A stretch of DNA of 64,000 bases, taken from the NCBI GenBank assembly GCA_963767555.1, contig CAVYEL010000006.1:209178-273177 (forward strand). Direction: 5' to 3'. Numbering within the stretch: position 1 is the stretch's first letter; each line of letters opens with the position of its first letter. The position numbers were made by a program, and so were the translations under genes. The stretch comes from an uncultured Bacteroidaceae bacterium (GTDB taxonomy: Bacteria > Bacteroidota > Bacteroidia > Bacteroidales > SM23-62). The notes beneath the pieces are model-generated. The model did not search any database, was not told the DNA's origin, and saw only the letters and a list, made by a program, of their open reading frames with translations. This document shows positions 1 through 64,000 of this stretch, in pieces.

Positions 1-90
1 AAATATTTTATGAATTACTTACGAAAAAATTCACTAAATTTGCGGTTCATTTGTCGGAGGTGAATACAAATCCAGTAAATTATTTTTAAA

Positions 91-852
91 ATGGTTGCAG
101 AAAAGGCAAAGGCAGGCGACGTCGCCGAAATGTCCGTAAAAGAGAAACTGAAGGCCTTGTATGACCTACAGCGGGTTGATACAGAGATAGATAAGATCAA
201 AATACTTCGTGGCGAACTACCCCTCGAAGTGCGGGACCTGGAGGATGAGATTGAAGGGCTGGAGACCCGGGTCGGTAATATTGAAGCAGAGGTGAAGACC
301 CTGCAGGAGTCAATATCCAAAAAGAACAACGAGGTTGCCAATGCCCAGGCCCTGATAAAAAAGTACGAAGAGCAGCAGAATAATGTAAGAAATAACAGGG
401 AATTTGATTCCCTTTCAAAAGAGATCGAATTTCAGACCCTGGAGATCGAACTCGCTGAAAAGAGGAAGAAGGAATTCAATGAACAGGTCGCGGAGAAGGA
501 ACAGCTTATTGCCGATTCTACTATAGTCCTGGATGAGAGGAAGGGCGATCTCAACAATAAGAAATCTGAGCTCGATGAGATCATCTCAGATACGCAGAAG
601 GAAGAGCAGGTACTGGATAAAAAGCGAGATAATATTGAAAACATCATTGAACCAAGGTTATACACTGCTTATGATAAGATCAGGAACAATGCCAGAAATG
701 GACTGGCAGTTGTAACTGTTGAACGGGATGCATGCGGTGGTTGTTTTAATAAGATCCCGCCTCAAAGACAATTGGATATCGCTTCGAGGAAAAAGATAAT
801 TGTCTGTGAATATTGCGGCAGGATACTTGTTAACACCGACGAGGAAGAATAA
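91..852 (+). CDS. zinc-ribbon domain protein (COG1579/DUF164-like coiled coil with C-terminal zinc ribbon)
   Basis: Intact 253-aa ORF. E/K/L-rich coiled-coil body. C-terminal CGGCFNKIP...VCEYCGRIL double CxxC. A hairpin terminator follows. Confidence 0.75.
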   Translation: MVAEKAKAGDVAEMSVKEKLKALYDLQRVDTEIDKIKILRGELPLEVRDLEDEIEGLETRVGNIEAEVKTLQESISKKNNEVANAQALIKKYEEQQNNVRNNREFDSLSKEIEFQTLEIELAEKRKKEFNEQVAEKEQLIADSTIVLDERKGDLNNKKSELDEIISDTQKEEQVLDKKRDNIENIIEPRLYTAYDKIRNNARNGLAVVTVERDACGGCFNKIPPQRQLDIASRKKIIVCEYCGRILVNTDEEE

Positions 853-875
853 GATCCTGGAGAATTGTATTTAAC

Positions 876-908
876 AGGCTGTCCAATCTAATCGACAGCC
901 TTTTTTTT
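876..908 (+). terminator. rho-independent terminator
   Basis: aggctgtc-N10-gacagcct stem followed by a T8 run, 24 nt after the stop at 852. Confidence 0.6.
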
Positions 909-911
909 AAG

Positions 912-2373
912 TTGGCAAAGATCAAAAAGTATATCGCCATTTGCCTGGTATTGATCGGAACCACAACCAGGGCCATCCCGCAAGAGACTTCGTCAGAACC
1001 ATATTCCACAGTACTCAGACAAATTCTCAGCCTCCAATTTGAAGCTGCGGATAAGCTGATCACCAGGTTTTCCGGAGACCCTGAGAGGGGGCCCGATATG
1101 ATATATCTTCGAAATTACCTGGAGTTTTTTGAAAGCCTGATTGCAGGGGACTTGCCCGGCTATGAAGCATATCTGTCTCGGGCCCAGGCCCGGCTGGACT
1201 CCATTCAATCGGATTACCCCCATCTATCTGAGTGCCTGCCCATGATATCGGCCATTCACCTTCAGTCTTCTTTCCTGAATGCCATCCATGGTGAGAACTT
1301 CAAAGCCGCCCGTAATTTTTATGTAGCCAAAAGATATTCCCGGCAAACTGAATCTGTCCGGCCGGGAGATCCTTTTAATGACAAACTTGAAGGATTGATC
1401 AATATCATTGCGGGTTCAGCCCCGGCTGAATACCACTGGATGATGAAAATTTTCGGCATCAAAGGGGATGTACCCCTCGGCCTGGATCAGCTTGTAGAAT
1501 ACCACAAAGGTACATCAGGGGCCGACAGGCTCGAATCCTGCCTGATCCTGCTGTATGCACGCCAGGTTACAGGGCAGGGGACAGAAGATCAGCATGATGG
1601 TTGCAGTGAAGACACGGTTACCCTGCACCGGTACTTTCATGCTTATCATGCTCTCAAATCGGGTCACAGCAGGGAGGTAATTGAGTTATTGAATACATGG
1701 AAGCAGGACCAGGGAGAAACAACTCTTCCCTATCTTGACCTCTTGCTTGGTGAAGCGCTACTGAATAGCAGCCATCCTGGGGCCGGAGATCACCTCATTC
1801 GTTTTTTGCACAGGTCACAGGGGGATCATTATGTAAAAACTGCATGGCATAAACTCAGCTGGCATCATTTTCTTGAAGGTGATTCTGCCGCTTACTACAT
1901 GGCAAGGGATAATGTGATAAAAGAAGGAAAGGGGATACTGGATGCTGACAAACAGGCCTTCAGGGAGGCAAATGAGGATGGCCTTCCCAATGCTTTTTTG
2001 TTAAGATCGAGGTTATATTTTGATGGAGGATATTACCAGAGATCCTTATGAAACCCTTCAACAGGTTGATCAGGGTGACCTGGCCAGCAGAAAGGATTCG
2101 ATGGAGTACACCTATCGGCTTGCCCGTATCGCGGACCGGCTTGGAGAAAGAGATGAAGCCGTAGCGAGATATCATGAAGTAGTTGAGGCGGGGACAGGCT
2201 CGACCTGGTATTTTCCTTCCAATGCTGCCCTCCAACTGGGAAAAATCTATGAGGAAAGGGGGGATACGGCAATGGCCCTGGGATTTTACCAGACCTGCCT
2301 TAAGATGAACAGGTCTGCCTACAGGAACAGCATTGGGAACAAGGCCAAAGGGGGTATCAAAAGATTAAGATAA
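912..2373 (+). CDS. secreted TPR-repeat protein of unknown function, interrupted by one apparent frameshift near 2020-2051
   Basis: ORFs 912-2051 and 2020-2373 are collinear. TTG start gives a hydrophobic N-terminus (IAICLVLIGTTT). The C-terminus has TPR-like repeats (EAVARYHEVVEAG...ALQLGKIYEERGDTAMALGFYQTCL). Confidence 0.5.
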
Positions 2374-2375
2374 AA

Positions 2376-3417
2376 TTATTCCTTTGCGTTGTAGAAACTG
2401 TTCTCCGGTACATTTTGGAGATGTTCCCTGGTATCCTCATAAAACTGCCTGAAGCCGGATAATTCGGTTTCGTTAAAACCCATACTATCGATCTCTTCCT
2501 CCGCCAGGCTGGCAGGGATCAGGCGGAATTTCTGCTTATCTCCCTCGCAGGGGTTTATGCACCCAGACAGGAAGATAGTCGATCCCGGAGATCCTTGTCC
2601 GGTCCGTTTTTTCCAGTTCAAGTCCGAAAATAATACCACCATCCCGGTACCGGTCCCGCTGGTTAGAAATAAAATTCCCCAACGAATAGACAACAAGATG
2701 AAAAAATCCTGTATCAGTCCGGGTATATTTTACGGGTTGCACAACATGAGGATGTGAACCGATGATGACATCTACTCCATGCCTGAACAGGAATTCTGCG
2801 AGTTCACGCTGCCCGGGATCTTCCTGGCGCTGGTACTCTTTCCCCCAGTGGACAGTGGCAATCACAAAATCAGGTTCAACCAGTTTCACCTTCTCAATAT
2901 CCCGTTGTATCATTAAAGTATCGATATAATTAACGATGTATGGAGTGTCAGCCTGCAGCCCATTTGTACCATAGGTATAATTCAGCATGGCCAGCAAAAT
3001 ATCATTCTTCTCCAGGATGAGGGGGTAAGTTTGTTTCCGGTGGCCTGAAGAAATAAAGGATCCGGTCAGGATCAAGCCTTTGTTGCCAGTCACTTCCTGT
3101 GTTCTTTCGAGTCCCTCACCACCCCTGTCAAGTGCATGGTTGTTGGCATTGACAAGGACATTAAACCCAGCGTTCTTCAGGCCATCCAGCAGGGCATCGG
3201 GGCTGGAAAATCGGGGGTATCCCTTGTATGGGGGACCTGCCAGGGTTACCTCCAGGTTGGCCACCGCAATGTCAGCATTCCCCAGATAAGGTTTCAGATA
3301 GGAGAAACAATCCATGTAATCATAGGAATCCGAGGAATCGACATATGCTGCATTGATCTGTGAATCATGCCCCATGATATCTCCAGCGAAAACAATCCTC
3401 AGGGAATTCTTATTCAA
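2376..3417 (-). CDS. CapA-family (PGA_cap) metallophosphatase-like protein, one apparent frameshift near 2540-2560
   Basis: 293-aa ORF starts with IVFAGDIMGHD and contains NLEVTLAG and NANNHALDRG motifs typical of CapA. The C-terminal ~50 aa continue in ORF 2376-2696. Confidence 0.7.
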
Positions 3418-3570
3418 CCCGTGTCCCCGCCAGCTTCATCACCGGCAAACCCATGCCTACACCCGACTGCCACAAACCATAAAAGTATATGATCTTATAA
3501 TATCTCATCTACATCTGTTTAAAGTGCGCACACTCACACCCACACTCACACCCAGGCCTTCATGCCTTCA

Positions 3571-4368
3571 TTACCAGCTTCCACTGGCACCACCACCGCC
3601 GAAACTGCCACCACCTCCACCACCAAATCCTCCGCCACCGAATCCTCCACTGCCTGAACTGAAGCCTCCAAAACTGCCGGAATGTGAACTCCCCGAGCCA
3701 CTGGCGAGGAACAGCGCCAGCAACCAGGGGACCTTATGCCCCACGGAATATTGTCTGGCTGATCTGCTGCGGCTGACAACCCAGGCGAAGATAATAAAGG
3801 CAATAAATATAAGCTGTGGAATGATGGAGCCTTCCTCCGTCTGGTTTCGCTGCAGGTATTCATCAGCCGTATACTCTCCCCTGGTGAGTTCCATCAGCGT
3901 ATTACAGGCTGTGGAAATTCCCCCGTAATAATCCTGCTCCCTGAAAAGCGGGATCATATCAAAGTCGATGATATGATGAGCGGTGATATCCGGTACCGCG
4001 CCTTCAAGTCCATAGCCTGTGGAAATATTTACATCCCCACTTTGCCTGTCGGGTGATGGGTTCAGCAGGATGACGGCTCCATTGTCCTTGCCATTGGTCC
4101 CAACACCCCATTTCTCTCCAAGTCTCTGGGTAAAATCCGCAATGTCATATCCAGCAATATCATCCAGGATGACGACATAGATCTGTGTGGAGGTTTCATA
4201 ATAGAAGTCCTGTAATTTCTTTTCCAGTGTTTCCCGGTCCCCCGCCTCCAGCAGGCCAGAAAAGTCATTCACCATCCTGGGGGGTTGCATGGGATCAGGT
4301 ATATCCTGACCGGTCCCCGTAAAAGGTATAAACAGACCTGCGAGTAATATAATGATCAGTTTCTTCAT
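3571..4368 (-). CDS. TPM-domain protein (YgcG-like) with TM helix and Gly-rich tail
   Basis: Intact 265-aa ORF with a signal peptide, a TPM-type body (VNDFSGLL...LEKKL..F...T..QI.VV) and a C-terminal GGFGGGGFGGGGGGSFGGGG tail. Lies in the LemA-TPM-TPM arrangement. Confidence 0.75.
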   Translation of the reverse strand: MKKLIIILLAGLFIPFTGTGQDIPDPMQPPRMVNDFSGLLEAGDRETLEKKLQDFYYETSTQIYVVILDDIAGYDIADFTQRLGEKWGVGTNGKDNGAVILLNPSPDRQSGDVNISTGYGLEGAVPDITAHHIIDFDMIPLFREQDYYGGISTACNTLMELTRGEYTADEYLQRNQTEEGSIIPQLIFIAFIIFAWVVSRSRSARQYSVGHKVPWLLALFLASGSGSSHSGSFGGFSSGSGGFGGGGFGGGGGGSFGGGGASGSW

Positions 4369-4818
4369 TCTTCTATGGTTTCGTCTCCAAATGATATATC
4401 ATCGGGCAATTCATTTACATCGTCATCCTGGAATGGGAAATGTTCCTGCAATTGCAACCCGGCTTCCCGGATCCCCAATGCAAGTCCCTCAGCAAACCTC
4501 CCTTCGATGAATTCCCCCTGCATCTTATCCTTGATCTTGTCCCAGATAATCCTCCGGTGTGACTGCATTGATCCCGGCATCACCCAGGATGGCAAACTTA
4601 TGGTCATCAACGGCAAGGTAGAACAAAACCCCATTTCTTTTTTCGGTCTTGTGCATGCCAAGCTTTTCAAAGAGATAGGCCCCCCTGTCAAGGACATCAC
4701 CCTTGCAATGCCTTTCTATGTGGACCCGGATCTCTCCCGAAGTATCCATTTCGGCATCGGCTACGGCCTGCCGGATCTGGTCTTTCTGATCCCTGCTGAA
4801 AAAACGGGATGGTTGCAT
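4365..4818 (-). CDS. TPM-domain protein, one apparent frameshift near 4540
   Basis: ORF 4525-4818 (FFSRDQKDQIRQAVADAEMDTSGEIRVHIE...GVLFYLAVDDHKFAILGD) continues in ORF 4365-4700 (WDKIKDKMQGEFIEGRFAEGL...). Its stop overlaps the next gene's start. Confidence 0.7.
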
Positions 4819-4821
4819 GAT

Positions 4822-5417
4822 CTAGAATTCTACGGTTGGCGCTACTTCGCTTCCTTCCGCTGACTCGAAATAGCCTTTCGTTTCAAAGCCGAATATCGAG
4901 GCTAGAATGTTTTAGGGAAATCTCCTGATAAAGGTATTGTAGTCCCGTGTGGATCATTGAATTTTCTTCTTTCCACAGCAATGCGGTTCTCTGTACTTTC
5001 CAGCTGCTGTTGCAGGTCCAGGAAGTTCTGGTTGGCTTTCAGATCAGGGTACCTTTCGACCACGACCATCAGCCTTGACAATGCTGAGCTCAAACCATCC
5101 TGGGCAGCCTGGAATTGTTGAATGGCTGCTGGATCCAGGTTTTCAGGATTGATATTAACACTTGTGGCCTTGGCCCTGGCTTCGATCACCTGGGTGAGGG
5201 TTTCCTTTTCAAAGTCAGCATAGCCCTTAACCGTGTTTACCAGGTTGGGGATGAGATCAGCCCGGCGCTGGTAGGCTGTTTCAACCTGGGCCCATTGTCC
5301 GGCTAACTGCTTCGTCCATTTCCACCATACGGTTGTAACTGCCGCAGCCTGATAATAATGGCGATAGCAAGTAGTCCAGGATGAGATGTAAGTGGATTGT
5401 CTTTTTGTGATTTTCAT
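4822..5417 (-). CDS. lemA: LemA family protein, about 4 apparent frameshifts
   Basis: Core reads [34 protein letters not shown]...[30 protein letters not shown]. The C-terminus [29 protein letters not shown] is in another frame and ends at 4822. The N-terminal TM segment and [14 protein letters not shown] are in two further frames. Confidence 0.8.
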
Positions 5418-5552
5418 GATATGGGTTTTTTAATTAATAAAAGTAATATACTGATACAAGTATAACAAAATTTAATCCATTCCTTCCAAGGTGTTTTTCA
5501 ATATAAATCTTGACATGATTTGTTCTTACATTTACCCCATAAGTATGAAATT

Positions 5553-7570
5553 ATGACAGATAGTGAATTCAGAAAGGCAATCCGGGAAGGCATACCCGAT
5601 GAGTTACCCCCCATCAAACCATTTGATCATGAGGTAAATCATGCACCCAGGAGAAAGGATATATTATCCCTTGAAGAAAAAAAGCTGGCCATCCGGAATG
5701 CACTTCGGTATTTTCCCGAAAAGCATCATGGGTCCTGGCCGGGGAATTTGCCAATGAACTGATGGAATATGGACGAATATATATGTATCGATTCCGGCCT
5801 GATTATAAGATATTTGCACGTGAAATCCAGGCATTTCCACACCGGTCAAAGCAGGCAGCAGCCATCATGCTGATGCTGAGTAATAACCTTGATGAGGCGG
5901 TGGCCCAGCATCCCCATGAGCTGATTACCTATGGAGGGAATGGTGCTGTATTTCAGAACTGGGCCCAGTACCGGCTGACGATGAAATACCTGGCAGGGAT
6001 GACTGATCAGCAAACCCTTGTGCTTTATTCCGGGCATCCCATGGGTTTGTTTCCTTCCCAGCCGGGAGCACCCAGGGTGGTGGTTACGAATGGGATGGTC
6101 ATTCCCAACTATTCCTCACCTGATGATTATGAGAAATTCAATGCCCTGGGGGTCAGCCAGTATGGACAGATGACCGCAGGCTCATTCATGTATATCGGTC
6201 CCCAGGGAATCGTCCACGGCACCCCATTACCCTCCTGAATGCCGGCAGGAAAAAATCCGGAAGTGATGGAGGTGACCTGGGGGGACAGGTATTCGTCAGC
6301 TCGGGACTCGGAGGCATGTCCGGGGCACAACCCAGGGCCACAGAAATAGCCGGAGGAATCTGCCTGGTGGCCGAGGTCAATCCGAAGGTCATTGAGACAA
6401 GGCACAGCCAGGGCTGGGTCTCAGAAGTCCACTCCGACCTTGACCGGATGCTGTCAAGGATGGAAAAGGCCCAAAAGCAAAAAGAAGCCATTTCGCTTGC
6501 CTACCATGGGAATGTGGTTGACCTCTGGGAAAAACTTGTGAAAGAAGATGTGGATGTAAAACTCGGTTCAGACCAGACATCCCTTCATAATCCCTATGCT
6601 GGAGGGTATTATCCTGTTGGACTTTCCTACGAGGATGCGAATAAATTGATGGCGGAACAGCCCGGGATTTTTCAGCAAAGGGTGCATGAATCCCTGAAAC
6701 GGCAGGTGGATGCCATCAACATCATGGCCCGGCGCGGCATGTATTTCTGGGATTACGGAAATGCTTTTCTCCTGGAAGCCGGCAGGGCAGGGGCAGACAT
6801 TTTTCAGGCATCAGGAATGTACCGCTACCCTTCTTATGTCCAGGATATCATGGGCCCCTTGTTTTTTGATTATGGCTTTGGTCCTTTTCGCTGGGTCTGT
6901 TGTTCTTCGAGGAAAGAAGATCTAAAAATAACTGATGAGATTGCCGGCAGGGTACTGGAAGAAATGAGTACAAACTCACCCGAAAGAATAAGAAACCAGT
7001 TGCTGGATAATCTGCATTGGATCAGGGAGGCGGGCAGGAATAAACTGGTAGTGGGATCGCAGGCCCGCATCCTTTATGCCGATGCAGAAGGAAGGGTCAA
7101 AATTGCCAGGGCCTTTAATGATGCTATTCGTGAAAAACGTATTATCTGCACCTGTCGTTATCGGACGTGACCATCATGATGTCAGCGGTACGGATTCCCC
7201 TTACAGAGAGACTTCCAATATTTATGACGGTTCCAGTTTTACTGCCGATATGGCTGTTCAGAATGTCATTGGAGATGCCTTCCGGGGAGCCACCTGGGTA
7301 TCACTTCATAATGGTGGTGGCGTGGGCTGGGGAGAAGTGATCAACGGTGGATTTGGCATGGTTTTAGATGGTACTCCAGAGGCGGAACAACGCTTGCAAA
7401 ATATGCTCTTCTGGGATGTTAACAATGGTATCGCCCGGAGAAGCTGGGCCAGGAATGAGGCGGCCATTTTTACGATTGAAAGGGAGATGGACCGGTTTCC
7501 TGACCTGAAGGTAACCGTTCCGAACCTTGTGGATGAGAAGATCGTAGACAGTGTTATCGACAAAAAGTGA
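5553..7570 (+). CDS. hutU: urocanate hydratase, 3 apparent frameshifts
   Basis: Four collinear ORF pieces (5520-5762, 5762-6238, 6316-7170, 7076-7570) have urocanase-like sequence (QAAAIMLMLSNNLDEAVAQHPHELITYGGNGAVFQNW, GSFMYIGPQGIVHGT, GRDHHDVSGTDSPYRETSN). The first break is a G-run indel near 5728. Confidence 0.85.
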
Positions 7571-7577
7571 TGATCCT

Positions 7578-8031
7578 ATGAAATCAATACAAAGCCATCT
7601 GACAAAACTGAGGTTTGCAGGGATATTGCTTATCCTTGGCTTTCTGGCCTATTCCTGTGAGGACCTGCTTGGTCCGGATACCGGCATATGGAAGGGATAA
7701 TCTGGTTGATACATGGAAGGTGACTGAGGTGTCCAGCCCCTTGAAATCCGAGCAGGGAGCCTACTGGGTTGAGATTGAGAAACATCCGGATAAACAGAAC
7801 ATAATTCTGATTTACTTTTTTCATGGTCTTGGGGATGATGTTTATGCCGAGGCAAGCCTGAGCGGAACAACGCTGACATTGGGGTTGCAGGATCTGCCTG
7901 GGGGATGGACTGTCCAGGGCAGCGGTGAGATACAGAAAAATTGGAATGAGATAAACTGGAGCTACACAGCTGATGATGGCAGCGGTATTATAGATCAGGT
8001 TACAGCGGTATATACGAGGATCGGCCTGTAG
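7578..8031 (+). CDS. small lipoprotein of unknown function, one apparent frameshift near 7690
   Basis: ATG at 7578 gives MKSIQSHLTKLRFAGILLILGFLAYSC (lipobox) and then a stop. The body continues in ORF 7615-8031. Confidence 0.45.
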
Positions 8032-8044
8032 TCAGGATCTTGTC

Positions 8045-8404
8045 TTAGTATTCCCCGGAATTCAGCATGATCAGTGCGCAGTCCTCCACTGCCTCAATCT
8101 TTTTTTCCTGGAGAAGTTCGATGAATTCCGGATTGTGGGTGCCGGGATTGAAAATTACCCGGCGTGGCTTCAATCCGATAATGTAGTCATAATATTCAGG
8201 TTGCCGGTTGGCAGCCAGGTAAAGCAGGACGGTATCGACATCAGGAATTTCCGGCATTCCCGTCAGGATCTCTAACTCTTTTATTTCTCCGGCTTTTGTT
8301 CCTACCGGTATAACTTCATGGTCTCTTTTCAGAAGGCTTCTGACTGCCTTGTTAGAGTACCTTGAGTGATTGGGACTGGCTCCGAGCACTACGTTTTTTG
8401 ACAT
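8045..8404 (-). CDS. CoA-binding domain protein (YccU-like)
   Basis: MSKNVVLGASPNHSRYSNKAVRSLLKRDHEVIPVG is a typical CoA-binding N-terminus. The ORF is open up to 8461, but the internal ATG at 8404 fits family length. Confidence 0.7.
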   Translation of the reverse strand: MSKNVVLGASPNHSRYSNKAVRSLLKRDHEVIPVGTKAGEIKELEILTGMPEIPDVDTVLLYLAANRQPEYYDYIIGLKPRRVIFNPGTHNPEFIELLQEKKIEAVEDCALIMLNSGEY

Positions 8405-8481
8405 TTTCCCTGGGTACGGTTTAATTTTGTTTAATATAAACAAATTTAAACTTTTTTTCACAGATCAATGTCAGTAGAAAA

Positions 8482-8961
8482 TCAGATTTTTTCAAGAAGT
8501 ACAACGGAATATGCGGATACACCACTTTCATCTCCCACGAATCCCAGTTTTTCTGTGGTTGTAGCTTTAACCGAAAGCTGGTGGTAATCAATACCCAGGA
8601 CAGCTGATAATATCTTGATCATTTCCGGTATATGTTCACTGATCTTAGGTTTCTGAAGGCAGACGGTAGTATCCAGATTGGATATATCATACCCATGGAA
8701 ACGGATCAAATTGATCGTTTTTTCCAGCAGGATCTTGCTGTCTATGTTTTTAAATTCATCATCGGTATCCGGGAAATGCGTCCCGATATCTCCCAGGGCC
8801 AGTGCTCCCAGCATGGCATCGCAAATGGCATGTATCAGGACATCTCCGTCTGAATGGCCGACAGGTCCCCTGGAATGAGGCAGCCTGACTCCTCCGAGTA
8901 CAAATGGAATGCCTTCTTCCAGCCTGTGGACATCATACCCGATGCCTATCCTGAAATTCAT
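8482..8961 (-). CDS. ispF: 2-C-methyl-D-erythritol 2,4-cyclodiphosphate synthase
   Basis: Intact 159 aa with IGIGYDVHRL and GHSDGDVLIHAICDALLGA-type motifs. Confidence 0.95.
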   Translation of the reverse strand: MNFRIGIGYDVHRLEEGIPFVLGGVRLPHSRGPVGHSDGDVLIHAICDAMLGALALGDIGTHFPDTDDEFKNIDSKILLEKTINLIRFHGYDISNLDTTVCLQKPKISEHIPEMIKILSAVLGIDYHQLSVKATTTEKLGFVGDESGVSAYSVVLLEKI

Positions 8962-8984
8962 TATATAGAATGAAGGGTTTACTG

Positions 8985-10217
8985 TTAATTGCCGAATTCA
9001 AAGCCAAGCGTAAAACGCAATGTGTTGGCCAGGGGGTTCTGCTGCTTTACCGGGATCAGATAGGAGAAATCAAGTGAAAACACATTCAGCCTGAGTCCCA
9101 TACCCACGGTGAAATACTTGCGGTTACCCTTGGTTTCGTGCTCATGGAAATATCCTCCCCTGATGGCGAATTGTTTACGGTACCAGTATTCCATGCCGAT
9201 GCTGTAAGTAATTTCATGAACCTCTTCACGCCAGACGCTTCTGCTGCCGTCATCCATAACCACACCTGGTGCATCATAAAAAGACTGGAACATGCCGACA
9301 GGGACCGCAACATATGGATTTTTCCCGTATGCAATGACCTGGTTGCCTTCACTGTCCCTTATTGGGGCTCCTATACTGTCAGTGGCCCAGACCGGAGGCG
9401 TTGGCACCAGTAATTTGTTGACATCAGCCATTATTGAGATGGAGTTGTAATCATCCATGTTTATCGTCAATGCCCCACCAAGTCTCATATTTATGGGAAG
9501 GAATGATTTCTCCTGGTCAGCAGTATAAGATACTTTATTACCCATATTGGCTATCTGTATGCCCAGTCCCAATATAGCATCCTTATTTCCCAATCTCAGG
9601 TCAGGTCTGCGGTAATAAAAACCCAGATCACCGGCAATGGCCATGGCAGCTTTCGATTCACCACCCCCGACTGATTGTCCACCTGTAAGGTCAGAACGGA
9701 TGAAACGGAATACAATACCTCCGGAAAAATAATCTGTCAGCAGCCTTGAATATCCGGCATCAATGGCAAATTCATTGGGTACATAAATTCCCTGGGGTGT
9801 ACCGTAATTATCTGTAAATATTATTTGTCCAAGTGAAAAATACCGCAGTGCCGCACTGACTACCTGCTTGTCATCGATTTTATAGAAACCGGCCAGGTAG
9901 GCAAGGTTGATATCATTGATCAGCCTTCTCAGCCATGGTGTATAAGAAAGGGCAACACCTCCCTGACTTTCCATGAATGGATATTTGGCCGAATTCCAGT
10001 ATTGTGAATTTATATCAGGTTCACTGGCAACCCCAACATCACCCATTCCACCTGCCCTTGAATCGGGCGTGATGGTCATGAATGGTACCGCTGTTTGTAT
10101 GGCATTGAGCTGGGGCCCGCTGGGAGCAGTTCCGTTCTGGGCTACTGTGTAACCTCCTGAAACAAAGAAAAACAGAACTATCTGCAGACAAATACTTCTA
10201 ATCGATACAAACTTCAT
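8985..10217 (-). CDS. porV: type IX secretion system outer-membrane protein PorV (LptO)
   Basis: Intact 410 aa with a signal peptide and the PFMTITPDSRAGGMGDVGVAS motif. Beta-barrel-like sequence ending in F. Lies immediately downstream of porU. Confidence 0.85.
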   Translation of the reverse strand: MKFVSIRSICLQIVLFFFVSGGYTVAQNGTAPSGPQLNAIQTAVPFMTITPDSRAGGMGDVGVASEPDINSQYWNSAKYPFMESQGGVALSYTPWLRRLINDINLAYLAGFYKIDDKQVVSAALRYFSLGQIIFTDNYGTPQGIYVPNEFAIDAGYSRLLTDYFSGGIVFRFIRSDLTGGQSVGGGESKAAMAIAGDLGFYYRRPDLRLGNKDAILGLGIQIANMGNKVSYTADQEKSFLPINMRLGGALTINMDDYNSISIMADVNKLLVPTPPVWATDSIGAPIRDSEGNQVIAYGKNPYVAVPVGMFQSFYDAPGVVMDDGSRSVWREEVHEITYSIGMEYWYRKQFAIRGGYFHEHETKGNRKYFTVGMGLRLNVFSLDFSYLIPVKQQNPLANTLRFTLGFEFGN

Positions 10218-10273
10218 TACATTGATTTAAAGCGAAAACAAAGATAAATTAAATTTCCTATCTAACGTTTATT

Positions 10274-13200
10274 CTAATTTAATATTACAAGCTTTTCAAA
10301 TTTTTCAGCAGTTTGTCCGAGGGAGGTCCTGACTTTGACCCTGTAAATATATACTCCACGGCCAATTTTGCTGCCAAAATCATCGAGTCCGTCCCAGTCA
10401 ATGGGTGCACTCCTGTATCCGGTTGAGGTAACATGTTGTTCAATGGTTTTAACAAGCTTTCCTGAGACGGTAAATACCTGGACCAGGACGTCCATATCCA
10501 TATCCGGCTGGTTGTGTTCAAAGAAGAACTGTGTATGAGTGGTAAATGGATTGGGGTAATTCAGCACATGTTTCAGTACAAGGTCCGATTCTGTATTGAC
10601 TACAAATTCAATGTACTCTTCAGATGAGTTATTGTATACATCCCAGACCTTGACTTTCAGGTGGTGCTGGCCTGCTTCCAGGCTTTTCAGGGGGTATCTT
10701 ATCTTTCCGCTCTGGTAGGAATCGGTATCTGCTTCATAAAAATCATTCAGCACAATGGTCTGGTTTGTTTGCTGGTCAACGATGGCCGTAAGATCATGTC
10801 CGATCCCGCTGCCTATGGTATTGATCCCGTTGCTGTCACTGACATATACCAGCAATTGGGGATCTGCATCGGTCATGCCTCCGAAGACGAAATTTTCATC
10901 ATTCATGAATATTCTGATCTCGGGCCCATCTGAATCATCGGCTATCGAATCGGCAGATCCGCCAATGATGACCTGCTCTGATGAACCACTGGCATCCTCT
11001 GAGTTGTCGGCGGCATAAAAGCTTAATTTGCCATAATCATAGTTATAGGAAATGTCTTTGGGTACAATGAACTTAACCGAGAAATCGCCGCCTTTGACAG
11101 AGGCCTTGCCTTTATATAGTATCCGGTCGCGCAGGTTGAAAGTCATCACGGGATCACCATCATTGGAAAGGGTTTTTATTTCTGATTTTTTGTCATAGAC
11201 GGTCGGGTAGATGATCCCGTTGAAACGCTGGCATGGGGTTGCCCAGTTCATCCTCCACCCTTCCGGTTATGGTAACCTTCCCGAGGGCTTTCAGGGTATC
11301 TGTTGCCTGAGTGATATCGGTTCCGTTCACGGTCAGTACCCGTATCCTGTTTTTCGGGTATGCCAGTACAGCAGCCGGATCACCCAGGAGGGTGAAATTC
11401 CGTTTATTGATCCCTGCCGAGGTGCTGTTTTTTGTCAGCCGCATCACATCCCCCAGCCGGTAGTGCCGGTTCTGGCCGTCAAGGGTGAAAACATGCTGGT
11501 AGAAACGTTCATTCAGTGCATGGTTGGGACCCGCATAAACCAGCCTGGTTGTGCTGAACAGGGCAATTCCCCCGCCATCAGGGTTCAGGAATACCAGTTC
11601 ACCGGCGGAGGTATGCTCATAATCGTCGAAACGGCTGAATTCACAGGTGGCGGTCATAAAGAGGGGCAGTTTATCACTGGTTCTGCCAGGCAACGATATC
11701 ATTGATCGTGAGGATCCTTTCATGTGCCAGGCCGTTTTCTCCGCCATGCCCGGTATAATTGAGGATGAGCGCCCCTTTGTTGACACGCTGGTTCAACGCC
11801 TCGTTTACATCCGGGTACCTGTTCCCGGAAGGGGTGGATTGCTGGGGATAAGCATCAAGATATATCTTCCCGATGGAAAAACTGGGATAATTGGTTTCAA
11901 CATAATTTGCCAGTTCGTCGGCCTGCCTCATATGTAAGTTATAATCCTGGTCGTCACCTATAAAACAGATCGTATTCCGCCAGTCCCCCATTTTATCCAG
12001 CTGGTCATAGGAAATGGTCTTGTTCATGGCATCGCGGGCCTGCATCTGGGAGGATACCGGGAAACGTCCAATACCGATATCCATCAGTCCCGTGTGATCC
12101 ACCCTCGTTATCATCCAGCAATCCGAAAAAATCATCTGTTACAAAGGAGGCTACCGGGGAGAGGGAATTGGCTGACTGGTAGGTGAGGATAAAATTGGTG
12201 TTATTCTCATCTGTTCCCTTGTTATGGTATGATCCGTCCCCGTACAGGAGTACATATTTTGGCATATCTTCTTCGGTAGCGGCCCGGTCATAGAGCATTT
12301 TCAGGAAATCACGGATGGCACTTACATCCGGTTTCCCGGATGAGAACTCATTATATATCTGTCCGGGTGTCACCACTACCGTGTCAAGCCCATCGCGATC
12401 ATGCCTGTGAGCTGCCAGTGATCTGGCGGATGAGATAAAATCCGGATGGCTGATGATGACATAATTCCTGGCCTGCAGTCCATGCAGGTTCTGGTTGGGA
12501 ACGGGCCCCACATCGTCTCCTTCCAGGATGGGCGAAAGTCCCCTGCCCGGTGAAAGCGATAAACTCTTTGAGGCTGTCAGTATTGGTGGTAAATTTTAGT
12601 GTATTGCCTTCCGCGTTGGTGTTCATGATCCTGGCATTGGAAGGATGGGTGATGTCCCATACCATGGCACCGGGAGCATCTGCGATCTGGAATTCTGAGA
12701 TATTCCCCGGTCCGAATGATCTCTGGTCACGGAAGATCAGGCTGGAGGAGGTCTAGGCTGAGCTGGGATCTGGCATTCAGGGTAATGAAATTGAGCCAGG
12801 CCTGTGCAGAGGCCGAATTTTTATTGTACCGCATGGTGATGGCACTGACATCAGCGGTCGGGTTAAATGAGAGGATCTCATCATCTGGCTGTGCATATGG
12901 CAGGACTTCGGAAGAAAGGCTGGTTCCGGACATTTGCAAGTTTCCAATACTTACCTCGTTGGCAGATACCTGGATACTGGTGGTTGCTGATGCCCGGGCG
13001 ACAGCATTGATCCTGACCTTCACGGGTTCGGTCAGCAGGATATCCGCCCCGTCCAGGGGGAAGGTTTGTTCCGTTACAATGTCAAAATGCTCACCATACC
13101 ATTCCTGTCCCGATCCAAGCAGGTTTATATCATCCAGTTCATGGTGGCGGATCTCATCATACTGCGTTACTGTTCTATTGGCCGGACCCGGGGGTGATGC

Positions 13201-14095
13201 TGCCATCTGCATCTGTTTGCCGGCACCCGGACCATCGGTCAGGTAATAATATGAGAAAGAAGCATAGTCATGGACGGTCCGGTTAAAGAATTGTGTTGAC
13301 CCATTGTAGGTCCATATATCCGGTCCCTGTCCATAGAAAAGTATATAATCCCCTGCGTTAAACACCCCGTCGCTTCCTTTCTCAAAATACACGGCATTTT
13401 CGAGCAGATCGTCATCGCGGGAGTGCGAATTCATAACTGGCAGCATGCCACCGCCATTGCCAAATACCTTTACATTGGCCGGATTTGAAATGCCCATCTC
13501 AGACAGCTGCTCCCAGGTCAGATGGTAGATCCCGTCCTCTTCCACTTTGACCCGTACCCAGTTACCGCTGGCCAATACTGACTGGGTGGCATATTGCCGG
13601 CAGGGATGCCTGCATGCTTTTCATGGGTGTGGCACGGGGGATCAGGCGGATCCCGAAAGAAGTAAGCATTTCCACCTGTCCGGTTCGGGCATTTTTTCGA
13701 AGGGGGATGATATTTACCTGCAGGTATTTTTCTTTCCTGAGTGTGGCCACCTGACTTTCTGCATGGACCGCGGAAGGAATGCTGTCCAAGTTATCAACAT
13801 TCCGTATCAGCGAGATATCAATGGCCTGAAAGACCTGGTTATAAATATCAATCTCATACTCGTAATTATTATCTATTTTTAGATTTTCATAAAAAATTGG
13901 TAATAAAGTATTTAGCGAGTAAGTAGCATTTTTGAAATGGAGAACATCCCTGTTCTTATTCTCTACCCGCATACTTTTTACCGGGGACCACTGCAGGCTT
14001 CGCACTCCCTGGTCTTGCTGACCGGACAGGGATGCTGGCAGCACAAAAAGAAATATGCTCAGGATGTATGTATGACAAAAACGGCTTGAAGGCAT
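10274..14095 (-). CDS. porU: type IX secretion C-terminal signal peptidase PorU (peptidase C25-like), about 6 apparent frameshifts
   Basis: Seven collinear ORF pieces. His/Cys dyad contexts NYTGHGG and MTATCEFS are present, along with SGNWVRVKV...GIYHLTWEQL and a C-terminal T9SS CTD-like module (VLNYPNPFT...). porV is adjacent. Confidence 0.85.
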
Positions 14096-14215
14096 GGGCA
14101 GTAATAAAACCGGTAAAATAACATATTTTAATGTTATTTACGTTTCATTCTAACGAGCTCAAAAAAACTTTATTGCTGTTTATCAGTATAAATATATGTT
14201 AAATAAAATCAGGAT

Positions 14216-15196
14216 TTGAACAGGATATTTCTCATCGTATTCTCATTGATCGTCATTCAGCTGAAACTCAGCGCACAGGATCCTTTTTTTTCACAGTTTT
14301 ACAGCAGCATCCTGGTACTGAACCCGGCCTATGCCGGCTCCACTCATCAACCCAGAGTGTCAGCTGCCTACAGGAACCAGATCCCGGCCATGGGTTCCCC
14401 CTATGTGACCTACAATGCTGCATATGATATGCCTGTCAGACTTTTGCAGGGGGGGATAGGGATCAACATAATGAATGATGTTCAGGGTTCTACCCTAAAC
14501 AAAACCAGTATCGATGCCATCTACACCTACTTTCTGGCAGTGACTCCTGATCTTGTGATCAACGCTGGCTTTCAGGCATCTTATGTCCACCGGTTTCTGA
14601 AGACATCAGGTATGATCCTTCCGGACGGACTGGATGCAACAGGGATATACATCGGGCATACAGAACCCATTGCTGATATGAGTAAAGGGTATCCTGATTT
14701 TGCCGTGGGTTTCGTAATGTATAACAGGATTGCCTACGGAGGTGTTTCAATGCATCATTTGACCAGGCCAAATACATCTTATTCAAAAGCCTATAATCAA
14801 CCTCTATCGAGAAAACTTACTGTTCATGGTGGAGTATTTCTTTCCATATATGAAAAAAGGTTAGGCAGGGAGGCACTGAGGCTGAACCCTAACCTGGTTT
14901 ACCTGCACCAGGGTGAATTCCGGCAGGCGAACTACGGGATGAATGTGATTTACAATAACTTACATGCCGGGTTGTGGTTCAGGCACAGTTCAAATTTTGC
15001 CCTGAATGCCTTTTCAGTGCACTTTGGTTATGAACATGATATTTTCAGGATAGGGTATTCTTATGACTTCAATGTGATGGATCCGTGGCGCACAATGAGA
15101 AATATGGGGGCACATGAGGTAACCTTTTTACTTAAATTGGAGTATAAAAAGGGTCAAAGAGTAAATTTTAAGGCAATAAAATGTCCTAAAAGTTAG
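14216..15196 (+). CDS. PorP/SprF-family type IX secretion membrane protein
   Basis: 326 aa with signal peptide then the QDPFFSQFYSS..VLNPAYAG motif. The TTG start at 14216 may really be ATG 14196 (MLNKIRI) plus a T-run indel. Confidence 0.8.
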   Translation: MNRIFLIVFSLIVIQLKLSAQDPFFSQFYSSILVLNPAYAGSTHQPRVSAAYRNQIPAMGSPYVTYNAAYDMPVRLLQGGIGINIMNDVQGSTLNKTSIDAIYTYFLAVTPDLVINAGFQASYVHRFLKTSGMILPDGLDATGIYIGHTEPIADMSKGYPDFAVGFVMYNRIAYGGVSMHHLTRPNTSYSKAYNQPLSRKLTVHGGVFLSIYEKRLGREALRLNPNLVYLHQGEFRQANYGMNVIYNNLHAGLWFRHSSNFALNAFSVHFGYEHDIFRIGYSYDFNVMDPWRTMRNMGAHEVTFLLKLEYKKGQRVNFKAIKCPKS

Positions 15197-15279
15197 TTAT
15201 TTTTGGGACGCCGCTTTAAAAGCGTTTGAAAAAAAAATTATATTTGAGAATCTTATAAATAGCTAAAAAAGAGAGAACC

Positions 15280-16812
15280 ATGACAAGCAAGGTTAACATT
15301 CTTTCCATATTAATAGCGATCGCTCTGGTGGTTGCTTCCTGTGGCGGAAAAGATATAACCCAGAGTGGTAAAGAATCGACTACTACAGGATGGGAATATA
15401 ATGATCCTGATTGGGGAGGATTTGAAGTTGCCCAGAATTATGAACAGCCTACCGGTCCCGGATTGGTGTTCATAGAAGGTGGATCATTTACTATGGGACG
15501 GGTTGAACAGGATGTATTGTATGACTGGAATAACGTACCCCGCAGGGTGACCCTGACATCCTTTTACATGGATGAAACAGAGGTCAGGAATATTGATTAC
15601 CGTGAATACCTGTACTGGATCAGAAGGGTTTTCTCAGAAATGCCGGAGGTATTTCAGAACGCCCTGCCAGATACCCTGGTCTGGCTGGATCCCATGGCTT
15701 ATAATGAGCCTTATGTGGAATATTACCTGCGTCATCCGGCCTATAACGAATATCCGGTTGTTGGTGTCAGCTGGAGACAGGCCAGTAACTATGCCCTTTG
15801 GCGGACCGACAGGGTCAATGAGAGGGTGCTGATCGAAGAAGGGATACTTTTGAAAGATCCTGCAGGGCAGCTGGGTGCTGAGCATTTCAATACCGATGCA
15901 TACCTGGCCGGCCAGTATATTGGATTGGTTGGCGAAAACCTTCCGAACCTGAGGCCCACCAATCCAAGTGACGGAGGTGGTGATGCCGGAACGGATCCCA
16001 GCAGTGAAGGACGTCCGGTAAGGATGGAAGATGGTTTGCTATTCCCCAAATACAGGCTTCCAACTGAAGCTGAATGGGAATTTGCAGCACTCGGACTGAT
16101 TGGTAATACCTATGAGGAAAGATTATGGGAGAGAAGGATATATCCCTGGAACGGACATTCACTCCGGAATGATGATAGAAAGGATCTGGGTAAATTCCGG
16201 GCCAATTTTGTAAGGGGGAATGGTGACTATATGGGTATGGCAGGAGACCTGAATGACAATGCTGCGATCACAGCACCTGTGTATTCATTCTGGCCCAACG
16301 ATTACGGCCTTTACTGTATGGCTGGTAATGTAAATGAGTGGGTTGAGGATGTATACCGTCCACTCTCTCACCAGGACGTGAGCGGTTTCAGGCCGTTCCG
16401 GGGTAATGTGTTTCAAACACTTGCAAGAGATCCTGCAACAGGGGCTCTTGTACCAAAGGATAAGTATGGTAACCTGCAGTACAGGGAACTCAATGCAAAC
16501 GATGTAAAAGACTATACACAGAATTACAGGCAGTCTGACTACAGGGATTACAAGGATGGAGATTTCAGCTCAAGCATCTATTCGGTTGGAGATACAACCA
16601 ATTTCGCATCAAAAGAAATGTATTCCCAGTATGATATGGATATTACATCCATGATCAATAACCGTGCTAGGGTCTTTAAAGGTGGATCCTGGAAAGACCG
16701 TGCCTACTGGCTGAGCCCCGGTACACGAAGATACCTGGACGAAGAAGCAGCAAGAGATGACCTTGGATTCCGCTGTGCGATGACAAGGGTCGGTAGTCCT
16801 GCCGGATTCTGA
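15280..16812 (+). CDS. gldJ: gliding motility lipoprotein GldJ (SUMF1/FGE-fold)
   Basis: Intact 510 aa with lipobox VVASCGG. SUMF1-type motifs are present (FYMDETEVRNIDYREY, PVVGVSWRQA, GNVNEWVEDVY, VFKGGSW, GFRCA). Synteny with porU/porV. Confidence 0.8.
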   Translation: MTSKVNILSILIAIALVVASCGGKDITQSGKESTTTGWEYNDPDWGGFEVAQNYEQPTGPGLVFIEGGSFTMGRVEQDVLYDWNNVPRRVTLTSFYMDETEVRNIDYREYLYWIRRVFSEMPEVFQNALPDTLVWLDPMAYNEPYVEYYLRHPAYNEYPVVGVSWRQASNYALWRTDRVNERVLIEEGILLKDPAGQLGAEHFNTDAYLAGQYIGLVGENLPNLRPTNPSDGGGDAGTDPSSEGRPVRMEDGLLFPKYRLPTEAEWEFAALGLIGNTYEERLWERRIYPWNGHSLRNDDRKDLGKFRANFVRGNGDYMGMAGDLNDNAAITAPVYSFWPNDYGLYCMAGNVNEWVEDVYRPLSHQDVSGFRPFRGNVFQTLARDPATGALVPKDKYGNLQYRELNANDVKDYTQNYRQSDYRDYKDGDFSSSIYSVGDTTNFASKEMYSQYDMDITSMINNRARVFKGGSWKDRAYWLSPGTRRYLDEEAARDDLGFRCAMTRVGSPAGF

Positions 16813-16833
16813 TCTGTAAAAAAAATCATAAAG

Positions 16834-16871
16834 AGCCGTTTCGATATAAAAATTGAAACGGCTTTTTTTTT
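16834..16871 (+). terminator. rho-independent terminator after gldJ
   Basis: agccgtttc-N12-gaaacggct stem followed by a T9 run. Confidence 0.65.
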
Positions 16872-16875
16872 GTAC

Positions 16876-16950
16876 TTTTCAGGGATATTTAAACGTCGCT
16901 TACATTTGCGCAAGCGCCAATGAAGGCTCCTTTTTAAATATCCCTGAAAA
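16876..16950. repeat. perfect 18-bp inverted repeat with 39-nt spacer between gldJ and murF
   Basis: ttttcagggatatttaaa (16876-16893) is the exact reverse complement of tttaaatatccctgaaaa (16933-16950). The spacer contains TACATTTG (16901-16908), a TAnnTTTG-like -7 box. Confidence 0.8.
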
Positions 16951-16980
16951 AGAATAAAGCCATTTCAATGTTTATAGTGA

Positions 16981-18282
16981 ATGAAGATAGAGGCACTATA
17001 TGAAATTTACAGATCGAATCCGAAGGTTGTGACGGATTCGAGGAATGCCAGTGGAGGGATCCCTTTTTTTTGGGCTGAGGGGAGAACGTTTCAACGGGAG
17101 CCTTTATGCCAAGGATGCGCTGAGTGGGGGATCTTCTTTTGCTGTAGTAGATGATCCGTCTGTGGTCCTGGATGAGAGATATATCCTGGTAGAGAACAGC
17201 CTGGAAACCTTGCAGGAACTGGCCACCTATCATCGAAACCAACTGAGTATCCCCCTGATAGCCATCACTGGATCCAATGGCAAGACTACCACGAAAGAAC
17301 TAACGGCCAGGATCCTGTTAACACAATATTCTGTACAGGCCACCAGCGGAAACCTGAACAATCATATTGGTGTACCGCTGACCCTGCTGGGAATCGATGA
17401 TTCAGCCGAAATGGGGATCATTGAAATGGGGGCAAACCATACCGGAGAGATTGCCAGGTTGTGCAGGATAGCCATGCCGGATTATCGGTTTGATCACCAA
17501 TATTGGGATGGCGCACCTTGAGGGTTTTGGCTCCCTGGAAGGGGTAATGAAGGCTAAGAAGGAGCTGTATGATTATCTTGATGAGAATGGGGGACTGGTA
17601 TTCATCAATGAGCAGGATAAAGTATTAAGGGGCATGTTACAGGATTTTGAAGGAGGAGTAATCTGGTATGGAGGCTCGGGTGAATCTGTCATCACAGGGG
17701 AAGTGGTAGAAGCCGATCCCCAGCTAAGGATACACCTGGATATCAGAGGATATGGAATGCTGGAGGTAGAAACCTGCCTGGTCGGATCCTATAATCTTGA
17801 AAATATTGTTGCTGCAGCATCTATCGGGCTGCATTTCGGGATCAATCCGGGAAATATCAAAAATGCGATCCAGCATTACTGCACGGATAATAACCGATCC
17901 CAGCAGTTGAATACCGATCACAATGTATTAATTCTTGATGCCTATAACGCAAATCCAACCAGCATGCGGGCAGCCATTGAAAATTTCCTGAGTATGCACC
18001 ATCCTGATAAATCGGTTATCCTGGGTGATATGCTGGAACTGGGTGAGGCCACAGGGGCGGCTCACAGGGAGATTGTTGATCTTCTGGAAACTGCTGGATT
18101 CAGGGAAATTATTACTGGTGGGCGCTTTTTTCTCAAATGCTGAAGTGCCCGGATCTTACCATGTATTTTCAACCGTGGCTGAATGTGCCAACTGGCTTGA
18201 GGAGCATCCATTGCGTGACAGAATGATACTGTTGAAGGGGTCTCGTGGGATAGGTCTGGAAAAACTTACAGGGATGCTCTGA
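16981..18282 (+). CDS. murF: UDP-N-acetylmuramoyl-tripeptide--D-alanyl-D-alanine ligase, about 3 apparent frameshifts
   Basis: ATG 16981 gives MKIEALYEIYRSNPKVVTDSRNA. Collinear pieces 17045-17521, 17490-18143 and 18025-18282 carry the P-loop GSNGKTTTKE, IIEMGANHTGEI, LDAYNANPTSM and C-terminal LLKGSRGIGLEK. Confidence 0.85.
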
Positions 18283-18288
18283 AATCGA

Positions 18289-18708
18289 TCAGGATAGAAA
18301 AATGTCCATATTTGATGGTACCATGGGTTGCGGGTCCAGGTACCGTGAGAGGGTAGTCAGGATTATGTTTGGATGAACTGGTTTCAGCAGAAATTCTTCA
18401 ACATTCAGTTTTTTCATCAGGTGTTTGTATTCCGGCTGGTTGAGTGCAGAATAAGCCACAATGGGTACATCCGATCTGTATTTTCGGATGAGCCTGGTAG
18501 TTTCAACACCATTCATCTCCGGCATCCGGATATCCATTATGATCACCTGGATCCCCGGATTCTCAATGAAGGAAGAAAAGGCCTCGGTTCCATCATAGGC
18601 CGGGTATATCTTAATACCGGTGGGCTTTAGGACCTCTCCCAGCAATAAGTGAGATGACAAATCATCATCTGCAATAAGAATTGACCTATTTTTCCAGTCC
18701 GGATACAA
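18289..18708 (-). CDS. stand-alone response regulator receiver protein (CheY-like)
   Basis: Intact 139 aa with ILIADDD, VIIMDIRMPEMNG and LLKP receiver motifs. No output domain. Confidence 0.8.
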   Translation of the reverse strand: MYPDWKNRSILIADDDLSSHLLLGEVLKPTGIKIYPAYDGTEAFSSFIENPGIQVIIMDIRMPEMNGVETTRLIRKYRSDVPIVAYSALNQPEYKHLMKKLNVEEFLLKPVHPNIILTTLSRYLDPQPMVPSNMDIFLS

Positions 18709-18843
18709 GGATACAGGTTTAAGGAATTTCTACTCCAGTAACTTGAGACGAAATTACTAAATTAGCTCCCTGCTGGTTAATAAACAAACAGAACTTATCA
18801 ACTAATTTTTGAGGGTTATTAACAGTAGGGTTTATACCCCTGA

Positions 18844-19873
18844 TCAGGGATGAAAATCAAGCTGGTGGAAGTACTTATTCCCCTTGATGAAAAAATGATT
18901 TACAATGCTTCCCTGGAACATTTCAGGGTGTGTCCTGAGCCCGTTCAATGCAAGATTTTTTGCTCTTAACCTGCGTATGGACCGCATATGGCCGAGGAGG
19001 AAGAAATGTGCTTTAACAACAGAAGAGAAATTCCTGAGTTCTAGTTTAAAGAGGAATTGTATCATGGAGATCCAGTCAAGGACCAGTCTCGGGAAACAGG
19101 ATACGTAACAATTTTCCAGCCGGGAGATTTTTATAAAGAAGGATGATATTATTCCTGAAATTCAGGTATGTTTTTTTATGGTCATGTTTGGGAAGGGTCC
19201 CACCCCCTATGTGATAAATTGTTGATTCCCAGCAGAACCGTATTTCAAAGTCCAGGTTTTTAATCCTCCAGCAAAGATCTATTTCTTCCATATGGGCGAA
19301 GAAAAATGGATCGAGTCCACCACTGCGCTTATACAGATCCGACCGTATTGCCAGGCAGGCCCCCGAGGCCCAGAAAATATTCAGATCACTGTCGAACTGC
19401 CCGGTATCCTTCTCGATCCGATTGAATATCCGGCCCCGGCAAAAGGGATATCCGAATTTATCGATAAAGCCTCCAGCAGCCCCGGCATGTTCAAATGAAT
19501 CCTTGTTATGCCAGGATTTTATCTTGGGCATGCAGGCTCCCAGGCGGTCATCGTTCTTCATGGCTTTATATAGCGGGACCAGCCAATCCTTTGTGACTTC
19601 AACATCAGAATTCAGCAGCACGAAATAGGTGGTGTCTATCTGATCGAGGGCCCGGTTATAGCCTTCTGCAAATCCATAATTTTCACCCAGTTCAATGGTC
19701 TTTACGGATGGGAATTTTTGATTGAGAAGTTCCAGGGAAGTATCGGTTGATCCATTGTCGGCAACCCATATATCGGCCATATCCTGATCGGTGAACTCTA
19801 CCAGAGGTGGAAGAAATTTATCAAGGAAATGAACTCCGTTCCAGTTTAATATGACAACCGCTACTTCTGCCAA
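18844..19873 (-). CDS. family 2 glycosyltransferase, one apparent frameshift near 19070-19100
   Basis: VVILNWNG...VADNGSTD...GFAEGYN GT2 motifs. The C-terminal membrane-proximal part (FLFKLELRNFSSVVKAHFF) continues in ORF 18844-19065. Confidence 0.75.
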
Positions 19874-19922
19874 TTTTAGGATCTTGTGGGGGCTAAAAAT
19901 AAGAAGAATATCTGAATGCCTG

Positions 19923-20819
19923 TCAGGGACCCTGGTTTTCAGCCAACTTTTTTGAGGTTAATTTCCAGCGCTTGTGTGTCCACAACCATTGTTCAGGGTT
20001 CTTCCTGATATTGGCCTCCAGGATGCGTACATGTTTTTCTGTGATCTCATGTTGGGCCAATCCGTTCACATCATCAAAAAGTTTTACTACCTCGACTTCA
20101 TAATAACCCCTCCTGATCTTTTTTATGTGGACAAATGCTACCGGAAATCCGGTTTTTATGGCCATTTTCTCTATCCCCAGGTGCACCGGTGTCAGCTGGT
20201 TCAGGAATGTTGTCCAGTACTGGGTCTCTTCCCATATGGTGGACTGATCACTGACAAAACCATAGTACGCCAGTTTTCCCTCCTGCCTGTCAGCAAGGAT
20301 GCGGCGGATCGTGTCACGCATGGGTATCATGATTGCCCCCTGCCGTTCCCGTGTTTTTTCGAAGAACCTGTTAAAATATTTATTATGCAGGGGTTTATAG
20401 ATGGAGATGGGCAAATGGGAGGAGGCATCACAAAGCCTGAGACTCCATTCCCAGTTATTAAAGTGAGCACCTACGAGCAGTACAGATTTTCCCAGCTTGT
20501 AATAATCACTCAATACTTCAGGGTTGCTTAATTTTATTCGTTTTTCCAGGTTTGAGGGTGATATGGTCACCATCTTCAGGATCTCAACAATTATATCATT
20601 AAAGTGTCTGTAGAATCTGCGGGCCAGTTCTCTGATCTCTGGTTCCCCTTTATCAGGAAATGAATTTCTCAGGTTTTCAAATACAATTTTTTTTCTGTAG
20701 GCAACCAGGTAATAGGTGACAGGGTAAAGGATATCTGACAGCCAGTAAAGTACCTTCATGGGAAGTAAGGAAAGGAGGTAGAGGAAGGGGACCACCAGGT
20801 AAAAAATGATTGCGTCCAT
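19923..20819 (-). CDS. lysophospholipid/lipid A biosynthesis acyltransferase family protein (LpxL/HtrB-like)
   Basis: Intact 298 aa with an N-terminal TM helix, HFNNWE (HX4E/D-type acyltransferase motif) and PEQWLWTHKRWK tail typical of the family. Confidence 0.75.
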   Translation of the reverse strand: MDAIIFYLVVPFLYLLSLLPMKVLYWLSDILYPVTYYLVAYRKKIVFENLRNSFPDKGEPEIRELARRFYRHFNDIIVEILKMVTISPSNLEKRIKLSNPEVLSDYYKLGKSVLLVGAHFNNWEWSLRLCDASSHLPISIYKPLHNKYFNRFFEKTRERQGAIMIPMRDTIRRILADRQEGKLAYYGFVSDQSTIWEETQYWTTFLNQLTPVHLGIEKMAIKTGFPVAFVHIKKIRRGYYEVEVVKLFDDVNGLAQHEITEKHVRILEANIRKNPEQWLWTHKRWKLTSKKLAENQGP

Positions 20820-20842
20820 TTCAGAGAAATTTCGGGAACACC

Positions 20843-21664
20843 TTATTTGCCAGGCTGATCATCGATAAAGATTTTCTTGATAATATCCCTGAATTCATCA
20901 GCTATTCCTTCATTGGTGGCTATGATGGTCCCGCCGAAAAGCCAATCTTCATTTCCATAAAAATCATATGCCTGTCCCCCGGCCTGCTGTATGATAAATC
21001 CTCCTGCAGCCACATCCCATGGATTCAGACCATATTCATAAAAGGCTTCAAACCGGCCACAGGCAACATATGCAAGGTCTGTGGCCGCAGACCCCAGCCT
21101 TCTCAGTCCGTGTGAATTCTGCATAAAGAAGTTTACTGAATCCATAAAGCCATCAAGGTGCTCAAAATAGGTGTACGGGAATCCTGTCGCTATCAGGGAA
21201 TCACTCACACTGGAGGTTTTGCTGACCTGTATTTCTTTCCCATCCATATAGGCTTTGCTTCCCTTCCAGGCATAGAAGAATTCCTTGAATCCAAGCTCGT
21301 ATATGACACCCAGGACAATTTTCTCATGATGTTTCAGGGCTATACTGATCGCGAAAGGTGGAAGTCCGTGTATAAAATTAGTGGTTCCGTCAATCGGATC
21401 AATGATCCACTGGTAATCCTCTCCGGAATGTCCCGCAGTGCCTTCCTCAGCAATAAATCCTGATCCGGGAATAAGTTCCCCCAATCCTTTGACCAGCTTC
21501 TGTTCAGCGCCGGTATCCACATGGGTCACGAAATTATGCTTCCCTTTTGATTCTACTGATGATGCAGTGAACTTTTCCCTTTCTGAAAGGATAAAGTCTC
21601 CGGTTGAACGGGCAAGATCCATCACCCCGTGGCAAATTTCTTTAAGATTGATATCGGACATCAA
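20843..21664 (-). CDS. inositol monophosphatase family protein
   Basis: Intact 273 aa with WIIDPIDGTTNF and the ATGFPY/GSAATDLAYVACGRF motifs of the IMPase family. Confidence 0.8.
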   Translation of the reverse strand: MMSDINLKEICHGVMDLARSTGDFILSEREKFTASSVESKGKHNFVTHVDTGAEQKLVKGLGELIPGSGFIAEEGTAGHSGEDYQWIIDPIDGTTNFIHGLPPFAISIALKHHEKIVLGVIYELGFKEFFYAWKGSKAYMDGKEIQVSKTSSVSDSLIATGFPYTYFEHLDGFMDSVNFFMQNSHGLRRLGSAATDLAYVACGRFEAFYEYGLNPWDVAAGGFIIQQAGGQAYDFYGNEDWLFGGTIIATNEGIADEFRDIIKKIFIDDQPGK

Positions 21665-21667
21665 AGA

Positions 21668-23719
21668 TTACTTTTTCTGGTAGTATTTGTACAGTTCCAT
21701 CTGGGACTGAACCCTACGGACCGTCTGCGGTTTCCTGTACTGGTTGTCCTGTTCTTCATTGATGATCCTGGCCTTGACATTATCCTTCATCTGGATCTCC
21801 AGGATATCACGGATTTCATCTTGTATCTCTTTGTCATAAATGGGACATGCCACTTCAATACGATGATCGAGATTCCTTGTCATCCAGTCTGCCGAGGAGA
21901 TATAATACTTCTCATCATTATCATTGCAGAAAACGAATATCCTTGCATGTTCGAGAAATTTGTCAACAATGCTGATCACTTCAATGTTTTCGCTTAGTCC
22001 GGGTACACCGGGAATAAGAGAGCATATTCCACGGATAATGGCCTTGATTTTTACTCCGGCTGCATTGGCCTGGTAAAGCTTCTTAATCATATCTCTGTCA
22101 ACCAGGCTGTTGGACTTAATAATGATGTAAGCATTCTTCCCTTCCCTGGCATTTCTGATCTCGGTATCGATCATCATAGAGAGCCGGTTGCGCATATACA
22201 GGGGGGAAACCAGTAAATGTTTGTATTTGAAGGTACGGTAGGTGGCATCGAAGAAGGTAAAGATCTTATCAACTTCCTCGGCAATCCGGGGATCCTTTGT
22301 CATTAACATCAGGTCTCCATAAATAACGGCTGTACCTTCATGTGGGTTACCGGTACCGACAGTTGCATACCGAACCAGTTTCCGGCCTTCCTTCCGGACG
22401 ATCAGTGTAAGCTTGGAATGCACTTTGAGTCCGGGTAAACCAAACAAAACCCTGGCACCGGCTTCTTCCAGTTTCCTGGCCCAGTGGATATTGGATTTCT
22501 CATCAAAGCGGGCCTGCAGTTCGATGATGACGGTCACCTTCTTCCCGTTCATGGCAGCGGCAATGAGTGCATTGATCACCCTTGAGTTTTTGGCCACCCT
22601 GTACAGGGTAATACTTACAGACCTGACCTCGGGATCAATGGATGCTTCCCTCAGGAGGTTGATATAATGGTCAAATCGCTGAAAGGGAAAATGAAGCAGG
22701 ACATCTTTTTTATTCAATACCTCCAGTATGCTTTCATGTGGCTGTATCAGGGGATGGGAAACAGATGGTGTGGGTGTATAGACCATCCTTTTTCCCCCAA
22801 GGTTGGGGAATTTCATGTAATCCTTGAAATTATGGTACCTGCCCCCGGGGATAAGGTTATCCTCTTCATCTAGTTTCAGGTGGTCTTTAAGGTATTCAAA
22901 CAGGTCCTTCGGCATGGAATCATCATAGAGGAATCTGACAGGCTGTCCTTTCATTCGGTCGGAAACACTTGCATCAATGATCTCCAGGAAACTTTTCGAC
23001 AGGTCATTATCAATGTCCAGCTCGGCATCACGGGTCAGTTTAATGGTATATGCCTCGAACTGGTCATACTGGAAAATGCCGAAAATATCATCCAGGCAGA
23101 ACCGGATTACATCGTCAAGCAGAATGACAAACTGGTTCCTCCCTGCAGGAGGCAGCACTACGAAACGGCCGATCTCATCGCTGGGGATCTCGATCAGGGC
23201 ATATTCAGGCTCAATTAGAGATTCACTGCTGGTAAGTTTGATCGCCAGGTAAATGGATTTATCTGTAAGCCTGGGGAATTTCTTGATATTGTGCAGCATG
23301 ACCGGCGTAATGACAGAGAGGACCTTGTCATGGAAATATGTTCTGACATACTCAGATTGCACATCGTTCAATTCATCCTCCCTGATGATGAAGACATGCT
23401 GTTTTGCGAGGTCACTGATCAGGGTCTGGTAGGTATCTTCAAATTTTTTTGAAAGCAGGATCACTTTTTTCTGGATCTCATTCAGGATCTTCTTGGGTTT
23501 ATCCTTGTTTTTAGTACCGGTGGTTTCTTCCACGTCGATCATGCGCTTGATGGTAGCGACCCGGACCTTAAAAAATTCATCCTGGTTATTCGAAAAGATG
23601 CCCAGAAAACGGAGGCGTTCCACCAGTGGAACATTAGGATCTATAGCTTCCTGGAGGACCCTCTCATTGAATGCAAGCCAGCTGATCTCTCGATTAATTA
23701 TTTTTTTCTTCACTGCCAT
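21668..23719 (-). CDS. ppk1: polyphosphate kinase 1
   Basis: Intact 683 aa with INREISWLAFNERVLQEA at the N-terminus, the LKVHSKL phospho-His context, and two PLD-like C-terminal domains (FLEHARIFVF). Confidence 0.95.
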   Translation of the reverse strand: MAVKKKIINREISWLAFNERVLQEAIDPNVPLVERLRFLGIFSNNQDEFFKVRVATIKRMIDVEETTGTKNKDKPKKILNEIQKKVILLSKKFEDTYQTLISDLAKQHVFIIREDELNDVQSEYVRTYFHDKVLSVITPVMLHNIKKFPRLTDKSIYLAIKLTSSESLIEPEYALIEIPSDEIGRFVVLPPAGRNQFVILLDDVIRFCLDDIFGIFQYDQFEAYTIKLTRDAELDIDNDLSKSFLEIIDASVSDRMKGQPVRFLYDDSMPKDLFEYLKDHLKLDEEDNLIPGGRYHNFKDYMKFPNLGGKRMVYTPTPSVSHPLIQPHESILEVLNKKDVLLHFPFQRFDHYINLLREASIDPEVRSVSITLYRVAKNSRVINALIAAAMNGKKVTVIIELQARFDEKSNIHWARKLEEAGARVLFGLPGLKVHSKLTLIVRKEGRKLVRYATVGTGNPHEGTAVIYGDLMLMTKDPRIAEEVDKIFTFFDATYRTFKYKHLLVSPLYMRNRLSMMIDTEIRNAREGKNAYIIIKSNSLVDRDMIKKLYQANAAGVKIKAIIRGICSLIPGVPGLSENIEVISIVDKFLEHARIFVFCNDNDEKYYISSADWMTRNLDHRIEVACPIYDKEIQDEIRDILEIQMKDNVKARIINEEQDNQYRKPQTVRRVQSQMELYKYYQKK

Positions 23720-23791
23720 AGAATGCCTGAAATGATAGGATTAAAGGGGGTTTTTGAGATACAAATGTAGCAAAAACCTGTGAGTCTTTTG

Positions 23792-24289
23792 TTACAGATA
23801 CCGTTTGGGGTAATCAAAAAAATCTTTCTCTGGTTTTACCTTGCCGATTTCTTCCCAACTATCTATCTCGTAACTTAAACTGACAACTCCAGCCGTGGGG
23901 ATATTGTCGAGATAATGATCCATCAGATGGTTTGCAAGGGAGGTGAAAGCGGGGTTATGTCCGAAGATAAGAATGTGGGAAAGAGAGTTGTTCTGACTGC
24001 GTATCAGGTCTATCAGATCCTCATTGTAACCCATATAAATATTGTCCTCTATGATGATCTTTTCATAGGGGAATTTCAGAATGCGTGCAAAGATAATGGA
24101 TGTGTACAGGGCTCTGTTGGCCGGACTTGTAAGGAAAAGGTCAGGGACCACCTTCCGCTCGGATAATTTCTTTGCCATCAGATAGGCATTGTTTATGCCC
24201 CGTGGACTAAGCGGGCGGTCGATATCGGAAATGTCTTCGAAATCCCAGCTGGATTTTCCATGCCGGATAATATGAAGGGATTTTGTCAT
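23792..24289 (-). CDS. histidine phosphatase family protein (SixA-like)
   Basis: Intact 165 aa with the LHIIRHGKS RHG motif and FGHNP motif. Confidence 0.7.
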   Translation of the reverse strand: MTKSLHIIRHGKSSWDFEDISDIDRPLSPRGINNAYLMAKKLSERKVVPDLFLTSPANRALYTSIIFARILKFPYEKIIIEDNIYMGYNEDLIDLIRSQNNSLSHILIFGHNPAFTSLANHLMDHYLDNIPTAGVVSLSYEIDSWEEIGKVKPEKDFFDYPKRYL

Positions 24290-24339
24290 GATTATTGATT
24301 TTCACCAAATTTAATGAAAATCAAGATTGAATGCGAGGA

Positions 24340-25672
24340 TTAAAGAAGGTTACTTGCCAGTTCTGCCAGGAAGGACCGTTCTCCCTTCACCAGGTTAACA
24401 TGCGCAAATATTTCCTGTCCCCTCATTTTATCAGACAGGTAGGAGAGTCCATTGGAATGTGAATCAAGGTAAGGAGAATCAATCTGCTCAATATCCCCGG
24501 TAAAGATCATCTTGGTTCCCTCACCTGCCCTGGTGATGATGGTTTTAACCTCGTGAGGGGTCAGGTTCTGAGCTTCATCTACAATAAAGAAAACGCGTGA
24601 AAGGCTCCTGCCCCGAATATAAGCCAGGGGTGTGATCACCAGCTTTTCACTCTTGAGCATCTCATCGATCTTTGTGAATTCAGGACTCTGCTGGCTGAAT
24701 TTATGCTTGATGACGGCCAGATTGTCCATCAATGGCTGCATGTAAGGTTCGATCTTTTCTTTGACATCCCCGGGAAGGAATCCCATATCCCGATTGGCCA
24801 GGGGAACGATGGGCCTGGCCAGGAAGATCTGAGTGAACAGTTTGCGCTGGTAAAGTGCCGCAGCCAGGGCCAGGAGAGTTTTCCCGGTTCCTGCCTTACC
24901 GGTAAGTGAAACCAGCTGGACCTCAGGCCTCATCAATGCATCCAGGGCAAATGCCTGTTCTGCATTCCTGGGATCTATACCATAGGCCTTCTGCTTCTCT
25001 ACCCGGTCCATCACCTCATTGAATGGATCATAATGAGCGAGGGCACTGGATTTGCCATTTTTCAGGATATAATACTGATGCGCTGTAGGTTTTATCTCAA
25101 AGTTAAAATCCTGTACCGGTACCCCATCGTATTCCTCGTACAACCTTGATATCAGCTTGGTACCCATCCCCTCAACCGTGGATATCCCCTTGTAAAGTTC
25201 ATCGATATTAGCGATCTTGTCATTCTTGTAATCCTGGGCAGGGATACCTATGGCCTTTGCTTTCATCCTCAGGTTGATATCCTTTGAGATCAGTACCACA
25301 TTTTTGTTCTGGTTCTTGATATGCAGATGTTCGGCAATGGCCAGGATCCGATGGTCGGGTGTATTCTCCGGGAAAGACTTTATCATCTGCTCGGAGTAGG
25401 GTTTGCCTGTTTCAATGGAAAGCAGTCCCATATCGTCTCCGAGAGAGATCCCTCCGTTGAACAGGTCGTCTCCGGATAAGCTTATCTAGCTCACGGGTAA
25501 ATTCCCGGGCATGAAAATTAATAAGGTCATTTCCCCGCTTAAATTTGTCCAGTTCTTCCAGTACAACAATGGGAATGACGATATCATTCTCTTCAAAATT
25601 ATAGATACATTTGTAATCATGCAACAGTACATTAGTATCTACCACAAATATCTTCTTGGCTTTTTTGGGCAT
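24340..25672 (-). CDS. PhoH-like ATPase with N-terminal PIN domain (YlaK-like), one apparent frameshift near 25440-25480
   Basis: PIN-like N-terminus [12 protein letters not shown] in ORF 25412-25672. Walker [20 protein letters not shown] and GDIEQID are in ORF 24340-25431. Confidence 0.85.
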
Positions 25673-25766
25673 GCGAGGATTATTATCGTAATATCGGTTT
25701 AAAATTAGTAAATATATGTTTTATAAAGTGTTGGAAAGCTGTTCATAACCTGTTAAACCCGTGAAA

Positions 25767-26291
25767 ATGAAGGAATCTATGAATCCTGTAATTGACGCAA
25801 TACTAAAGAGAAGGAGTATCAGGAAATACAGTGGAAAAACTGTTAATAAGTCCGATATTCATCTCCTGTTGAAAGCCGGGATGTATGCCCCTTCCGCCAG
25901 AAATGAGCAACCATGGCATTTCGTTGTCATTGATGACCGTGGACTTCTCAACCGGATCCGTGAGGTCCATCCTTATGCTTCCATGCTTTCAGATGCGGCA
26001 TTGGCCATCCTGGTATGCGGGGATGAAAACCTGGAACTCAGCAAAGGTTACTGGCCTGTGGATTGTTCCGCGGCCACGCAAAATATCCTGCTGGCGGCGC
26101 ATGCAATTGGACTGGGAGCAGTTTGGCTGGGTGTTTATCCAAGGCAGGAGAGGCAATCTGCTATCAACGAGATCTTTAAGCTGCCATCACATGTCCATCC
26201 ATTCTCACTTATATCCATCGGTCATCCGGCTGAAGAAAAAGCTGTCCCGGACCGATTCAGGGAAGACCGGATCCGTTGGAATGAATGGTAA
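25767..26291 (+). CDS. nitroreductase family protein
   Basis: ILKRRSIRKY...APSARNEQPWHFVVI...GLGAVWLG motifs. ATG 25767 is preferred over GTG 25761. Confidence 0.8.
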   Translation: MKESMNPVIDAILKRRSIRKYSGKTVNKSDIHLLLKAGMYAPSARNEQPWHFVVIDDRGLLNRIREVHPYASMLSDAALAILVCGDENLELSKGYWPVDCSAATQNILLAAHAIGLGAVWLGVYPRQERQSAINEIFKLPSHVHPFSLISIGHPAEEKAVPDRFREDRIRWNEW

Positions 26292-27601
26292 AGAATTGGA
26301 TTACCAGGATGCCATAGCATTTTTGTTTGACCGACTGCCCATGTACCAGCGGGTAGGAAAGTCTGCCTATAAATCAAACCTGGATACCACACTGGCATTG
26401 GATGAGTATTTTGGTCATCCACACAGGACATTCAGGAGCATTCACATTGCCGGTACCAATGGAAAGGGATCTGTTGCCCATATGATTTCTTCCATACTGC
26501 AGTGTGCCGGATACCGGGTCGGCTTATATACCTCGCCACACCTGACAGATTTTCGTGAGAGGATACGGATAGATGGGAAGATGATACCGGAAGTGAGGGT
26601 TACGGAATTTGTAGAGCAACACAGGGAGATACTGGAGAAACTACACCCCTCCTTCTTTGAGATGACGGTAGCCATGGCTTTTGAATATTTTTCCAGGGAA
26701 GCGGTAGATCTTGCGGTTGTGGAAACAGGGATGGGAGGTCGTCTGGATTCTACCAATATCATCCGGCCGATTGTGTCTGTGATCACCAATATCGGATTTG
26801 ACCACAACCAGTTCCTGGGTGATACCATTTATAAAATTGCTGTGGAAAAGGCGGGCATCATAAAAAGTGGCATCCCTGTTGTAATCGGAGAAACACAGGA
26901 GGAAGCCCGGCTTGTATTTTCCAGAATGGCCAGGGAGAAAGGATGTACCATAACCTATGCTGATCAGGAGATCAGGGTTGACTACTCTACCCAGAGCCTG
27001 CAGGGCAAACAGATCATGCACTTATCCCGGACTGAAGGGCATATAATGGAATCGCTTGAGACCGACCTGAAGGGACTATACCAGCAAAAGAATGTTATCA
27101 CTGTACTGGCGGTTATGGAGCTGCCTAACGACAATTGGTATAAGCATACAGGAAAAGGATGTAAGGAAGGGACTTGCCCATACACTGGATATGACCGGAC
27201 TGAAGGGCCGTTGGGAGATCATTGGTAACAATCCCCTGATAATATGTGACACCGGCCATAATAGAGAGGGTGTAATGGAAGTGATGAAACAGATCCGCCA
27301 GATTCCCTGGAAAAAGATGCATTTTGTACTGGGACTGGTGGATGATAAGGATCCAGGCAAAATCCTTGAGCAATTACCGGTCGAAGCTTATTATTATTTT
27401 ACCCAATCCAGCGTTCCCAGGGCCATGGACAGAGAGAAACTGGCAGCTGAAGGTTTGCGTTTCGGCCTCTATGGACAGATTTGCCCAACTCCTCAAAAAG
27501 CTCTTAAGATTGCCCTTTCCAAAGCAGATCCGAGAGACCTGATCTTTGTAGGTGGCAGTACCTTCGTTGTGGCAGAGGTGTTGGAAAAACCGTATCTTTG
27601 A
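26281..27601 (+). CDS. folC: bifunctional folylpolyglutamate synthase/dihydrofolate synthase, one apparent frameshift near 27100-27230
   Basis: ATG 26281 gives MNGKELDYQDAIAFLFDRLPMYQRVG. Contains HIAGTNGKGS (P-loop) and ETGMGGRLDSTN. The C-terminus continues in ORF 27092-27601. The long upstream extension of ORF 25885-27228 overlaps the nitroreductase and is not coding. Confidence 0.85.
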
Positions 27602-27654
27602 AGGATAAACAGGAATAATTGCGAAACTACTGCCATATTCAAAGGGGAATTCTA

Positions 27655-29603
27655 ATGATTTGCCTGTTGGGAGTTTTTGCTCAACCGGGCCTGTTATTTG
27701 CTTCCGATACCCTCTACCTTGACAGGAATTTTGAGCAGGCTCAGGCCACGGACCATGCCTGGATATATGAGGACAGGAAGCATGATGAGGAACTCCAGGC
27801 TGTCCTGAACAGAACTTTCAAGGAGCATTCCATGCCCTACCTGAATTTTGGTTTCTCCACGTCGGCATACTGGTTGAAGATCGTGATGAAAAATGTGGAT
27901 GATCTCCCCTGGAGATCTACTACCAGTACCAGAACCATTACCTGGATTTTGTAGATATTTATCTGGTGGACCAGAATGATTCTCTACTTACCAAAGGATC
28001 CTTTGGTGCCAAGAGGTTACAACCTTCCTACAAAAGTTTAAAGATGAATCCCGTGTATGATCTTGACATTCCGCCAGGAGGGATCATCTCAATATATCTC
28101 AGGATACAGTCAGACACCCCGCTTCGCATTCCGGTTGTATTCAATTCCGCAGATTCCATGGTGAAAAGGGAAAGAAAGAGGCATGTTTTCCTTGGTTTTT
28201 TCTACGGTATAGCAGGTTTCAGCCTCCTGCTGGTTTTAAGTATCATTTTAATCACACGTGACAGGATGTATGCATATTTTCTGCTGGCATTATTCTGGCT
28301 TATCCTGTACATGATCGCTTTTGATAATCTTTTACCCCGGTGGGTAATCGCTGGCAGACCCGCTTTTATATTGCATGTTACTACAGCCTGCGCTATGCTT
28401 GTTGGATTATTCTATGTTTTATTTGCCCAGCGATTTTTCTCCCAGGAGAAAGCACCATCCTGGGTAAAATCCATATTCAGCATCCTTAAAATACTTTCCA
28501 TCATTTTTTTCGCCTGGTATCTGATCGATTACTACTCAGGAAACAAGATTACGTATTTCTTTTTGCCGCTGCTGATGCTATGCTTGCTTGTAATTTCGAT
28601 GATCTACTGGTTGTCCGGGTCAAGGCTCGCCCGATTCTTTTTCTGGGCCTTTTTCATTCCCCTTGTTGGGGTCGTACTTCAGGCACTGGCCAATTCAGGT
28701 GTGATTTATTCAAATGTACTTGTCATCTACTCTATGAAAGCGAGTTACATGCTCCAGAATATAGTATTTATCATTGCCATCGCGGACAGGTACCTGCTGA
28801 TGCAGCAAAATTTTACAGGGATCCTCCAGGAGAAAGTTGTGGAACGGACCCTGAAACTGGAAGAAACCCTCGAAACTTTAAAATCAACCCAGCAACAGCT
28901 TGTTCAATCAGAGAAGATGGCATCCCTGGGCACACTTACGGCTGGCATAGCCCATGAAATAAATAATCCACTAAATGCCATTAAGGGTGGCCTGTATATG
29001 CTGGAGAATCCTGCTGATGAAGAGTCCAAAGAATCAGCCAGATACATGATCTGGGAAGGTTTTGAAAAGATACGCAAGATCATTAAGGCCCTGATGACCT
29101 TTTCCAAAAGTGATACGGAAAAACCGGTCAAAAGCGATCTGCATGAGATCATTGATAATACATTATTAATTATCAGGTCCAGGTTTGGTGAGAACATAAG
29201 GATTGTTCCGGAGTACCGGTTAAAACGTACCATACCCGTGTTCCCGGATAAACTACACCAGGTTTTACTGAATATTTTTGATAACGCCATTTATGCCATT
29301 CAGCAAAAGGAAGAACAGAAGGATGAATTTGTCAGGATCAGTACCTGGGAAGTGAAAGCAAGAACCATAGCAGAAACACGGGCCGTCATTGAGATTTACA
29401 ACTCGGGTCCTGGTATCCCTGATCAGGATATCTCGAACATTTTCGATCCATTTTTTACTACAAAGGATCCAGGTGAGGGGACTGGATTGGGATTGTCAAT
29501 TTCATATTCGCTTATCAAGGATCACAAAGGGGAAATCGAGGTTCATAATGTTCCCGACGGGGTTTGTTTTGTTATTTCGCTTCCTGTCTCAGTTTCAAAG
29601 TGA
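27655..29603 (+). CDS. 7TMR-DISM-type sensor histidine kinase, one apparent frameshift near 27905
   Basis: N-terminal extracellular domain, then a block of about 7 TM helices. H-box GIAHEINNPL, N-box LNIFDNAIYA and G-box GTGLGLSISY are present. A C4 run at ~27905 restores DDLPLEIYYQYQNHYLDF if read as C5. Confidence 0.8.
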
Positions 29604-29612
29604 TCTCATCTC

Positions 29613-29757
29613 ATGATTACAGATCAACCCTCTATTTTTATATTTGGTATCAGGCTTGATGAGCCGGTAACAACCCTTAACGATCTACTGGTTTCAGCGG
29701 TATGCCTCTATGCTTATTTCCGGCTTACCAGGATCCCGGAAGCCGGCTATTCATAAT
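29613..29757 (+). pseudogene. 5' part of a small membrane-protein gene split by the IS insertion; the remainder probably lies at ~31628-31708
   Basis: ATG 29613 gives MITDQPSIFIFGIRLDEPVTTLNDLLVSAVCLYAYFRL. The downstream frame encoded in the direct repeat reads LFIIAVAFSAVGALVF (TM-like). Family not recognised. Confidence 0.3.
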
Positions 29758-29856
29758 CGCTGTAGCGTTTTCCGCTGTGGGTGCACTTGTGTTCATGAAT
29801 CAATGGAGCATTACATATGTGGCGTAATGGCCATGGATTTCAGTTATATACTCCTT
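29737..29856. repeat. left copy of the ~120-bp imperfect direct repeat abutting the IS (putative long target-site duplication)
   Basis: Hand alignment to 31510-31627 gives about 106/120 identical with 2 single-nt gaps. Ends exactly at the left terminal inverted repeat. Confidence 0.75.
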
Positions 29857-31427
29857 CCTGTTTTCGTCATTGGGAAACCCTGGCTGGATTGACACAGTAT
29901 TTTTCCCACCATCTCCTGCTCCTCAGTCCACTCAAATGGGATGACTTCCCATTGATCGGTCTCCGGGATTTTGATTTTGATGGTATACATGGTCTTGATG
30001 AGTTCAGCCACCCTAGCAGGGCTTAAGGATATCTTCTTCTCAGCTAACCTTCTCTCCACTTCCTTATAAATGGTGTATGCAACAAAGGCAATACATATAT
30101 GGGATTCAATCCTTTTTTCATTTCTATGATAAATGGCACTGATTTTGAGATCTGTCTTCGAAATTCGAAAAGCCCTTTCGATATGCCACAGCTGATTATA
30201 ATCCCGAATAACGTTTTTGGCTGAATATCATTGAATTACTCACGTACCCTTTATGACCATGACATTCATCGTCACCTTCGAATTTCTCGTAGTTAATGTG
30301 GAGGTTCATATCCACCTACGGTTGCTGATAATTGTTGTACCCTCGGTTGTTAATATGGCTCTTGGTAAGCTTTCCCTTGTTCAGATTTTTCTCCAGTCGC
30401 TTAAGACCGCGTTCCCGGTTCCTCCTGTCTCTTTTAGCACGCTTTGCACTGTAACTAACAATCAAACGTAAACCATCTGTCTTTTTGATAACTGAAAAGT
30501 CTCCATCAGCTAATGATAGGGCCAGTATCTGTTCCTTTATCTCATCGCTCTCTTTTTTAATCTGCCACCAAGAATAAATTCGTATTGCTGGGATGTAAGG
30601 TCTTTGATATTCGGAGCAGATAATAATCCCGCATCCGCTATTACAATAGGCTTGGATAGGTCAAATCGCTGTTGAAAATGTTCCAATACCGGAATAAGAG
30701 TGTGTCCTTCGTATTTGTTCCCTTCAAACAGCTCATAACCGAGGGGATAACCATTGGGACCAACCAACAAACCTAGAAGAATCTGGGGATTATGAGGCTT
30801 GCCATCTTTTGAATATCCGGGAATCCGAAGATCATCCTCGTCTTCAGCCTCAAAATACAGCGTGGTCATATCATAGAATACTACCGAGATCTTCCCTCCT
30901 AATACTGATTTGGTATAATCAAAGGCTATCTGCTCCACCTGATCCTTTAAACTCCTGTGAAGCGTATCCATGAACCGGTACACCTTGCTTATATCAATAG
31001 AGATGCCCTTGTAGCGTTCTAGATAATCCACTGTCTTAAGCTTACTGCCCGGGGCTATTATGCGTGTGATCACCAAATGCCGAAACAGTGCTTCTCTTAT
31101 CTCACCAAAACCAATGTCATCAAAGATCGACCCAAATACCCTCTCTGGCCCATCAACCTGAACCTGGCTGGTCTTTACCCGCTTTAAGTTGCTGACAAAC
31201 TCTTTGGTGCTATCACTCCAGAATTCAATACTGGTCTGCCCAATCAGGGTTGGTATGATGGTATAGGCTTTTTTGCGCAGGTAGGCGATCTCTTCCGGAT
31301 CGGAAGAGGAACCGACAGTCTGGGCAACACGATAGCTTCCACTACTCTTATCAATGATCTGCACGCTTATCGTCCCGCTCTTGTTCTTTTTTTCTCGGAC
31401 AAACACCCTTACAAGATAACGGGACAC
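29844..31427 (-). pseudogene. IS1634-family DDE transposase, with 2 frameshifts and one in-frame TAG
   Basis: N-terminus MSRYLVRVFVREKKNKSGTISVQIIDKSSGSY. DDE contexts VVFYDMTTLYFEAE, IVIADAGLLS and YNQLWHIERAFRISKTDLKI. Breaks at the T6 run 30553-30558 and near 30215-30225. TAG at 30316-30318 lies inside YNNYQQP*VDMNLHINYEKF. Confidence 0.8.
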
Positions 31428-31509
31428 CCGAAAATATCAAAATCTAAGACCTATTACACTGATTATCTATGCTTTAAAAAATCACTCCGAAAGGAGTGAC
31501 GAAAACAGG
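29857..31509 (-). mobile_element. IS1634-family (IS4 superfamily) insertion sequence, 1653 bp, degraded
   Basis: Perfect 13-bp terminal inverted repeats: CCTGTTTTCGTCA (29857-29869) and TGACGAAAACAGG (31497-31509). A single transposase reading frame fills the element. The flanking direct repeats abut both ends. Confidence 0.8.
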
Positions 31510-31627
31510 CGGAAGCAGGCTGTTCATAATCGCTGTAGCGTTTTCCGCCGTGGGTGCACTGGTGTTCATGAATCAATGGAGCATACATATGTGGCTTAAT
31601 TGTCTTGATCTCAGCCACATACTCCTT
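31510..31627. repeat. right copy of the ~120-bp imperfect direct repeat abutting the IS
   Basis: Starts immediately after the right terminal inverted repeat. Aligns with 29737-29856. Confidence 0.75.
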
Positions 31628-31800
31628 GCCATTTCTGCCATATTCTTCTATAAAGGTGCTAGGGTCATCATCCTGAGTACCAGACAGAAAACTCCAGACC
31701 ATCTATAAAGGTTTACAAATGGAAACTTTTTGCCGGAGTTTAACTTTAATTCTATATTTGATATGACATTTTATCTTATTAATCTCCTGAACCTGATACA

Positions 31801-32583
31801 ATGAAATACTTAAGTTTTCTTCTTTTACTTTTGATGGCAGGCTGTAAACCTCCAGTACCACAGCAAGAACAAGAGAAATGGATACAATTATTTAATGGCA
31901 GCGACATAGATGATTGGGATATCAAGTTTGCCAAACACCCGCTTAATGAAAATTATCGGAACACCTTTCGTGTAGAAGATGGGATGCTCACAGTGAACTA
32001 TGATGAGTGGGACAGCATAGATGGCGAGTTCGGGCATATCTTTTACAGGCAGCCATTTTCGTATTACAGACTGAGTGTTGAATACCGGATCATCGGGGAG
32101 CAGGTCCCCGGAGGAGCTGGATGGGCTTTCAAGAACAGCGGTGTCATGTTCCATTCCCAATCGGCAGAAAGTATGCTTATTGAACAGCCATTCCCCATCA
32201 GCATAGAAGGTCAGTTCCTTGGGGGAGGAGAAGAAGGGGACCGCCCCACGGCCAATCTCTGTACACCCGGAACCAATGTTGTAATGGATGGGAAACTGAT
32301 CACACAGCATTGCATCAATTCATCCTCCGAAACATTCAGGGGAGAAGAATGGGTCAATGTTGAATTCATCGTGCTTGGAGACAGCATTGTCCATCACCTG
32401 GTCAATGGTGACACTGTCCTGACCTACATGCAACCACAGATCGGCGGAGGTGGTTTACCCGAAGGTTTCCCCCTGCTGGACGGAACGCTGCTCTCATCTG
32501 GATATATTGCTTTACAGGCTGAAAGCCATCCATTCCAGTTCCGCAAAGTTGAGTTGCTCGACCTGAGTAAGGAATACGAGTAA
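31801..32583 (+). CDS. DUF1080 (3-keto-disaccharide hydrolase-like) lipoprotein
   Basis: Intact 260 aa with lipobox LLMAGC. WIQLFNGSDIDDWDIKF...FRVEDGMLT...GYIALQAESHPFQFRKVELLDL is typical of DUF1080. Confidence 0.8.
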   Translation: MKYLSFLLLLLMAGCKPPVPQQEQEKWIQLFNGSDIDDWDIKFAKHPLNENYRNTFRVEDGMLTVNYDEWDSIDGEFGHIFYRQPFSYYRLSVEYRIIGEQVPGGAGWAFKNSGVMFHSQSAESMLIEQPFPISIEGQFLGGGEEGDRPTANLCTPGTNVVMDGKLITQHCINSSSETFRGEEWVNVEFIVLGDSIVHHLVNGDTVLTYMQPQIGGGGLPEGFPLLDGTLLSSGYIALQAESHPFQFRKVELLDLSKEYE

Positions 32584-32666
32584 AAGGACTGGGAAGCTAT
32601 CTTAATTAGCTCCAGGACAGACAGTCATAAGGGTTAATTAGGGGACTGAAAAAATACAGGATTTCC

Positions 32667-32697
32667 TTTGTAATAATCATTTAGTCATGTATATTTG
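32667..32697 (+). promoter_or_regulatory. Bacteroidota-type promoter for tRNA-Val (TTTG -33 box and TAnnTTTG -7 box)
   Basis: TTTG at 32667-32670 and TATATTTG at 32690-32697 with a 19-nt spacer, about 34 nt upstream of the tRNA 5' end. Confidence 0.5.
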
Positions 32698-32730
32698 CAC
32701 CCGCAAAAGGAAAATTCCCTGGCGCATAAC

Positions 32731-32805
32731 GGGCGATTAGCTCAGCTGGTTCAGAGCACCTGCCTTACAAGCAGGGGGTCACTGGTTCGAATCCAGTATC
32801 GCCCA
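32731..32805 (+). tRNA. tRNA-Val (anticodon TAC)
   Basis: Hand-folded cloverleaf: acceptor gggcgat/atcgccc, D stem gctc/gagc, anticodon stem cctgc/gcagg with loop cttacaa, T stem actgg/ccagt with loop ttcgaat, discriminator A. No encoded CCA. Confidence 0.9.
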
Positions 32806-32806
32806 C
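32790..32806. repeat. att-like 17-mer copy A (3' end of tRNA-Val)
   Basis: aatccagtatcgcccac. Identical at 32969-32985 and 16/17 identical at 39982-39998. Confidence 0.85.
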
Positions 32807-32817
32807 AATCAAAATCA

Positions 32818-32846
32818 ATCCGATCGGTATTCCGGTCGGGTTTTTT
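32818..32846 (+). terminator. hairpin terminator after tRNA-Val
   Basis: atccgatcgg-tatt-ccggtcgggt stem (two G-U pairs) followed by T6. A near-identical hairpin lies at 41631-41665. Confidence 0.55.
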
Positions 32847-32968
32847 AATATTCAAATCCATGCAAACTTGTTTGCAGTTGGATTTGGATATGAAAACCAG
32901 GCCAAGCCTGTGGTTGATTTTATTGTTAAGACCCCCGGAAGGATCACGACCGAGTTTGCGAGGTCGCT

Positions 32969-32985
32969 AATCCAGTATCGCCCAC
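32969..32985. repeat. att-like 17-mer copy B, inside a degenerate tRNA 3'-half
   Basis: aatccagtatcgcccac preceded by gcgaggtcgct, which resembles gcagggggtcactggttcg of the tRNA. Shares the extra 5' gct with copy C. Confidence 0.8.
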
Positions 32986-33069
32986 CCAGATAACCAGATA
33001 GTTATAGAGATTATTGAACCGTCTGGTTACAATGCGACCTAATGTTAGGCACTGGCCTTTTTCCTTATC

Positions 33070-34348
33070 TTAATTAAATTCTTTGGTTCTTAAATATTTA
33101 TTAATGTATTGTATCTTTTCTTGAGGAATATCAATCTCAGCTGCTATTTTAGACCATTGATTCACTGCTGTTATAACTTCATCTAAAATTGATTGGCTTT
33201 TTTGATTCCAAATTTTTTAGCAAAACCCAATAAATCGTCTTTAGTAAAATTATCATATTTACCATTAATTGATGATTGGTGTACATTTGTCCATGTTCCA
33301 CCTGGACTATATGAAAAACAAATGTCATATGCTGGAGATATTTGCCATTTTCCATCCTTATTCATTAAGAATGAGAAGTTCTTTACATGGTCATCATGAT
33401 TTCTTGCAACGACATTAAATAACATGCGTCTATATTGCTGTTCAAATTGTTTGTATGAAAGTTGAAGCCTTTTCATAACCCTGAATAAAGTTTCATAATT
33501 GCTAGCTTTTTGAATTTTATAATCTATGCCTGCTAAAGCACTGAATGTTTGCATATGAATTTTTTCACCATTATCTGTTCGGTCAAATCGTTTCGTTAAA
33601 AAGTGAAATCTTCCATTTTCTTCATGCAAAGTACTTTCTGAGATTTCAATCCCGGCTTCTTTTGCTAATTTGTAATAAGCAAATTCTATTTTGCCCATAC
33701 CTTCACTTTCTCCTAAGGTTTGTTCATTTGCTCCATCAATTTTCAGTAGCCAATACGAATAACCTTTGGTTGCATGATATCGCCGGGTCTTATTTCTTTA
33801 ATTTTTTTGTTTTGATCTCTTTTAATAGCAATCAAAGCTTTAGCTCTTGCCCCTCCAACGGATGTTCCTATTCTTAATATTTCAGTAAGACTATCTTTAT
33901 CCAAATCAGAAAAGGAAGTTTCTTTCTTATTTTCTAAAACGCTTTTTGCAACTTGTATATTTCACTAATATCAACAAGACTATTATCATCTTCTCTGTGA
34001 TTAGCTGGTATATACTCCAATGCTCCCATTCCTCTTTTACCCACATAAGTTAATCTGTCAACCGGATTAATGTCATCGATTGACAATTCTCTTTGTTTTA
34101 GCCATTCTTTCATCATGACATTACCAAAATCATCTGGCATTGAATCAGATAATAAATAAGGCAAATTGTGAAAGTTGATAGTGATCTCTGTTTGTTTCAA
34201 ATATTCTTTCTTCCGTTGGCATTATAATCGGAGAAGGTTCTATGACTTTAACTATTTCACTATTATATTGAAAAGTAGAACTTCTCTTATCAGAATTCCA
34301 TTCTGCCGTTCCTAATAATTGACCATACAACTTAACTTCTACTATCAT
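33070..34348 (-). pseudogene. hipA: HipA-family serine/threonine kinase toxin, about 4 apparent frameshifts
   Basis: Five collinear pieces read: MIVEVKLYGQLLGTAEWNSD; LPYLLSDSMPDDFGN; GTSVGGARAKALIA; WLLKIDG...GKIEFAYYKLAKEAGI. The catalytic loop NHDDHVKNFSF and SPAYDICFS are present. The C-terminus ILDEVITAVNQWSKIAAEIDIP ends at 33070. Confidence 0.8.
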
Positions 34349-34350
34349 GG

Positions 34351-34668
34351 CTATTTTATTTTTTTAGATGCTCGTTTTCTTTCTGATTTTAATTTCGCTT
34401 TTTCAAATTTTAATTTAAGTTCTAGGTTTTCTCCTACTCTAAATACTGATTCAAAATCTTTTATCCGATTTAATCTTATTAAAATCCTTATTAAACTTTC
34501 AACCGTAGTGGATTTCCCTTGTTCTATCAGGCTAATTGTTGAAACACTTAATCCAACTTCTTCACTCATTTCTTTTTGAGTGAGGTTATGTTGGAGTCGT
34601 ATTTTCTTAAGCCTTTTGCCTATTTCTTTTAATATTTCCTGTTCTGTTAAAAACAACCAATTATCCAT
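34351..34668 (-). CDS. hipB: XRE-family HTH antitoxin HipB-like
   Basis: Intact 105 aa with HTH LKKIRLQHNLTQKEMSEEVGLSVSTISLIEQGK. Its stop is 2 nt upstream of the hipA start. Has a Lys-rich C-terminal tail. Confidence 0.8.
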   Translation of the reverse strand: MDNWLFLTEQEILKEIGKRLKKIRLQHNLTQKEMSEEVGLSVSTISLIEQGKSTTVESLIRILIRLNRIKDFESVFRVGENLELKLKFEKAKLKSERKRASKKIK

Positions 34669-34719
34669 TTTGTTAAATTTAAATATTAAAATGTAAGTAG
34701 TTAAGTGAATAAAAATTAT

Positions 34720-34834
34720 ATAACTATTAATATATCATAAGTTAATGCAAATGATAGTAAAATATTTTAACTATTAAAATATTAGTAGATAATGACCGAA
34801 ATCAGCACATAACTATTAATATGTCATAAGTTAT
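34720..34834 (-). promoter_or_regulatory. putative hipBA operator/promoter region with two 25-nt direct repeats
   Basis: ataactattaatatAtcataagtta (34720-34744) and ataactattaatatGtcataagtta (34809-34833) match at 24/25. Each has ataact...agtta(t/a) dyad ends. A partial copy taactattaaaatatt lies at 34768-34783. The region is 52-166 nt upstream of the hipB ATG. Confidence 0.45.
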
Positions 34835-34968
34835 ATGTGATTAGTCATTTTGGCTTGTGCCTGGATGGTCAAGTGTAGATGAAGCGTGTGAAAGTGATAA
34901 CTGATTAGCATAAGCTGCAAAACCCCTGGCTTAGTGACCATTTGTTGATGTCGCCTTTGAAGCCATTG

Positions 34969-34997
34969 AAAAAGCCCGGTCATTGAGCCGGGCTTTT
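34969..34997 (-). terminator. rho-independent terminator downstream of the fibre-like gene
   Basis: agcccgg-N8-ccgggct stem. On the minus strand it is followed by a T5 run, 23 nt after the stop at 35020. Confidence 0.6.
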
Positions 34998-35019
34998 CGT
35001 AGCTTATAAGGTGGCAATC

Positions 35020-36542
35020 TTAATTAACTTTCGCACCTGAAAAATGGGTATATGCATAATTTGAAGAGGTGTTTCCAGAGACCCGGGCACCAGCATCATT
35101 ACAACTCCCCCATAATTGGGCGGTCTGGCCTGCAGAAAGGTAGAGGGTGATAGAGATACTCACTCCCTGATAAGCTGAACTGGAATAAGCCCATGCACCC
35201 TCATAGTTATTGTTTCCAGCCCTAAGTATAGCATAAATCAGACTTCCTGGAGTCATGTCGATGAAGTATATCACACCATTAAATGAGTATATTCCATCTT
35301 CCGGAGCAGTAAAAGTGTTTGTACTCAGGTTAAAAGCATTTCCCTGGTTTTCCCAAACACTTGCACCAGTGCTGAAATCAACAAGCTTTGAATCAGGGCC
35401 TCCCCAAGTTATAGCTGTGCTTTTCTTTACCTCAAAATAAATTCGATCTTCAGTCAGTGGTTCCCAGGTTGCCAGACCGGTACCATCGGAAGTCAGAACT
35501 TCGCCCTCAGCAGGAGTTCCTCCGGTAATTCTAACCTGTCCAGCTACTTCGAGCGTGGCGCCTGGAGTATCCGTTCCAATCCCGACATTTCCGCCATAAG
35601 GATTCAGATTCAGGTCACCAGCAGTAAAGTTTTGCAATCGAAGATCCTCATCGCCGACATCATACCATAGATAAGCTTTGAAGATATCGTCATCGTACAA
35701 TGACAGGAATATACCTTCCCCGGATGGTGCAGATAAGGATAGCTGTCCCCGGCTGGTGACTGGAGAACCATGCGCATGAATATAGGTCGCCGGGCTGCTG
35801 GTGCCGATGCCAACATTGCCGTATTGTAGTAGATATTGCTGCCTGCTGTCGTCCACTGACTACCAAGGATGGTGGGAGTATCGGTTAAATCGTTGTAACT
35901 GCCACTTGTGGCAACAGTTGCAAATGTTGGTTTGCCAGTGACTTCATTCCAGGTAGGAACATATCCAATGGGTCGGTAGAGTCCATCGTGGTCACCCCAA
36001 CCAAATGCGGTATTCCAGTTTGCAATTAAACCTGATGTAATACCATTCGCAGCATGAGATGTATTCATCCCATCTGAAATTCCATAACCTGCGAGTGTTG
36101 TTGGTTTATTCGTCAAATCTATATAACTACCGCTGAATACATTCCCTGCTGTCTCAGAGTATAAAGCATACGGTACGCTTAATATTTGACTTGTGCCAAT
36201 AATCGTATAGTTTGCTCCACCACTCGGATCCGTTTCGGTTTTAATGTAATACGGTCCACTTGACCAATCAATGGCCGAGAAATCATCACTTGTTGTGCCT
36301 GTTCCAATTTCAATGCTGACCAATCCATTTGCATTTGACTCTGGTGATTGGGTTTCTGCATAAACGACAGTTCCTTCTGCAGAGCCTTGCAAAATACTGA
36401 TTTTCATACCAACAGGAACACTGGTTACAAGGTTATTGCTGTTATTGCGGATTATTGCCTGGTAGCTCATTTTTTCTGGTGACTGGGCGAAGATGCTTGA
36501 TAATAATGCTATGGTTGCGATTAGTGAAAATAACTTTTTCAT
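35020..36542 (-). CDS. secreted fibre-like protein with C-terminal C1q/TNF-like domain, one apparent frameshift near 35822
   Basis: Signal peptide MKKLFSLIATIALLSSIFAQ. N-terminal module MSYQAIIRN...ISILQGS...VYAETQ. Tail-fibre-like YxDLTxKPT and GNVGIGT motifs occur twice each. The C-terminus matches the core of the C1q signature (NQGNAFNLSTNTFTAPEDGIYSF) and ends HFSGAKVN. A GG/GGG indel joins ORFs 35610-36542 and 35020-35856. Confidence 0.6.
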
Positions 36543-36553
36543 TGTTTTGAGAT

Positions 36554-37054
36554 TTATTGGTTTTTAATGATTTTAAATGTTTTGACTACTTCCTGATTGT
36601 TTGTGACTCTCAGAAAATAAGTTGCAGGAGCAAGATGTGCCATTGAAATAGTGGTTTTGATGTCGATCAGTTTTTTACTAATCAAAAGTTTTCCCATCAT
36701 GTTGTAAAGCTGAAAGGACAAGTTTTCGTTTTCAAGGATTTCAACTTCCAAGGTTAGAAGATCAGTTGTAGGATTTGGATAAACCGTACATATTAAATTT
36801 ATGTCTTTGGCTTGTTCAATTCCAACTCCAACTACAACCGAAATCTCGTAAGGTTGTTGTACTCCTTCAGCCACAGAACCATTTGTGCCTGTACTGGTAG
36901 AATAGAATACCTGACCAATGGTATAGCTCACTGAACCACCGCTGCCCGAAGCATTACCCCCTGTGGCTGGAATGGCTTCCTGAGCCTGTAAGTTTACTGT
37001 TAGTCCGATTCCTAACAAGAATACAATACATAGTTTTAATCGTTTTCGTCTCAT
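36554..37054 (-). CDS. small T9SS-secreted protein (type A C-terminal sorting domain)
   Basis: Intact 166 aa with a signal peptide and a GGNASGSGGSVSYTIGQVFY module. The C-terminal Por_Secre_tail-like sequence reads VYPNPTTDLLTLEV...ATYFLRVTNNQEVVKTFKIIKN. Confidence 0.7.
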   Translation of the reverse strand: MRRKRLKLCIVFLLGIGLTVNLQAQEAIPATGGNASGSGGSVSYTIGQVFYSTSTGTNGSVAEGVQQPYEISVVVGVGIEQAKDINLICTVYPNPTTDLLTLEVEILENENLSFQLYNMMGKLLISKKLIDIKTTISMAHLAPATYFLRVTNNQEVVKTFKIIKNQ

Positions 37055-37065
37055 GTTACCTCCTT

Positions 37066-37317
37066 TTAAGAATTTAATTTATGTTGAGTAATAGTAGTGT
37101 CAATCATATTCGGTAAACAGGAAATGGGAGTGGTCCAAACACCACCCCACTTTCTTTTTACCAGCCACCTCGATGGCACAACCAGGGAAATAAAGTGCTT
37201 AAATTCAATGCAGAAACGGATGAACCTGCAACAGGATAAGATGAGTATATAACAATGATAGACAATGCTAACTGCAAATACTGTCTTTGGGAACCATTTT
37301 TTAATCTCTGTTTTCAT
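37066..37317 (-). CDS. hypothetical small membrane protein (possible first gene of the operon)
   Basis: 83-aa ORF with one hydrophobic helix (TVFAVSIVYHCYILILSCC). Its 11-nt gap to the next gene equals the next intergenic gap. No recognisable family. Confidence 0.3.
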   Translation of the reverse strand: MKTEIKKWFPKTVFAVSIVYHCYILILSCCRFIRFCIEFKHFISLVVPSRWLVKRKWGGVWTTPISCLPNMIDTTITQHKLNS

Positions 37318-37563
37318 GACGCTAGACTTAGACTTTGTATAGTGCTAATGTATTGCACAAAAAATCCCTGGTCTAACAGCAATGTATCCAGTTTTGATAA
37401 TTATGTAACGGGATTGTAAAGAATTTCAGAAGGTAGCCATTAATAATACCAACTATATTTGAACTATATATATAGGATTAAGGAATTCGTTTACGCAAGC
37501 GAGCTTGCAGGCATTAGGATACAGCCAGCAGTGGTACAAGTATCCCGATACCCCGGTAAATTG

Positions 37564-38127
37564 TCATTTATAATAATTTATAACCTCTTCCGGACTCTTT
37601 CTGGGGGTTGCTGCCGTGATTGCATCTACACTATTATCAACATTACCAATCCTCAGGACTACCACGGCCTTATAGCCTGAAGGGATCTGAAAACGTTCTT
37701 TATTTTCATTGATATTTCCGGCAGGACTGCCGTATATTCGTGCACCAAGACCAAGTCCGTGTGCGGCTACAAACATACTTTCCGTGGCAAGGCCGCAATC
37801 AAAATCGGGGGTTGTCCCGCTTTCGGATTCCATCCCTGAAATAATAACCAGAACATTGCCGGGAACCACATTATTGATTATCTCCTTCATGACAGAATCC
37901 TTACTGATCACTGTGAACTTCCAGGGCTGTTTGTTCCTGCCACTGGGAGCTTTAATCCCACATCTCAGAACCAGATCGAGTTGCTGATCCGTTACAGGAT
38001 CTGATGAATATATCTTTTCTGAGAATGCCGTTAACAGCGTATTGGTAACACAATTGTCAGTTGTCTGACTGTACAATTCTGAGGTGATACAAATTACGAT
38101 TACGATAAGGGAAAGTATTGTTTTCAT
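37564..38127 (-). CDS. nitroreductase-family protein with N-terminal signal peptide
   Basis: Intact 187 aa. MKTILSLIVIVICITSELYSQ, then APSGRNKQPWKFTVI and GLGLGARIYG nitroreductase motifs. Confidence 0.7.
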   Translation of the reverse strand: MKTILSLIVIVICITSELYSQTTDNCVTNTLLTAFSEKIYSSDPVTDQQLDLVLRCGIKAPSGRNKQPWKFTVISKDSVMKEIINNVVPGNVLVIISGMESESGTTPDFDCGLATESMFVAAHGLGLGARIYGSPAGNINENKERFQIPSGYKAVVVLRIGNVDNSVDAITAATPRKSPEEVINYYK

Positions 38128-38367
38128 GGCTGATCCTATTAAATGATATGTTATATATACTATCCAAAAGATAACGAAAATAATTCATTTATACCCTTCC
38201 CATCCCCAGGAGATCAAAATTGGATTCCAGCATCACCCAAAAAACAAATACAACTCTGAATGGCAACATTTAGGTTTTTTAATTAATGCTCATCCTGGGA
38301 CCACTGGTTAAGTTGAGAATTATGAATTAATTTTAACCATGAAATAATATAGGTGAAAGAAATTGAT

Positions 38368-39975
38368 ATGACATATGATAAAATGATTGCGCAAAAGAAT
38401 ACTAAGATCTTTTTTATATCACTTGGGTTTCTCCTTATGCATGTCCTCGTAAATAGCCAACACCAGCCTTTACTTGTAGTAGAACTGGAAAACACCCAAC
38501 CTCGAAATATTATTTTTATTTTGAGTGATGATCACAGGTATGATTTTATGGGATTTACAGGTGTCTTACCATGGTTGGAAACGCCTGCAATGGATGCACT
38601 GGCCCGGGAGGGGGCATATTTCCCCAATGCATTTGTGACAACATCACTGTGTTCTCCCAGCCGTGCATCAATATTAACCGGGCAGTATAGCCATACACAT
38701 AAAGTAGTGGATAATTCTGCTCCTGCACCCAAAGAATCTGATCTATTTTCCGCAATATCTTCAAACAAAAGGGTATCAAACTTCTTTTTTTGGGAAATGG
38801 CATATGGGAGGCAATACGGATGATCCCCGTCCAGGTTTTGACCATTGGGAAAGCTTCAGGGGACAGGGGGCTTATTATGATCTGACTTTAAATATTAATG
38901 GTGAACATAAAAATTATAATGATTCAATATATACAACTGATCTATTAACAGAACATGCCATTCAATGGCTGAAAGGCAGGGATACCCAAAAACCTTTTTT
39001 TATGTATCTATCCCACAAAGCAGTTCATGGTCGTTACATACCGGCAAAACGGCATTTAGGCAAATATAACGATGTGACGCTTGAATTACCGCCTTCATTT
39101 TTTACTTCCGCACAACCAGTAAAGGGCAAAAGCCATCCGTATGGATATCAGAATTATTTAGGCCCCGATAAAGATCAAATCAAAGAGCCGGCAAGGGATG
39201 AAGACTATTACGGAGAGGGACGGATGCCCGATTGGCAGAAAATGCAGAGAGAAAGCTGGCACGGAGTAGATTATATGTACCATGCACAGCATGTTAATTT
39301 TGAAACCCTAGTAAAAAGATATTGTGAACTGATATTGTCTTTGGACGAAAGCATAGGTAGTATTCTGGAGTACCTGGATAATGAGGGCTTAAGTGAATCA
39401 ACCGTGGTTATATATATGGGAGACAATGGTCACTCATTCGGTGAACACGGATTAATCGACAAACGCCATTTTTATGAGGAGTCGGCTAAAGTTCCATTTT
39501 TAGTGAGGTGTCCAGAAATAATAGACGGAGGACGGGTTATTAAAGAAATGATTCAAAATATAGATGTTGCCCCAACGATATTGGAATTAGCCGGTATTGG
39601 GAAACCGGACCAGATGCAAGGGATGTCAATTGTGCCAATTCTAATAGGAGAAAAGACATACCTGGAGGGATAAAATATTTTATGAATATTATTGGGAAAA
39701 TAATTATCCTCAGACTCCGACAATGCATGGTGTTCGTACGGATAGATATAAACTAATCCGATACCATGGAATCTGGGATACAAATGAATTTTATGATCTT
39801 GAAGAAGACCCTTACGAAATGAATAACCTGATTGCAAGTCCCCGGCATCAGAGTTCTTATTAAGGAACTCACAGATGAAATTTACGATTGGTTGGAAAGC
39901 ACTGGCGGCATGCAAATCCCATTAAAAAGAACGGGACAAAGAGGTGGTGATCATAGAAATCGCGGAGTTTATTAG
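38368..39975 (+). CDS. Cys-type sulfatase, about 3 apparent frameshifts
   Basis: Signal peptide, then [12 protein letters not shown] and the formylglycine motif [12 protein letters not shown], and [12 protein letters not shown]. Collinear pieces are 38353-38823, 38804-39673, [32 protein letters not shown] and a final frame ending at TAG 39973-39975. Confidence 0.8.
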
Positions 39976-39981
39976 CTTGCT

Positions 39982-39998
39982 AATCCAGTATCACCCAC
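39982..39998. repeat. att-like 17-mer copy C (right boundary of the islet)
   Basis: aatccagtatcAcccac matches the tRNA 3' end at 16/17. It is preceded by gct as in copy B and starts 6 nt after the sulfatase stop. Confidence 0.8.
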
Positions 39999-40050
39999 AA
40001 CAAATCCTCGTGATAATTGTATAAATATTAATGTTAACTAAATGGCTTAA

Positions 40051-40766
40051 ATGAAAACTATATTTCACGAGGCATCGTCACGAGGACATGCAAATCACAG
40101 CTGGCTCAGCAGCTACCATACATTCAGCTTTGCTGGCTATTACAACCCTGAACGGATGCACTTCGGAGTACTTAGGGTATTAAATGATGATACGGTTGAT
40201 GAGGGAATGGGATTTAATACCCATCCACATGATAATATGGAGATCATATCCATTCCACTGGAGGGCGATCTGGAGCATAAGGACAGCATGGGCAATGTCA
40301 CCCTTATCCGTGAGGGAGATGTTCAGGTGATGAGTGCGGGCACAGGAATTTACCACAGTGAGTACAATAAGAATGATGACAGGAAAGTAAAATTCCTTCA
40401 GATATGGGTAATTCCGAACAAGAAGAATGTGAAAGCCAAGATACGATCAGATCTCTATGAGTGATATTGCAAGGCAGGATGAATTTTACCAGATCCTTTC
40501 TCCGCATCAAGATGGACAGGGTGTATGGATCCACCAGGATGCCTGGTTCCATATTGGTGAATTTACGGCAGGGACCAAATCAGCCTACTCATTAAATAAA
40601 GAGGGAAACGGAATTTATATTTTTATACTTGATGGCCAGGTTGATATAAACAGGATCAAAATGAACGAGCGAGACGGTCTGGGGATCACCGAAGTTAATT
40701 CATTCGACTTTTCCTCTATACACAGATTCAAAAGTCCTCTTAATGGAAGTTCCAATGCAGAATTAG
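40051..40766 (+). CDS. pirin family protein, about 2 apparent frameshifts
   Basis: SRGHANHSWLSSYHTFSFA...GFNTHPHDNMEIISIPLEG...HSEYN cupin metal-site motifs. Continues in ORF 40457-40822. The true C-terminus DSKVLLMEVPMQN is in a third frame and ends at 40766. Confidence 0.8.
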
Positions 40767-40955
40767 TGGTCATCACACGCTGCCATAGAAAATACCTTCT
40801 ATTAGGTAAGAAAAACCCTTAAATTTTTTCTCCTTTATCAGTTTTGACAGTTTTAATAGTTCACATTTTGTTTAATATATATTTAATAATTTGAACAAAA
40901 ACGAGAATTGCATGTTTATAGTATAGATAATCATTAACATTAAAACTTAAGCAAA

Positions 40956-41600
40956 ATGAAAAAATTAATCAATTTTATCAGTTTAGGAGGTTTAGCCGTG
41001 GTTCTGATGGCCTCTACATATATTCTGGATGAAGGAAATGAGCCTTCTTCATCTTCAGCAAGCGCTGTCAGCCATGTTGTTTTGGATGAAGCATCATCCC
41101 TCATCTGGGAGGGTGGTAAGATAATCGGAGGAAAGCATGCCGGCACCCTGGCCATAAATGAAAGTTCACTTTTTTTCGATGGCACCAAACTGGCTGGAGG
41201 GTCATTTGTAATGGATATGACTTCCATAAAAAATACAGATCTGGATGAAGGATCTGCAAAAAAACTCGAAGGGCATCTAAAATCTGAAGACTTTTTCGGC
41301 GTTTCAAAATACCCAACTTCTACGTTTAGTATCTCAAAGGTTGAGCCTGGAGATAACCTTGATGAATACAATGTCACAGGTAACCTGACCATCAAGTCAA
41401 CTACCCTGCCAATATCTTTTCCTGTTGTAATTAACTGGGATGCTGACAGGGCCATTGCCAAAGCAAAGATCTCAGTGGATAGGGCAGATTTCGATGTTCG
41501 ATATGGTTCCGGAAGGTTTTTCGATGGACTGGGCGACAAGGCGATCAAAGATGAATTTACCCTGGATGTAACAATCGTTTCCGAAATGCTAAGTAACTGA
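40956..41600 (+). CDS. YceI-like polyisoprenoid-binding protein
   Basis: Intact 214 aa with signal/TM. HLKSEDFFGVSKYPTSTFSISKV...VTGNLTIKSTTLPISFP...FDVRYGS is typical of the YceI fold. Confidence 0.8.
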   Translation: MKKLINFISLGGLAVVLMASTYILDEGNEPSSSSASAVSHVVLDEASSLIWEGGKIIGGKHAGTLAINESSLFFDGTKLAGGSFVMDMTSIKNTDLDEGSAKKLEGHLKSEDFFGVSKYPTSTFSISKVEPGDNLDEYNVTGNLTIKSTTLPISFPVVINWDADRAIAKAKISVDRADFDVRYGSGRFFDGLGDKAIKDEFTLDVTIVSEMLSN

Positions 41601-41630
41601 TCTGAGTCCAATTTCGCCAACAAAAAATTC

Positions 41631-41665
41631 AACCCGACCGGTATTCCGATCGGGTTGTTTTTTTT
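41631..41665 (+). terminator. rho-independent terminator after the yceI-like gene
   Basis: aacccgaccgg-tatt-ccgatcgggtt stem followed by GT8. The sequence is a near copy of the hairpin at 32818-32846. Confidence 0.6.
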
Positions 41666-41725
41666 GGCATTATTAAGTTGATTATTGTCAGAAAACTATA
41701 TATCTTACAATAAAACACAAGCATC

Positions 41726-42670
41726 ATGAAACGTAGAAATTTCATCAAGATCAGCGCCGCTGCCGGAATGGCTTTACAGTTCCCTGAAATCCTGGGGATG
41801 TACCAGGGGAATGGCGATATGCCACAGCGGATCCTGGGAAAAACCGGCGAGAAACTATCCATCGTTGGATTTGGTGGCATTGCCCTTAAGAATAATGGGC
41901 AGGAATTTGCCAATAAACTGATACCGGCAGCCTTCGATGCCGGAATCAACTATTTCGACGTTTCTCCCCGTTACGGAGATGCACAGGAAAGAATGGGACC
42001 CGCATTGAAAGAATATCGCAACAAAGTATTCCTGGCCTGTAAAACAAAATTCAGGGACAAAGGTGGGGCCATAGAAGATTTGCATAATTCCCTCAAATTA
42101 TTAAAAACCGATCATTTTGATCTTTATCAATTCCATTCGGTTGCCAGTCTCGAAGAAGTGGATCAGATATTCGGTCCCAATGGGGCAATGGAAACCTTTC
42201 TAAAGGCGAAAAAGGAAGGCAAGATAAGGCATTTCGGATTTTCTGCCCACGATGAGCAGGCTGCATTAAGGATGATGGAGTTGTTCGAATTTGACGCGAT
42301 CCTTTATCCCATTAATTGTGCATGCTGGAAAAATGGAAATTTTGGCCCCAAAGTTTACGAGACAGCCAAAAAACAGGATATGGGGATCCTCGCCATTAAG
42401 GCAATCGCAAAACACAGAGCCCCGGGAGCAGAAGCACTGTATCCAAATATGTTTTATAATCCCTTCAGTGAAGATGAAGAAATTGATAATGCCCTGAAAT
42501 TCACACTCTCAAAAGACATTACCGCAACCGTGCACGCGGGAGACAGCATATTCATGAAGAAAACACTGGATTTTGTTGGCAGGCATAAGGTAATAGAAAC
42601 TCCGGATGAGGATGTGATCAGCAAGATGGTGGAAGGGGTCATTCCTGTCTTTTCGAATAATTCGGCATAA
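41726..42670 (+). CDS. aldo/keto reductase with twin-arginine (TAT) signal
   Basis: Intact 314 aa. MKRRNFIKISAAAGMAL, then AKR motifs (GINYFDVSPRYGDAQ, DLYQFHS, IRHFGFSAH). Confidence 0.8.
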   Translation: MKRRNFIKISAAAGMALQFPEILGMYQGNGDMPQRILGKTGEKLSIVGFGGIALKNNGQEFANKLIPAAFDAGINYFDVSPRYGDAQERMGPALKEYRNKVFLACKTKFRDKGGAIEDLHNSLKLLKTDHFDLYQFHSVASLEEVDQIFGPNGAMETFLKAKKEGKIRHFGFSAHDEQAALRMMELFEFDAILYPINCACWKNGNFGPKVYETAKKQDMGILAIKAIAKHRAPGAEALYPNMFYNPFSEDEEIDNALKFTLSKDITATVHAGDSIFMKKTLDFVGRHKVIETPDEDVISKMVEGVIPVFSNNSA

Positions 42671-42762
42671 GCCCTTCCGAATAGGAATTAAGACCCCACC
42701 TTCAGGATCAAATAATTATATCCACCTTCTGTTCTGTCAGCTATATTGTCCCGGCTTTTCTA

Positions 42763-44230
42763 CTAAACAGAAGCAGGTGAAGGAATGTCAAATTCAGTCC
42801 TGCGTGGATCCGCAAGCAATTGGTTGGCTTTCGCTGAATGTTTACCAGTGAATTTTTCTGTTTCACCATCAAATTCCAGCCAGGGTCCAATCACATATTC
42901 GGCTTTGTCTTCCGGTACGCCCATGCCATCACGGGCAATGGCGTGAATTTTCATAAATTCTTCGTAGGCCAATGTATTGTCCCCGAATTTGCCGGCTTTT
43001 TCGTTAAAAGGTACTTTCTTACCCAGCCGGTAGGAAATATTCATAAGGTGTCCCATGGTAGTGCTGAAATGGGCATCTGCCATATTTCCGTTGGCCATCG
43101 AGGGATCGTTGGCACGACATGCGGCAACGAAACTTCCATAAGCCCCTCCCGGCCTGATCTCAACCTCTTTAATCTGGACATTACGAGGTTGACTGCCGTT
43201 ATGGGAAATGTATTCTCCGTCAATAAGCTTGCCACCATCCTCAAAATAAAAGCGGTTGGTCACTTCTCTCTGATATCCTTCGTAATTGACATTCCTGACA
43301 TTGAAGAAAACCTGTTGCCCGTTTTTAAATTCTGCAATGGCAAACATTGTATTGGGTGTCTCGCCCTGGTCGTCCCAGGAGAACCTTCCCCCCAGAGCCA
43401 TAACACGAACTGGATGCGTATTTTCAACCTCGGCATCAAGCGCCCAGTAAGCTACATCAAGTTGATGGGTTCCCTGGTTGTTCATCTCTCCATTTCCTGT
43501 TTTCCAGAACCAGTGCCAGTTATAATGTACTAGGTTCTTGTGGAAATTGTCAATATCGGCCGGCCCTTTCCAGATGTTCCAGTCCAGGTACTCCGGTGGG
43601 GTGGAATTGGACTGGAAACCAATGCCATCTCGTGGCTTACAGGCAAATCCATGAGACACTACCATTTTACCATACTTGCCAGAGCGAACATCGGAAACTT
43701 GCCTTGCCCATTCCGGGTCGCTTCGCCTCTGGGTGCCATGCTGAACAACGATACCGTATTTTTCTGCAGCAGCCAGTGCCACCCTGCCTTCATAAACATC
43801 ATGGCTTACGGGTTTTTCGACATAGCAGTGTTTTTTTGCCTGTGCGGCCCAGATGACCATAAGTGAGTGCCAGTGATTAGGCGTGGCCACGCTAATGGCA
43901 TCTATGTCTTTCATCTCAAGAACTTTGCGTACATCAGTCAGGCCTTTTGCCTTGTAATTTATACCCTCTCTTTCATTAAACTCGTTTACACGGTTCTCGA
44001 GAAGCTGACTGTCCGGATCAACAAGAAAGGCAACCTCCACATTTTCCTGTCCGCTGAATCCATTGATATGATTTTTACCACGGCCATTTAATCCACAAAC
44101 AGCTATCCGGAAACGGTCATTGGCTCCCAATAATTGAAGCATATGATTTGGGACTGAATCCTATCCCGCCAATGGTTATCCCTGCAGTACCAATAGCAGC
44201 CTTTTTGATAAAATTTCTTCTGTCTGTCAT
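42763..44230 (-). CDS. Gfo/Idh/MocA family oxidoreductase with TAT signal, one apparent frameshift at ~44140
   Basis: ATG 44230 gives MTDRRNFIKKAAIGTAGITIGG...SYASIIG. A GGG/GG indel joins it to ANDRFRIAVCGLNGRGKNH (Rossmann) in ORF 42763-44142, followed by EKP. Confidence 0.8.
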
Positions 44231-44391
44231 GTTTATGGTTATTACTATCTCACCAGAATTAGAGGATAAATTACCTGAATTGGAGTGAGATTGAAAATAA
44301 TCATAAAAATTAAGAAGAACAACAGGTCAGTGTTGACATTGAATATCAGCGACCTTTCTTGTTCCTATATTACAATACTACCCAAAGATGC

Positions 44392-45663
44392 TTACCGGGA
44401 CTTGAATGCTTGTTCCAGATCAGCAATGATATCATCAATATGTTCAATGCCAACGCTCAGGCGCAGTAAGTCCTGGGTTACTCCGGCGGTTGCCTGTTCT
44501 TCGACGGTCATCTGCCGGTGGGTAGTTGATGCAGGATGGCAGGCCAGTGATTTGGCATCACCTATATTCACCAGGCGTTTGAACAGTGTCAATGAATCAT
44601 AGAATTTCTCTGCCTTTTTGTATCCTCCTTTAATGCCAAATGTAAGGATGGCAGCTGGTTTCCCTCCACAATATTTTTTTGCCAGGGGGTAATATTCACT
44701 ACTTTTCAGTCCACCATACTGAACCCAGTCAACCTGCGGGTGTTTTTCCAGATAATCAGCAACTGCAACAGCATTCTCGCAATGCCTTTCCATTCTCAGG
44801 CTTAAGGTCTCCAGTCCCTGCAGGATCTGAAATGCACCCAGGGCAGATAATGCTGAACCGGTATTTCTGAGGGCAACGGTACGGACCCTTCCGATATATG
44901 CAGCCGGACCAAAGGCTTCGGTATATACCACACCATGATAGGATGGTTCAGGCGTATTCAACATCGGAAAGCGTTTTTTATGTTTTTCCCAGGGGAATTT
45001 TCCGGAGTCTACAATCACACCCCCCAATGTTGTTCCATGACCTCCGATGTATTTGGTCAGGGAATGGACTACAATATCAGCGCCATATTCAATGGGGTTG
45101 ATTAAGATCGGAGTGGCAACAGTGTTGTCCACAATTACCGGCACCCCTTTGGCATGAGCAGCCTTGGCTATTTTCTCAATATCGGTAATATTTCCTGCCG
45201 GATTGCCGATGGATTCACAAAACACCGCTTTGGTTTTATCATCGATCAATTTGGCAATGTCTTTCGCATCTGAAGATTCTGCGAACTTTACATTAATTCC
45301 CTGACTGGGGAGCATATGCGCAAATAGGGTATAAGTTCCGCCATACAATTGAGGTGTCGAAACAATGTTATCGCCGGCCACTGCAATATTGAGAATGGAA
45401 TAATTTATTGCAGCACTTCCGGCACTGACACATAATGCGGCTACTCCACCTTCCAATTCGGCAATTCTTTGTTCCAGAACATCAACTGTAGGGTTCATGA
45501 TCCGGCTGTAAATATTTCCGGTTACAGCCAGATTAAACAAATCGGCTCCATGTTGAGCATTGTCAAATTCATAAGCTACGGTTTGATATATGGGTACGGC
45601 AACTGATTTTGTCGTCGGTTCAGATTCATATCCACCGTGGATTGAGATGGTTTCTTTTTTCAT
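44392..45663 (-). CDS. metY: O-acetylhomoserine aminocarboxypropyltransferase (sulfhydrylase), PLP-dependent
   Basis: Intact 423 aa with the HSLTKYIGGHG PLP-lysine motif, N-terminal ETISIHGGY and C-terminal LLRLSVGIEHIDDIIADLEQA. Confidence 0.85.
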   Translation of the reverse strand: MKKETISIHGGYESEPTTKSVAVPIYQTVAYEFDNAQHGADLFNLAVTGNIYSRIMNPTVDVLEQRIAELEGGVAALCVSAGSAAINYSILNIAVAGDNIVSTPQLYGGTYTLFAHMLPSQGINVKFAESSDAKDIAKLIDDKTKAVFCESIGNPAGNITDIEKIAKAAHAKGVPVIVDNTVATPILINPIEYGADIVVHSLTKYIGGHGTTLGGVIVDSGKFPWEKHKKRFPMLNTPEPSYHGVVYTEAFGPAAYIGRVRTVALRNTGSALSALGAFQILQGLETLSLRMERHCENAVAVADYLEKHPQVDWVQYGGLKSSEYYPLAKKYCGGKPAAILTFGIKGGYKKAEKFYDSLTLFKRLVNIGDAKSLACHPASTTHRQMTVEEQATAGVTQDLLRLSVGIEHIDDIIADLEQAFKSR

Positions 45664-45918
45664 TGATATTTAGTTTATTTTTTTTTTGGAAAATAAACAT
45701 AAGATTCATACTAATAGAAACCAAACGGTAATGATTTTTTTGGATATGAATAAAAGAAGTATATAAATAAGGAAGGATACGAAGATACTGTTATAAGGGT
45801 CTTTAGGACTTGCTACAGCGCTATTTTATGGATTAGATTTTAATTATTCGACTGGGTATGTATACTCCCTTCAGGATCAGTCCGTCTGATGCATCTGAAT
45901 CCCCTGTCATCATCCATG

Positions 45919-46701
45919 TTAGTAGGGTTGAAATATAGTTTTTTTACACTTACTGAGGGTGGGTTTTACACTTCCGGCAATAACACCGCTGTATGTGGGT
46001 CCCCACCATCCTTTGGCTGTATTGCACCGGGTCCAGGAGCCACCTCGCAGAGCGACTACACTGTCACAGACCACTATAAATTCCCAAACATTCCCAACCA
46101 TATCATAGAGCCCATATGGATTGGGAGGTTTCTTGCCAACAGGTTTTGTACCGGTAACAGAATTTTCCCGGCACCATAAATAGTCAAGGTCAAATTCATC
46201 GCCCCAGTAGAATTTTGTCTCTGCATCAGCCTGGCAGGCATATAGCCATTCCGATTCTAAAGGTATTTCTACTCCGGCCCATTCCGTGTAGGCTTCGATA
46301 TCTGAATAGCTGATAAAAATGACCGGATGATTCCCCGATTGTTTGATCCCCGGGTTTCTCCAGGTAAACTTATCACCTGATTTTTCGGCATCAGTCAGGT
46401 AGCCGGTCTCCTTAACAAAATTGCTGAATTGCCGTACCGTTACCTCAGTTTGTCCCATCCAGAATCCATCCGAGATAATAAATTCCTTCTTCCTGAATGC
46501 GGTACTGTCTCCTATCTCAAATGGCTCTTCCAAAACAATTTTTCCCGGAGGTACCCATACAAATTTCATGTTGTCAACAGGATTGGTCCATACATGCGGA
46601 CCGGGGTCATTTACTGAAAGGAATAGTCCTGACATGATGATCAGCAGCATTATGAATAGCACATTTTTCATATCCATGAGATAATTAAATGATGATTTCA
46701 A
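45919..46701 (-). CDS. SUMF1/FGE-fold (formylglycine-generating enzyme family) exported protein
   Basis: Intact 260 aa with signal/TM. Contains FWMGQTEVTVRQF, HPVIFISYSDIEAY, GLYDMVGNVWEF and LRGGSW motifs. Confidence 0.7.
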   Translation of the reverse strand: MKSSFNYLMDMKNVLFIMLLIIMSGLFLSVNDPGPHVWTNPVDNMKFVWVPPGKIVLEEPFEIGDSTAFRKKEFIISDGFWMGQTEVTVRQFSNFVKETGYLTDAEKSGDKFTWRNPGIKQSGNHPVIFISYSDIEAYTEWAGVEIPLESEWLYACQADAETKFYWGDEFDLDYLWCRENSVTGTKPVGKKPPNPYGLYDMVGNVWEFIVVCDSVVALRGGSWTRCNTAKGWWGPTYSGVIAGSVKPTLSKCKKTIFQPY

Positions 46702-47149
46702 GACTGTTAGTACCGGATATTATTTCAAATGAACGAATGTCGGTAGGTGCCGGTCCTTTCCAGACTGTTCCATCCAGCGTGAAGATTGAATGGTTGTAGC
46801 TGTTGCATTGTAGCATCTTCCTCTCGGGTACATAGCTGAGTGCCTGCCCCCCGTGTGTGCATAACCTGGATAAGGCATAATAACTGTTCTTTTTCTCGCG
46901 AACCACAATCATCTTAACATCCTTCTCCGGGTAATCAACATATACAGCCTGACCGCTTTTATGAAGTGTCGAGGTCTTATCAAGATCAATAAGAACGCTG
47001 TTCTCTTTAAAAGTCAGACATTCTTTCTCAATTTCAGGAGTGATGCAACAGGTTGATTCAGGTGGATCATCTGCACCCACACTCCTGCACAAACAGATTG
47101 ATCCTGCCAGCAATACTGATTTTTGCAACATTTCTCTTCTATCCATCAT
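46685..47149 (-). CDS. Rieske-like [2Fe-2S] domain protein with TAT-like signal
   Basis: Intact 154 aa. MMDRREMLQKSVLLAGS. Box I is CTHGG. Box II reads CNSYNH, an atypical spacing. Overlaps the downstream FGE-like gene by 17 nt. Confidence 0.6.
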   Translation of the reverse strand: MMDRREMLQKSVLLAGSICLCRSVGADDPPESTCCITPEIEKECLTFKENSVLIDLDKTSTLHKSGQAVYVDYPEKDVKMIVVREKKNSYYALSRLCTHGGQALSYVPERKMLQCNSYNHSIFTLDGTVWKGPAPTDIRSFEIISGTNSLEIII

Positions 47150-47158
47150 ATGATAATT

Positions 47159-49551
47159 TTATTCATTTTTCAAAATCTCGGCGGGTTTTGTTTGAGCCGC
47201 TTTAAGTGTTTGGGAAGTAATGGTCAGAAGTCCAACGAAGACAACGATAAATACTCCCACCAGAATGGTACCGATCCCGAAATCCACCCTCTTCGTCAAA
47301 TACTGAAGCCATAAATTATTGACCAGATATGCAATGATGCCACCGATAACTGCAGCTATTAACATCAACCACAGGTAGGATTTTGAAACCAGGAATATAA
47401 TATGATTTGCTTCTGCACCGCATACTTTCCGGATGCCAATTTCCTTCATTCGTGTTTGTGTACTGTAGGTAGCCATTCCAAGCAGGCCGAATCCGGCAAT
47501 AATGATTGCCAGCAGTGTTGCAAAACCAACGGTATACATAATATCCTCAAAAAAGGTGTAGTAATATTTAATCCTGCCATCAAGGAAATCTCCATTAAGA
47601 TCATGGTATGGATCAATTTTTTCCCATGTTCTTTCCAGTTTACTGACCGTAGCAGGCATATCAGGTGAATCCAGCCGCAGGAAGGCATGATAATGGCTGC
47701 CAGGTACATATCTTAGCAGCAAAGGTTTCAGATTAAGAAATACTGCAGCGTACTGGTAATTCTTCATGATGCCTATTATTTCGACCATGGTTGAATCATT
47801 CAGGATCAGGGTGGTCCCAATAGCTTCCTGCGGAGTTCCCAACTGGAAATGTTCAACGGTCATTTCACTGGCAATTACAAATTTCTCATTTTCAGTACTC
47901 ATATTTTCAGGGAAATTCCTACCGGCAATCAATTCCAAACCCATGGTTTCAATATGATTTTCATCCACTGAAAAATAATTGGCATTATATTTTTCATCTT
48001 CTAGTTTTCAATCTTATATCAACCCCCCACATATTTCCTTCACCCGGAATATGTGATGATGCAGCTATATTAACCACTTCAGGTAGCTGGCTGTATTCAG
48101 CTTTCACCTTATCGAAATCTTTTCCCTGTAGATTTATATCATATACCACTTCAGCATCAAAACCCAAATCCGCATTGATCATGAAGTTCATTTGTCTGAA
48201 GATCAACAGAATTGAAATAATGAACACCATGGAGAATACAAACTGTGTAACAAGCAATATTTTCCTGAGGGTGATACGGCTGAAGAACCTGACGTTGGTA
48301 ATTCCCTTGAGTACAGATACCGGCTTAAAAGCGGAAATGAAAACGGCTGGCAAAACACCTGAGAGTATACCGGTAGCCAGGGCGAAAATCAAAAACCAGA
48401 GATATATTATTATATTTTGTTCCGGTCTGATCTCCATGAGGGACATCATTTGCATACCGGAGAAAGCTGGTAATAAATATTGTAAAAGGGCCACTGCCAG
48501 GAGCAATGAAATGATAGCAATTACTACTGCTTCAGGCAGAAACTGAATGATTACCTGGGATCTGTTGGCCCCAAATGTCTTTCTGACACCCACTTCTTTT
48601 GCTCTTAGCATGGACCGGGCTACTGAGAGGCTGGTATAATTAAATGCAGCAGAAATAATGATAACCAGGGCGAGTCCCCCCAGAAACAAAATGAATACTT
48701 TGGGTAGAAAAACGCCTATTTCATTGCCCAGTAAAGGGCCGGGGACGATTTTGTCAAGCGGCTGGAGATAGAAAGAGAAATTTGCTCATCATTGTCTTTG
48801 TACTTTTCAATACTGATCTGATCGAGTATCTGCTGTATGTTCCCAAGGTCAGAATCTTCGTGGAGGAGAAGATAGATCCAGCTTCCCCAGGAAGTTTCCC
48901 AGTTGTTAACAAATCTTGGTTCATCCTTTTTTTGATCAAGGATTTCAAGGGTAGATTGGGAGATCAATGCTTCAAACTGGATGTGAGATTTTTCCTTCGT
49001 TTCCGCTATGATACCTTTCACCTCATATGCTCCGAGTGTATCGATCTCAATAAACTTTCCAATGGGATCCTCATCGCCAAAAAACTTGTCGGCGGTCTCC
49101 CTGCGTCAGCACCATTGTATATGGTTCGTCCAGAATTCCCTCCGCAGAACCATCCTGCTAACTGAAAATCAAATACATCAAAGAATGCAGAGCTGGTATA
49201 TAAACCATTAATATCCAGGCGTGTATCATTATACAGCCCTTCCCCTCCGAAAGTATTATTCAGAATAACCACCTTCTCTGCAATGGCATAATTATCCCTA
49301 AGCTCTATACCCAGTGCATAAGGATTGGAAGCCATTTTCAGGGGAATATCTGATAAACTATCAACCTGTTGGATCCTGTAGATCCTCTCCTTTTTCGTAT
49401 GAATCTCATCATAGGAATACTGGTCCATTATGACCACAATGATCAGCATGCAAACCGACATACTTAAGGATAATCCAAAAATATTAATCAATGAAAATCC
49501 TTTATATCTGATGACATTCCTGAAGGCAGTAATAAGGTAATTTCTTATCAT
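47159..49551 (-). CDS. FtsX/MacB-type ABC transporter permease (about 790 aa), at least 5 apparent frameshifts
   Basis: N-terminus MIRNYLITAFRNVIRYKGFSLINIFGLSLSM. Two FtsX-type 4-TM modules (RAKEVGVRKTFGA..., RMKEIGIRKVCGA...). Pieces 49018-49551, 48716-49021, 47994-48689 and 47159-47968, plus two short frames at 49080-49160, are collinear. Confidence 0.8.
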
Positions 49552-49560
49552 GATGAAATA

Positions 49561-51456
49561 CTATTTATCTACGAAAAGCTTAAGGCGAGATGGGTATTTT
49601 CGGTTATGATGCACACGATGATGTTGTGCTTTGTAAGCGTCAGGTGGAGCCGACATGATCGACGGTACATAGGTCTGCGGGTTCAGGTCATATAAGGGGA
49701 ACCACGTACTCTGAACCTGGACCATGATTCGATGTCCGGGCTGGAAGGTATGGTTCAGGTGGGGCAATGGAATAGCATATTCCAGCACCTGGTCTGGCTC
49801 AAGAGGTGCCGGATTATCGTAATCCTCGCGATAGCGGCCCCGGAAGATATCAGCGCTCACCATGAGTTGATAGCCTGACATCACGAATGACTGATCATCA
49901 TCAGGATATACGTCGATAAGCTTCACTACCCAATCAGCATCGCTTCCTGTAGTTTCGGCGAGCAGCTGGGCGGTCACCGGTCCCCGGACAGTTAAGGGTT
50001 CCGAAAGCGGTTCACTGACCCAGGTTGCTACGTCAGGCCGGCCATCTACGAAGCGTTGGTCCTCCACGAGCCAACGGCGCCATTCTGCAATAGCGGGTGG
50101 ATTGTCGTACTCTATCCCCCAGTTGGGTCTGGGTTCGTAGGGTACCGGCTTACTCGGGTCGGAGATGTATTCTGTAAAAGACAGGTCGGCTTCCGGTGGT
50201 GTAAATGCCAGTCCCCCTTCAGGCTGCAGGTATACCTCGATTTGCTCATCGGTCGGGGGCCATTGATCGAAACTTCGCCAGCGGTTAGTGCCTGTTTCAA
50301 ACACAGTGACCGGTGCAGGCAGCTTCACATCATCCCCGTGCAGATAACGGCGAAGAAAAGGTGCCAGGACTTCCTTGCGGAACCGCTTCGCGGTGTTCTC
50401 ATCGAAATCCAGAGCACCAAGACTGCTTCCATCATCAAAATGCTGACCATGGTACCAGGGACCGGCAGCAAAGAAGTTCAATTCATTGGTCTCGTCATGC
50501 CGTTCGAGCACTTCATATACGGCTGGAGAACCATAAATATCTTCCTGATCCCAGAACCCGTGCACATGTAATGCTGGCACAATACGCGGTGGTGAATCGA
50601 ACCAGCGGTCAGCGGCAACTTCACGCCAATAAGGGCCATAGCTTGGATTTTCCATCAAACGTGGCCACATTTCATGCCTATCGTCAAGAAGTGCACCGAG
50701 TCCAGTACCTGCCGCCCCCTTCCCGAGCGTCCAGGTATAGATGTCCTGATTCTCGTAAGGATAAGGTGTAGTTTCATCTGTCCTGGATTCCATCTCATAG
50801 ATGAACGAGAATGCGTAGGTCCCACGAAATGCCCCCCAATGGAACCAATCGTCGGCCTTCCATACATCAACGACTGGATTCATTGGTACGGCAGCAGCGA
50901 GTGCCGGATGCGGATTGCGCATGGCCGCCAGTGTCAGCCAGCCAGGGTAGGAGGTGCCCCAGACACCGACCCGGCCGTTTGAGGGCACGTTATTTACCAG
51001 CCAGTCTATGGCATCCCAGGCATCTGTTGTCTCATCGGTCTCAGTCTTATTATAGGTCCCCCGGGGTGCACGGTACATGGCGTAATCACCTTCCGAATTA
51101 AAGCGGCCCCGGATGTCCTGAATAGCATATATGTATTCGTTGCCCAGAAACATGTTGCCAAGTGTGACCGCAAGCCTGGAGGTGGGACGGTCTCCAATTA
51201 TGCGGCTAGCATTATATGGAGTGCGCTCAATTATGATGGGCAATGGTTTTGTAGAATTTTTTGGCGTCAGGATAACGGTGTATAGCCTGACCCCGTCCCG
51301 CATGGGCACCATCTCTTCGCGAACTTCGAAATCGTCATGTTGGACCGATTCGCGAAGAGCCTTCTGCGCTGAAACCTGGGTATGCAGAAAGAGTAAGCAG
51401 GTAAGGAGGCAGGGAATAAAGGCCGACGTGATTGGCCTGAAATTAAGTACTTTCAT
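49561..51456 (-). CDS. CocE/NonD family hydrolase (peptidase S15-like)
   Basis: Intact. ATG 51456 (MKVLNF... signal peptide) is preferred over TTG 51498. Contains the TPYNA and GVWGTSYPGW serine-nucleophile contexts, and a C-terminal beta-sandwich domain. Confidence 0.8.
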   Translation of the reverse strand: MKVLNFRPITSAFIPCLLTCLLFLHTQVSAQKALRESVQHDDFEVREEMVPMRDGVRLYTVILTPKNSTKPLPIIIERTPYNASRIIGDRPTSRLAVTLGNMFLGNEYIYAIQDIRGRFNSEGDYAMYRAPRGTYNKTETDETTDAWDAIDWLVNNVPSNGRVGVWGTSYPGWLTLAAMRNPHPALAAAVPMNPVVDVWKADDWFHWGAFRGTYAFSFIYEMESRTDETTPYPYENQDIYTWTLGKGAAGTGLGALLDDRHEMWPRLMENPSYGPYWREVAADRWFDSPPRIVPALHVHGFWDQEDIYGSPAVYEVLERHDETNELNFFAAGPWYHGQHFDDGSSLGALDFDENTAKRFRKEVLAPFLRRYLHGDDVKLPAPVTVFETGTNRWRSFDQWPPTDEQIEVYLQPEGGLAFTPPEADLSFTEYISDPSKPVPYEPRPNWGIEYDNPPAIAEWRRWLVEDQRFVDGRPDVATWVSEPLSEPLTVRGPVTAQLLAETTGSDADWVVKLIDVYPDDDQSFVMSGYQLMVSADIFRGRYREDYDNPAPLEPDQVLEYAIPLPHLNHTFQPGHRIMVQVQSTWFPLYDLNPQTYVPSIMSAPPDAYKAQHHRVHHNRKYPSRLKLFVDK

Positions 51457-51589
51457 TTGAACACCTGAGGATCCTTTCTTTGTTTTTGGGTACTCCAATA
51501 AAAATACAATCTTTTTAGATAGGATTAGTAAAAGTACTGACCAGATTTATTCAGGAATACCTATCTTACTAAATCATTCAAAGTGAAAA

Positions 51590-53179
51590 ATGGGAACAAA
51601 AATTCAGCTCTCAAAAGACAAGGTCAAGTCAAACTACTCAGGTAAGGAACATTATGACCTGGTGATTATTGGTGCGGGGATCAGCGGACTTTCTACAGCA
51701 CTTATGTGGTTAAAGAATACAGAGGGGAAGAAAACACTTATCCTTGAGAAAAACAGTTATGTTGGAGGGTATAGTACGGCTTATCAGAAAGGGGATTATA
51801 TTTTTGAAACAACTCAGCTTTTTCCCGATATAATTGAGATGATGGAGTATCTCGATATAGAGATAAAATTGAAGAGGTTTGAGAAGGATTTTATGAGGCG
51901 TATTGTGGTTCACGGGGATGAGGTGGATGAATACAAAATTCCTTCCGGGGCAGAAAAGTTTACCAGTTATCTTAAAAGCCAGTTTCCTGATGATGCTGAT
52001 AATATTGAGAAACTTATGGCATATTCAGTATCCATGTTCTCACAGGTCAGGAAACTGAAAGTTATTCCAACTCTGGCAGATACATTAGCTACTCTGTTTA
52101 AAGCCCCCAAGGTAATATCAAACCTCAGCCAGACCTATTCCGGCCTGTTGGATAAGTTTAAGATCACAGATCCAAAACTAAGGGAAGTAATGGAGACATT
52201 CACTTCCTTTTCAGGGGTGCCTTCCGACCGTGCATCAGCCATATACGCTACAGGAGCTATGCTTTCCTCGATGACCCGGACCTTCCGGCCCTATGGGTAT
52301 TTTGATGAGTTTCCGGCAACCATGGCCAGCTTATTCCAGGAAAGGGGAGGGGAGATACGCGTAAATGCCGAAGTTGAACAGATTGTTGTTGAGGAGGGTA
52401 AAGTATACGGGGTTAAGGTTAGGGGGGATGATGGCATGATCAGTGCTGGAACAGTGGTTACAACCATTGATCCGATGGTTGGAATGAGGAAGCTTGTGGG
52501 AGATGAATACCTGGGGGAAAAATATATTGAAAGGCTGAAAAACGTTGTCATGTCAACTTCCTCAATAAATATTGCACTTGGACTAGATGAAAAGATTGAT
52601 CTTGCTGCCATGGATCTTGATTATCCATATAATGTTGTATCAACTGGCCTGGGTACATCGGAAAAACTATTTGACGGATTTATGTCAGGGGGTAATGCTT
52701 TTTCGGAAGATTGCTTTCATGCCGCAGTTATTTGCCCTTCTCTGACTACCGGTGCAAAGAACACGATCACCATTCGATGTACACCGTTTGGTATTGGACT
52801 GTGGCCTGAATGGAGGAAAAATGATCCTGAGAAATACAAAGCAGAGAAAGAAAGATGGGGAGATTTCTTTATCAATATCGCGGAGAAGTATTTCATCCCG
52901 GGTTTAAGCAAACATATCGTCGTTAAGGATATTGCTACACCTGCTACCTTTTCACGTTATTCCGGTTCACCTACCGGAAGCTTATATGATATGGCGTCCA
53001 TCGTAACTCAGTTCGGACCAAAGCGCCTACCATTTAAAACTCCCGTTCGAAATCTTTATCAGCCAAAATTTGCTCATGGCCTTTATGGTAGTATGATGAA
53101 CGGTGTTCAGATGGTTGATCTCTTGCTGGATAGGAAATTTAATAACGGGAATTCCCTCTTCACAGCATCAGTCACTTAA
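51590..53179 (+). CDS. FAD-dependent oxidoreductase of the phytoene desaturase (CrtI-like) family
   Basis: Intact 529 aa with YDLVIIGAGISGLSTA dinucleotide-binding motif. Overall CrtI-like length. Confidence 0.65.
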   Translation: MGTKIQLSKDKVKSNYSGKEHYDLVIIGAGISGLSTALMWLKNTEGKKTLILEKNSYVGGYSTAYQKGDYIFETTQLFPDIIEMMEYLDIEIKLKRFEKDFMRRIVVHGDEVDEYKIPSGAEKFTSYLKSQFPDDADNIEKLMAYSVSMFSQVRKLKVIPTLADTLATLFKAPKVISNLSQTYSGLLDKFKITDPKLREVMETFTSFSGVPSDRASAIYATGAMLSSMTRTFRPYGYFDEFPATMASLFQERGGEIRVNAEVEQIVVEEGKVYGVKVRGDDGMISAGTVVTTIDPMVGMRKLVGDEYLGEKYIERLKNVVMSTSSINIALGLDEKIDLAAMDLDYPYNVVSTGLGTSEKLFDGFMSGGNAFSEDCFHAAVICPSLTTGAKNTITIRCTPFGIGLWPEWRKNDPEKYKAEKERWGDFFINIAEKYFIPGLSKHIVVKDIATPATFSRYSGSPTGSLYDMASIVTQFGPKRLPFKTPVRNLYQPKFAHGLYGSMMNGVQMVDLLLDRKFNNGNSLFTASVT

Positions 53180-54404
53180 TCCCTTTAAATTTGGGATTAG
53201 CCTTTCCTCATCTTTCATTAATTGGTGCCAGTAAACAGGCCTGCCCTCATAAGCTGCAGTCCTTCCCAGGATGGTCACTAAATTACTGGTGACACTTGGT
53301 TCAACGGTAATATTTTCATAATTACCTTCCACGATATTTTTATGGAATGTGGCAATATTAGTAACAGCACCTTCTAAAAAAATACCGGGGGATCTTCCTC
53401 CCCGATAATAGTTATCACCCTTTATCATTACGTTGCCGCCATACTGTGTTTCAAGAACACCTTCAGAACCAAACATCCGGTTGCGGATCCCTTCCGGCGT
53501 GGTGCCGTGTCCCTTAAATTGACGTGAGCTGAAGGTAATACCTACATTGTTGGGATATTGGTAGACAAGTGCAAAATGATCCCAGCTGCTGCCCTGATCG
53601 GTTCTTACTTTATGGCCACCTGTTCCAACAGCATAAACCGGTTTCTCATCCATGATCCAGCTCATCACATCGAGTGTATGTATGTTCTGTTCTGTAATGA
53701 TATCCCCGGAGAGTGCCCGGCTCATTCCCCAGGCCCGTAATTGATTTTCCGGATTTGCAGGATCAGCATCAAGATAAGGCCGCTGATTTGTCCATGGGCT
53801 TCCGGCATGATAACTTGCCTCGCCGAATGCTAATGTTCCCAGACCTCCATCATGCACACGTTTTAAAGCTTCGATAAAGAATTGGTCGGCACGCGTTTGA
53901 AAATCAATTAAAAAGCATAAATTCTTCTGCAGTAGCAGTTTTGCCACTGTCTTCAATGCTTTGACATCCCGGAACATCAACGGCTATGGGTTTTGCGAGA
54001 TATACATGCTTTCCAGCAGCTACTGCCGCCTCGGCCTGTTCAGGATGAAAATACGGTGGGCTCTCAATGACGACTCCGTCCAGATCAATTTCCAGTAATC
54101 TTTTATAGGCTGAAAGCCCGGTGTATCGATTTTTGCTGGCAATATTGAACTTTTCACCAAAGGTATCAACCTGGTCCTGGAAATAATCAGCTGCGCCCAC
54201 GATCTCATAATTCCCATCTTTAATAAATAATTCAGCAATCCATGTGCCTCGTCCCCCGCATCCGATCATTCCGATTTTAATTTTTGAATTGGCATTTGAG
54301 CCGAAAACAAGTTCCGGTTTCATAATTGAAAATGATACAGCAGCTGCACTTGTACCTGCAATAAATTCTCTTCGTGTGAACGGTTTACTTTCTTTCTTTG
54401 ACAT
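53168..54404 (-). CDS. Gfo/Idh/MocA family oxidoreductase with TAT signal, one apparent frameshift near 53930
   Basis: MSKKESKPFTRREFIAGTSAAAV, then IGMIGCGGRG and AKP. The C-terminal domain continues in ORF 53168-53980. Confidence 0.8.
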
Positions 54405-54572
54405 AACTTATCTTTTAATAGGTGTTAAACCTTTTGTGAAAAATCCATGTGTTACAATTTAAACTTCTTAAACTTCATAATCAAATCTGGAAAATATTAT
54501 TTTATCAGGCTGTGGATTTAGGTGCTGCTTAGGGGATTTTTTAATAACTTGAGAATATATTAAATCAAAAAA

Positions 54573-56078
54573 ATGAAATACAGCATTTACACATTCCTGA
54601 TCATCCTGTTGTCGATATTATCAGCATGTACTATTTCTGAAAAAAAATCGCAAGATCCCGGTAAAAACCATCGAGCCCCGGAAGCCGATGGTATTTCTTC
54701 TCGTGCCATCCTGGATTTTGTGGAGGTGCTTGAAAAAGAGCAAGAAGATGCCATTCACAGTTTTATTCTCAGGCGTCATGGGAGAATTGTTACCGAGGCA
54801 TGGTGGGCACCCTTTAATCCGGATAGTCCTCATATGCTGTATTCTCTCAGCAAGAGTTTTACCTCAACTGCCATAGGGATGGCACAGGATGATAGCTTAC
54901 TGAGTATTGATGATCCCGTCATTTCATTTTTCCCATTTGAAACCCCGGATGATCCAGGTGACAATCTGAAATCAATGCGGATCAGGGATCTTCTGAAGAT
55001 GAACTCGGGGCACCAGTCAAATACAAGTGGCAGAATGCGGACCGGAAAAACCTGGGTAGAAGGATTTCTGGCCCTGGAAGTAGAGCATAAGCCGGGTACC
55101 CATTTCGTGTATAACAGTGGTGCAACATATATGTTGTCAGCTATCATTCAAAAGGTTACGGGAGTCACACTCCTGGAATACCTGAAGCCAAAACTTTTTG
55201 AACCTCTGGGCATTGATAATCCAACCTGGGAATCTGATCCGGATGGTATTAATGTCGGGGGATGGGGATTGAGTGTGACCACTGAAGATATTTCTAAGCT
55301 TGGGCAACTTTACCTTCAAAAGGGAAAATGGAATGGAGAGCAATTGGTCACTGAAGCCTGGGTCGAGGAAGCCACATCATTTCAGACCTCAAATGGCAGC
55401 AATCCTGATAGTGATTGGGAACAGGGCTATGGTTACCAGTTCTGGCGCTGCCGTCATAATTTTTACAGGGGAGACGGGGCTTTCGGTCAGTATTGTATCG
55501 TTATGCCTGAACTGGATGCTGTACTTGCCATTACTTCAGCCACATCTGATATGCAGGCCATCCTGAACATAATCTGGGAACACCTGTTGCCGGGTATCAA
55601 AGAGAGTACTTTACCCCCGGATGATGATGGGTTTAAATTGTTAAATGAGAGGTTGGCCGGACTTGCTATCGGGACTGTTGAGGGTGAAGAAAACTCCCCC
55701 AAAACATCCACTATTTCTGGTAAAACATATGTCATTGAGCCAAACAGCCTGTCCATTAAATCCATTGCTTTCAATTTTGAAGCTTCACCAGATATGATAA
55801 CAATCATAAGCGATGAAGGGGAACAATCATTCAATGTGGGATATGAGAGAATGGAACTGGGTAGAATGATCCGTCCCCAATTATCGTCCAGAGAAATTGC
55901 AGTTACCGGTGCCTGGGAATCTCCGGAAAAATACATTGTAAAGATTCTATATTATGAAACGCCACAGGATATGAAATTTACTTTCCGGTTTGATGGGGAC
56001 GAGTTATTCTGGGACACGGAGCTTAATGGCTCATTCAGACCAACAAGTCTGGAACAACTCAAAGGATCTGGTAGGTAG
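54573..56078 (+). CDS. serine hydrolase (beta-lactamase/transpeptidase-like family) lipoprotein
   Basis: Intact 501 aa with lipobox LSILSAC, the SxxK motif YSLSKSFTS and the YxN motif VYNSG. Confidence 0.75.
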   Translation: MKYSIYTFLIILLSILSACTISEKKSQDPGKNHRAPEADGISSRAILDFVEVLEKEQEDAIHSFILRRHGRIVTEAWWAPFNPDSPHMLYSLSKSFTSTAIGMAQDDSLLSIDDPVISFFPFETPDDPGDNLKSMRIRDLLKMNSGHQSNTSGRMRTGKTWVEGFLALEVEHKPGTHFVYNSGATYMLSAIIQKVTGVTLLEYLKPKLFEPLGIDNPTWESDPDGINVGGWGLSVTTEDISKLGQLYLQKGKWNGEQLVTEAWVEEATSFQTSNGSNPDSDWEQGYGYQFWRCRHNFYRGDGAFGQYCIVMPELDAVLAITSATSDMQAILNIIWEHLLPGIKESTLPPDDDGFKLLNERLAGLAIGTVEGEENSPKTSTISGKTYVIEPNSLSIKSIAFNFEASPDMITIISDEGEQSFNVGYERMELGRMIRPQLSSREIAVTGAWESPEKYIVKILYYETPQDMKFTFRFDGDELFWDTELNGSFRPTSLEQLKGSGR

Positions 56079-56154
56079 TTCAGGATGTGTGGAGAAAAAT
56101 TGGTCTATACCACATTTAAATCAAAAGATTTCCGTTATATGATAAATTGCAAAT

Positions 56155-57132
56155 ATGACAGGGAACAATGATGAAACAAGGAGGCGATTTTTGCAAAAGC
56201 TGATTGCCGGAACTTCCTTAATGGGGCTCGCTCCCTACATAATGTCACTTCAGGGATGTGAAGAAGATGCTGTTAACTTGAAGATCCCACACCGCCGTTT
56301 TGGTAAAACAGGGGAATTGGTAAGTATTTACAGCCTCGGTGGTCAGGCTACACTGGAAGAGCTTGGGAGAGATGAAAAGGCATATGATATCATTAATAAG
56401 GCTATTGATCTGGGAATCAATTATATCGACACTTCTGCCTACTACGGTGGTCCAAATGCCAAGGGGACCAGTGAAAGATATATCGGAGAGGTCATGAATA
56501 CGCGGCGGGATGAGGTATTTCTCGCAACCAAGACTTTCGCCAGGACTTATGATGGAGCCATGAGTGACCTGGAGAAGTCATTGAATAACCTGCAAACAGA
56601 TAAGATTGACCTCTGGCAGATCCATAGCATAGATGCTAATGAAAACATTGACAGGATATTCTCCGAGACAGGCTGTCTGAAGGCATTTGAGGAAGCAAGG
56701 GATCAGGGGATTGTACGCTTCCTGGGCATAACGGGACATCATAGTCCGACCCCTATGAAAGTGCTTATTGACCGTTATCCTTTTGATTCTGTTCTAATGG
56801 CAGTGAATGCCGCTGATAAGTATCATAGATCATTCATTGAGGATCTTATGCCTACAGCTGTGGAGAAGAGAATGGGTATTATTGGCATGAAGGTCCCGGC
56901 CAGGGGCAGGATCTTTGATAAGGGAGGAATTATCGACATGACAGAAGCGATGAGTTACACTTTAAGCCTGCCAGTAAGTACTATCATTATTGGGATAAGG
57001 GAAGTTGCACAACTTGAAGAAAACTTTCAGATCGCAAAGGAGTTCGCACAGCTCTCAGCAGATGAAATGCTTGCCATAGAAGAAAAGGCAAAACCCCATT
57101 ATGAGTATCTCCAGTATTTCAAAGCTGATTAG
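56155..57132 (+). CDS. aldo/keto reductase with TAT-like signal
   Basis: Intact 325 aa. ETRRRFLQKLIAGTSLMGLAP, then GINYIDTSAYYG, DLWQIHS and VRFLGITGH. Confidence 0.8.
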   Translation: MTGNNDETRRRFLQKLIAGTSLMGLAPYIMSLQGCEEDAVNLKIPHRRFGKTGELVSIYSLGGQATLEELGRDEKAYDIINKAIDLGINYIDTSAYYGGPNAKGTSERYIGEVMNTRRDEVFLATKTFARTYDGAMSDLEKSLNNLQTDKIDLWQIHSIDANENIDRIFSETGCLKAFEEARDQGIVRFLGITGHHSPTPMKVLIDRYPFDSVLMAVNAADKYHRSFIEDLMPTAVEKRMGIIGMKVPARGRIFDKGGIIDMTEAMSYTLSLPVSTIIIGIREVAQLEENFQIAKEFAQLSADEMLAIEEKAKPHYEYLQYFKAD

Positions 57133-57168
57133 CCGGTAACAAAATACAAATTATCTGTTGATCCTTAT

Positions 57169-57795
57169 TTAGAACTTATTTGGTGCTATCCGTCTGAAGC
57201 TGCAAAATATAAAATTCTGGAGGCTTCCGGAGGGTGTATTATGGTTAATCGTTAAGCATTTTATTTTTTCGAAACAGTCTTTGAGCCGGTTGTTCATCGA
57301 AAGCTCGGAGTATTGTTTGATTTCGATTCCGCTGCATGTCTCAGGACCTTGTTCGGAGAATGTTCCCATTACCAGATAACCTTCCGGTTTAATGCTTGTA
57401 TTTACAGTTTCGAGATAGCTGTCTATTTCCTGCTCATCAGTCAGAAAGTGGAATGCTGCCCTGTCATGCCAAAAGTCATATTTGATGGTGGTATGAAAGC
57501 TGGCAGCGTCTGCTAATATCCATTTTACTTTAGCGGATTGGTCTCCAAGTCTTTGCCTGGCTTTTTCGATCGCTTTTTCTGATATATCAAGCACCGTAAT
57601 ATCCTGATAACCCAGGTTCAGAAGATGGTCTACAAAAAAGCTGTCACCACCACCGACATCAATGATTTTTGCATTTTTTGACAGATTGAACTGCTTTACA
57701 AAGTCGAGAGAGGTGGTGGGAACAGGCTGATACCAGCTCACTTCCTTAACATTTTTGGTCCCATGGATATTGTTCCAGTGTTTTTTTCTGTCCAT
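57169..57795 (-). CDS. class I SAM-dependent methyltransferase
   Basis: IIDVGGGDSFF motif I and ITVLDISEKAI. ATG 57795 is preferred over TTG 57813. Confidence 0.75.
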   Translation of the reverse strand: MDRKKHWNNIHGTKNVKEVSWYQPVPTTSLDFVKQFNLSKNAKIIDVGGGDSFFVDHLLNLGYQDITVLDISEKAIEKARQRLGDQSAKVKWILADAASFHTTIKYDFWHDRAAFHFLTDEQEIDSYLETVNTSIKPEGYLVMGTFSEQGPETCSGIEIKQYSELSMNNRLKDCFEKIKCLTINHNTPSGSLQNFIFCSFRRIAPNKF

Positions 57796-57847
57796 TTTAT
57801 CCTGTAAGATCAATATTCCTGCAAGATAATTTTTTCTGATTAAATTT

Positions 57848-59240
57848 TTATTTTGAAACCGACGGTGTGATATTCTGGTTCATTCTGAAAAGATTGGCAG
57901 GATCCCATTTGTTTTTGACTTTAACGAGCCTGTCCCATACATCCCTGGTATAAGCATCCTTCACCCGGGCTGAACCTTCCTCACTTAAAAAATTAACATA
58001 AACCCCTTGACTATAGGGTTTTGTGGCCTCATGGAAATCCCTGGCCCAGCCTATGCATCGACTATCATCTTCAGCATGTCGCCAACGGGTATGGATATTC
58101 AATAAAAATGGGGTATTCCTATGTGGGAATGCGGTAGCTTCGGATTGAATGCGTGCAGGGGCACCCTCCATATGTGGAATAAAAATCTCACATTCCTCAC
58201 CTGGCATTTTCAATGCGTATAGATTAATGACATCGATGCATTCATCATATAAATACTTTATGTGATGAGATTTCCAGTAATTGCGAGCTCCATGCTCCAT
58301 GAAGTCCGTCAAATCCGGATTGCCAGGCTGTCCACGGTTTTAATCCGGATCCATCACCCAGGGTCTCTTTAAAATCGCGGATTGGTTGTATCAGTTTTTC
58401 TCCTTCCTCGGGATCACCCAGCCAGACAAATGGCAAGAGTATCACCATTTTTCCATGAACATCCTCCGGTAAAAAGGGCAGTGGCGGAGCATGACGTACG
58501 ACTATCCAGATCGTCATCTCATCGGGCAGGCTGCGAACATATTCCCTGTGGAATTGCATATATTCTTTCAGGTCATCAAATTTCTTAACAACCGGTCCTG
58601 AATATACCTCCGTCCCAATCTTTGCGGCCTTGAATTCAAAACTGGTTACGATGCCAAAATTTCCTCCACCACCACGAATGGCCCAGAATAGATCCGGATT
58701 CTCAGCATTACTCGCTGTTACGATTTCTCCATTTGCTGTAACCATTTCTGCTGAGATGAGGTTGTCAACAGAAAGTCCATATTTCCTGCTGATCCAGCCA
58801 AACCCTCCACCCAGGGTCAATCCGCCTACACCTGTATGGGATATGATACCTGATGATACGGCCAATCCATGTTTTTGTGTGGCTTCATCTACTGCACCCA
58901 GCAGACAGCCCCCCTGTACCTTCACTGTTTCATTATCGGTATCGATATCAACATCTTGCATCAGGGAAAGGTCAATCATAAGTCCGTCATCACATACGGC
59001 CGTGCCAGCTGAATTATGTCCTCCTCCCTTCACTGCAATCAGCAGATTATTATGCTTCCCGAAATTTACTGCTTCCGCCACATCTTCAACGTTCAGGGAT
59101 TTTACTATGATGGCAGGCTTCCGGTCGAACATGGCATTCCAGATAGCCCTTGATTCATCAAAGTCCGAATCGCCTGGTAAAATAACCTGTCCTTTAATAG
59201 TATTTCTCAATGCTTCAATTATATTCTTTTCCATATTCAT
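57848..59240 (-). CDS. FAD-linked oxidase (PCMH-type FAD-binding domain plus BBE-like C-terminus), one apparent frameshift near 58250-58310
   Basis: PAIIVKSLNVEDV...VKGGGHNSAG...GGLTLGGGFG in ORF 58245-59240. The BBE-like end WDPANLFRMNQNI is in ORF 57848-58312. Confidence 0.8.
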
Positions 59241-59484
59241 TTTCCATTTTATATATTGATTATCAGTAAAAGATATAAATTCAATCCAAGACCAGTCTGA
59301 CCTTACAAAGAATGGATTTAGAAAGTATTATATTTCATCCCTGAAACCGTTGGGATCGTGGAGAATAGTGAGATAATGGCGGATCTCTTATTTAGAGAAT
59401 ATTATTTCGGATATTTACTATAATTTCTTCGTGACCACATAAAAGTCATTGATTTTCTGTAGACAATAATGTTGTATAAGCCTT

Positions 59485-61815
59485 ATGAAAAGCAGTAGAA
59501 TTCTTAAAACCGCATTTATCATTATGATCCTGGCTACCATAATGATAAATTTTTCTTTTATCCGGCAGCCGATTTATCTGGATGCTAAACAACCCATCGA
59601 AAAAAGAGTTGAGGACCTTCTTTCACGGATGACCCTGGAAGAAAAACTTGGACAGCTTAATTCTCCTCGCCCGAAAGAGCTGGCAGAGGATCTTTCCGAC
59701 CAGATTGAGGCATCCCGTAAATTTGCCGAAGGGAAATTAATAGACAATATTGGACCCGCAGGAGGCTTCTTCAGCATGGATATAGTATTTAAGGAGGGAG
59801 CCCGGACTCAGGCTGAGTTTGTTAACGAGCTTCAGAAGATTGCTACAGAGAAAACCCGTCTGAAAATTCCGCTTCTGATTGTAGAAGAAGGTACACACGG
59901 CTTAATGAGGCCCGGGGCTACTGTATTTCCGGAAGGTCTGTCTATAGGAAGCACATGGAATATGGAACTGGTAGGGCAGATTTATGCTGCTACAGCCAGG
60001 GAGGCAAGGACAAGAGGAGTTCATGGATTATGTACCATTGTTATTGAACCAAACAGGGATCCCAGACTTGGAAGGAATGAAGAAGGATACAGTGAGGATC
60101 CATATTTATGCTCACAAATAGCAGAAGCTATAGTTAACGGCATGCAGGGTGATGATTTATCGGCAAATGATAAGGCAATTGCTGTGCTATGTCATTTTCC
60201 GGGACAAAGCCAACCTGTCAGCGGCCTTGAAAGAGGAGCCATGGAAATTTCCGAACGGACCTTAAGGGAGGTTTTCCTGCCTCCATGGGTTGCCGGAATA
60301 AAAAAGGCTGATGCTTTGGGAGTAATGGCCACATACCCCGCCATTGATGGGGAGCCGGCTCACAGGTCAGAAAAGTTGCTTACAAAAATTCTTCGCGAGG
60401 AACTGGGATTTAATGGTGTGGTACTATCTGAAGGACATGGAATCAGTACTCTGGTATATGAAAAAGTAGTCTCAACAATGAAAGAAGCAGGCGAGTTATG
60501 TCTTAAAGCGGGTGTGGATGTCAGTATCTGGCACGAAGATGGATATTTAAATGCCATGCGGGAAAATGTGCTTGAGGGAAAAGTTTCAATGGAGACCGTT
60601 GACAGATCTGTCAGACGTGTTTTAAGAATCAAATTTCTTCTGGGTCTGTTCGAGGATCCCTATGTAGATGTAGAAAAGGCCGTAAGAGAAAACAACACAA
60701 AAGATAGTCGGGAACTGGCTCTTCAGGCGGCCCGGGAAGGTATTGTTCTATTAAAAAACGATAAGAATATTCTTCCGCTCAACAAAACAATTAAATCTAT
60801 TGCCGTAATTGGCCCAAATGCAGATAATGAACGAAATCAGCTGGGCGATTATATTTCTCATAATATCACCCAGGAAATAGTGACTGTTTTAGAAGGGATC
60901 AGTAACAAAGTTTCTTCAAACACAAGAGTTACCTATGTAAAAGGATGTAACGTCACAGGGAATGATCTTAATGAAATTTTAAAGGCACAGAAGGCTGCCA
61001 GAAATGCTGAAGTGGCCATCGTAGTGGTAGGTGAAAATGAGCGGAAGGCAGATGGAGGAAGGGGTACAAATGGAGAAGGGGCGGATGTTGCAAGTTTAGA
61101 TCTGACCGGCTTACAGGAGGATCTTCTAAAAGCTGTTTATGCTACCGGGACGCCAACCATTGCAGTATTAATAAATGGCAGACCATTATCCATACGCTGG
61201 ACAGCGGAAAATGTACCTGTGATCCTTGAGACCTGGATATGCGGAGAGGAGGGAGGAAATGCTATCGCGGAGGTTTTATTCGGTGATTTTAATCCAGAGG
61301 GACGTTTGCCTATTACTTTTCCGCGTCATTCCGGACAACTACCGATATATTATAATCATATGCCTTCAAAGGAATACTGGATAAACCGTGGCTGGGGAAA
61401 ACCGTATGTAGATATGCCTGCATCTCCTTTATGGGAATTCGGATATGGACTCAGCTACACATCATTTGAATATACTAACCTTCAAATCACTCCTGAAGAG
61501 ACAGGTCCGGCAGGTGAGGTTTATGTAAGTTTAGATGTGAAGAACACAGGTGAACTGGATGGCAATGAGGTTGTTCAGTTATATATCAACGATGTCCTCA
61601 GTTCCATGTCAACACCCATGAAAGAACTTAAAGGATTTGAAAAAGTTAGCCTTGCTGCAGGTGAGAAAAAGACTGTCAGGTTTAAACTTACCCCGGAACA
61701 TATGTCTTTGCTTAACAGGAATCTTGAAACAGTAGTTGAGCCGGGAATGTTTGAAGTGATGGTTGGCTCCTCCTCCGGAGACATAAGACTTGAGGGAGAG
61801 TTTGAAGTGAAATGA
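59485..61815 (+). CDS. glycoside hydrolase family 3 protein (BglX-like) with fibronectin-type III-like C-terminal domain
   Basis: Intact 776 aa with signal/TM, MTLEEKLGQL, and a GH3 active-site signature region ILREELGFNGVVLSEGHG. In that region the nucleophile position is Glu (see findings). Confidence 0.85.
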   Translation: MKSSRILKTAFIIMILATIMINFSFIRQPIYLDAKQPIEKRVEDLLSRMTLEEKLGQLNSPRPKELAEDLSDQIEASRKFAEGKLIDNIGPAGGFFSMDIVFKEGARTQAEFVNELQKIATEKTRLKIPLLIVEEGTHGLMRPGATVFPEGLSIGSTWNMELVGQIYAATAREARTRGVHGLCTIVIEPNRDPRLGRNEEGYSEDPYLCSQIAEAIVNGMQGDDLSANDKAIAVLCHFPGQSQPVSGLERGAMEISERTLREVFLPPWVAGIKKADALGVMATYPAIDGEPAHRSEKLLTKILREELGFNGVVLSEGHGISTLVYEKVVSTMKEAGELCLKAGVDVSIWHEDGYLNAMRENVLEGKVSMETVDRSVRRVLRIKFLLGLFEDPYVDVEKAVRENNTKDSRELALQAAREGIVLLKNDKNILPLNKTIKSIAVIGPNADNERNQLGDYISHNITQEIVTVLEGISNKVSSNTRVTYVKGCNVTGNDLNEILKAQKAARNAEVAIVVVGENERKADGGRGTNGEGADVASLDLTGLQEDLLKAVYATGTPTIAVLINGRPLSIRWTAENVPVILETWICGEEGGNAIAEVLFGDFNPEGRLPITFPRHSGQLPIYYNHMPSKEYWINRGWGKPYVDMPASPLWEFGYGLSYTSFEYTNLQITPEETGPAGEVYVSLDVKNTGELDGNEVVQLYINDVLSSMSTPMKELKGFEKVSLAAGEKKTVRFKLTPEHMSLLNRNLETVVEPGMFEVMVGSSSGDIRLEGEFEVK

Positions 61816-61843
61816 TAGTTTTTGAATATAATACAGACAATAC

Positions 61844-63196
61844 TTAATAATCCACTGGATGCGTTCGCATTCCCCCTTGAAGATATGTTACAACCGCTTC
61901 GGTAAGATCACTGGCTGCAGCCGGTGTATATGGAGAAACTTCAGGCTCGTATCCTCCGTGCTTAAATTCTGACTCCGGAAGTAAATAACCAAGCCATCCA
62001 TTGGTCAGCCCAAAATAGAATGTATAGGGAAATGGAGATAACTCCCTGATCTCATTCGATATCTCACAGAATAGCTCCAATGGTGCACTCCAGATTGCTA
62101 CATCTTCATTGATACTCAGGAAATGGACAGGAAGTTTCACAAGGGTATCACCTGCTTTTGTGGTACGGGTGTAATCATCAAGATCCGATGGCCAGTTCAT
62201 ACCAGCCTTTCTGGGAGTTTCAACAACTATGGTCCCGGTATTCAAGATCACCTCATCGGTTGTGTTTGAGATCATTCTATTGGCTGCAAGTATCTTGTCT
62301 CCCAGGAGGACCCTGAATTCTCCCAGATGACCTGATCGCGGATCGGGATAAACACTGTAGATGGGTGCTAGATTACCCATTGCGCCATTAATAAAAACAA
62401 GTGGAACCCCTGTCTTTTGTTCAACATATTCTGAAACTATCCCCGGTGCATCTCCACTGATCTCGAGGTTTTTCCCCCCCAATACGGTTCCGTGTATTGG
62501 ATAATTGGCAATTAATGCCATAGGAGTTCCATCCTCTCTGTCAAGACGAAGCAAACCAATCCTCCGGTCGACGGGTCCGTCCGGATTAAGGCCAAGTCTG
62601 GCCTTCCCGTCTACGTCAATGGCACGGCGATTGATGTTTGCCTGTGAGAATCCCCAGCCCATCCCGAGACGAGCGGGGGAGAGTTTCTTCAAGCCATCAC
62701 TGATCCCTTCAATCAGTGTCCTTTCTACGAATGCCTGATAATCAGCATCGAACTCATGCTTATAGCGTTCACCAAGGAAAGCCGCAGCTAAACCGGGAGG
62801 CCCGACCTCCGGGGCTGAATGTGTATGCGTTGTTGTCCACCACAGATTGATCGGAGTGATTCCAAGTTGTTGTTTGATCAATCTTATTATACGGTCGTAT
62901 TGAGAAGGTGAGAACTCACAAATATCGGATGAAACCAGAAAGAATTGAGTGGCCCCATCATCTAATATAACAATCCTGTGATAGATGCTGTCATGAATAC
63001 CAGTAGATTGCCTGTCCTGATAACCTAACAGCATCTGTGGGTCTGAGGGTGTGATATTTATTTTAACCACAGATGCGCGAAACTCCTTTTTTGCCTCATC
63101 GCCAGGTGTATTTCCTTTTTGACAAAATGTGACATTACTAAATACTATCAGAAATATCACCAGTAGGGATCTATTCAGTCTTCTCGAATCCATCAT
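61844..63196 (-). CDS. neutral/alkaline ceramidase-like N-terminal domain protein
   Basis: Intact 450 aa with a signal peptide. KINITP...LLGYQDRQSTGIHDSIYHRIVILDDG and TTTHTHSAPE are typical of the family. Confidence 0.65.
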   Translation of the reverse strand: MMDSRRLNRSLLVIFLIVFSNVTFCQKGNTPGDEAKKEFRASVVKINITPSDPQMLLGYQDRQSTGIHDSIYHRIVILDDGATQFFLVSSDICEFSPSQYDRIIRLIKQQLGITPINLWWTTTHTHSAPEVGPPGLAAAFLGERYKHEFDADYQAFVERTLIEGISDGLKKLSPARLGMGWGFSQANINRRAIDVDGKARLGLNPDGPVDRRIGLLRLDREDGTPMALIANYPIHGTVLGGKNLEISGDAPGIVSEYVEQKTGVPLVFINGAMGNLAPIYSVYPDPRSGHLGEFRVLLGDKILAANRMISNTTDEVILNTGTIVVETPRKAGMNWPSDLDDYTRTTKAGDTLVKLPVHFLSINEDVAIWSAPLELFCEISNEIRELSPFPYTFYFGLTNGWLGYLLPESEFKHGGYEPEVSPYTPAAASDLTEAVVTYLQGGMRTHPVDY

Positions 63197-63409
63197 TAAA
63201 TTTATGGTTTAATTACAATACAATGTAATGTGATTATATGGAGAAATAATTTCATATAAATGTTGTGAAATTTAAGCTCATATACAAATTGATTTCGGAT
63301 ACTCAGATCTGATATATTATCTCACGTATTTGAAAACATTAAGGGATCCAGCCAATGAAATAAACAACTTAAAATTTGTAACTTCAATCCGGCAATCACA
63401 TCCAATAAA

Positions 63410-64000
63410 TTGGCAGGGCAAAACAAAATAAACCTTAACCTCAATGTCAGGGGGCTTGGCCCTTCTGCAACATTAGCCATAAATGAGAAATCTCAGGAAT
63501 TAGAGAAACAGGGAAGATCTGTTTATCGCCTGGGGCTTGGACAATCCCCTTTTCCGGTTCCCGGGAGGGTGATCCAGGCTTTGCGGGACAATGCGCATCA
63601 AAAGGCCTATTTACCGGTGAAAGGTCTCTATTCTCTCCGGGAGGCTGTGGCTTCCTTCAACATGAGAATCCAGGGAATCGAAACACAGCCTGAGAATGTG
63701 ATGATCGGACCGGGGTCAAAGGAGCTGATTTTCATCCTGCAACTGGTGTATTATGGAGATCTTGTGATTCCTACGCCTTCCTGGGTTTCTTATTCACCAC
63801 AGGCCAGGATCATTGGGCGGCATGTATACTGGGTACCTACTGAATCTGATAATTTCTGGAGGCTAAGCCCTGAACAACTAGATAAGATCTGCCGGACTGA
63901 TCCTGACAGGCCCAGGATCGTAATCCTGAATTATCCATCTAATCCATCAGGCTACACGTATCCGCTGGAACGATTAAAAGAACTGGCTCAGGTGGCCAGG
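63410..64000 (+). CDS. class I/II pyridoxal-phosphate aminotransferase, 3' end cut by the window; start uncertain
   Basis: Open frame to the window end reads NVRGLGPSATLAINEKSQELEKQGRSVYRLGLGQSPFPVP...VILNYPSNPSGYT. The only in-frame start after the upstream stop is TTG 63410. The nearby ATG at 63355 is out of frame. Confidence 0.6.
   Translation, partial: MAGQNKINLNLNVRGLGPSATLAINEKSQELEKQGRSVYRLGLGQSPFPVPGRVIQALRDNAHQKAYLPVKGLYSLREAVASFNMRIQGIETQPENVMIGPGSKELIFILQLVYYGDLVIPTPSWVSYSPQARIIGRHVYWVPTESDNFWRLSPEQLDKICRTDPDRPRIVILNYPSNPSGYTYPLERLKELAQVAR

Follow-up and report, generated by a model that had tools for sequence, protein, structure and literature searches.

Accessory genes next to a tRNA gene, interspersed with copies of the tRNA's own 3' end, raise the question of how both came to lie there. 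We addressed this question for a tRNA-Val locus in a 64-kb stretch of DNA (hereafter the window) from a poorly known, uncultured Bacteroidales lineage. The initial annotation had described three direct copies of the last 17 nt of the tRNA, bracketing a single islet of ~7.2 kb. A pattern search confirmed that this 17-mer recurs once exactly (copy B) and once with a single mismatch, a G to A exchange at position 12 (copy C; Table 1). Since three matches were obtained in none of 100 dinucleotide shuffles (0.01 expected), chance is ruled out and the repeats are real. Copies B and C are also directly preceded by GCT, as stated originally, while the tRNA has TCG at the same place. Three copies were, however, an undercount. 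A further copy, E, has decayed to four mismatches, and its flank is homologous to the terminator flank of copy A (nhmmer E = 7e-6 and 9e-6). Copy D, flanked by the nitroreductase gene on one side and the divergently oriented sulfatase gene on the other, differs from copy C by three mismatches (14/17 matches) and has the 3' flank ACAAAT in common with it. Matches as good as D are expected ~0.09 times per 64-kb window, and D is probably a copy of the tRNA end as well. Five copies (A, B, D, C and E, with D being the probable one) are thus found on the same strand within 9 kb 3' of tRNA-Val.

Table 1. Positions of the tRNA-Val gene, the copies of its 3' end, flanking structures and cargo genes in the window.
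Feature	Position	Strand	Description
tRNA-Val(TAC)	32731-32806	+	ARAGORN; Rfam RF00005, 73.9 bits
Copy A	32790-32806	+	AATCCAGTATCGCCCAC; tRNA-Val 3' end, pattern search
Flank type Z	32807-32849	+	intrinsic terminator hairpin (32817-32842) and T-run; directly 3' of tRNA
A-B spacer hairpins	32850-32910	+	long, 32850-32889; small, 32898-32910; RNAalifold, alignment
Conserved arm, ~60 nt	32908-32968	+	putative element-derived P arm; immediately 5' of copy B
Copy B	32969-32985	+	exact 17-mer AATCCAGTATCGCCCAC; pattern search
Flank type Y	32986-33030	+	hairpin AACCAGA...TCTGGTT (32992-33028); directly 3' of copy B
hipA, three fragments	33183-33698, 33934-34200, 34145-34348	-	Pfam HipA_C 1.3e-41, Couple_hipA 7.9e-9
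hipB	34351-34668	-	Pfam HTH_3 6e-12
Secreted C1q-like fibre protein	35020-36542	-	one frameshift; Pfam C1q 3.7e-5
Protein with T9SS C-terminal sorting domain	36554-37054	-	Pfam Por_Secre_tail 2.5e-12
Nitroreductase with signal peptide	37564-38127	-	Pfam Nitroreductase 1.6e-14
Copy D (probable)	38224-38252 (17-mer 38224-38240)	+	ATTCCAGCATCACCCAA and flank aaaACAAATaC
Sulfatase	38353-39975	+	three frameshifts; Pfam
Copy C	39979-39998 (17-mer 39982-39998)	+	gct and AATCCAGTATCACCCAC; pattern search
Pirin	40051-40822	+	frameshifted; Pfam
YceI	40956-41600	+	Pfam
Copy E	41605-41665 (17-mer 41605-41621)	+	AGTCCAATTTCGCCAAC and Z-type terminator (41630-41657)
Gfo/Idh/MocA oxidoreductase	42763-44230		

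In every 17-mer copy and in all genomes compared, identity to the tRNA begins in the T-loop, at AATCC, and is replaced by non-tRNA sequence further 5'. Williams is said to have named, in 2002, the T-loop and the anticodon loop as the two classical crossover sublocations. The 17-nt repeat described here starts in the former, while a relative (L004) carries a 47-nt tRNA repeat beginning in the latter. The common boundary also bears on the idea that several tRNA-Val genes, every one followed by a terminator, once stood here in tandem and that the copies are what remained after deletion of their 5' parts. Indeed, terminator-like hairpins follow copies A, B and E as well as the copies in L004 and L091. 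However, the same T-loop limit is found in at least seven 17-mer copies from four genomes, and independent deletions would not yield one limit. Moreover, a conserved arm of non-tRNA sequence lies 5' of the B-type copies, and the cargo of relatives changes exactly at the copies, leaving hardly any credence for a former tRNA array. Terminator-like hairpins in all flank types (Z, X, Y and V) are likewise expected if each attP must restore a working tRNA gene.

The 17-mer might also be part of a dispersed repeat or of a small structured RNA whose likeness to a tRNA end is coincidental. Conservation does comprise ~60 nt in addition to the 17-mer, and the hairpin within this arm, CGACC (32947-32951)/GGTCG (32962-32966), is changed to CGGCC/GGCCG in L001. 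Yet the 64-kb window contains no further copies at up to three mismatches, and across ~1.3 Mb of related loci copies at this threshold were confined to tRNA-Val loci, which speaks against the dispersed motif named as a caveat in the initial annotation. A 20-mer query yielded a single match in JGI metagenomes, at the same type of locus (L081, equivalent to copy B2 of L091), and none in viral contigs, and Rfam matched no family at the locus besides the tRNA. We consider a dispersed repeat or RNA very unlikely.

Next to these searches stands the comparison with relatives. The window and L001 are collinear through the tRNA, a 162-nt spacer and copy B, and homology stops at the end of B. On the 3' side of B, L001 encodes an aldo/keto reductase (AKR), a LamG-like protein and a fucosidase instead of the genes from hipBA to the sulfatase. 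The map of L001 reads A-Z-arm-B-X, and that of L091 reads A-Z-arm-B1-[terminator V, 144-aa gene, XRE gene, arm]-B2-X. L091 accordingly has a 1.66-kb insertion exactly at B, which is bordered by the 17-mer on both sides and lacks an integrase gene; flank X, found directly after B in L001, is displaced beyond the second 17-mer copy. L091 and L001 thus represent an occupied and an empty version of the site at B. In four relatives (L004, L083, L085 and L086) flank X directly follows the tRNA, as integration predicts for the ancestral flank. The window tRNA is followed by a different type, flank Z, which is common to the window, L001 and L091, while flank Y is homologous to the flank 3' of the distal 47-nt tRNA repeat in L004 (nhmmer E = 0.001). 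An empty site joining 32806 to 39999, which had been suggested as a check, was looked for and found in no relative.

Taking these data together, we consider it likely that the 9 kb 3' of tRNA-Val represent an accretion array, generated by repeated integration and consisting of remnants that kept their att sites and are devoid of integrase genes. This explanation draws on the observed copies, which all begin at one point of the T-loop, on the differing cargo from B onwards, on the L091/L001 pair and on the displaced ancestral flank. Integrative elements carrying a tRNA 3' end in attP would have recombined repeatedly with the T-loop region of tRNA-Val or, alternatively, with a copy of its end that was already in place. 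Each integration would have restored the tRNA with the 3' end and terminator provided by the element, moving the previous 3' end and its flank further downstream, and the same-strand copies (A, B, D, C and E) would have been left behind as module boundaries, with copy A in the role of the attL core. Recombinase genes may have been lost later or may never have been carried. The present modules would be CIME-like remnants with att sites but no integrase, either fixed in the chromosome or mobile only through an integrase encoded elsewhere. That a tyrosine integrase was the agent, in which order the integrations took place and that the modules are immobile today are inferences. The original proposal of tandem site-specific integration into the tRNA 3' end is supported by the comparison with relatives, whereas its copy number, units and boundary had to be revised.

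As to the units, the interval between B and C probably splits at copy D into a 5.2-kb module, comprising hipBA, the fibre operon and the nitroreductase gene on the minus strand, and a 1.8-kb module with the sulfatase gene. The array also runs on past copy C to copy E at 41.6 kb. The single islet of the initial annotation is thus probably divided, and C does not bound the variable region, as the pirin gene to the right of C is absent from L001, too. YceI is present in L001, where it lies adjacent to AKR with a spacer lacking copy E, a poor fit to E joining two independent elements. Pfam agreed with the cargo named previously, i.e. hipBA, the C1q-like fibre operon, a nitroreductase with signal peptide and a sulfatase. 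Relatives (L090; the P0122-bearing contig) have the sulfatase gene divergently beside the Gfo/Idh/MocA oxidoreductase gene, indicating that it was relocated in the window. The low GC content noted for the hipB region was borne out, with 0.26-0.33 over 33000-34750 (hipBA) as compared to ~0.40-0.47 in the flanks; only hipBA deviates, and the remaining cargo is flank-like with 0.37-0.50. Frameshifts affect hipA, the fibre gene, the sulfatase gene and the pirin gene in the islet region, but also the core genes folC, phoH and a histidine kinase gene, which are intact in relatives. Since frameshifts occur window-wide, the gene breaks are no sign of islet decay.

In agreement with the earlier reading, Pfam detected no integrase, excisionase or transfer genes in the scanned islet ORFs or in 20 other ORFs of the window, and no recombinase was found in the 64 kb by Pfam and reading of all ORF translations. 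ORF translations and gene tables of L001, L004 and L091 revealed no integrase either. An integrase is consequently retained in none of ~8 modules from four genomes, which is the one oddity of the locus and unusual for simple decay. No related element with an integrase was detected in viral contigs or JGI metagenomes, queries with the XRE, fibre and hipA sequences gave no useful match in viral contigs, and one genome scan and one metagenome scan uncovered neither an excision product nor a matching attP.

The unit formed by A and B, 162-179 nt in length, is conserved in L001 and L091, and the idea that the A-B pair is a recent event in this genome was rejected. The 162-nt spacer is 93.5% identical to L091 and 68.6% to L001, whereas the adjoining gene region shows 82% and 85% identity, respectively; the spacer therefore has a history different from that of its neighbours, which also favours integration. 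Its hairpins are kept in L001 via compensatory changes, and RNAalifold reports seven pairs altered on both sides, from three sequences only. L001, L081/L092 and L091 (at copy B2) likewise carry the ~60-nt arm before the 17-mer, and the arm of L091 B2 is 88.6% identical to that of the window. No B-like arm precedes copies C, D and E, where element-derived arms are thus missing or never existed.

Conceivably, the A-B unit is the docking site of an active, integron- or CIME-like platform, at which an integrase encoded elsewhere inserts and removes small cassettes. The unit is indeed collinear in three genomes and then followed by three flanks with differing cargo (Y in the window, X in L001, V in L091), and the target of the L091 insertion was B and not the tRNA gene. 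The uniformly small modules (1.6-5.2 kb) without recombinase, the paired changes in the spacer hairpins and the stop codons abutting C and E could be read in the same way: the sulfatase gene stops (39973-39975) 6 nt ahead of copy C, as annotated, and YceI 4 nt ahead of copy E. However, no integrase is in hand, and D and E have decayed to three and four mismatches, so that those sites at least are not maintained. Mixed gene orientation, lack of the conserved arm at C, D and E, covariation drawn from three sequences and detection of the tRNA alone by Rfam also argue against active capture, and the same maps are explained by elements inserting one after another at the tRNA, that of type Z being the last. 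We regard such a platform as unlikely, and it is quite improbable that the 162-179-nt unit is dedicated to docking, i.e. to integron-like capture of integrase-less cassettes on a mimic of the tRNA end.

Integrons possess an intI gene with adjacent attI site and promoter, and their cassettes are all oriented alike and terminated by attC, an imperfect inverted repeat. Like integron arrays, the tRNA-Val locus comprises small modules, each terminating in a repeat that resembles a recombination site, next to a fixed platform, and two stop codons abut a site. In contrast, intI and attI are absent, no attC-type imperfect palindrome exists at C, D or E, the sites are tRNA-derived and orientation is mixed, with the genes of the B-D module on the minus strand. 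With no recombinase in the 64-kb window and no hairpin at C and D, an integron was rejected.

Accretion at the tRNA, the explanation preferred here, is of a known structural type, namely tandem accretion at a tRNA gene with CIME-like remnants, and the closest published case are the island arrays at ssrA of Dehalococcoides. There, tandem islands 3' of the gene are delimited by 20-bp direct repeats of its 3' end, insertion occurs in the T-loop, and each repeat is preceded by a conserved motif that is not homologous to the gene. Strains are hypervariable in this region, and some islands, which have no integration module, were suggested to be cis-mobilizable elements (PMC3146451). The tRNA-Val locus resembles these arrays in its tandem arrangement, T-loop start, 5' motif, variability and integrase-less units, with a repeat of 17 nt. 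However, 16 Dehalococcoides islands contain a serine-recombinase module (dsiB) and the target is the tmRNA gene (PMC3146451), whereas here the target is tRNA-Val, no module carries a recombinase, modules are smaller (0.16-5.2 kb) and the phylum is Bacteroidota.

CIMEs of the ICESt1/ICESt3 family keep attL and attR, have lost integration and transfer genes and form tandem arrays with further elements at the target gene's 3' end, as explained by an accretion model (PMC5704250). The tRNA-Val locus likewise retains att sites in tandem at the 3' end of its target (17-mers A, B and C intact, D and E degenerate), and Pfam found no integration or transfer genes in the scanned ORFs. Unlike in Streptococcus, where ICEs with a matching integrase, either resident or incoming, are known and experiments have demonstrated cis-mobilisation (PMC5704250), no partner element or integrase is seen here; the modules may nevertheless derive from an ICE or IME. 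Partial 3' copies of a tRNA mark the far end of integrated DNA, and typical tRNA islands are single, measure 9-23 kb or more and carry an integrase (PMC9897764). As in such islands, 3'-end repeats have the same orientation and start in the T-loop or anticodon loop, and the content of relatives breaks at a repeat. In contrast, an array of five copies (D probable) with small modules is present, and no integrase gene lies beside an att end (Pfam; L001, L004, L091).

The locus documents a tRNA-Val integration hot spot in this lineage and illustrates in detail how erosion after tandem accretion may yield small accessory modules without recombinase, here with a toxin-antitoxin pair, a surface fibre, a sulfatase and a pirin. 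Its importance would be greater only if the absence of integrases reflected a trans-acting capture system and not decay. The additional tRNA-end copies can also serve as markers to delimit accessory DNA in metagenome-assembled genomes. Because of such copies, short-read contigs of relatives break at tRNA-Val: those of L002, L003 and L005 terminate at or within the gene.

Besides tRNA-Val(TAC), which ARAGORN and Rfam identify as the sole tRNA gene of the window, the locus carries same-strand copies of the last 17 nt of this tRNA, AATCCAGTATCGCCCAC (copy A). The initial annotation had described an exact copy (B) and a copy with one mismatch (C), both with a 5' extension gct that the tRNA lacks. 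Indeed, these matches were confirmed, no dinucleotide shuffle contained the three of them, and GCT precedes both B and C where the tRNA has TCG. However, the set of three was incomplete, as a Hamming scan detected two further matches, D and E. Copy D shares the G->A variant and the ACAAAT flank of C, and about 0.09 hits of its kind are expected per window. Copy E is followed by a hairpin and T-run for which nhmmer indicates homology to the terminator downstream of tRNA-Val (E = 7e-6 and 9e-6). Rfam (E <= 1) reported nothing besides the tRNA between 30 and 42 kb of the window. Decay of tandem tRNA genes is unlikely to have produced the copies, since a single common T-loop boundary would not be expected in that case.

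The DNA between B and C had been regarded as one islet of ~7.2 kb. Its end repeats and its cargo, given as hipBA, a CTD/C1q-like fibre operon, a nitroreductase and a sulfatase, were borne out: Pfam assigned HipA fragments, an HTH HipB, a C1q-like secreted protein, a T9SS sorting-domain protein, a nitroreductase and a sulfatase, whose stop codon lies 6 nt 5' of copy C as reported. As the nitroreductase and sulfatase genes are divergent and have copy D between them, this islet consists of at least two modules. The low GC content ascribed to part of the cargo is confined to hipBA (0.26–0.33). A T9SS gene cluster is present elsewhere in the window, consistent with the T9SS-sorted cargo protein. 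Its PorV and PorP/SprF were confirmed by Pfam, while PorU, a frameshifted run of four ORF fragments, and the GldJ-like protein are putative identities read off the translations.

Coordinates of the tRNA-Val array, its modules and further features (window positions unless a locus is named)
Feature	Position	Strand	Size	Remark
tRNA-Val(TAC)	32731-32806	+		copy A at 3' end
Copy B	32969-32985	+		exact
Copy D	38224-38240	+		3 differences from C
Copy C	39982-39998	+		1 mismatch
Copy E	41605-41621	+		4 mismatches; 4 nt past YceI stop codon
Module B-D			5.2 kb	hipBA, fibre operon, nitroreductase
Module D-C			1.76 kb	sulfatase alone
Module C-E	after D-C			third module; pirin and YceI
Sulfatase	38353-39975			between D and C
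Gfo/Idh/MocA oxidoreductase	42763-44230			2.8 kb right of C
Formylglycine-generating enzyme	45919-46701	-		Pfam FGE-sulfatase, 4.3e-37
AKR gene	56155-57132	+		23 kb downstream of tRNA-Val
IS4-type DDE transposase	29844-31436	-		two fragments; Pfam DDE_Tnp_1
Segment missing from relatives	29600-31700		~2 kb	
T9SS cluster	8985-16812			PorV, PorU, PorP/SprF, GldJ-like
porU	10274-14137			split
murF-like	17033-18143			split
phoH	24340-25720			split
folC	25873-27601			split
Histidine kinase	27619-29603			split
ftsX-type permease	47159-49560			split
AKR enclosed in L004	L004 11322-12371			
Sulfatase/oxidoreductase gene order	L090 1-3012			
XRE-related	L091 1223-1657 and 328-756			
XRE-related	L093 6122-6556			

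The hipA, fibre, sulfatase and pirin genes carry frameshifts, which were considered as signs of islet erosion, but this reading was rejected because core genes are split as well. In folC, phoH and a histidine kinase gene, a frameshift interrupts the ORF in comparison to intact orthologues (79–100% identity), and many further core genes are represented by ORFs that abut one another. Single-base frameshifts occur window-wide in core genes that relatives have intact, at about one per gene of 1.3–2 kb in the three genes checked directly. Indel errors in the assembly, not pseudogenes, are the likeliest cause.

To find relatives' loci, one genome per species was scanned with the 3-keto-disaccharide hydrolase encoded upstream of tRNA-Val, followed by protein look-ups, and both approaches yielded syntenic loci from uncultured Bacteroidales. 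Locus L001, at ~85% nucleotide identity, matches the window collinearly from the tRNA across the 162-nt spacer to the end of copy B. Past B it carries genes for an aldo/keto reductase (AKR), a LamG-like protein and a fucosidase; window synteny resumes at YceI-AKR, and C, pirin and E are lacking. The order in L001 is A, flank Z, hairpins, the arm of ~60 nt that precedes B-type copies, B and flank X. In locus L091, the tRNA (A), terminator Z, hairpins and arm lead up to B1; terminator V, a gene encoding 144 aa, an XRE gene and an arm come next, and then B2 and flank X. L091 and L001 therefore form an occupied and an empty state of a 1.66-kb module with the 17-mer at its boundaries. In locus L004, a 47-nt tRNA repeat, starting in the anticodon loop, lies 1.9 kb downstream of the tRNA and encloses with it an AKR gene and a YCII gene. 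The flank following this distal repeat is homologous to flank Y, which follows copy B in the window. Flank X, a terminator hairpin, is found directly 3' of the tRNA in L004, L083, L085 and L086. This is what integration predicts, namely displacement of the ancestral downstream flank past the distal repeat. A dispersed repeat or small RNA is an unlikely source of the copies, as confinement to tRNA-Val loci would not be expected of it. The AKR enclosed in L004 is 78% identical to the product of a window gene 23 kb downstream of tRNA-Val, and therefore the same gene is islet cargo in one genome and located far from the tRNA in another.

Three short-read contigs of relatives end at tRNA-Val, two of them 9 nt past the gene (L002, L005) and one inside it (L003). 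The pattern suggests that repeats or strain heterogeneity at this site interrupted assembly, and such stops are as expected for a variable or repeated site. In the contigs of proteins P0002, P0011 and P0015, the hydrolase gene is followed by an LGT gene; locus L083 alone extends to the tRNA.

The initial reading as integration into the tRNA 3' end is broadly right, although the anatomy had to be corrected. Probably, integration was site-specific and serial, occurring at the T-loop of tRNA-Val or at copies of the tRNA end left by previous events. With every attP that came in, a new tRNA 3' end would have arrived together with a terminator, which would explain why the flanks Z, X, Y and V are all hairpins, and each event would have shifted the older tRNA end downstream. 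Later deletion would have removed the recombination genes and most of the arm DNA, twice extending to the stop codon of a gene that was kept. We infer rather than observe which class of recombinase acted, in what order the events took place and whether the modules are mobile at present. The structure is a member of a well-described class: the tRNA-Val array fits the definition of cis-mobilizable elements and tandem accretion (PMC5704250) and agrees with how tRNA fragments generally arise (PMC9897764). Three observations fit serial integration less well: none of the ~8 modules in four genomes retains an integrase, YceI and AKR lie side by side in L001, where E is missing, and the L091 module may be taken to have inserted at B, not at the tRNA. 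They keep alive the idea, which we consider improbable, that the conserved A-B unit is a docking platform on which an integrase acts in trans.

The window, L001, L081/L092 and copy B2 of L091 share this conserved arm, which bears no resemblance to the tRNA. In Dehalococcoides, the ssrA repeats are likewise preceded on their 5' side by a conserved motif (PMC3146451). Copies C, D and E lack such an arm, and the similarity of their upstream sequences to it is not significant. The hairpins of the A-B spacer are kept in L001, with 7 base pairs changed on both sides. In its first 129 aligned columns, the spacer of the window is 93.5% identical to L091 and 68.6% to L001, whereas the adjacent gene region shows 82% and 85%, respectively; the arm hairpin has the opposite pattern to these columns. 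The A-B spacer has a history unlike that of its neighbours. Such a mosaic fits exchange or independent acquisition of element ends, and likewise deletion between two arm-bearing copies, leading from an L091-like to a window-like state.

Two relatives, L090 and the P0122-bearing contig (81% identical), have the sulfatase gene divergently beside a Gfo/Idh/MocA oxidoreductase gene. In the window, C, pirin, YceI, E and AKR separate the two, and the gene order is swapped relative to both relatives. The sulfatase of the window is a relocated single-gene module and no part of a coherent 7-kb element. The 20-nt spacer following the sulfatase gene in L090, tcccatcGATCCAGgAaCCA, is loosely 17-mer-like. 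A formylglycine-generating enzyme encoded 6 kb from the relocated gene may be the maturation enzyme of this sulfatase.

The reported lack of integrase, excisionase and transfer genes held up: among the islet ORFs scanned and 20 other ORFs, Pfam detected neither integrases nor excisionases, relaxases or transposases, and none was seen when the translations of all long window ORFs were read by eye. Pattern scans of viral contigs and JGI metagenomes found no attP accompanied by an integrase; GCTAATCCAGTATCRCCCAC had no match in the former and one, on a 1.7-kb contig, in the latter. The XRE protein of locus L081, the C1q fibre and HipA had nothing close in viral contigs. Blastn of 32807-40050 gave no match to phages and only weak gene-level matches to plasmids (hipA and sulfatase). 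The XRE gene, encoding a 142-aa regulator beside the B2 arm of L091, was rejected as an element marker, since its family is widespread (118 clusters, 70–100% identity) and in L093 its neighbours are TPR and caspase-like genes, in an unrelated context that lacks tRNA-Val. The XRE gene itself appears to move between contexts. The only mobile-element gene, a broken transposase gene, lies outside the array. The ~2-kb segment around it is missing from L001, L002, L004, L085 and L086, and therefore represents an IS that inserted immediately upstream of the locus with the hydrolase and tRNA-Val.

Follow-up and report, generated by a model that had tools for sequence, protein, structure and literature searches.

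A MAT-like fibre gene and a small type A T9SS substrate form a recurrent gene pair in Bacteroidota

To our knowledge, mosaic adhesive trimer (MAT) fibres have so far been known from one predatory bacterium only. The MAT proteins of Bdellovibrio bacteriovorus (Bd2133, Bd2439, Bd2734 and Bd3182) are about 1000 aa long and combine a signal peptide, followed directly by a conserved beta-rich N-domain of ~130 aa, with a stalk and exchangeable C-terminal tips, including S74-chaperoned and TNF/C1q-like folds (Caulton et al., 2024; PMC10769870). According to this founding paper, the N-domain, which is invariant, 'would presumably tightly bind a surface element' yet to be identified, and what holds the invariant MAT base on the cell is a question posed there (PMC10769870). 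A surface fibre or adhesin encoded beside a dedicated anchoring partner has been described in Bacteroidota for the type B CTD proteins and their operon-encoded PorP/SprF-like partners, in which the large adhesin bears the CTD and a barrel of the outer membrane acts as its partner (PMC9143113).

The locus analyzed here comes from a sediment Bacteroidales bacterium and lies in a 64-kb stretch of DNA, which is referred to as the window at its full length. It is a two-gene operon on the minus strand, in which a 166-aa protein precedes a MAT-like fibre (Table 1). A sequence-only reading had described a three-gene operon headed by an 83-aa membrane ORF. All three ORFs are found on the minus strand at the positions given by that reading and both gaps between them were measured as 11 nt, as it had noted, but only two of the ORFs are genes. 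The 83-aa ORF lacks conservation as a coding sequence and is not considered a gene because it is interrupted in close relatives by 1-nt indels and by deletions of 50-110 nt, which also rules it out as a gene for a membrane protein. In related contigs, 1-nt indels occur at 37201 and 37258, and stretches of 76 and 109 nt are skipped; in DNA alignments the related locus L004 shows 1-nt indels plus a deletion of ~50 nt, while loci L001-L003 carry unrelated sequence over this region. Searches of the ORF against Pfam and NCBIfam returned no family match.

Table 1. Positions of the features of the locus in the window
Feature	Residues	Position	Strand	Remark
83-aa ORF		37317..37066	-	not conserved as gene; overlaps the probable 5' leader/promoter region of the operon
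Motif GTTAGCATTG of the 83-aa ORF		37272-37263	-	
Upstream non-coding block		37413..37240	-	common to window and relative L004 (DNA alignment)
Partner gene (166 aa, small T9SS type A substrate)		37054..36554	-	ORF as placed by the sequence-only reading
Partner putative signal peptide	1-24	37054-36983	-	cleavage ...LQA/QEA
Partner Gly/Ser/Thr-rich N-module	25-90	36982-36785	-	
Partner type A CTD	91-166	36784-36557	-	
Fibre gene, MAT-like		36542..35020	-	507 aa after read-through
Fibre signal peptide	1-19	36542-36486	-	
Fibre constant beta-rich N-domain	~20-135	36485-36138	-	
Fibre stalk	~136-364		-	
Frameshift site in fibre gene		35820/35821	-	one base missing vs four intact relatives
C1q/TNF-like jelly-roll head (fibre tip)	365-507	35451-35023	-	profile and predicted fold
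Terminator-like hairpin (AAAGCCCGG-loop-CCGGGCTTT), then T-run		34996..34969	-	direct reading and terminator scan

The block upstream of the operon is probably a promoter or leader. Its core GATACATTGCTGTTAGA is present not only in L004 but, according to DNA alignment, in L001-L003 too, and a related motif, GTT[AG]GC[GA]TTCATTGG, lies 80-104 nt 5' of the partner start in ~13 of 67 loci, compared to ~1 expected from shuffled sequences. A scan for sigma-70 promoters found 11, which is not above the 7.5 expected from shuffles. The terminator that had been proposed after the operon was recovered as an intrinsic terminator-like hairpin, followed by a T-run, 24 nt past the fibre stop codon. In an Rfam scan of positions 34800-37700 only two sub-threshold sRNA matches appeared, both at the terminator, and these were taken as chance. 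In one estuary metatranscriptome, a fibre gene related to that of the window is represented by short contigs, none of them covering the partner or the junction. The proposal that the operon is carried on a tRNA islet holds only loosely: a tRNA-Val is encoded at 32731-32806, and the adjoining low-GC DNA (31% GC vs ~42%) is a broken hipBA module rather than the fibre operon. The operon itself was rejected as a part of this islet, as it differs little in GC content from the local background, in contrast to hipBA.

The 166-aa protein belongs to the type A substrates of the T9SS and has a passenger of only ~65 aa. Its assigned sorting domain was borne out by the profiles TIGR04183 (56.5 bits, cutoff 23, E 2e-15) and Pfam PF18962 (47.3 bits, cutoff 27, E 2.5e-12), and in Foldseek searches the CTD matches the T9SS CTD of mirolase (8qb1). 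The N-terminus reads as a Sec signal peptide, with a basic n-region, a hydrophobic helix (residues 2-18 in the AF2 model) and the cleavage site listed in Table 1. AF2 predicts the CTD as a beta-sandwich with a pLDDT of 70-91, whereas the N-module reaches only 40-53; the lack of a confident fold in isolation would be expected of a module that takes up its structure on a partner. The partner family comprises thousands of proteins of ~160-170 aa, and the N-module (residues 24-87) is almost confined to proteins of this size. Rare variants contain an insert of ~300 aa or tandem copies of the module. Natural fusions of partner and fibre were looked for among the long module-bearing proteins, which turned out to have inserts or tandem modules or to be gene calls that are probably chimeric, none of them a fusion to the fibre N-domain. 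With its putative Sec signal peptide, type A CTD and mirolase-like CTD fold the partner resembles type A T9SS cargo such as the gingipains and mirolase, and genes of the secretion system are present in the window: PorV at 8985-10217 (469 bits) and fragments of the sortase PorU at 10274-14095. It differs from such cargo in its ~65-residue passenger without an enzyme or adhesin domain and in being co-encoded with a large CTD-less protein.

The fibre does not stand outside the characterised families. Profile comparison shows it to be homologous to the MAT fibres of Bdellovibrio, which lowers its novelty, and it is placed in the described MAT superfamily as a protein that, judging from its sequence, is Sec-exported and CTD-less. 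The fibre-family profile matches the Bd2133 MAT stalk (8ond) with an E value of 3.5e-13 at profile positions 231-391 and the MAT structure 8ol4 at 1.6e-3. The fibre N-terminus (residues 11-85) matches the profile NF053851 Bdello_MAT_N with E 2e-10 and 40.7 bits, below the curated NCBIfam cutoff of 60. The same profile matches 12 of 12 diverse N-domains of the family (best E value 2e-12), all of them at 40.7-46 bits under the 60-bit cutoff and in alignments that span only profile positions 3-78 of 162. The fibre is like the Bdellovibrio proteins in its signal peptide, a beta-rich N-domain that is probably related to theirs, a homologous stalk and an exchangeable tip. It differs from them in its length of 507 aa, about half of theirs, in its hosts, which are Bacteroidota with a T9SS and without a known link to predation, and in the small T9SS-CTD protein that is encoded directly upstream, of the gene or of its array, in ~90% of the Bacteroidota cases. 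Two of each of the repeats described previously were located in the fibre, YxDL(T)xxP at aa 140 and 216 and GNVGIGT at aa 242 and 318. The absence of a CTD was corroborated, with no match of the fibre to the Por_Secre_tail, type B or type C CTD profiles in Pfam and NCBIfam searches; the C-terminus is occupied by the C1q head. A trimeric state would follow from homology to the MATs; structure prediction covered monomers, and the stalk had a pLDDT below 50 in the single-chain AF2 model. The family is a mosaic, in which one N-domain and stalk are combined with S74 (PF13884), YadA-like (PF05658), DUF1566 (PF07603), Fib_succ_major (PF09603) or C1q tips.

The length of ~507 aa that had been given for the fibre exists only after read-through of a frameshift, and full-length intact homologues validate it as a reading. 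The gene has 1523 nt, which is no multiple of 3, and the window has in its place two ORFs that overlap and encode 310 and 278 aa (36542..35610 and 35856..35020). At the frameshift site the window has AATAC/GGCAAT where relatives have AATTCCGGC or AATTCAGGA, related Logan contigs (records 4 and 22) have one extra base across the interval, and intact orthologues of 506-522 aa are 80-92% identical over 100% of the query. A true pseudogene would leave the operon non-functional in this genome, whatever the family does elsewhere. The one-base deletion would cut the fibre off past the first half of the stalk, and the base call is uncheckable in public reads, as no run contains the exact strain: the runs searched share at most 20% of words with it, and the contigs of relatives show only intact relatives. 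Against this, both halves are otherwise stop-free and 92% identical to an intact orthologue, and many genes are split within the same 64 kb, namely two Mur ligases, PorU (in at least six pieces), a urocanase, a sulfatase and oxidoreductases, a pattern that fits an uncorrected long-read assembly and not a viable genome. Because essential genes of the window such as the Mur ligases and PorU are also broken, the single-base frameshift is most likely an assembly error and a pseudogene is quite improbable; if the frameshift is real, the window copy of the fibre is dead.

The C1q/TNF-like domain that had been recognized at the C-terminus could be confirmed by structure prediction, and we regard it as real on the strength of the modelled fold. 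The match of residues 383-503 to Pfam C1q PF00386 scores 22.8 bits (E 1.2e-4), just below the gathering threshold of 23.7, a homologue (P0115) has a precomputed match to the same family, and the fibre-family profile matches cerebellin-1 at 8e-5. The predicted head has a pLDDT of ~90 and was aligned by Foldseek to the C1q domain of Caprin-2 (4ous) with a TM of 0.86 and an rmsd of 1.9 A, to 4qpy with a TM of 0.82-0.84, and to 4qpy, 4qqh and 5ybz with TM values of 0.78-0.84; among the C1q domains, those of Caprin-2 and C1QL2/3 give TM values of 0.82-0.86. The head shares with the heads of C1QL1-3, Caprin-2, the cerebellins and C1q a predicted ten-strand jelly-roll (TM 0.82-0.86, rmsd 1.9-2.6 A), a core sequence motif seen in the cerebellin alignment and the position at the C-terminal end of a fibre. 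It differs from them in being bacterial, in being carried by a beta stalk in place of a collagen one, and in an identity of 18-25% with a score just under the Pfam threshold.

C1q-like tips are also borne by eCIS fibres (PMC12923769), and the stalk repeat of the window fibre (aa ~116-230, ...ATVATSGSYNDLTDxPT...) resembles sequences in the baseplate, head-fibre and 'pyocin knob' proteins of phage records, with weak matches to PHROG families in addition. S74 chaperone tips are a further trait that some members of the fibre family share with phage tail, head and baseplate fibres. The locus might be read as what is left of a tail fibre from a phage, a tailocin or a contractile injection system, or as a phage-receptor decoy, which the sequence-only reading had put forward beside a putative role in cell-cell or host recognition. 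Phage records cover only 6-23% of the fibre, in the stalk repeat, and among those matched none has the full architecture. A phage origin is unlikely because the N-domain occurs in 2 loci among the 2.9 million viral contigs of IMG/VR, compared to at least 585 in the genome scan. The fibre is found in a cellular context, where the scanned neighbours of the operon are housekeeping or toxin-antitoxin genes, none of them phage or CIS, and both operon proteins carry putative Sec signal peptides. We consider a remnant or a decoy highly improbable.

Fibres of this kind are widespread in Bacteroidota, where they were found in more than 5,600 protein clusters and in at least 585 loci of species-representative genomes. 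The pairing was counted in 80 genome loci that were retrieved by the fibre N-domain alone and contain 90 fibre genes, 85 of them assessable. The partner is encoded directly upstream of 67 of the 90 fibre genes, with a median gap of 12 nt, and 10 further genes follow another fibre gene in a partner-led array. A partner-led operon was therefore found for 77 of the 85 assessable fibre genes, from several Bacteroidota orders, and only 7 are without a partner. A single partner heads up to four fibre genes (L007), and the pair keeps its 13-nt spacing amid different flanking contexts. This co-occurrence strongly backs the idea that the CTD protein is the partner of the fibre. It does not tie the pairing to the C1q head: the tips differ among the 80 loci, the C1q tip occurs in none of them, and the partner tracks the constant N-terminal domain. 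Literature searches found no paper that describes the pairing. The recurrence of the gene pair across Bacteroidota suggests that the mini-protein may carry or anchor the fibre. The two proteins could instead be merely co-regulated without contact, the mini-protein being an independent small T9SS cargo such as a surface coat peptide or signal. Small T9SS cargo is common, the module also occurs in the insert and tandem variants, and the evidence for the pairing comes from gene neighbourhood. An adjacency that holds for 77 of 85 fibre genes from several orders, with a median gap of 12 nt and across differing flanks, and a module that is nearly limited to one architecture make this explanation rather improbable.

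With moderate confidence, and on the basis of gene neighbourhood, we favour a two-gene operon in which the mini-protein serves the constant base of the fibre as its T9SS adaptor or anchor. We further infer binding, co-export, surface anchoring, a trimer state and a ligand, which can be arranged in a putative sequence of steps. The short module of the mini-protein would bind the constant base domain of the fibre, and the CTD would take the mini-protein, probably with the bound fibre, through the T9SS. PorU would then remove the CTD and link the module to the cell surface, as with other type A cargo. The fibre would be displayed base-in and tip-out, and its C1q-like trimeric tip may attach to other cells or particles by binding a ligand there, most probably a glycan. 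The CTD is located here on the small partner, in contrast to the type B pairs, where it belongs to the large adhesin.

A more specific version of this adaptor reading is tentative and, taken in full, rather doubtful. The ~65-residue module and its CTD would form a detachable T9SS adaptor that binds the base of the CTD-less MAT-like fibre in the periplasm, exports it as a hitchhiker and becomes its PorU-dependent covalent tether on the surface, so that one adaptor gene would serve a whole repertoire of swappable tips and the mini-protein would be the 'surface element' of the MAT N-domain in Bacteroidota. A mechanistic analogue is known from the Tat 'hitchhiker' co-export of PaoABC, in which a subunit that has no signal of its own is carried along by the signal-bearing one to which it is bound and folded proteins are moved (PMC4273604). 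Tat is another secretion system; for the T9SS such a route is a hypothesis only, and our literature searches found no paper on T9SS co-export of a CTD-less protein.

The partner is not intrinsically required by the MAT fold, because no T9SS is involved in bringing the MATs of Bdellovibrio to the surface (PMC10769870). This point also agrees with a role of the mini-protein as an assembly factor that acts on the fibre base as a periplasmic chaperone or as a template for trimerisation, in the manner of phage tail-fibre assembly proteins, with a CTD that only disposes of the mini-protein and a fibre that surfaces by another route, as the Bdellovibrio MATs must. The tight operon linkage and the lack of a confident fold of the N-module alone are in line with such a role, and some family members have an S74 intramolecular chaperone at the opposite end. 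A type A CTD would nevertheless be costly and unusual equipment for a chaperone, profile searches revealed no homology of the partner to known fibre chaperones, and its place as the first gene of the operon, in one copy for up to four fibres, fits a common dock as well. We consider an assembly factor to be of low probability.

A fibre of the MAT kind is very common in Bacteroidota and almost always encoded behind a dedicated T9SS mini-substrate, and the C1q tip of the window fibre is a routine example of an exchangeable tip. The mini-protein is a concrete, testable candidate for the anchor of the MAT base. If a CTD-less fibre does need a partner to cross the outer membrane, the T9SS would gain a co-export mode. 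This would also account for the display, by environmental Bacteroidota, of adhesive tips that are interchangeable, be they C1q-like, lectin-like or S74-chaperoned, and that would serve attachment to cells, particles or polysaccharides.

Mini-proteins carrying a T9SS sorting domain (CTD) show a very strong operon linkage with fibre proteins that lack one. In close relatives, a 164-aa CTD protein lies 13 nt upstream of the fibre gene despite differing flanking genes. A search with a profile of the fibre N-domain only, against one genome per GTDB species, returned at least 585 loci, and genes in the best 80 (Bacteroidales, Flavobacteriales, Saprospiraceae, Chitinophagaceae, Crocinitomicaceae and others) were sorted with custom HMMs for the partner module, partner CTD, fibre N-domain and C1q head. 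These best 80 of at least 585 loci hold 90 fibre genes, five of them too close to a contig end for assessment; 77 of the 85 assessable genes are partner-led, either directly (67 genes, median distance 12 nt) or in second to fourth place in an array that a partner-led fibre opens (10 genes), while seven are without a partner and one has a partial partner. The pairing suspected in the sequence-only reading thus recurs across Bacteroidota. Tandem arrays, in which one partner gene precedes two to four fibre genes, were seen at loci L007 (1421-5300), L015, L017, L037, L051, L077 and L083, and this gene order suggests that a single adaptor may serve several fibres. Our C1q-head HMM found a C1q head in none of the best 80 loci; therefore, the partner tracks the constant base and not the tip. 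A 1728-bp contig labelled as a Bdellovibrio sp. MAG (JANOOI010000319.1, locus L069) bears a Bacteroidota-type pair including the T9SS CTD partner and is probably a mis-binned Bacteroidota contig.

The partner consists of an N-terminus resembling a signal peptide (...LQA/QEA), a ~65-residue Gly/Ser/Thr-rich module and a type A T9SS sorting domain (TIGR04183 56.5 bits, cutoff 23; PF18962 47.3 bits). In the AlphaFold model the CTD forms a beta-sandwich (pLDDT 70-91) similar to the T9SS CTD of mirolase, and the N-module has no confident fold (pLDDT 40-53). The family is large: the whole protein as query returned 7,599 matches and the N-module alone 3,021 50%-identity representatives, nearly all module matches being proteins of 159-170 aa with the module at residues 24-87. 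Among rare variants (P0304, P0306, P0351), two have tandem modules and one a ~300-aa insert between module and CTD, so that the partner module can carry its own passenger. Since PorV and a long-form PorU sortase are encoded in the same window, 21-27 kb from the operon, the organism has T9SS attachment machinery.

In the fibre, a signal peptide (...IFA/QSP) is followed by a beta-rich domain matching NCBIfam NF053851 ('Bdello_MAT_N, mosaic adhesive trimer family chimeric fiber protein', E 2e-10); 12 of 12 diverse fibre N-domains match this model, every one below its curated cutoff. The fibre-family profile matches the solved stalk of Bd2133 (8ond, E 3.5e-13), a mosaic adhesive trimer (MAT) fibre of Bdellovibrio, and a second MAT, 8ol4. 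The YxDLT and GNVGIGT repeats noticed earlier are present in the stalk, two of each (the former as YxDLTxxP). The proposed C1q head was borne out by the predicted structure of the last 143 residues (pLDDT ~90), which superposes on C1q domains of Caprin-2, C1QL1-3, cerebellins and C1q (best TM 0.82-0.86), by a family-profile match to cerebellin-1 (8e-5) and by a Pfam C1q score of 22.8 bits, slightly under the 23.7 cutoff. TNF/C1q-like tips were previously known on the MAT fibres Bd2734 and Bd2439 (PMC10769870). By sequence and predicted fold, the fibre appears to join the MAT superfamily as a new member, short and with a C1q head that is an ordinary tip variant. Across the family (more than 5,657 matching proteins) N-domain and stalk are constant and the C-terminus varies, the alternatives being C1q-like, S74-chaperoned PF13884 (sometimes with YadA-like repeats), DUF1566/Lcl-like PF07603, Fib_succ_major PF09603 and others. 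That the locus is a phage or CIS remnant is unlikely; resemblance to phage proteins (baseplate wedge, crAss-like head fibre, 'pyocin knob') is confined to the stalk repeat region (aa ~116-230), and a search of 2.9 million viral contigs showed the N-domain to be nearly absent, with 2 loci. Short contigs of an estuary metatranscriptome (run X25) are 85-95% identical to the fibre gene, suggesting in situ transcription of a related fibre, with DNA carry-over possible.

From ATG to stop the fibre gene measures 1523 nt, not a multiple of three, and the overlapping 310-aa and 278-aa ORFs are its two halves. Alignment with four intact relatives, which read AATTCCGGC or AATTCAGGA, shows one base missing in the window at 'AATAC-GGCAAT'; related-strain contigs have one additional base across the interval. 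Over its entire length the 507-aa read-through product can be aligned to intact proteins of 506-522 aa (80-92% identity), the junction ...SNIYYNTGNVGIGTSSPATY... being unbroken. The gene might be dead in this strain, but frameshifts also split PorU, two Mur ligases, urocanase, a GFO/IDH oxidoreductase, an FAD/BBE oxidase, the operon-adjacent sulfatase and HipA within the 64 kb. Because essential genes are broken at such density, the frameshifts point to assembly indel errors rather than gene decay, and the fibre gene is therefore treated as probably intact in the organism. The same strain was not found in public runs, the best of which shares 20% of words.

Features of the window around the partner and fibre genes
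Feature	Position	Strand	Remarks
PorV	within 8985-14095	minus	intact, 410 aa, 469 bits; adjoins PorU
PorU (T9SS sortase)	10274-14095	minus	frameshift-split, at least six pieces
Two Mur ligases	17045-18143 and 25885-27601		each frameshift-split
Remaining frameshift-split genes	6316-7570, 33183-34348, 38353-39673, 53168-54404, 57848-59240		
DDE transposase ORF (PF01609)	30537-31427	minus	1.3 kb from tRNA-Val gene
tRNA-Val, then low-GC stretch	32731-34668		
HTH (HipB-like) gene	34351-34668		
Terminator-like hairpin	34996..34969		sequence reading and terminator scan
Metatranscriptome match	34945-36071		
278-aa ORF (fibre, second half)	35856..35020	minus	ORF reading
Missing base	35821/35820		
310-aa ORF (fibre, first half)	36542..35610	minus	ORF reading
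166-aa ORF (partner)	37054..36554	minus	ORF reading
83-aa ORF	37317..37066	minus	ORF reading
GC-rich hairpin	37127-37148	minus	
Motif copy	37263-37272		upstream of partner gene
Conserved non-coding block	37413-37240		

The sequence-only reading was largely correct, except that the assembled fibre gene carries a frameshift and that the proposed three-gene operon comprises two genes, partner and fibre. Its 11-nt gaps (83-aa to 166-aa ORF, 166-aa ORF to fibre start) and terminator (AAAGCCCGG / CCGGGCTTT plus T-run) were both found. For the 83-aa ORF, no family match was found; DNA alignment showed that relative L004 lacks ~50 nt here and differs by 1-nt indels, and that L001-L003 have unrelated sequence. 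Within this ORF, related metagenome contigs differ by 1-nt indels (37201, 37258) and skip stretches of 76 and 109 nt, and gene callers predict no gene there. The indels and deletions, with the absent family match, rule it out as a conserved gene, hence the two-gene unit. The non-coding block is common to the window and L004, and its core GATACATTGCTGTTAGA is present in L001-L003 too; this conserved region upstream of the partner is probably a promoter or leader. A related motif, GTT[AG]GC[GA]TTCATTGG, precedes the partner start by 80-104 nt in ~13 of 67 loci (including L011, L014, L023, L057, L059, L066 and L072; shuffles, ~1 locus). It bears no resemblance to the sigma-70 hexamers used in a promoter scan and may serve as a dedicated site for a promoter or regulator. 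The GC-rich hairpin GGGGTGGTG...CCACTCC, within the 5' leader and the 83-aa ORF, is deleted in L004 and therefore probably not a conserved element. Directly downstream of the operon terminator, tRNA-Val and a low-GC stretch (31% vs ~42%) with the HTH gene and a HipA kinase gene split into four ORFs make up a toxin-antitoxin islet.

Most probably, the mini-protein module would bind the fibre base, and its CTD would route the mini-protein through the T9SS, perhaps together with the fibre bound to it. PorU would then cut off the CTD and join the module to the surface, as is established for other type A cargo (PMC9143113); the fibre would be displayed with its variable tip outward. The conserved coupling, based on gene neighbourhood only, is mechanistically suggestive; less probably, the mini-protein is an assembly chaperone, or mini-protein and fibre are only co-regulated. 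Full-text searches returned MAT fibres solely in a Bdellovibrio context, and neither a Bacteroidota MAT counterpart, the mini-protein family nor T9SS co-export of a CTD-less protein was found there, which is not proof of being unpublished; as far as found, the coupling of a fibre to a T9SS mini-substrate is undescribed. The Bacteroidota operon partner is a concrete candidate, in this phylum, for the surface element to which the MAT N-domain presumably binds (PMC10769870).
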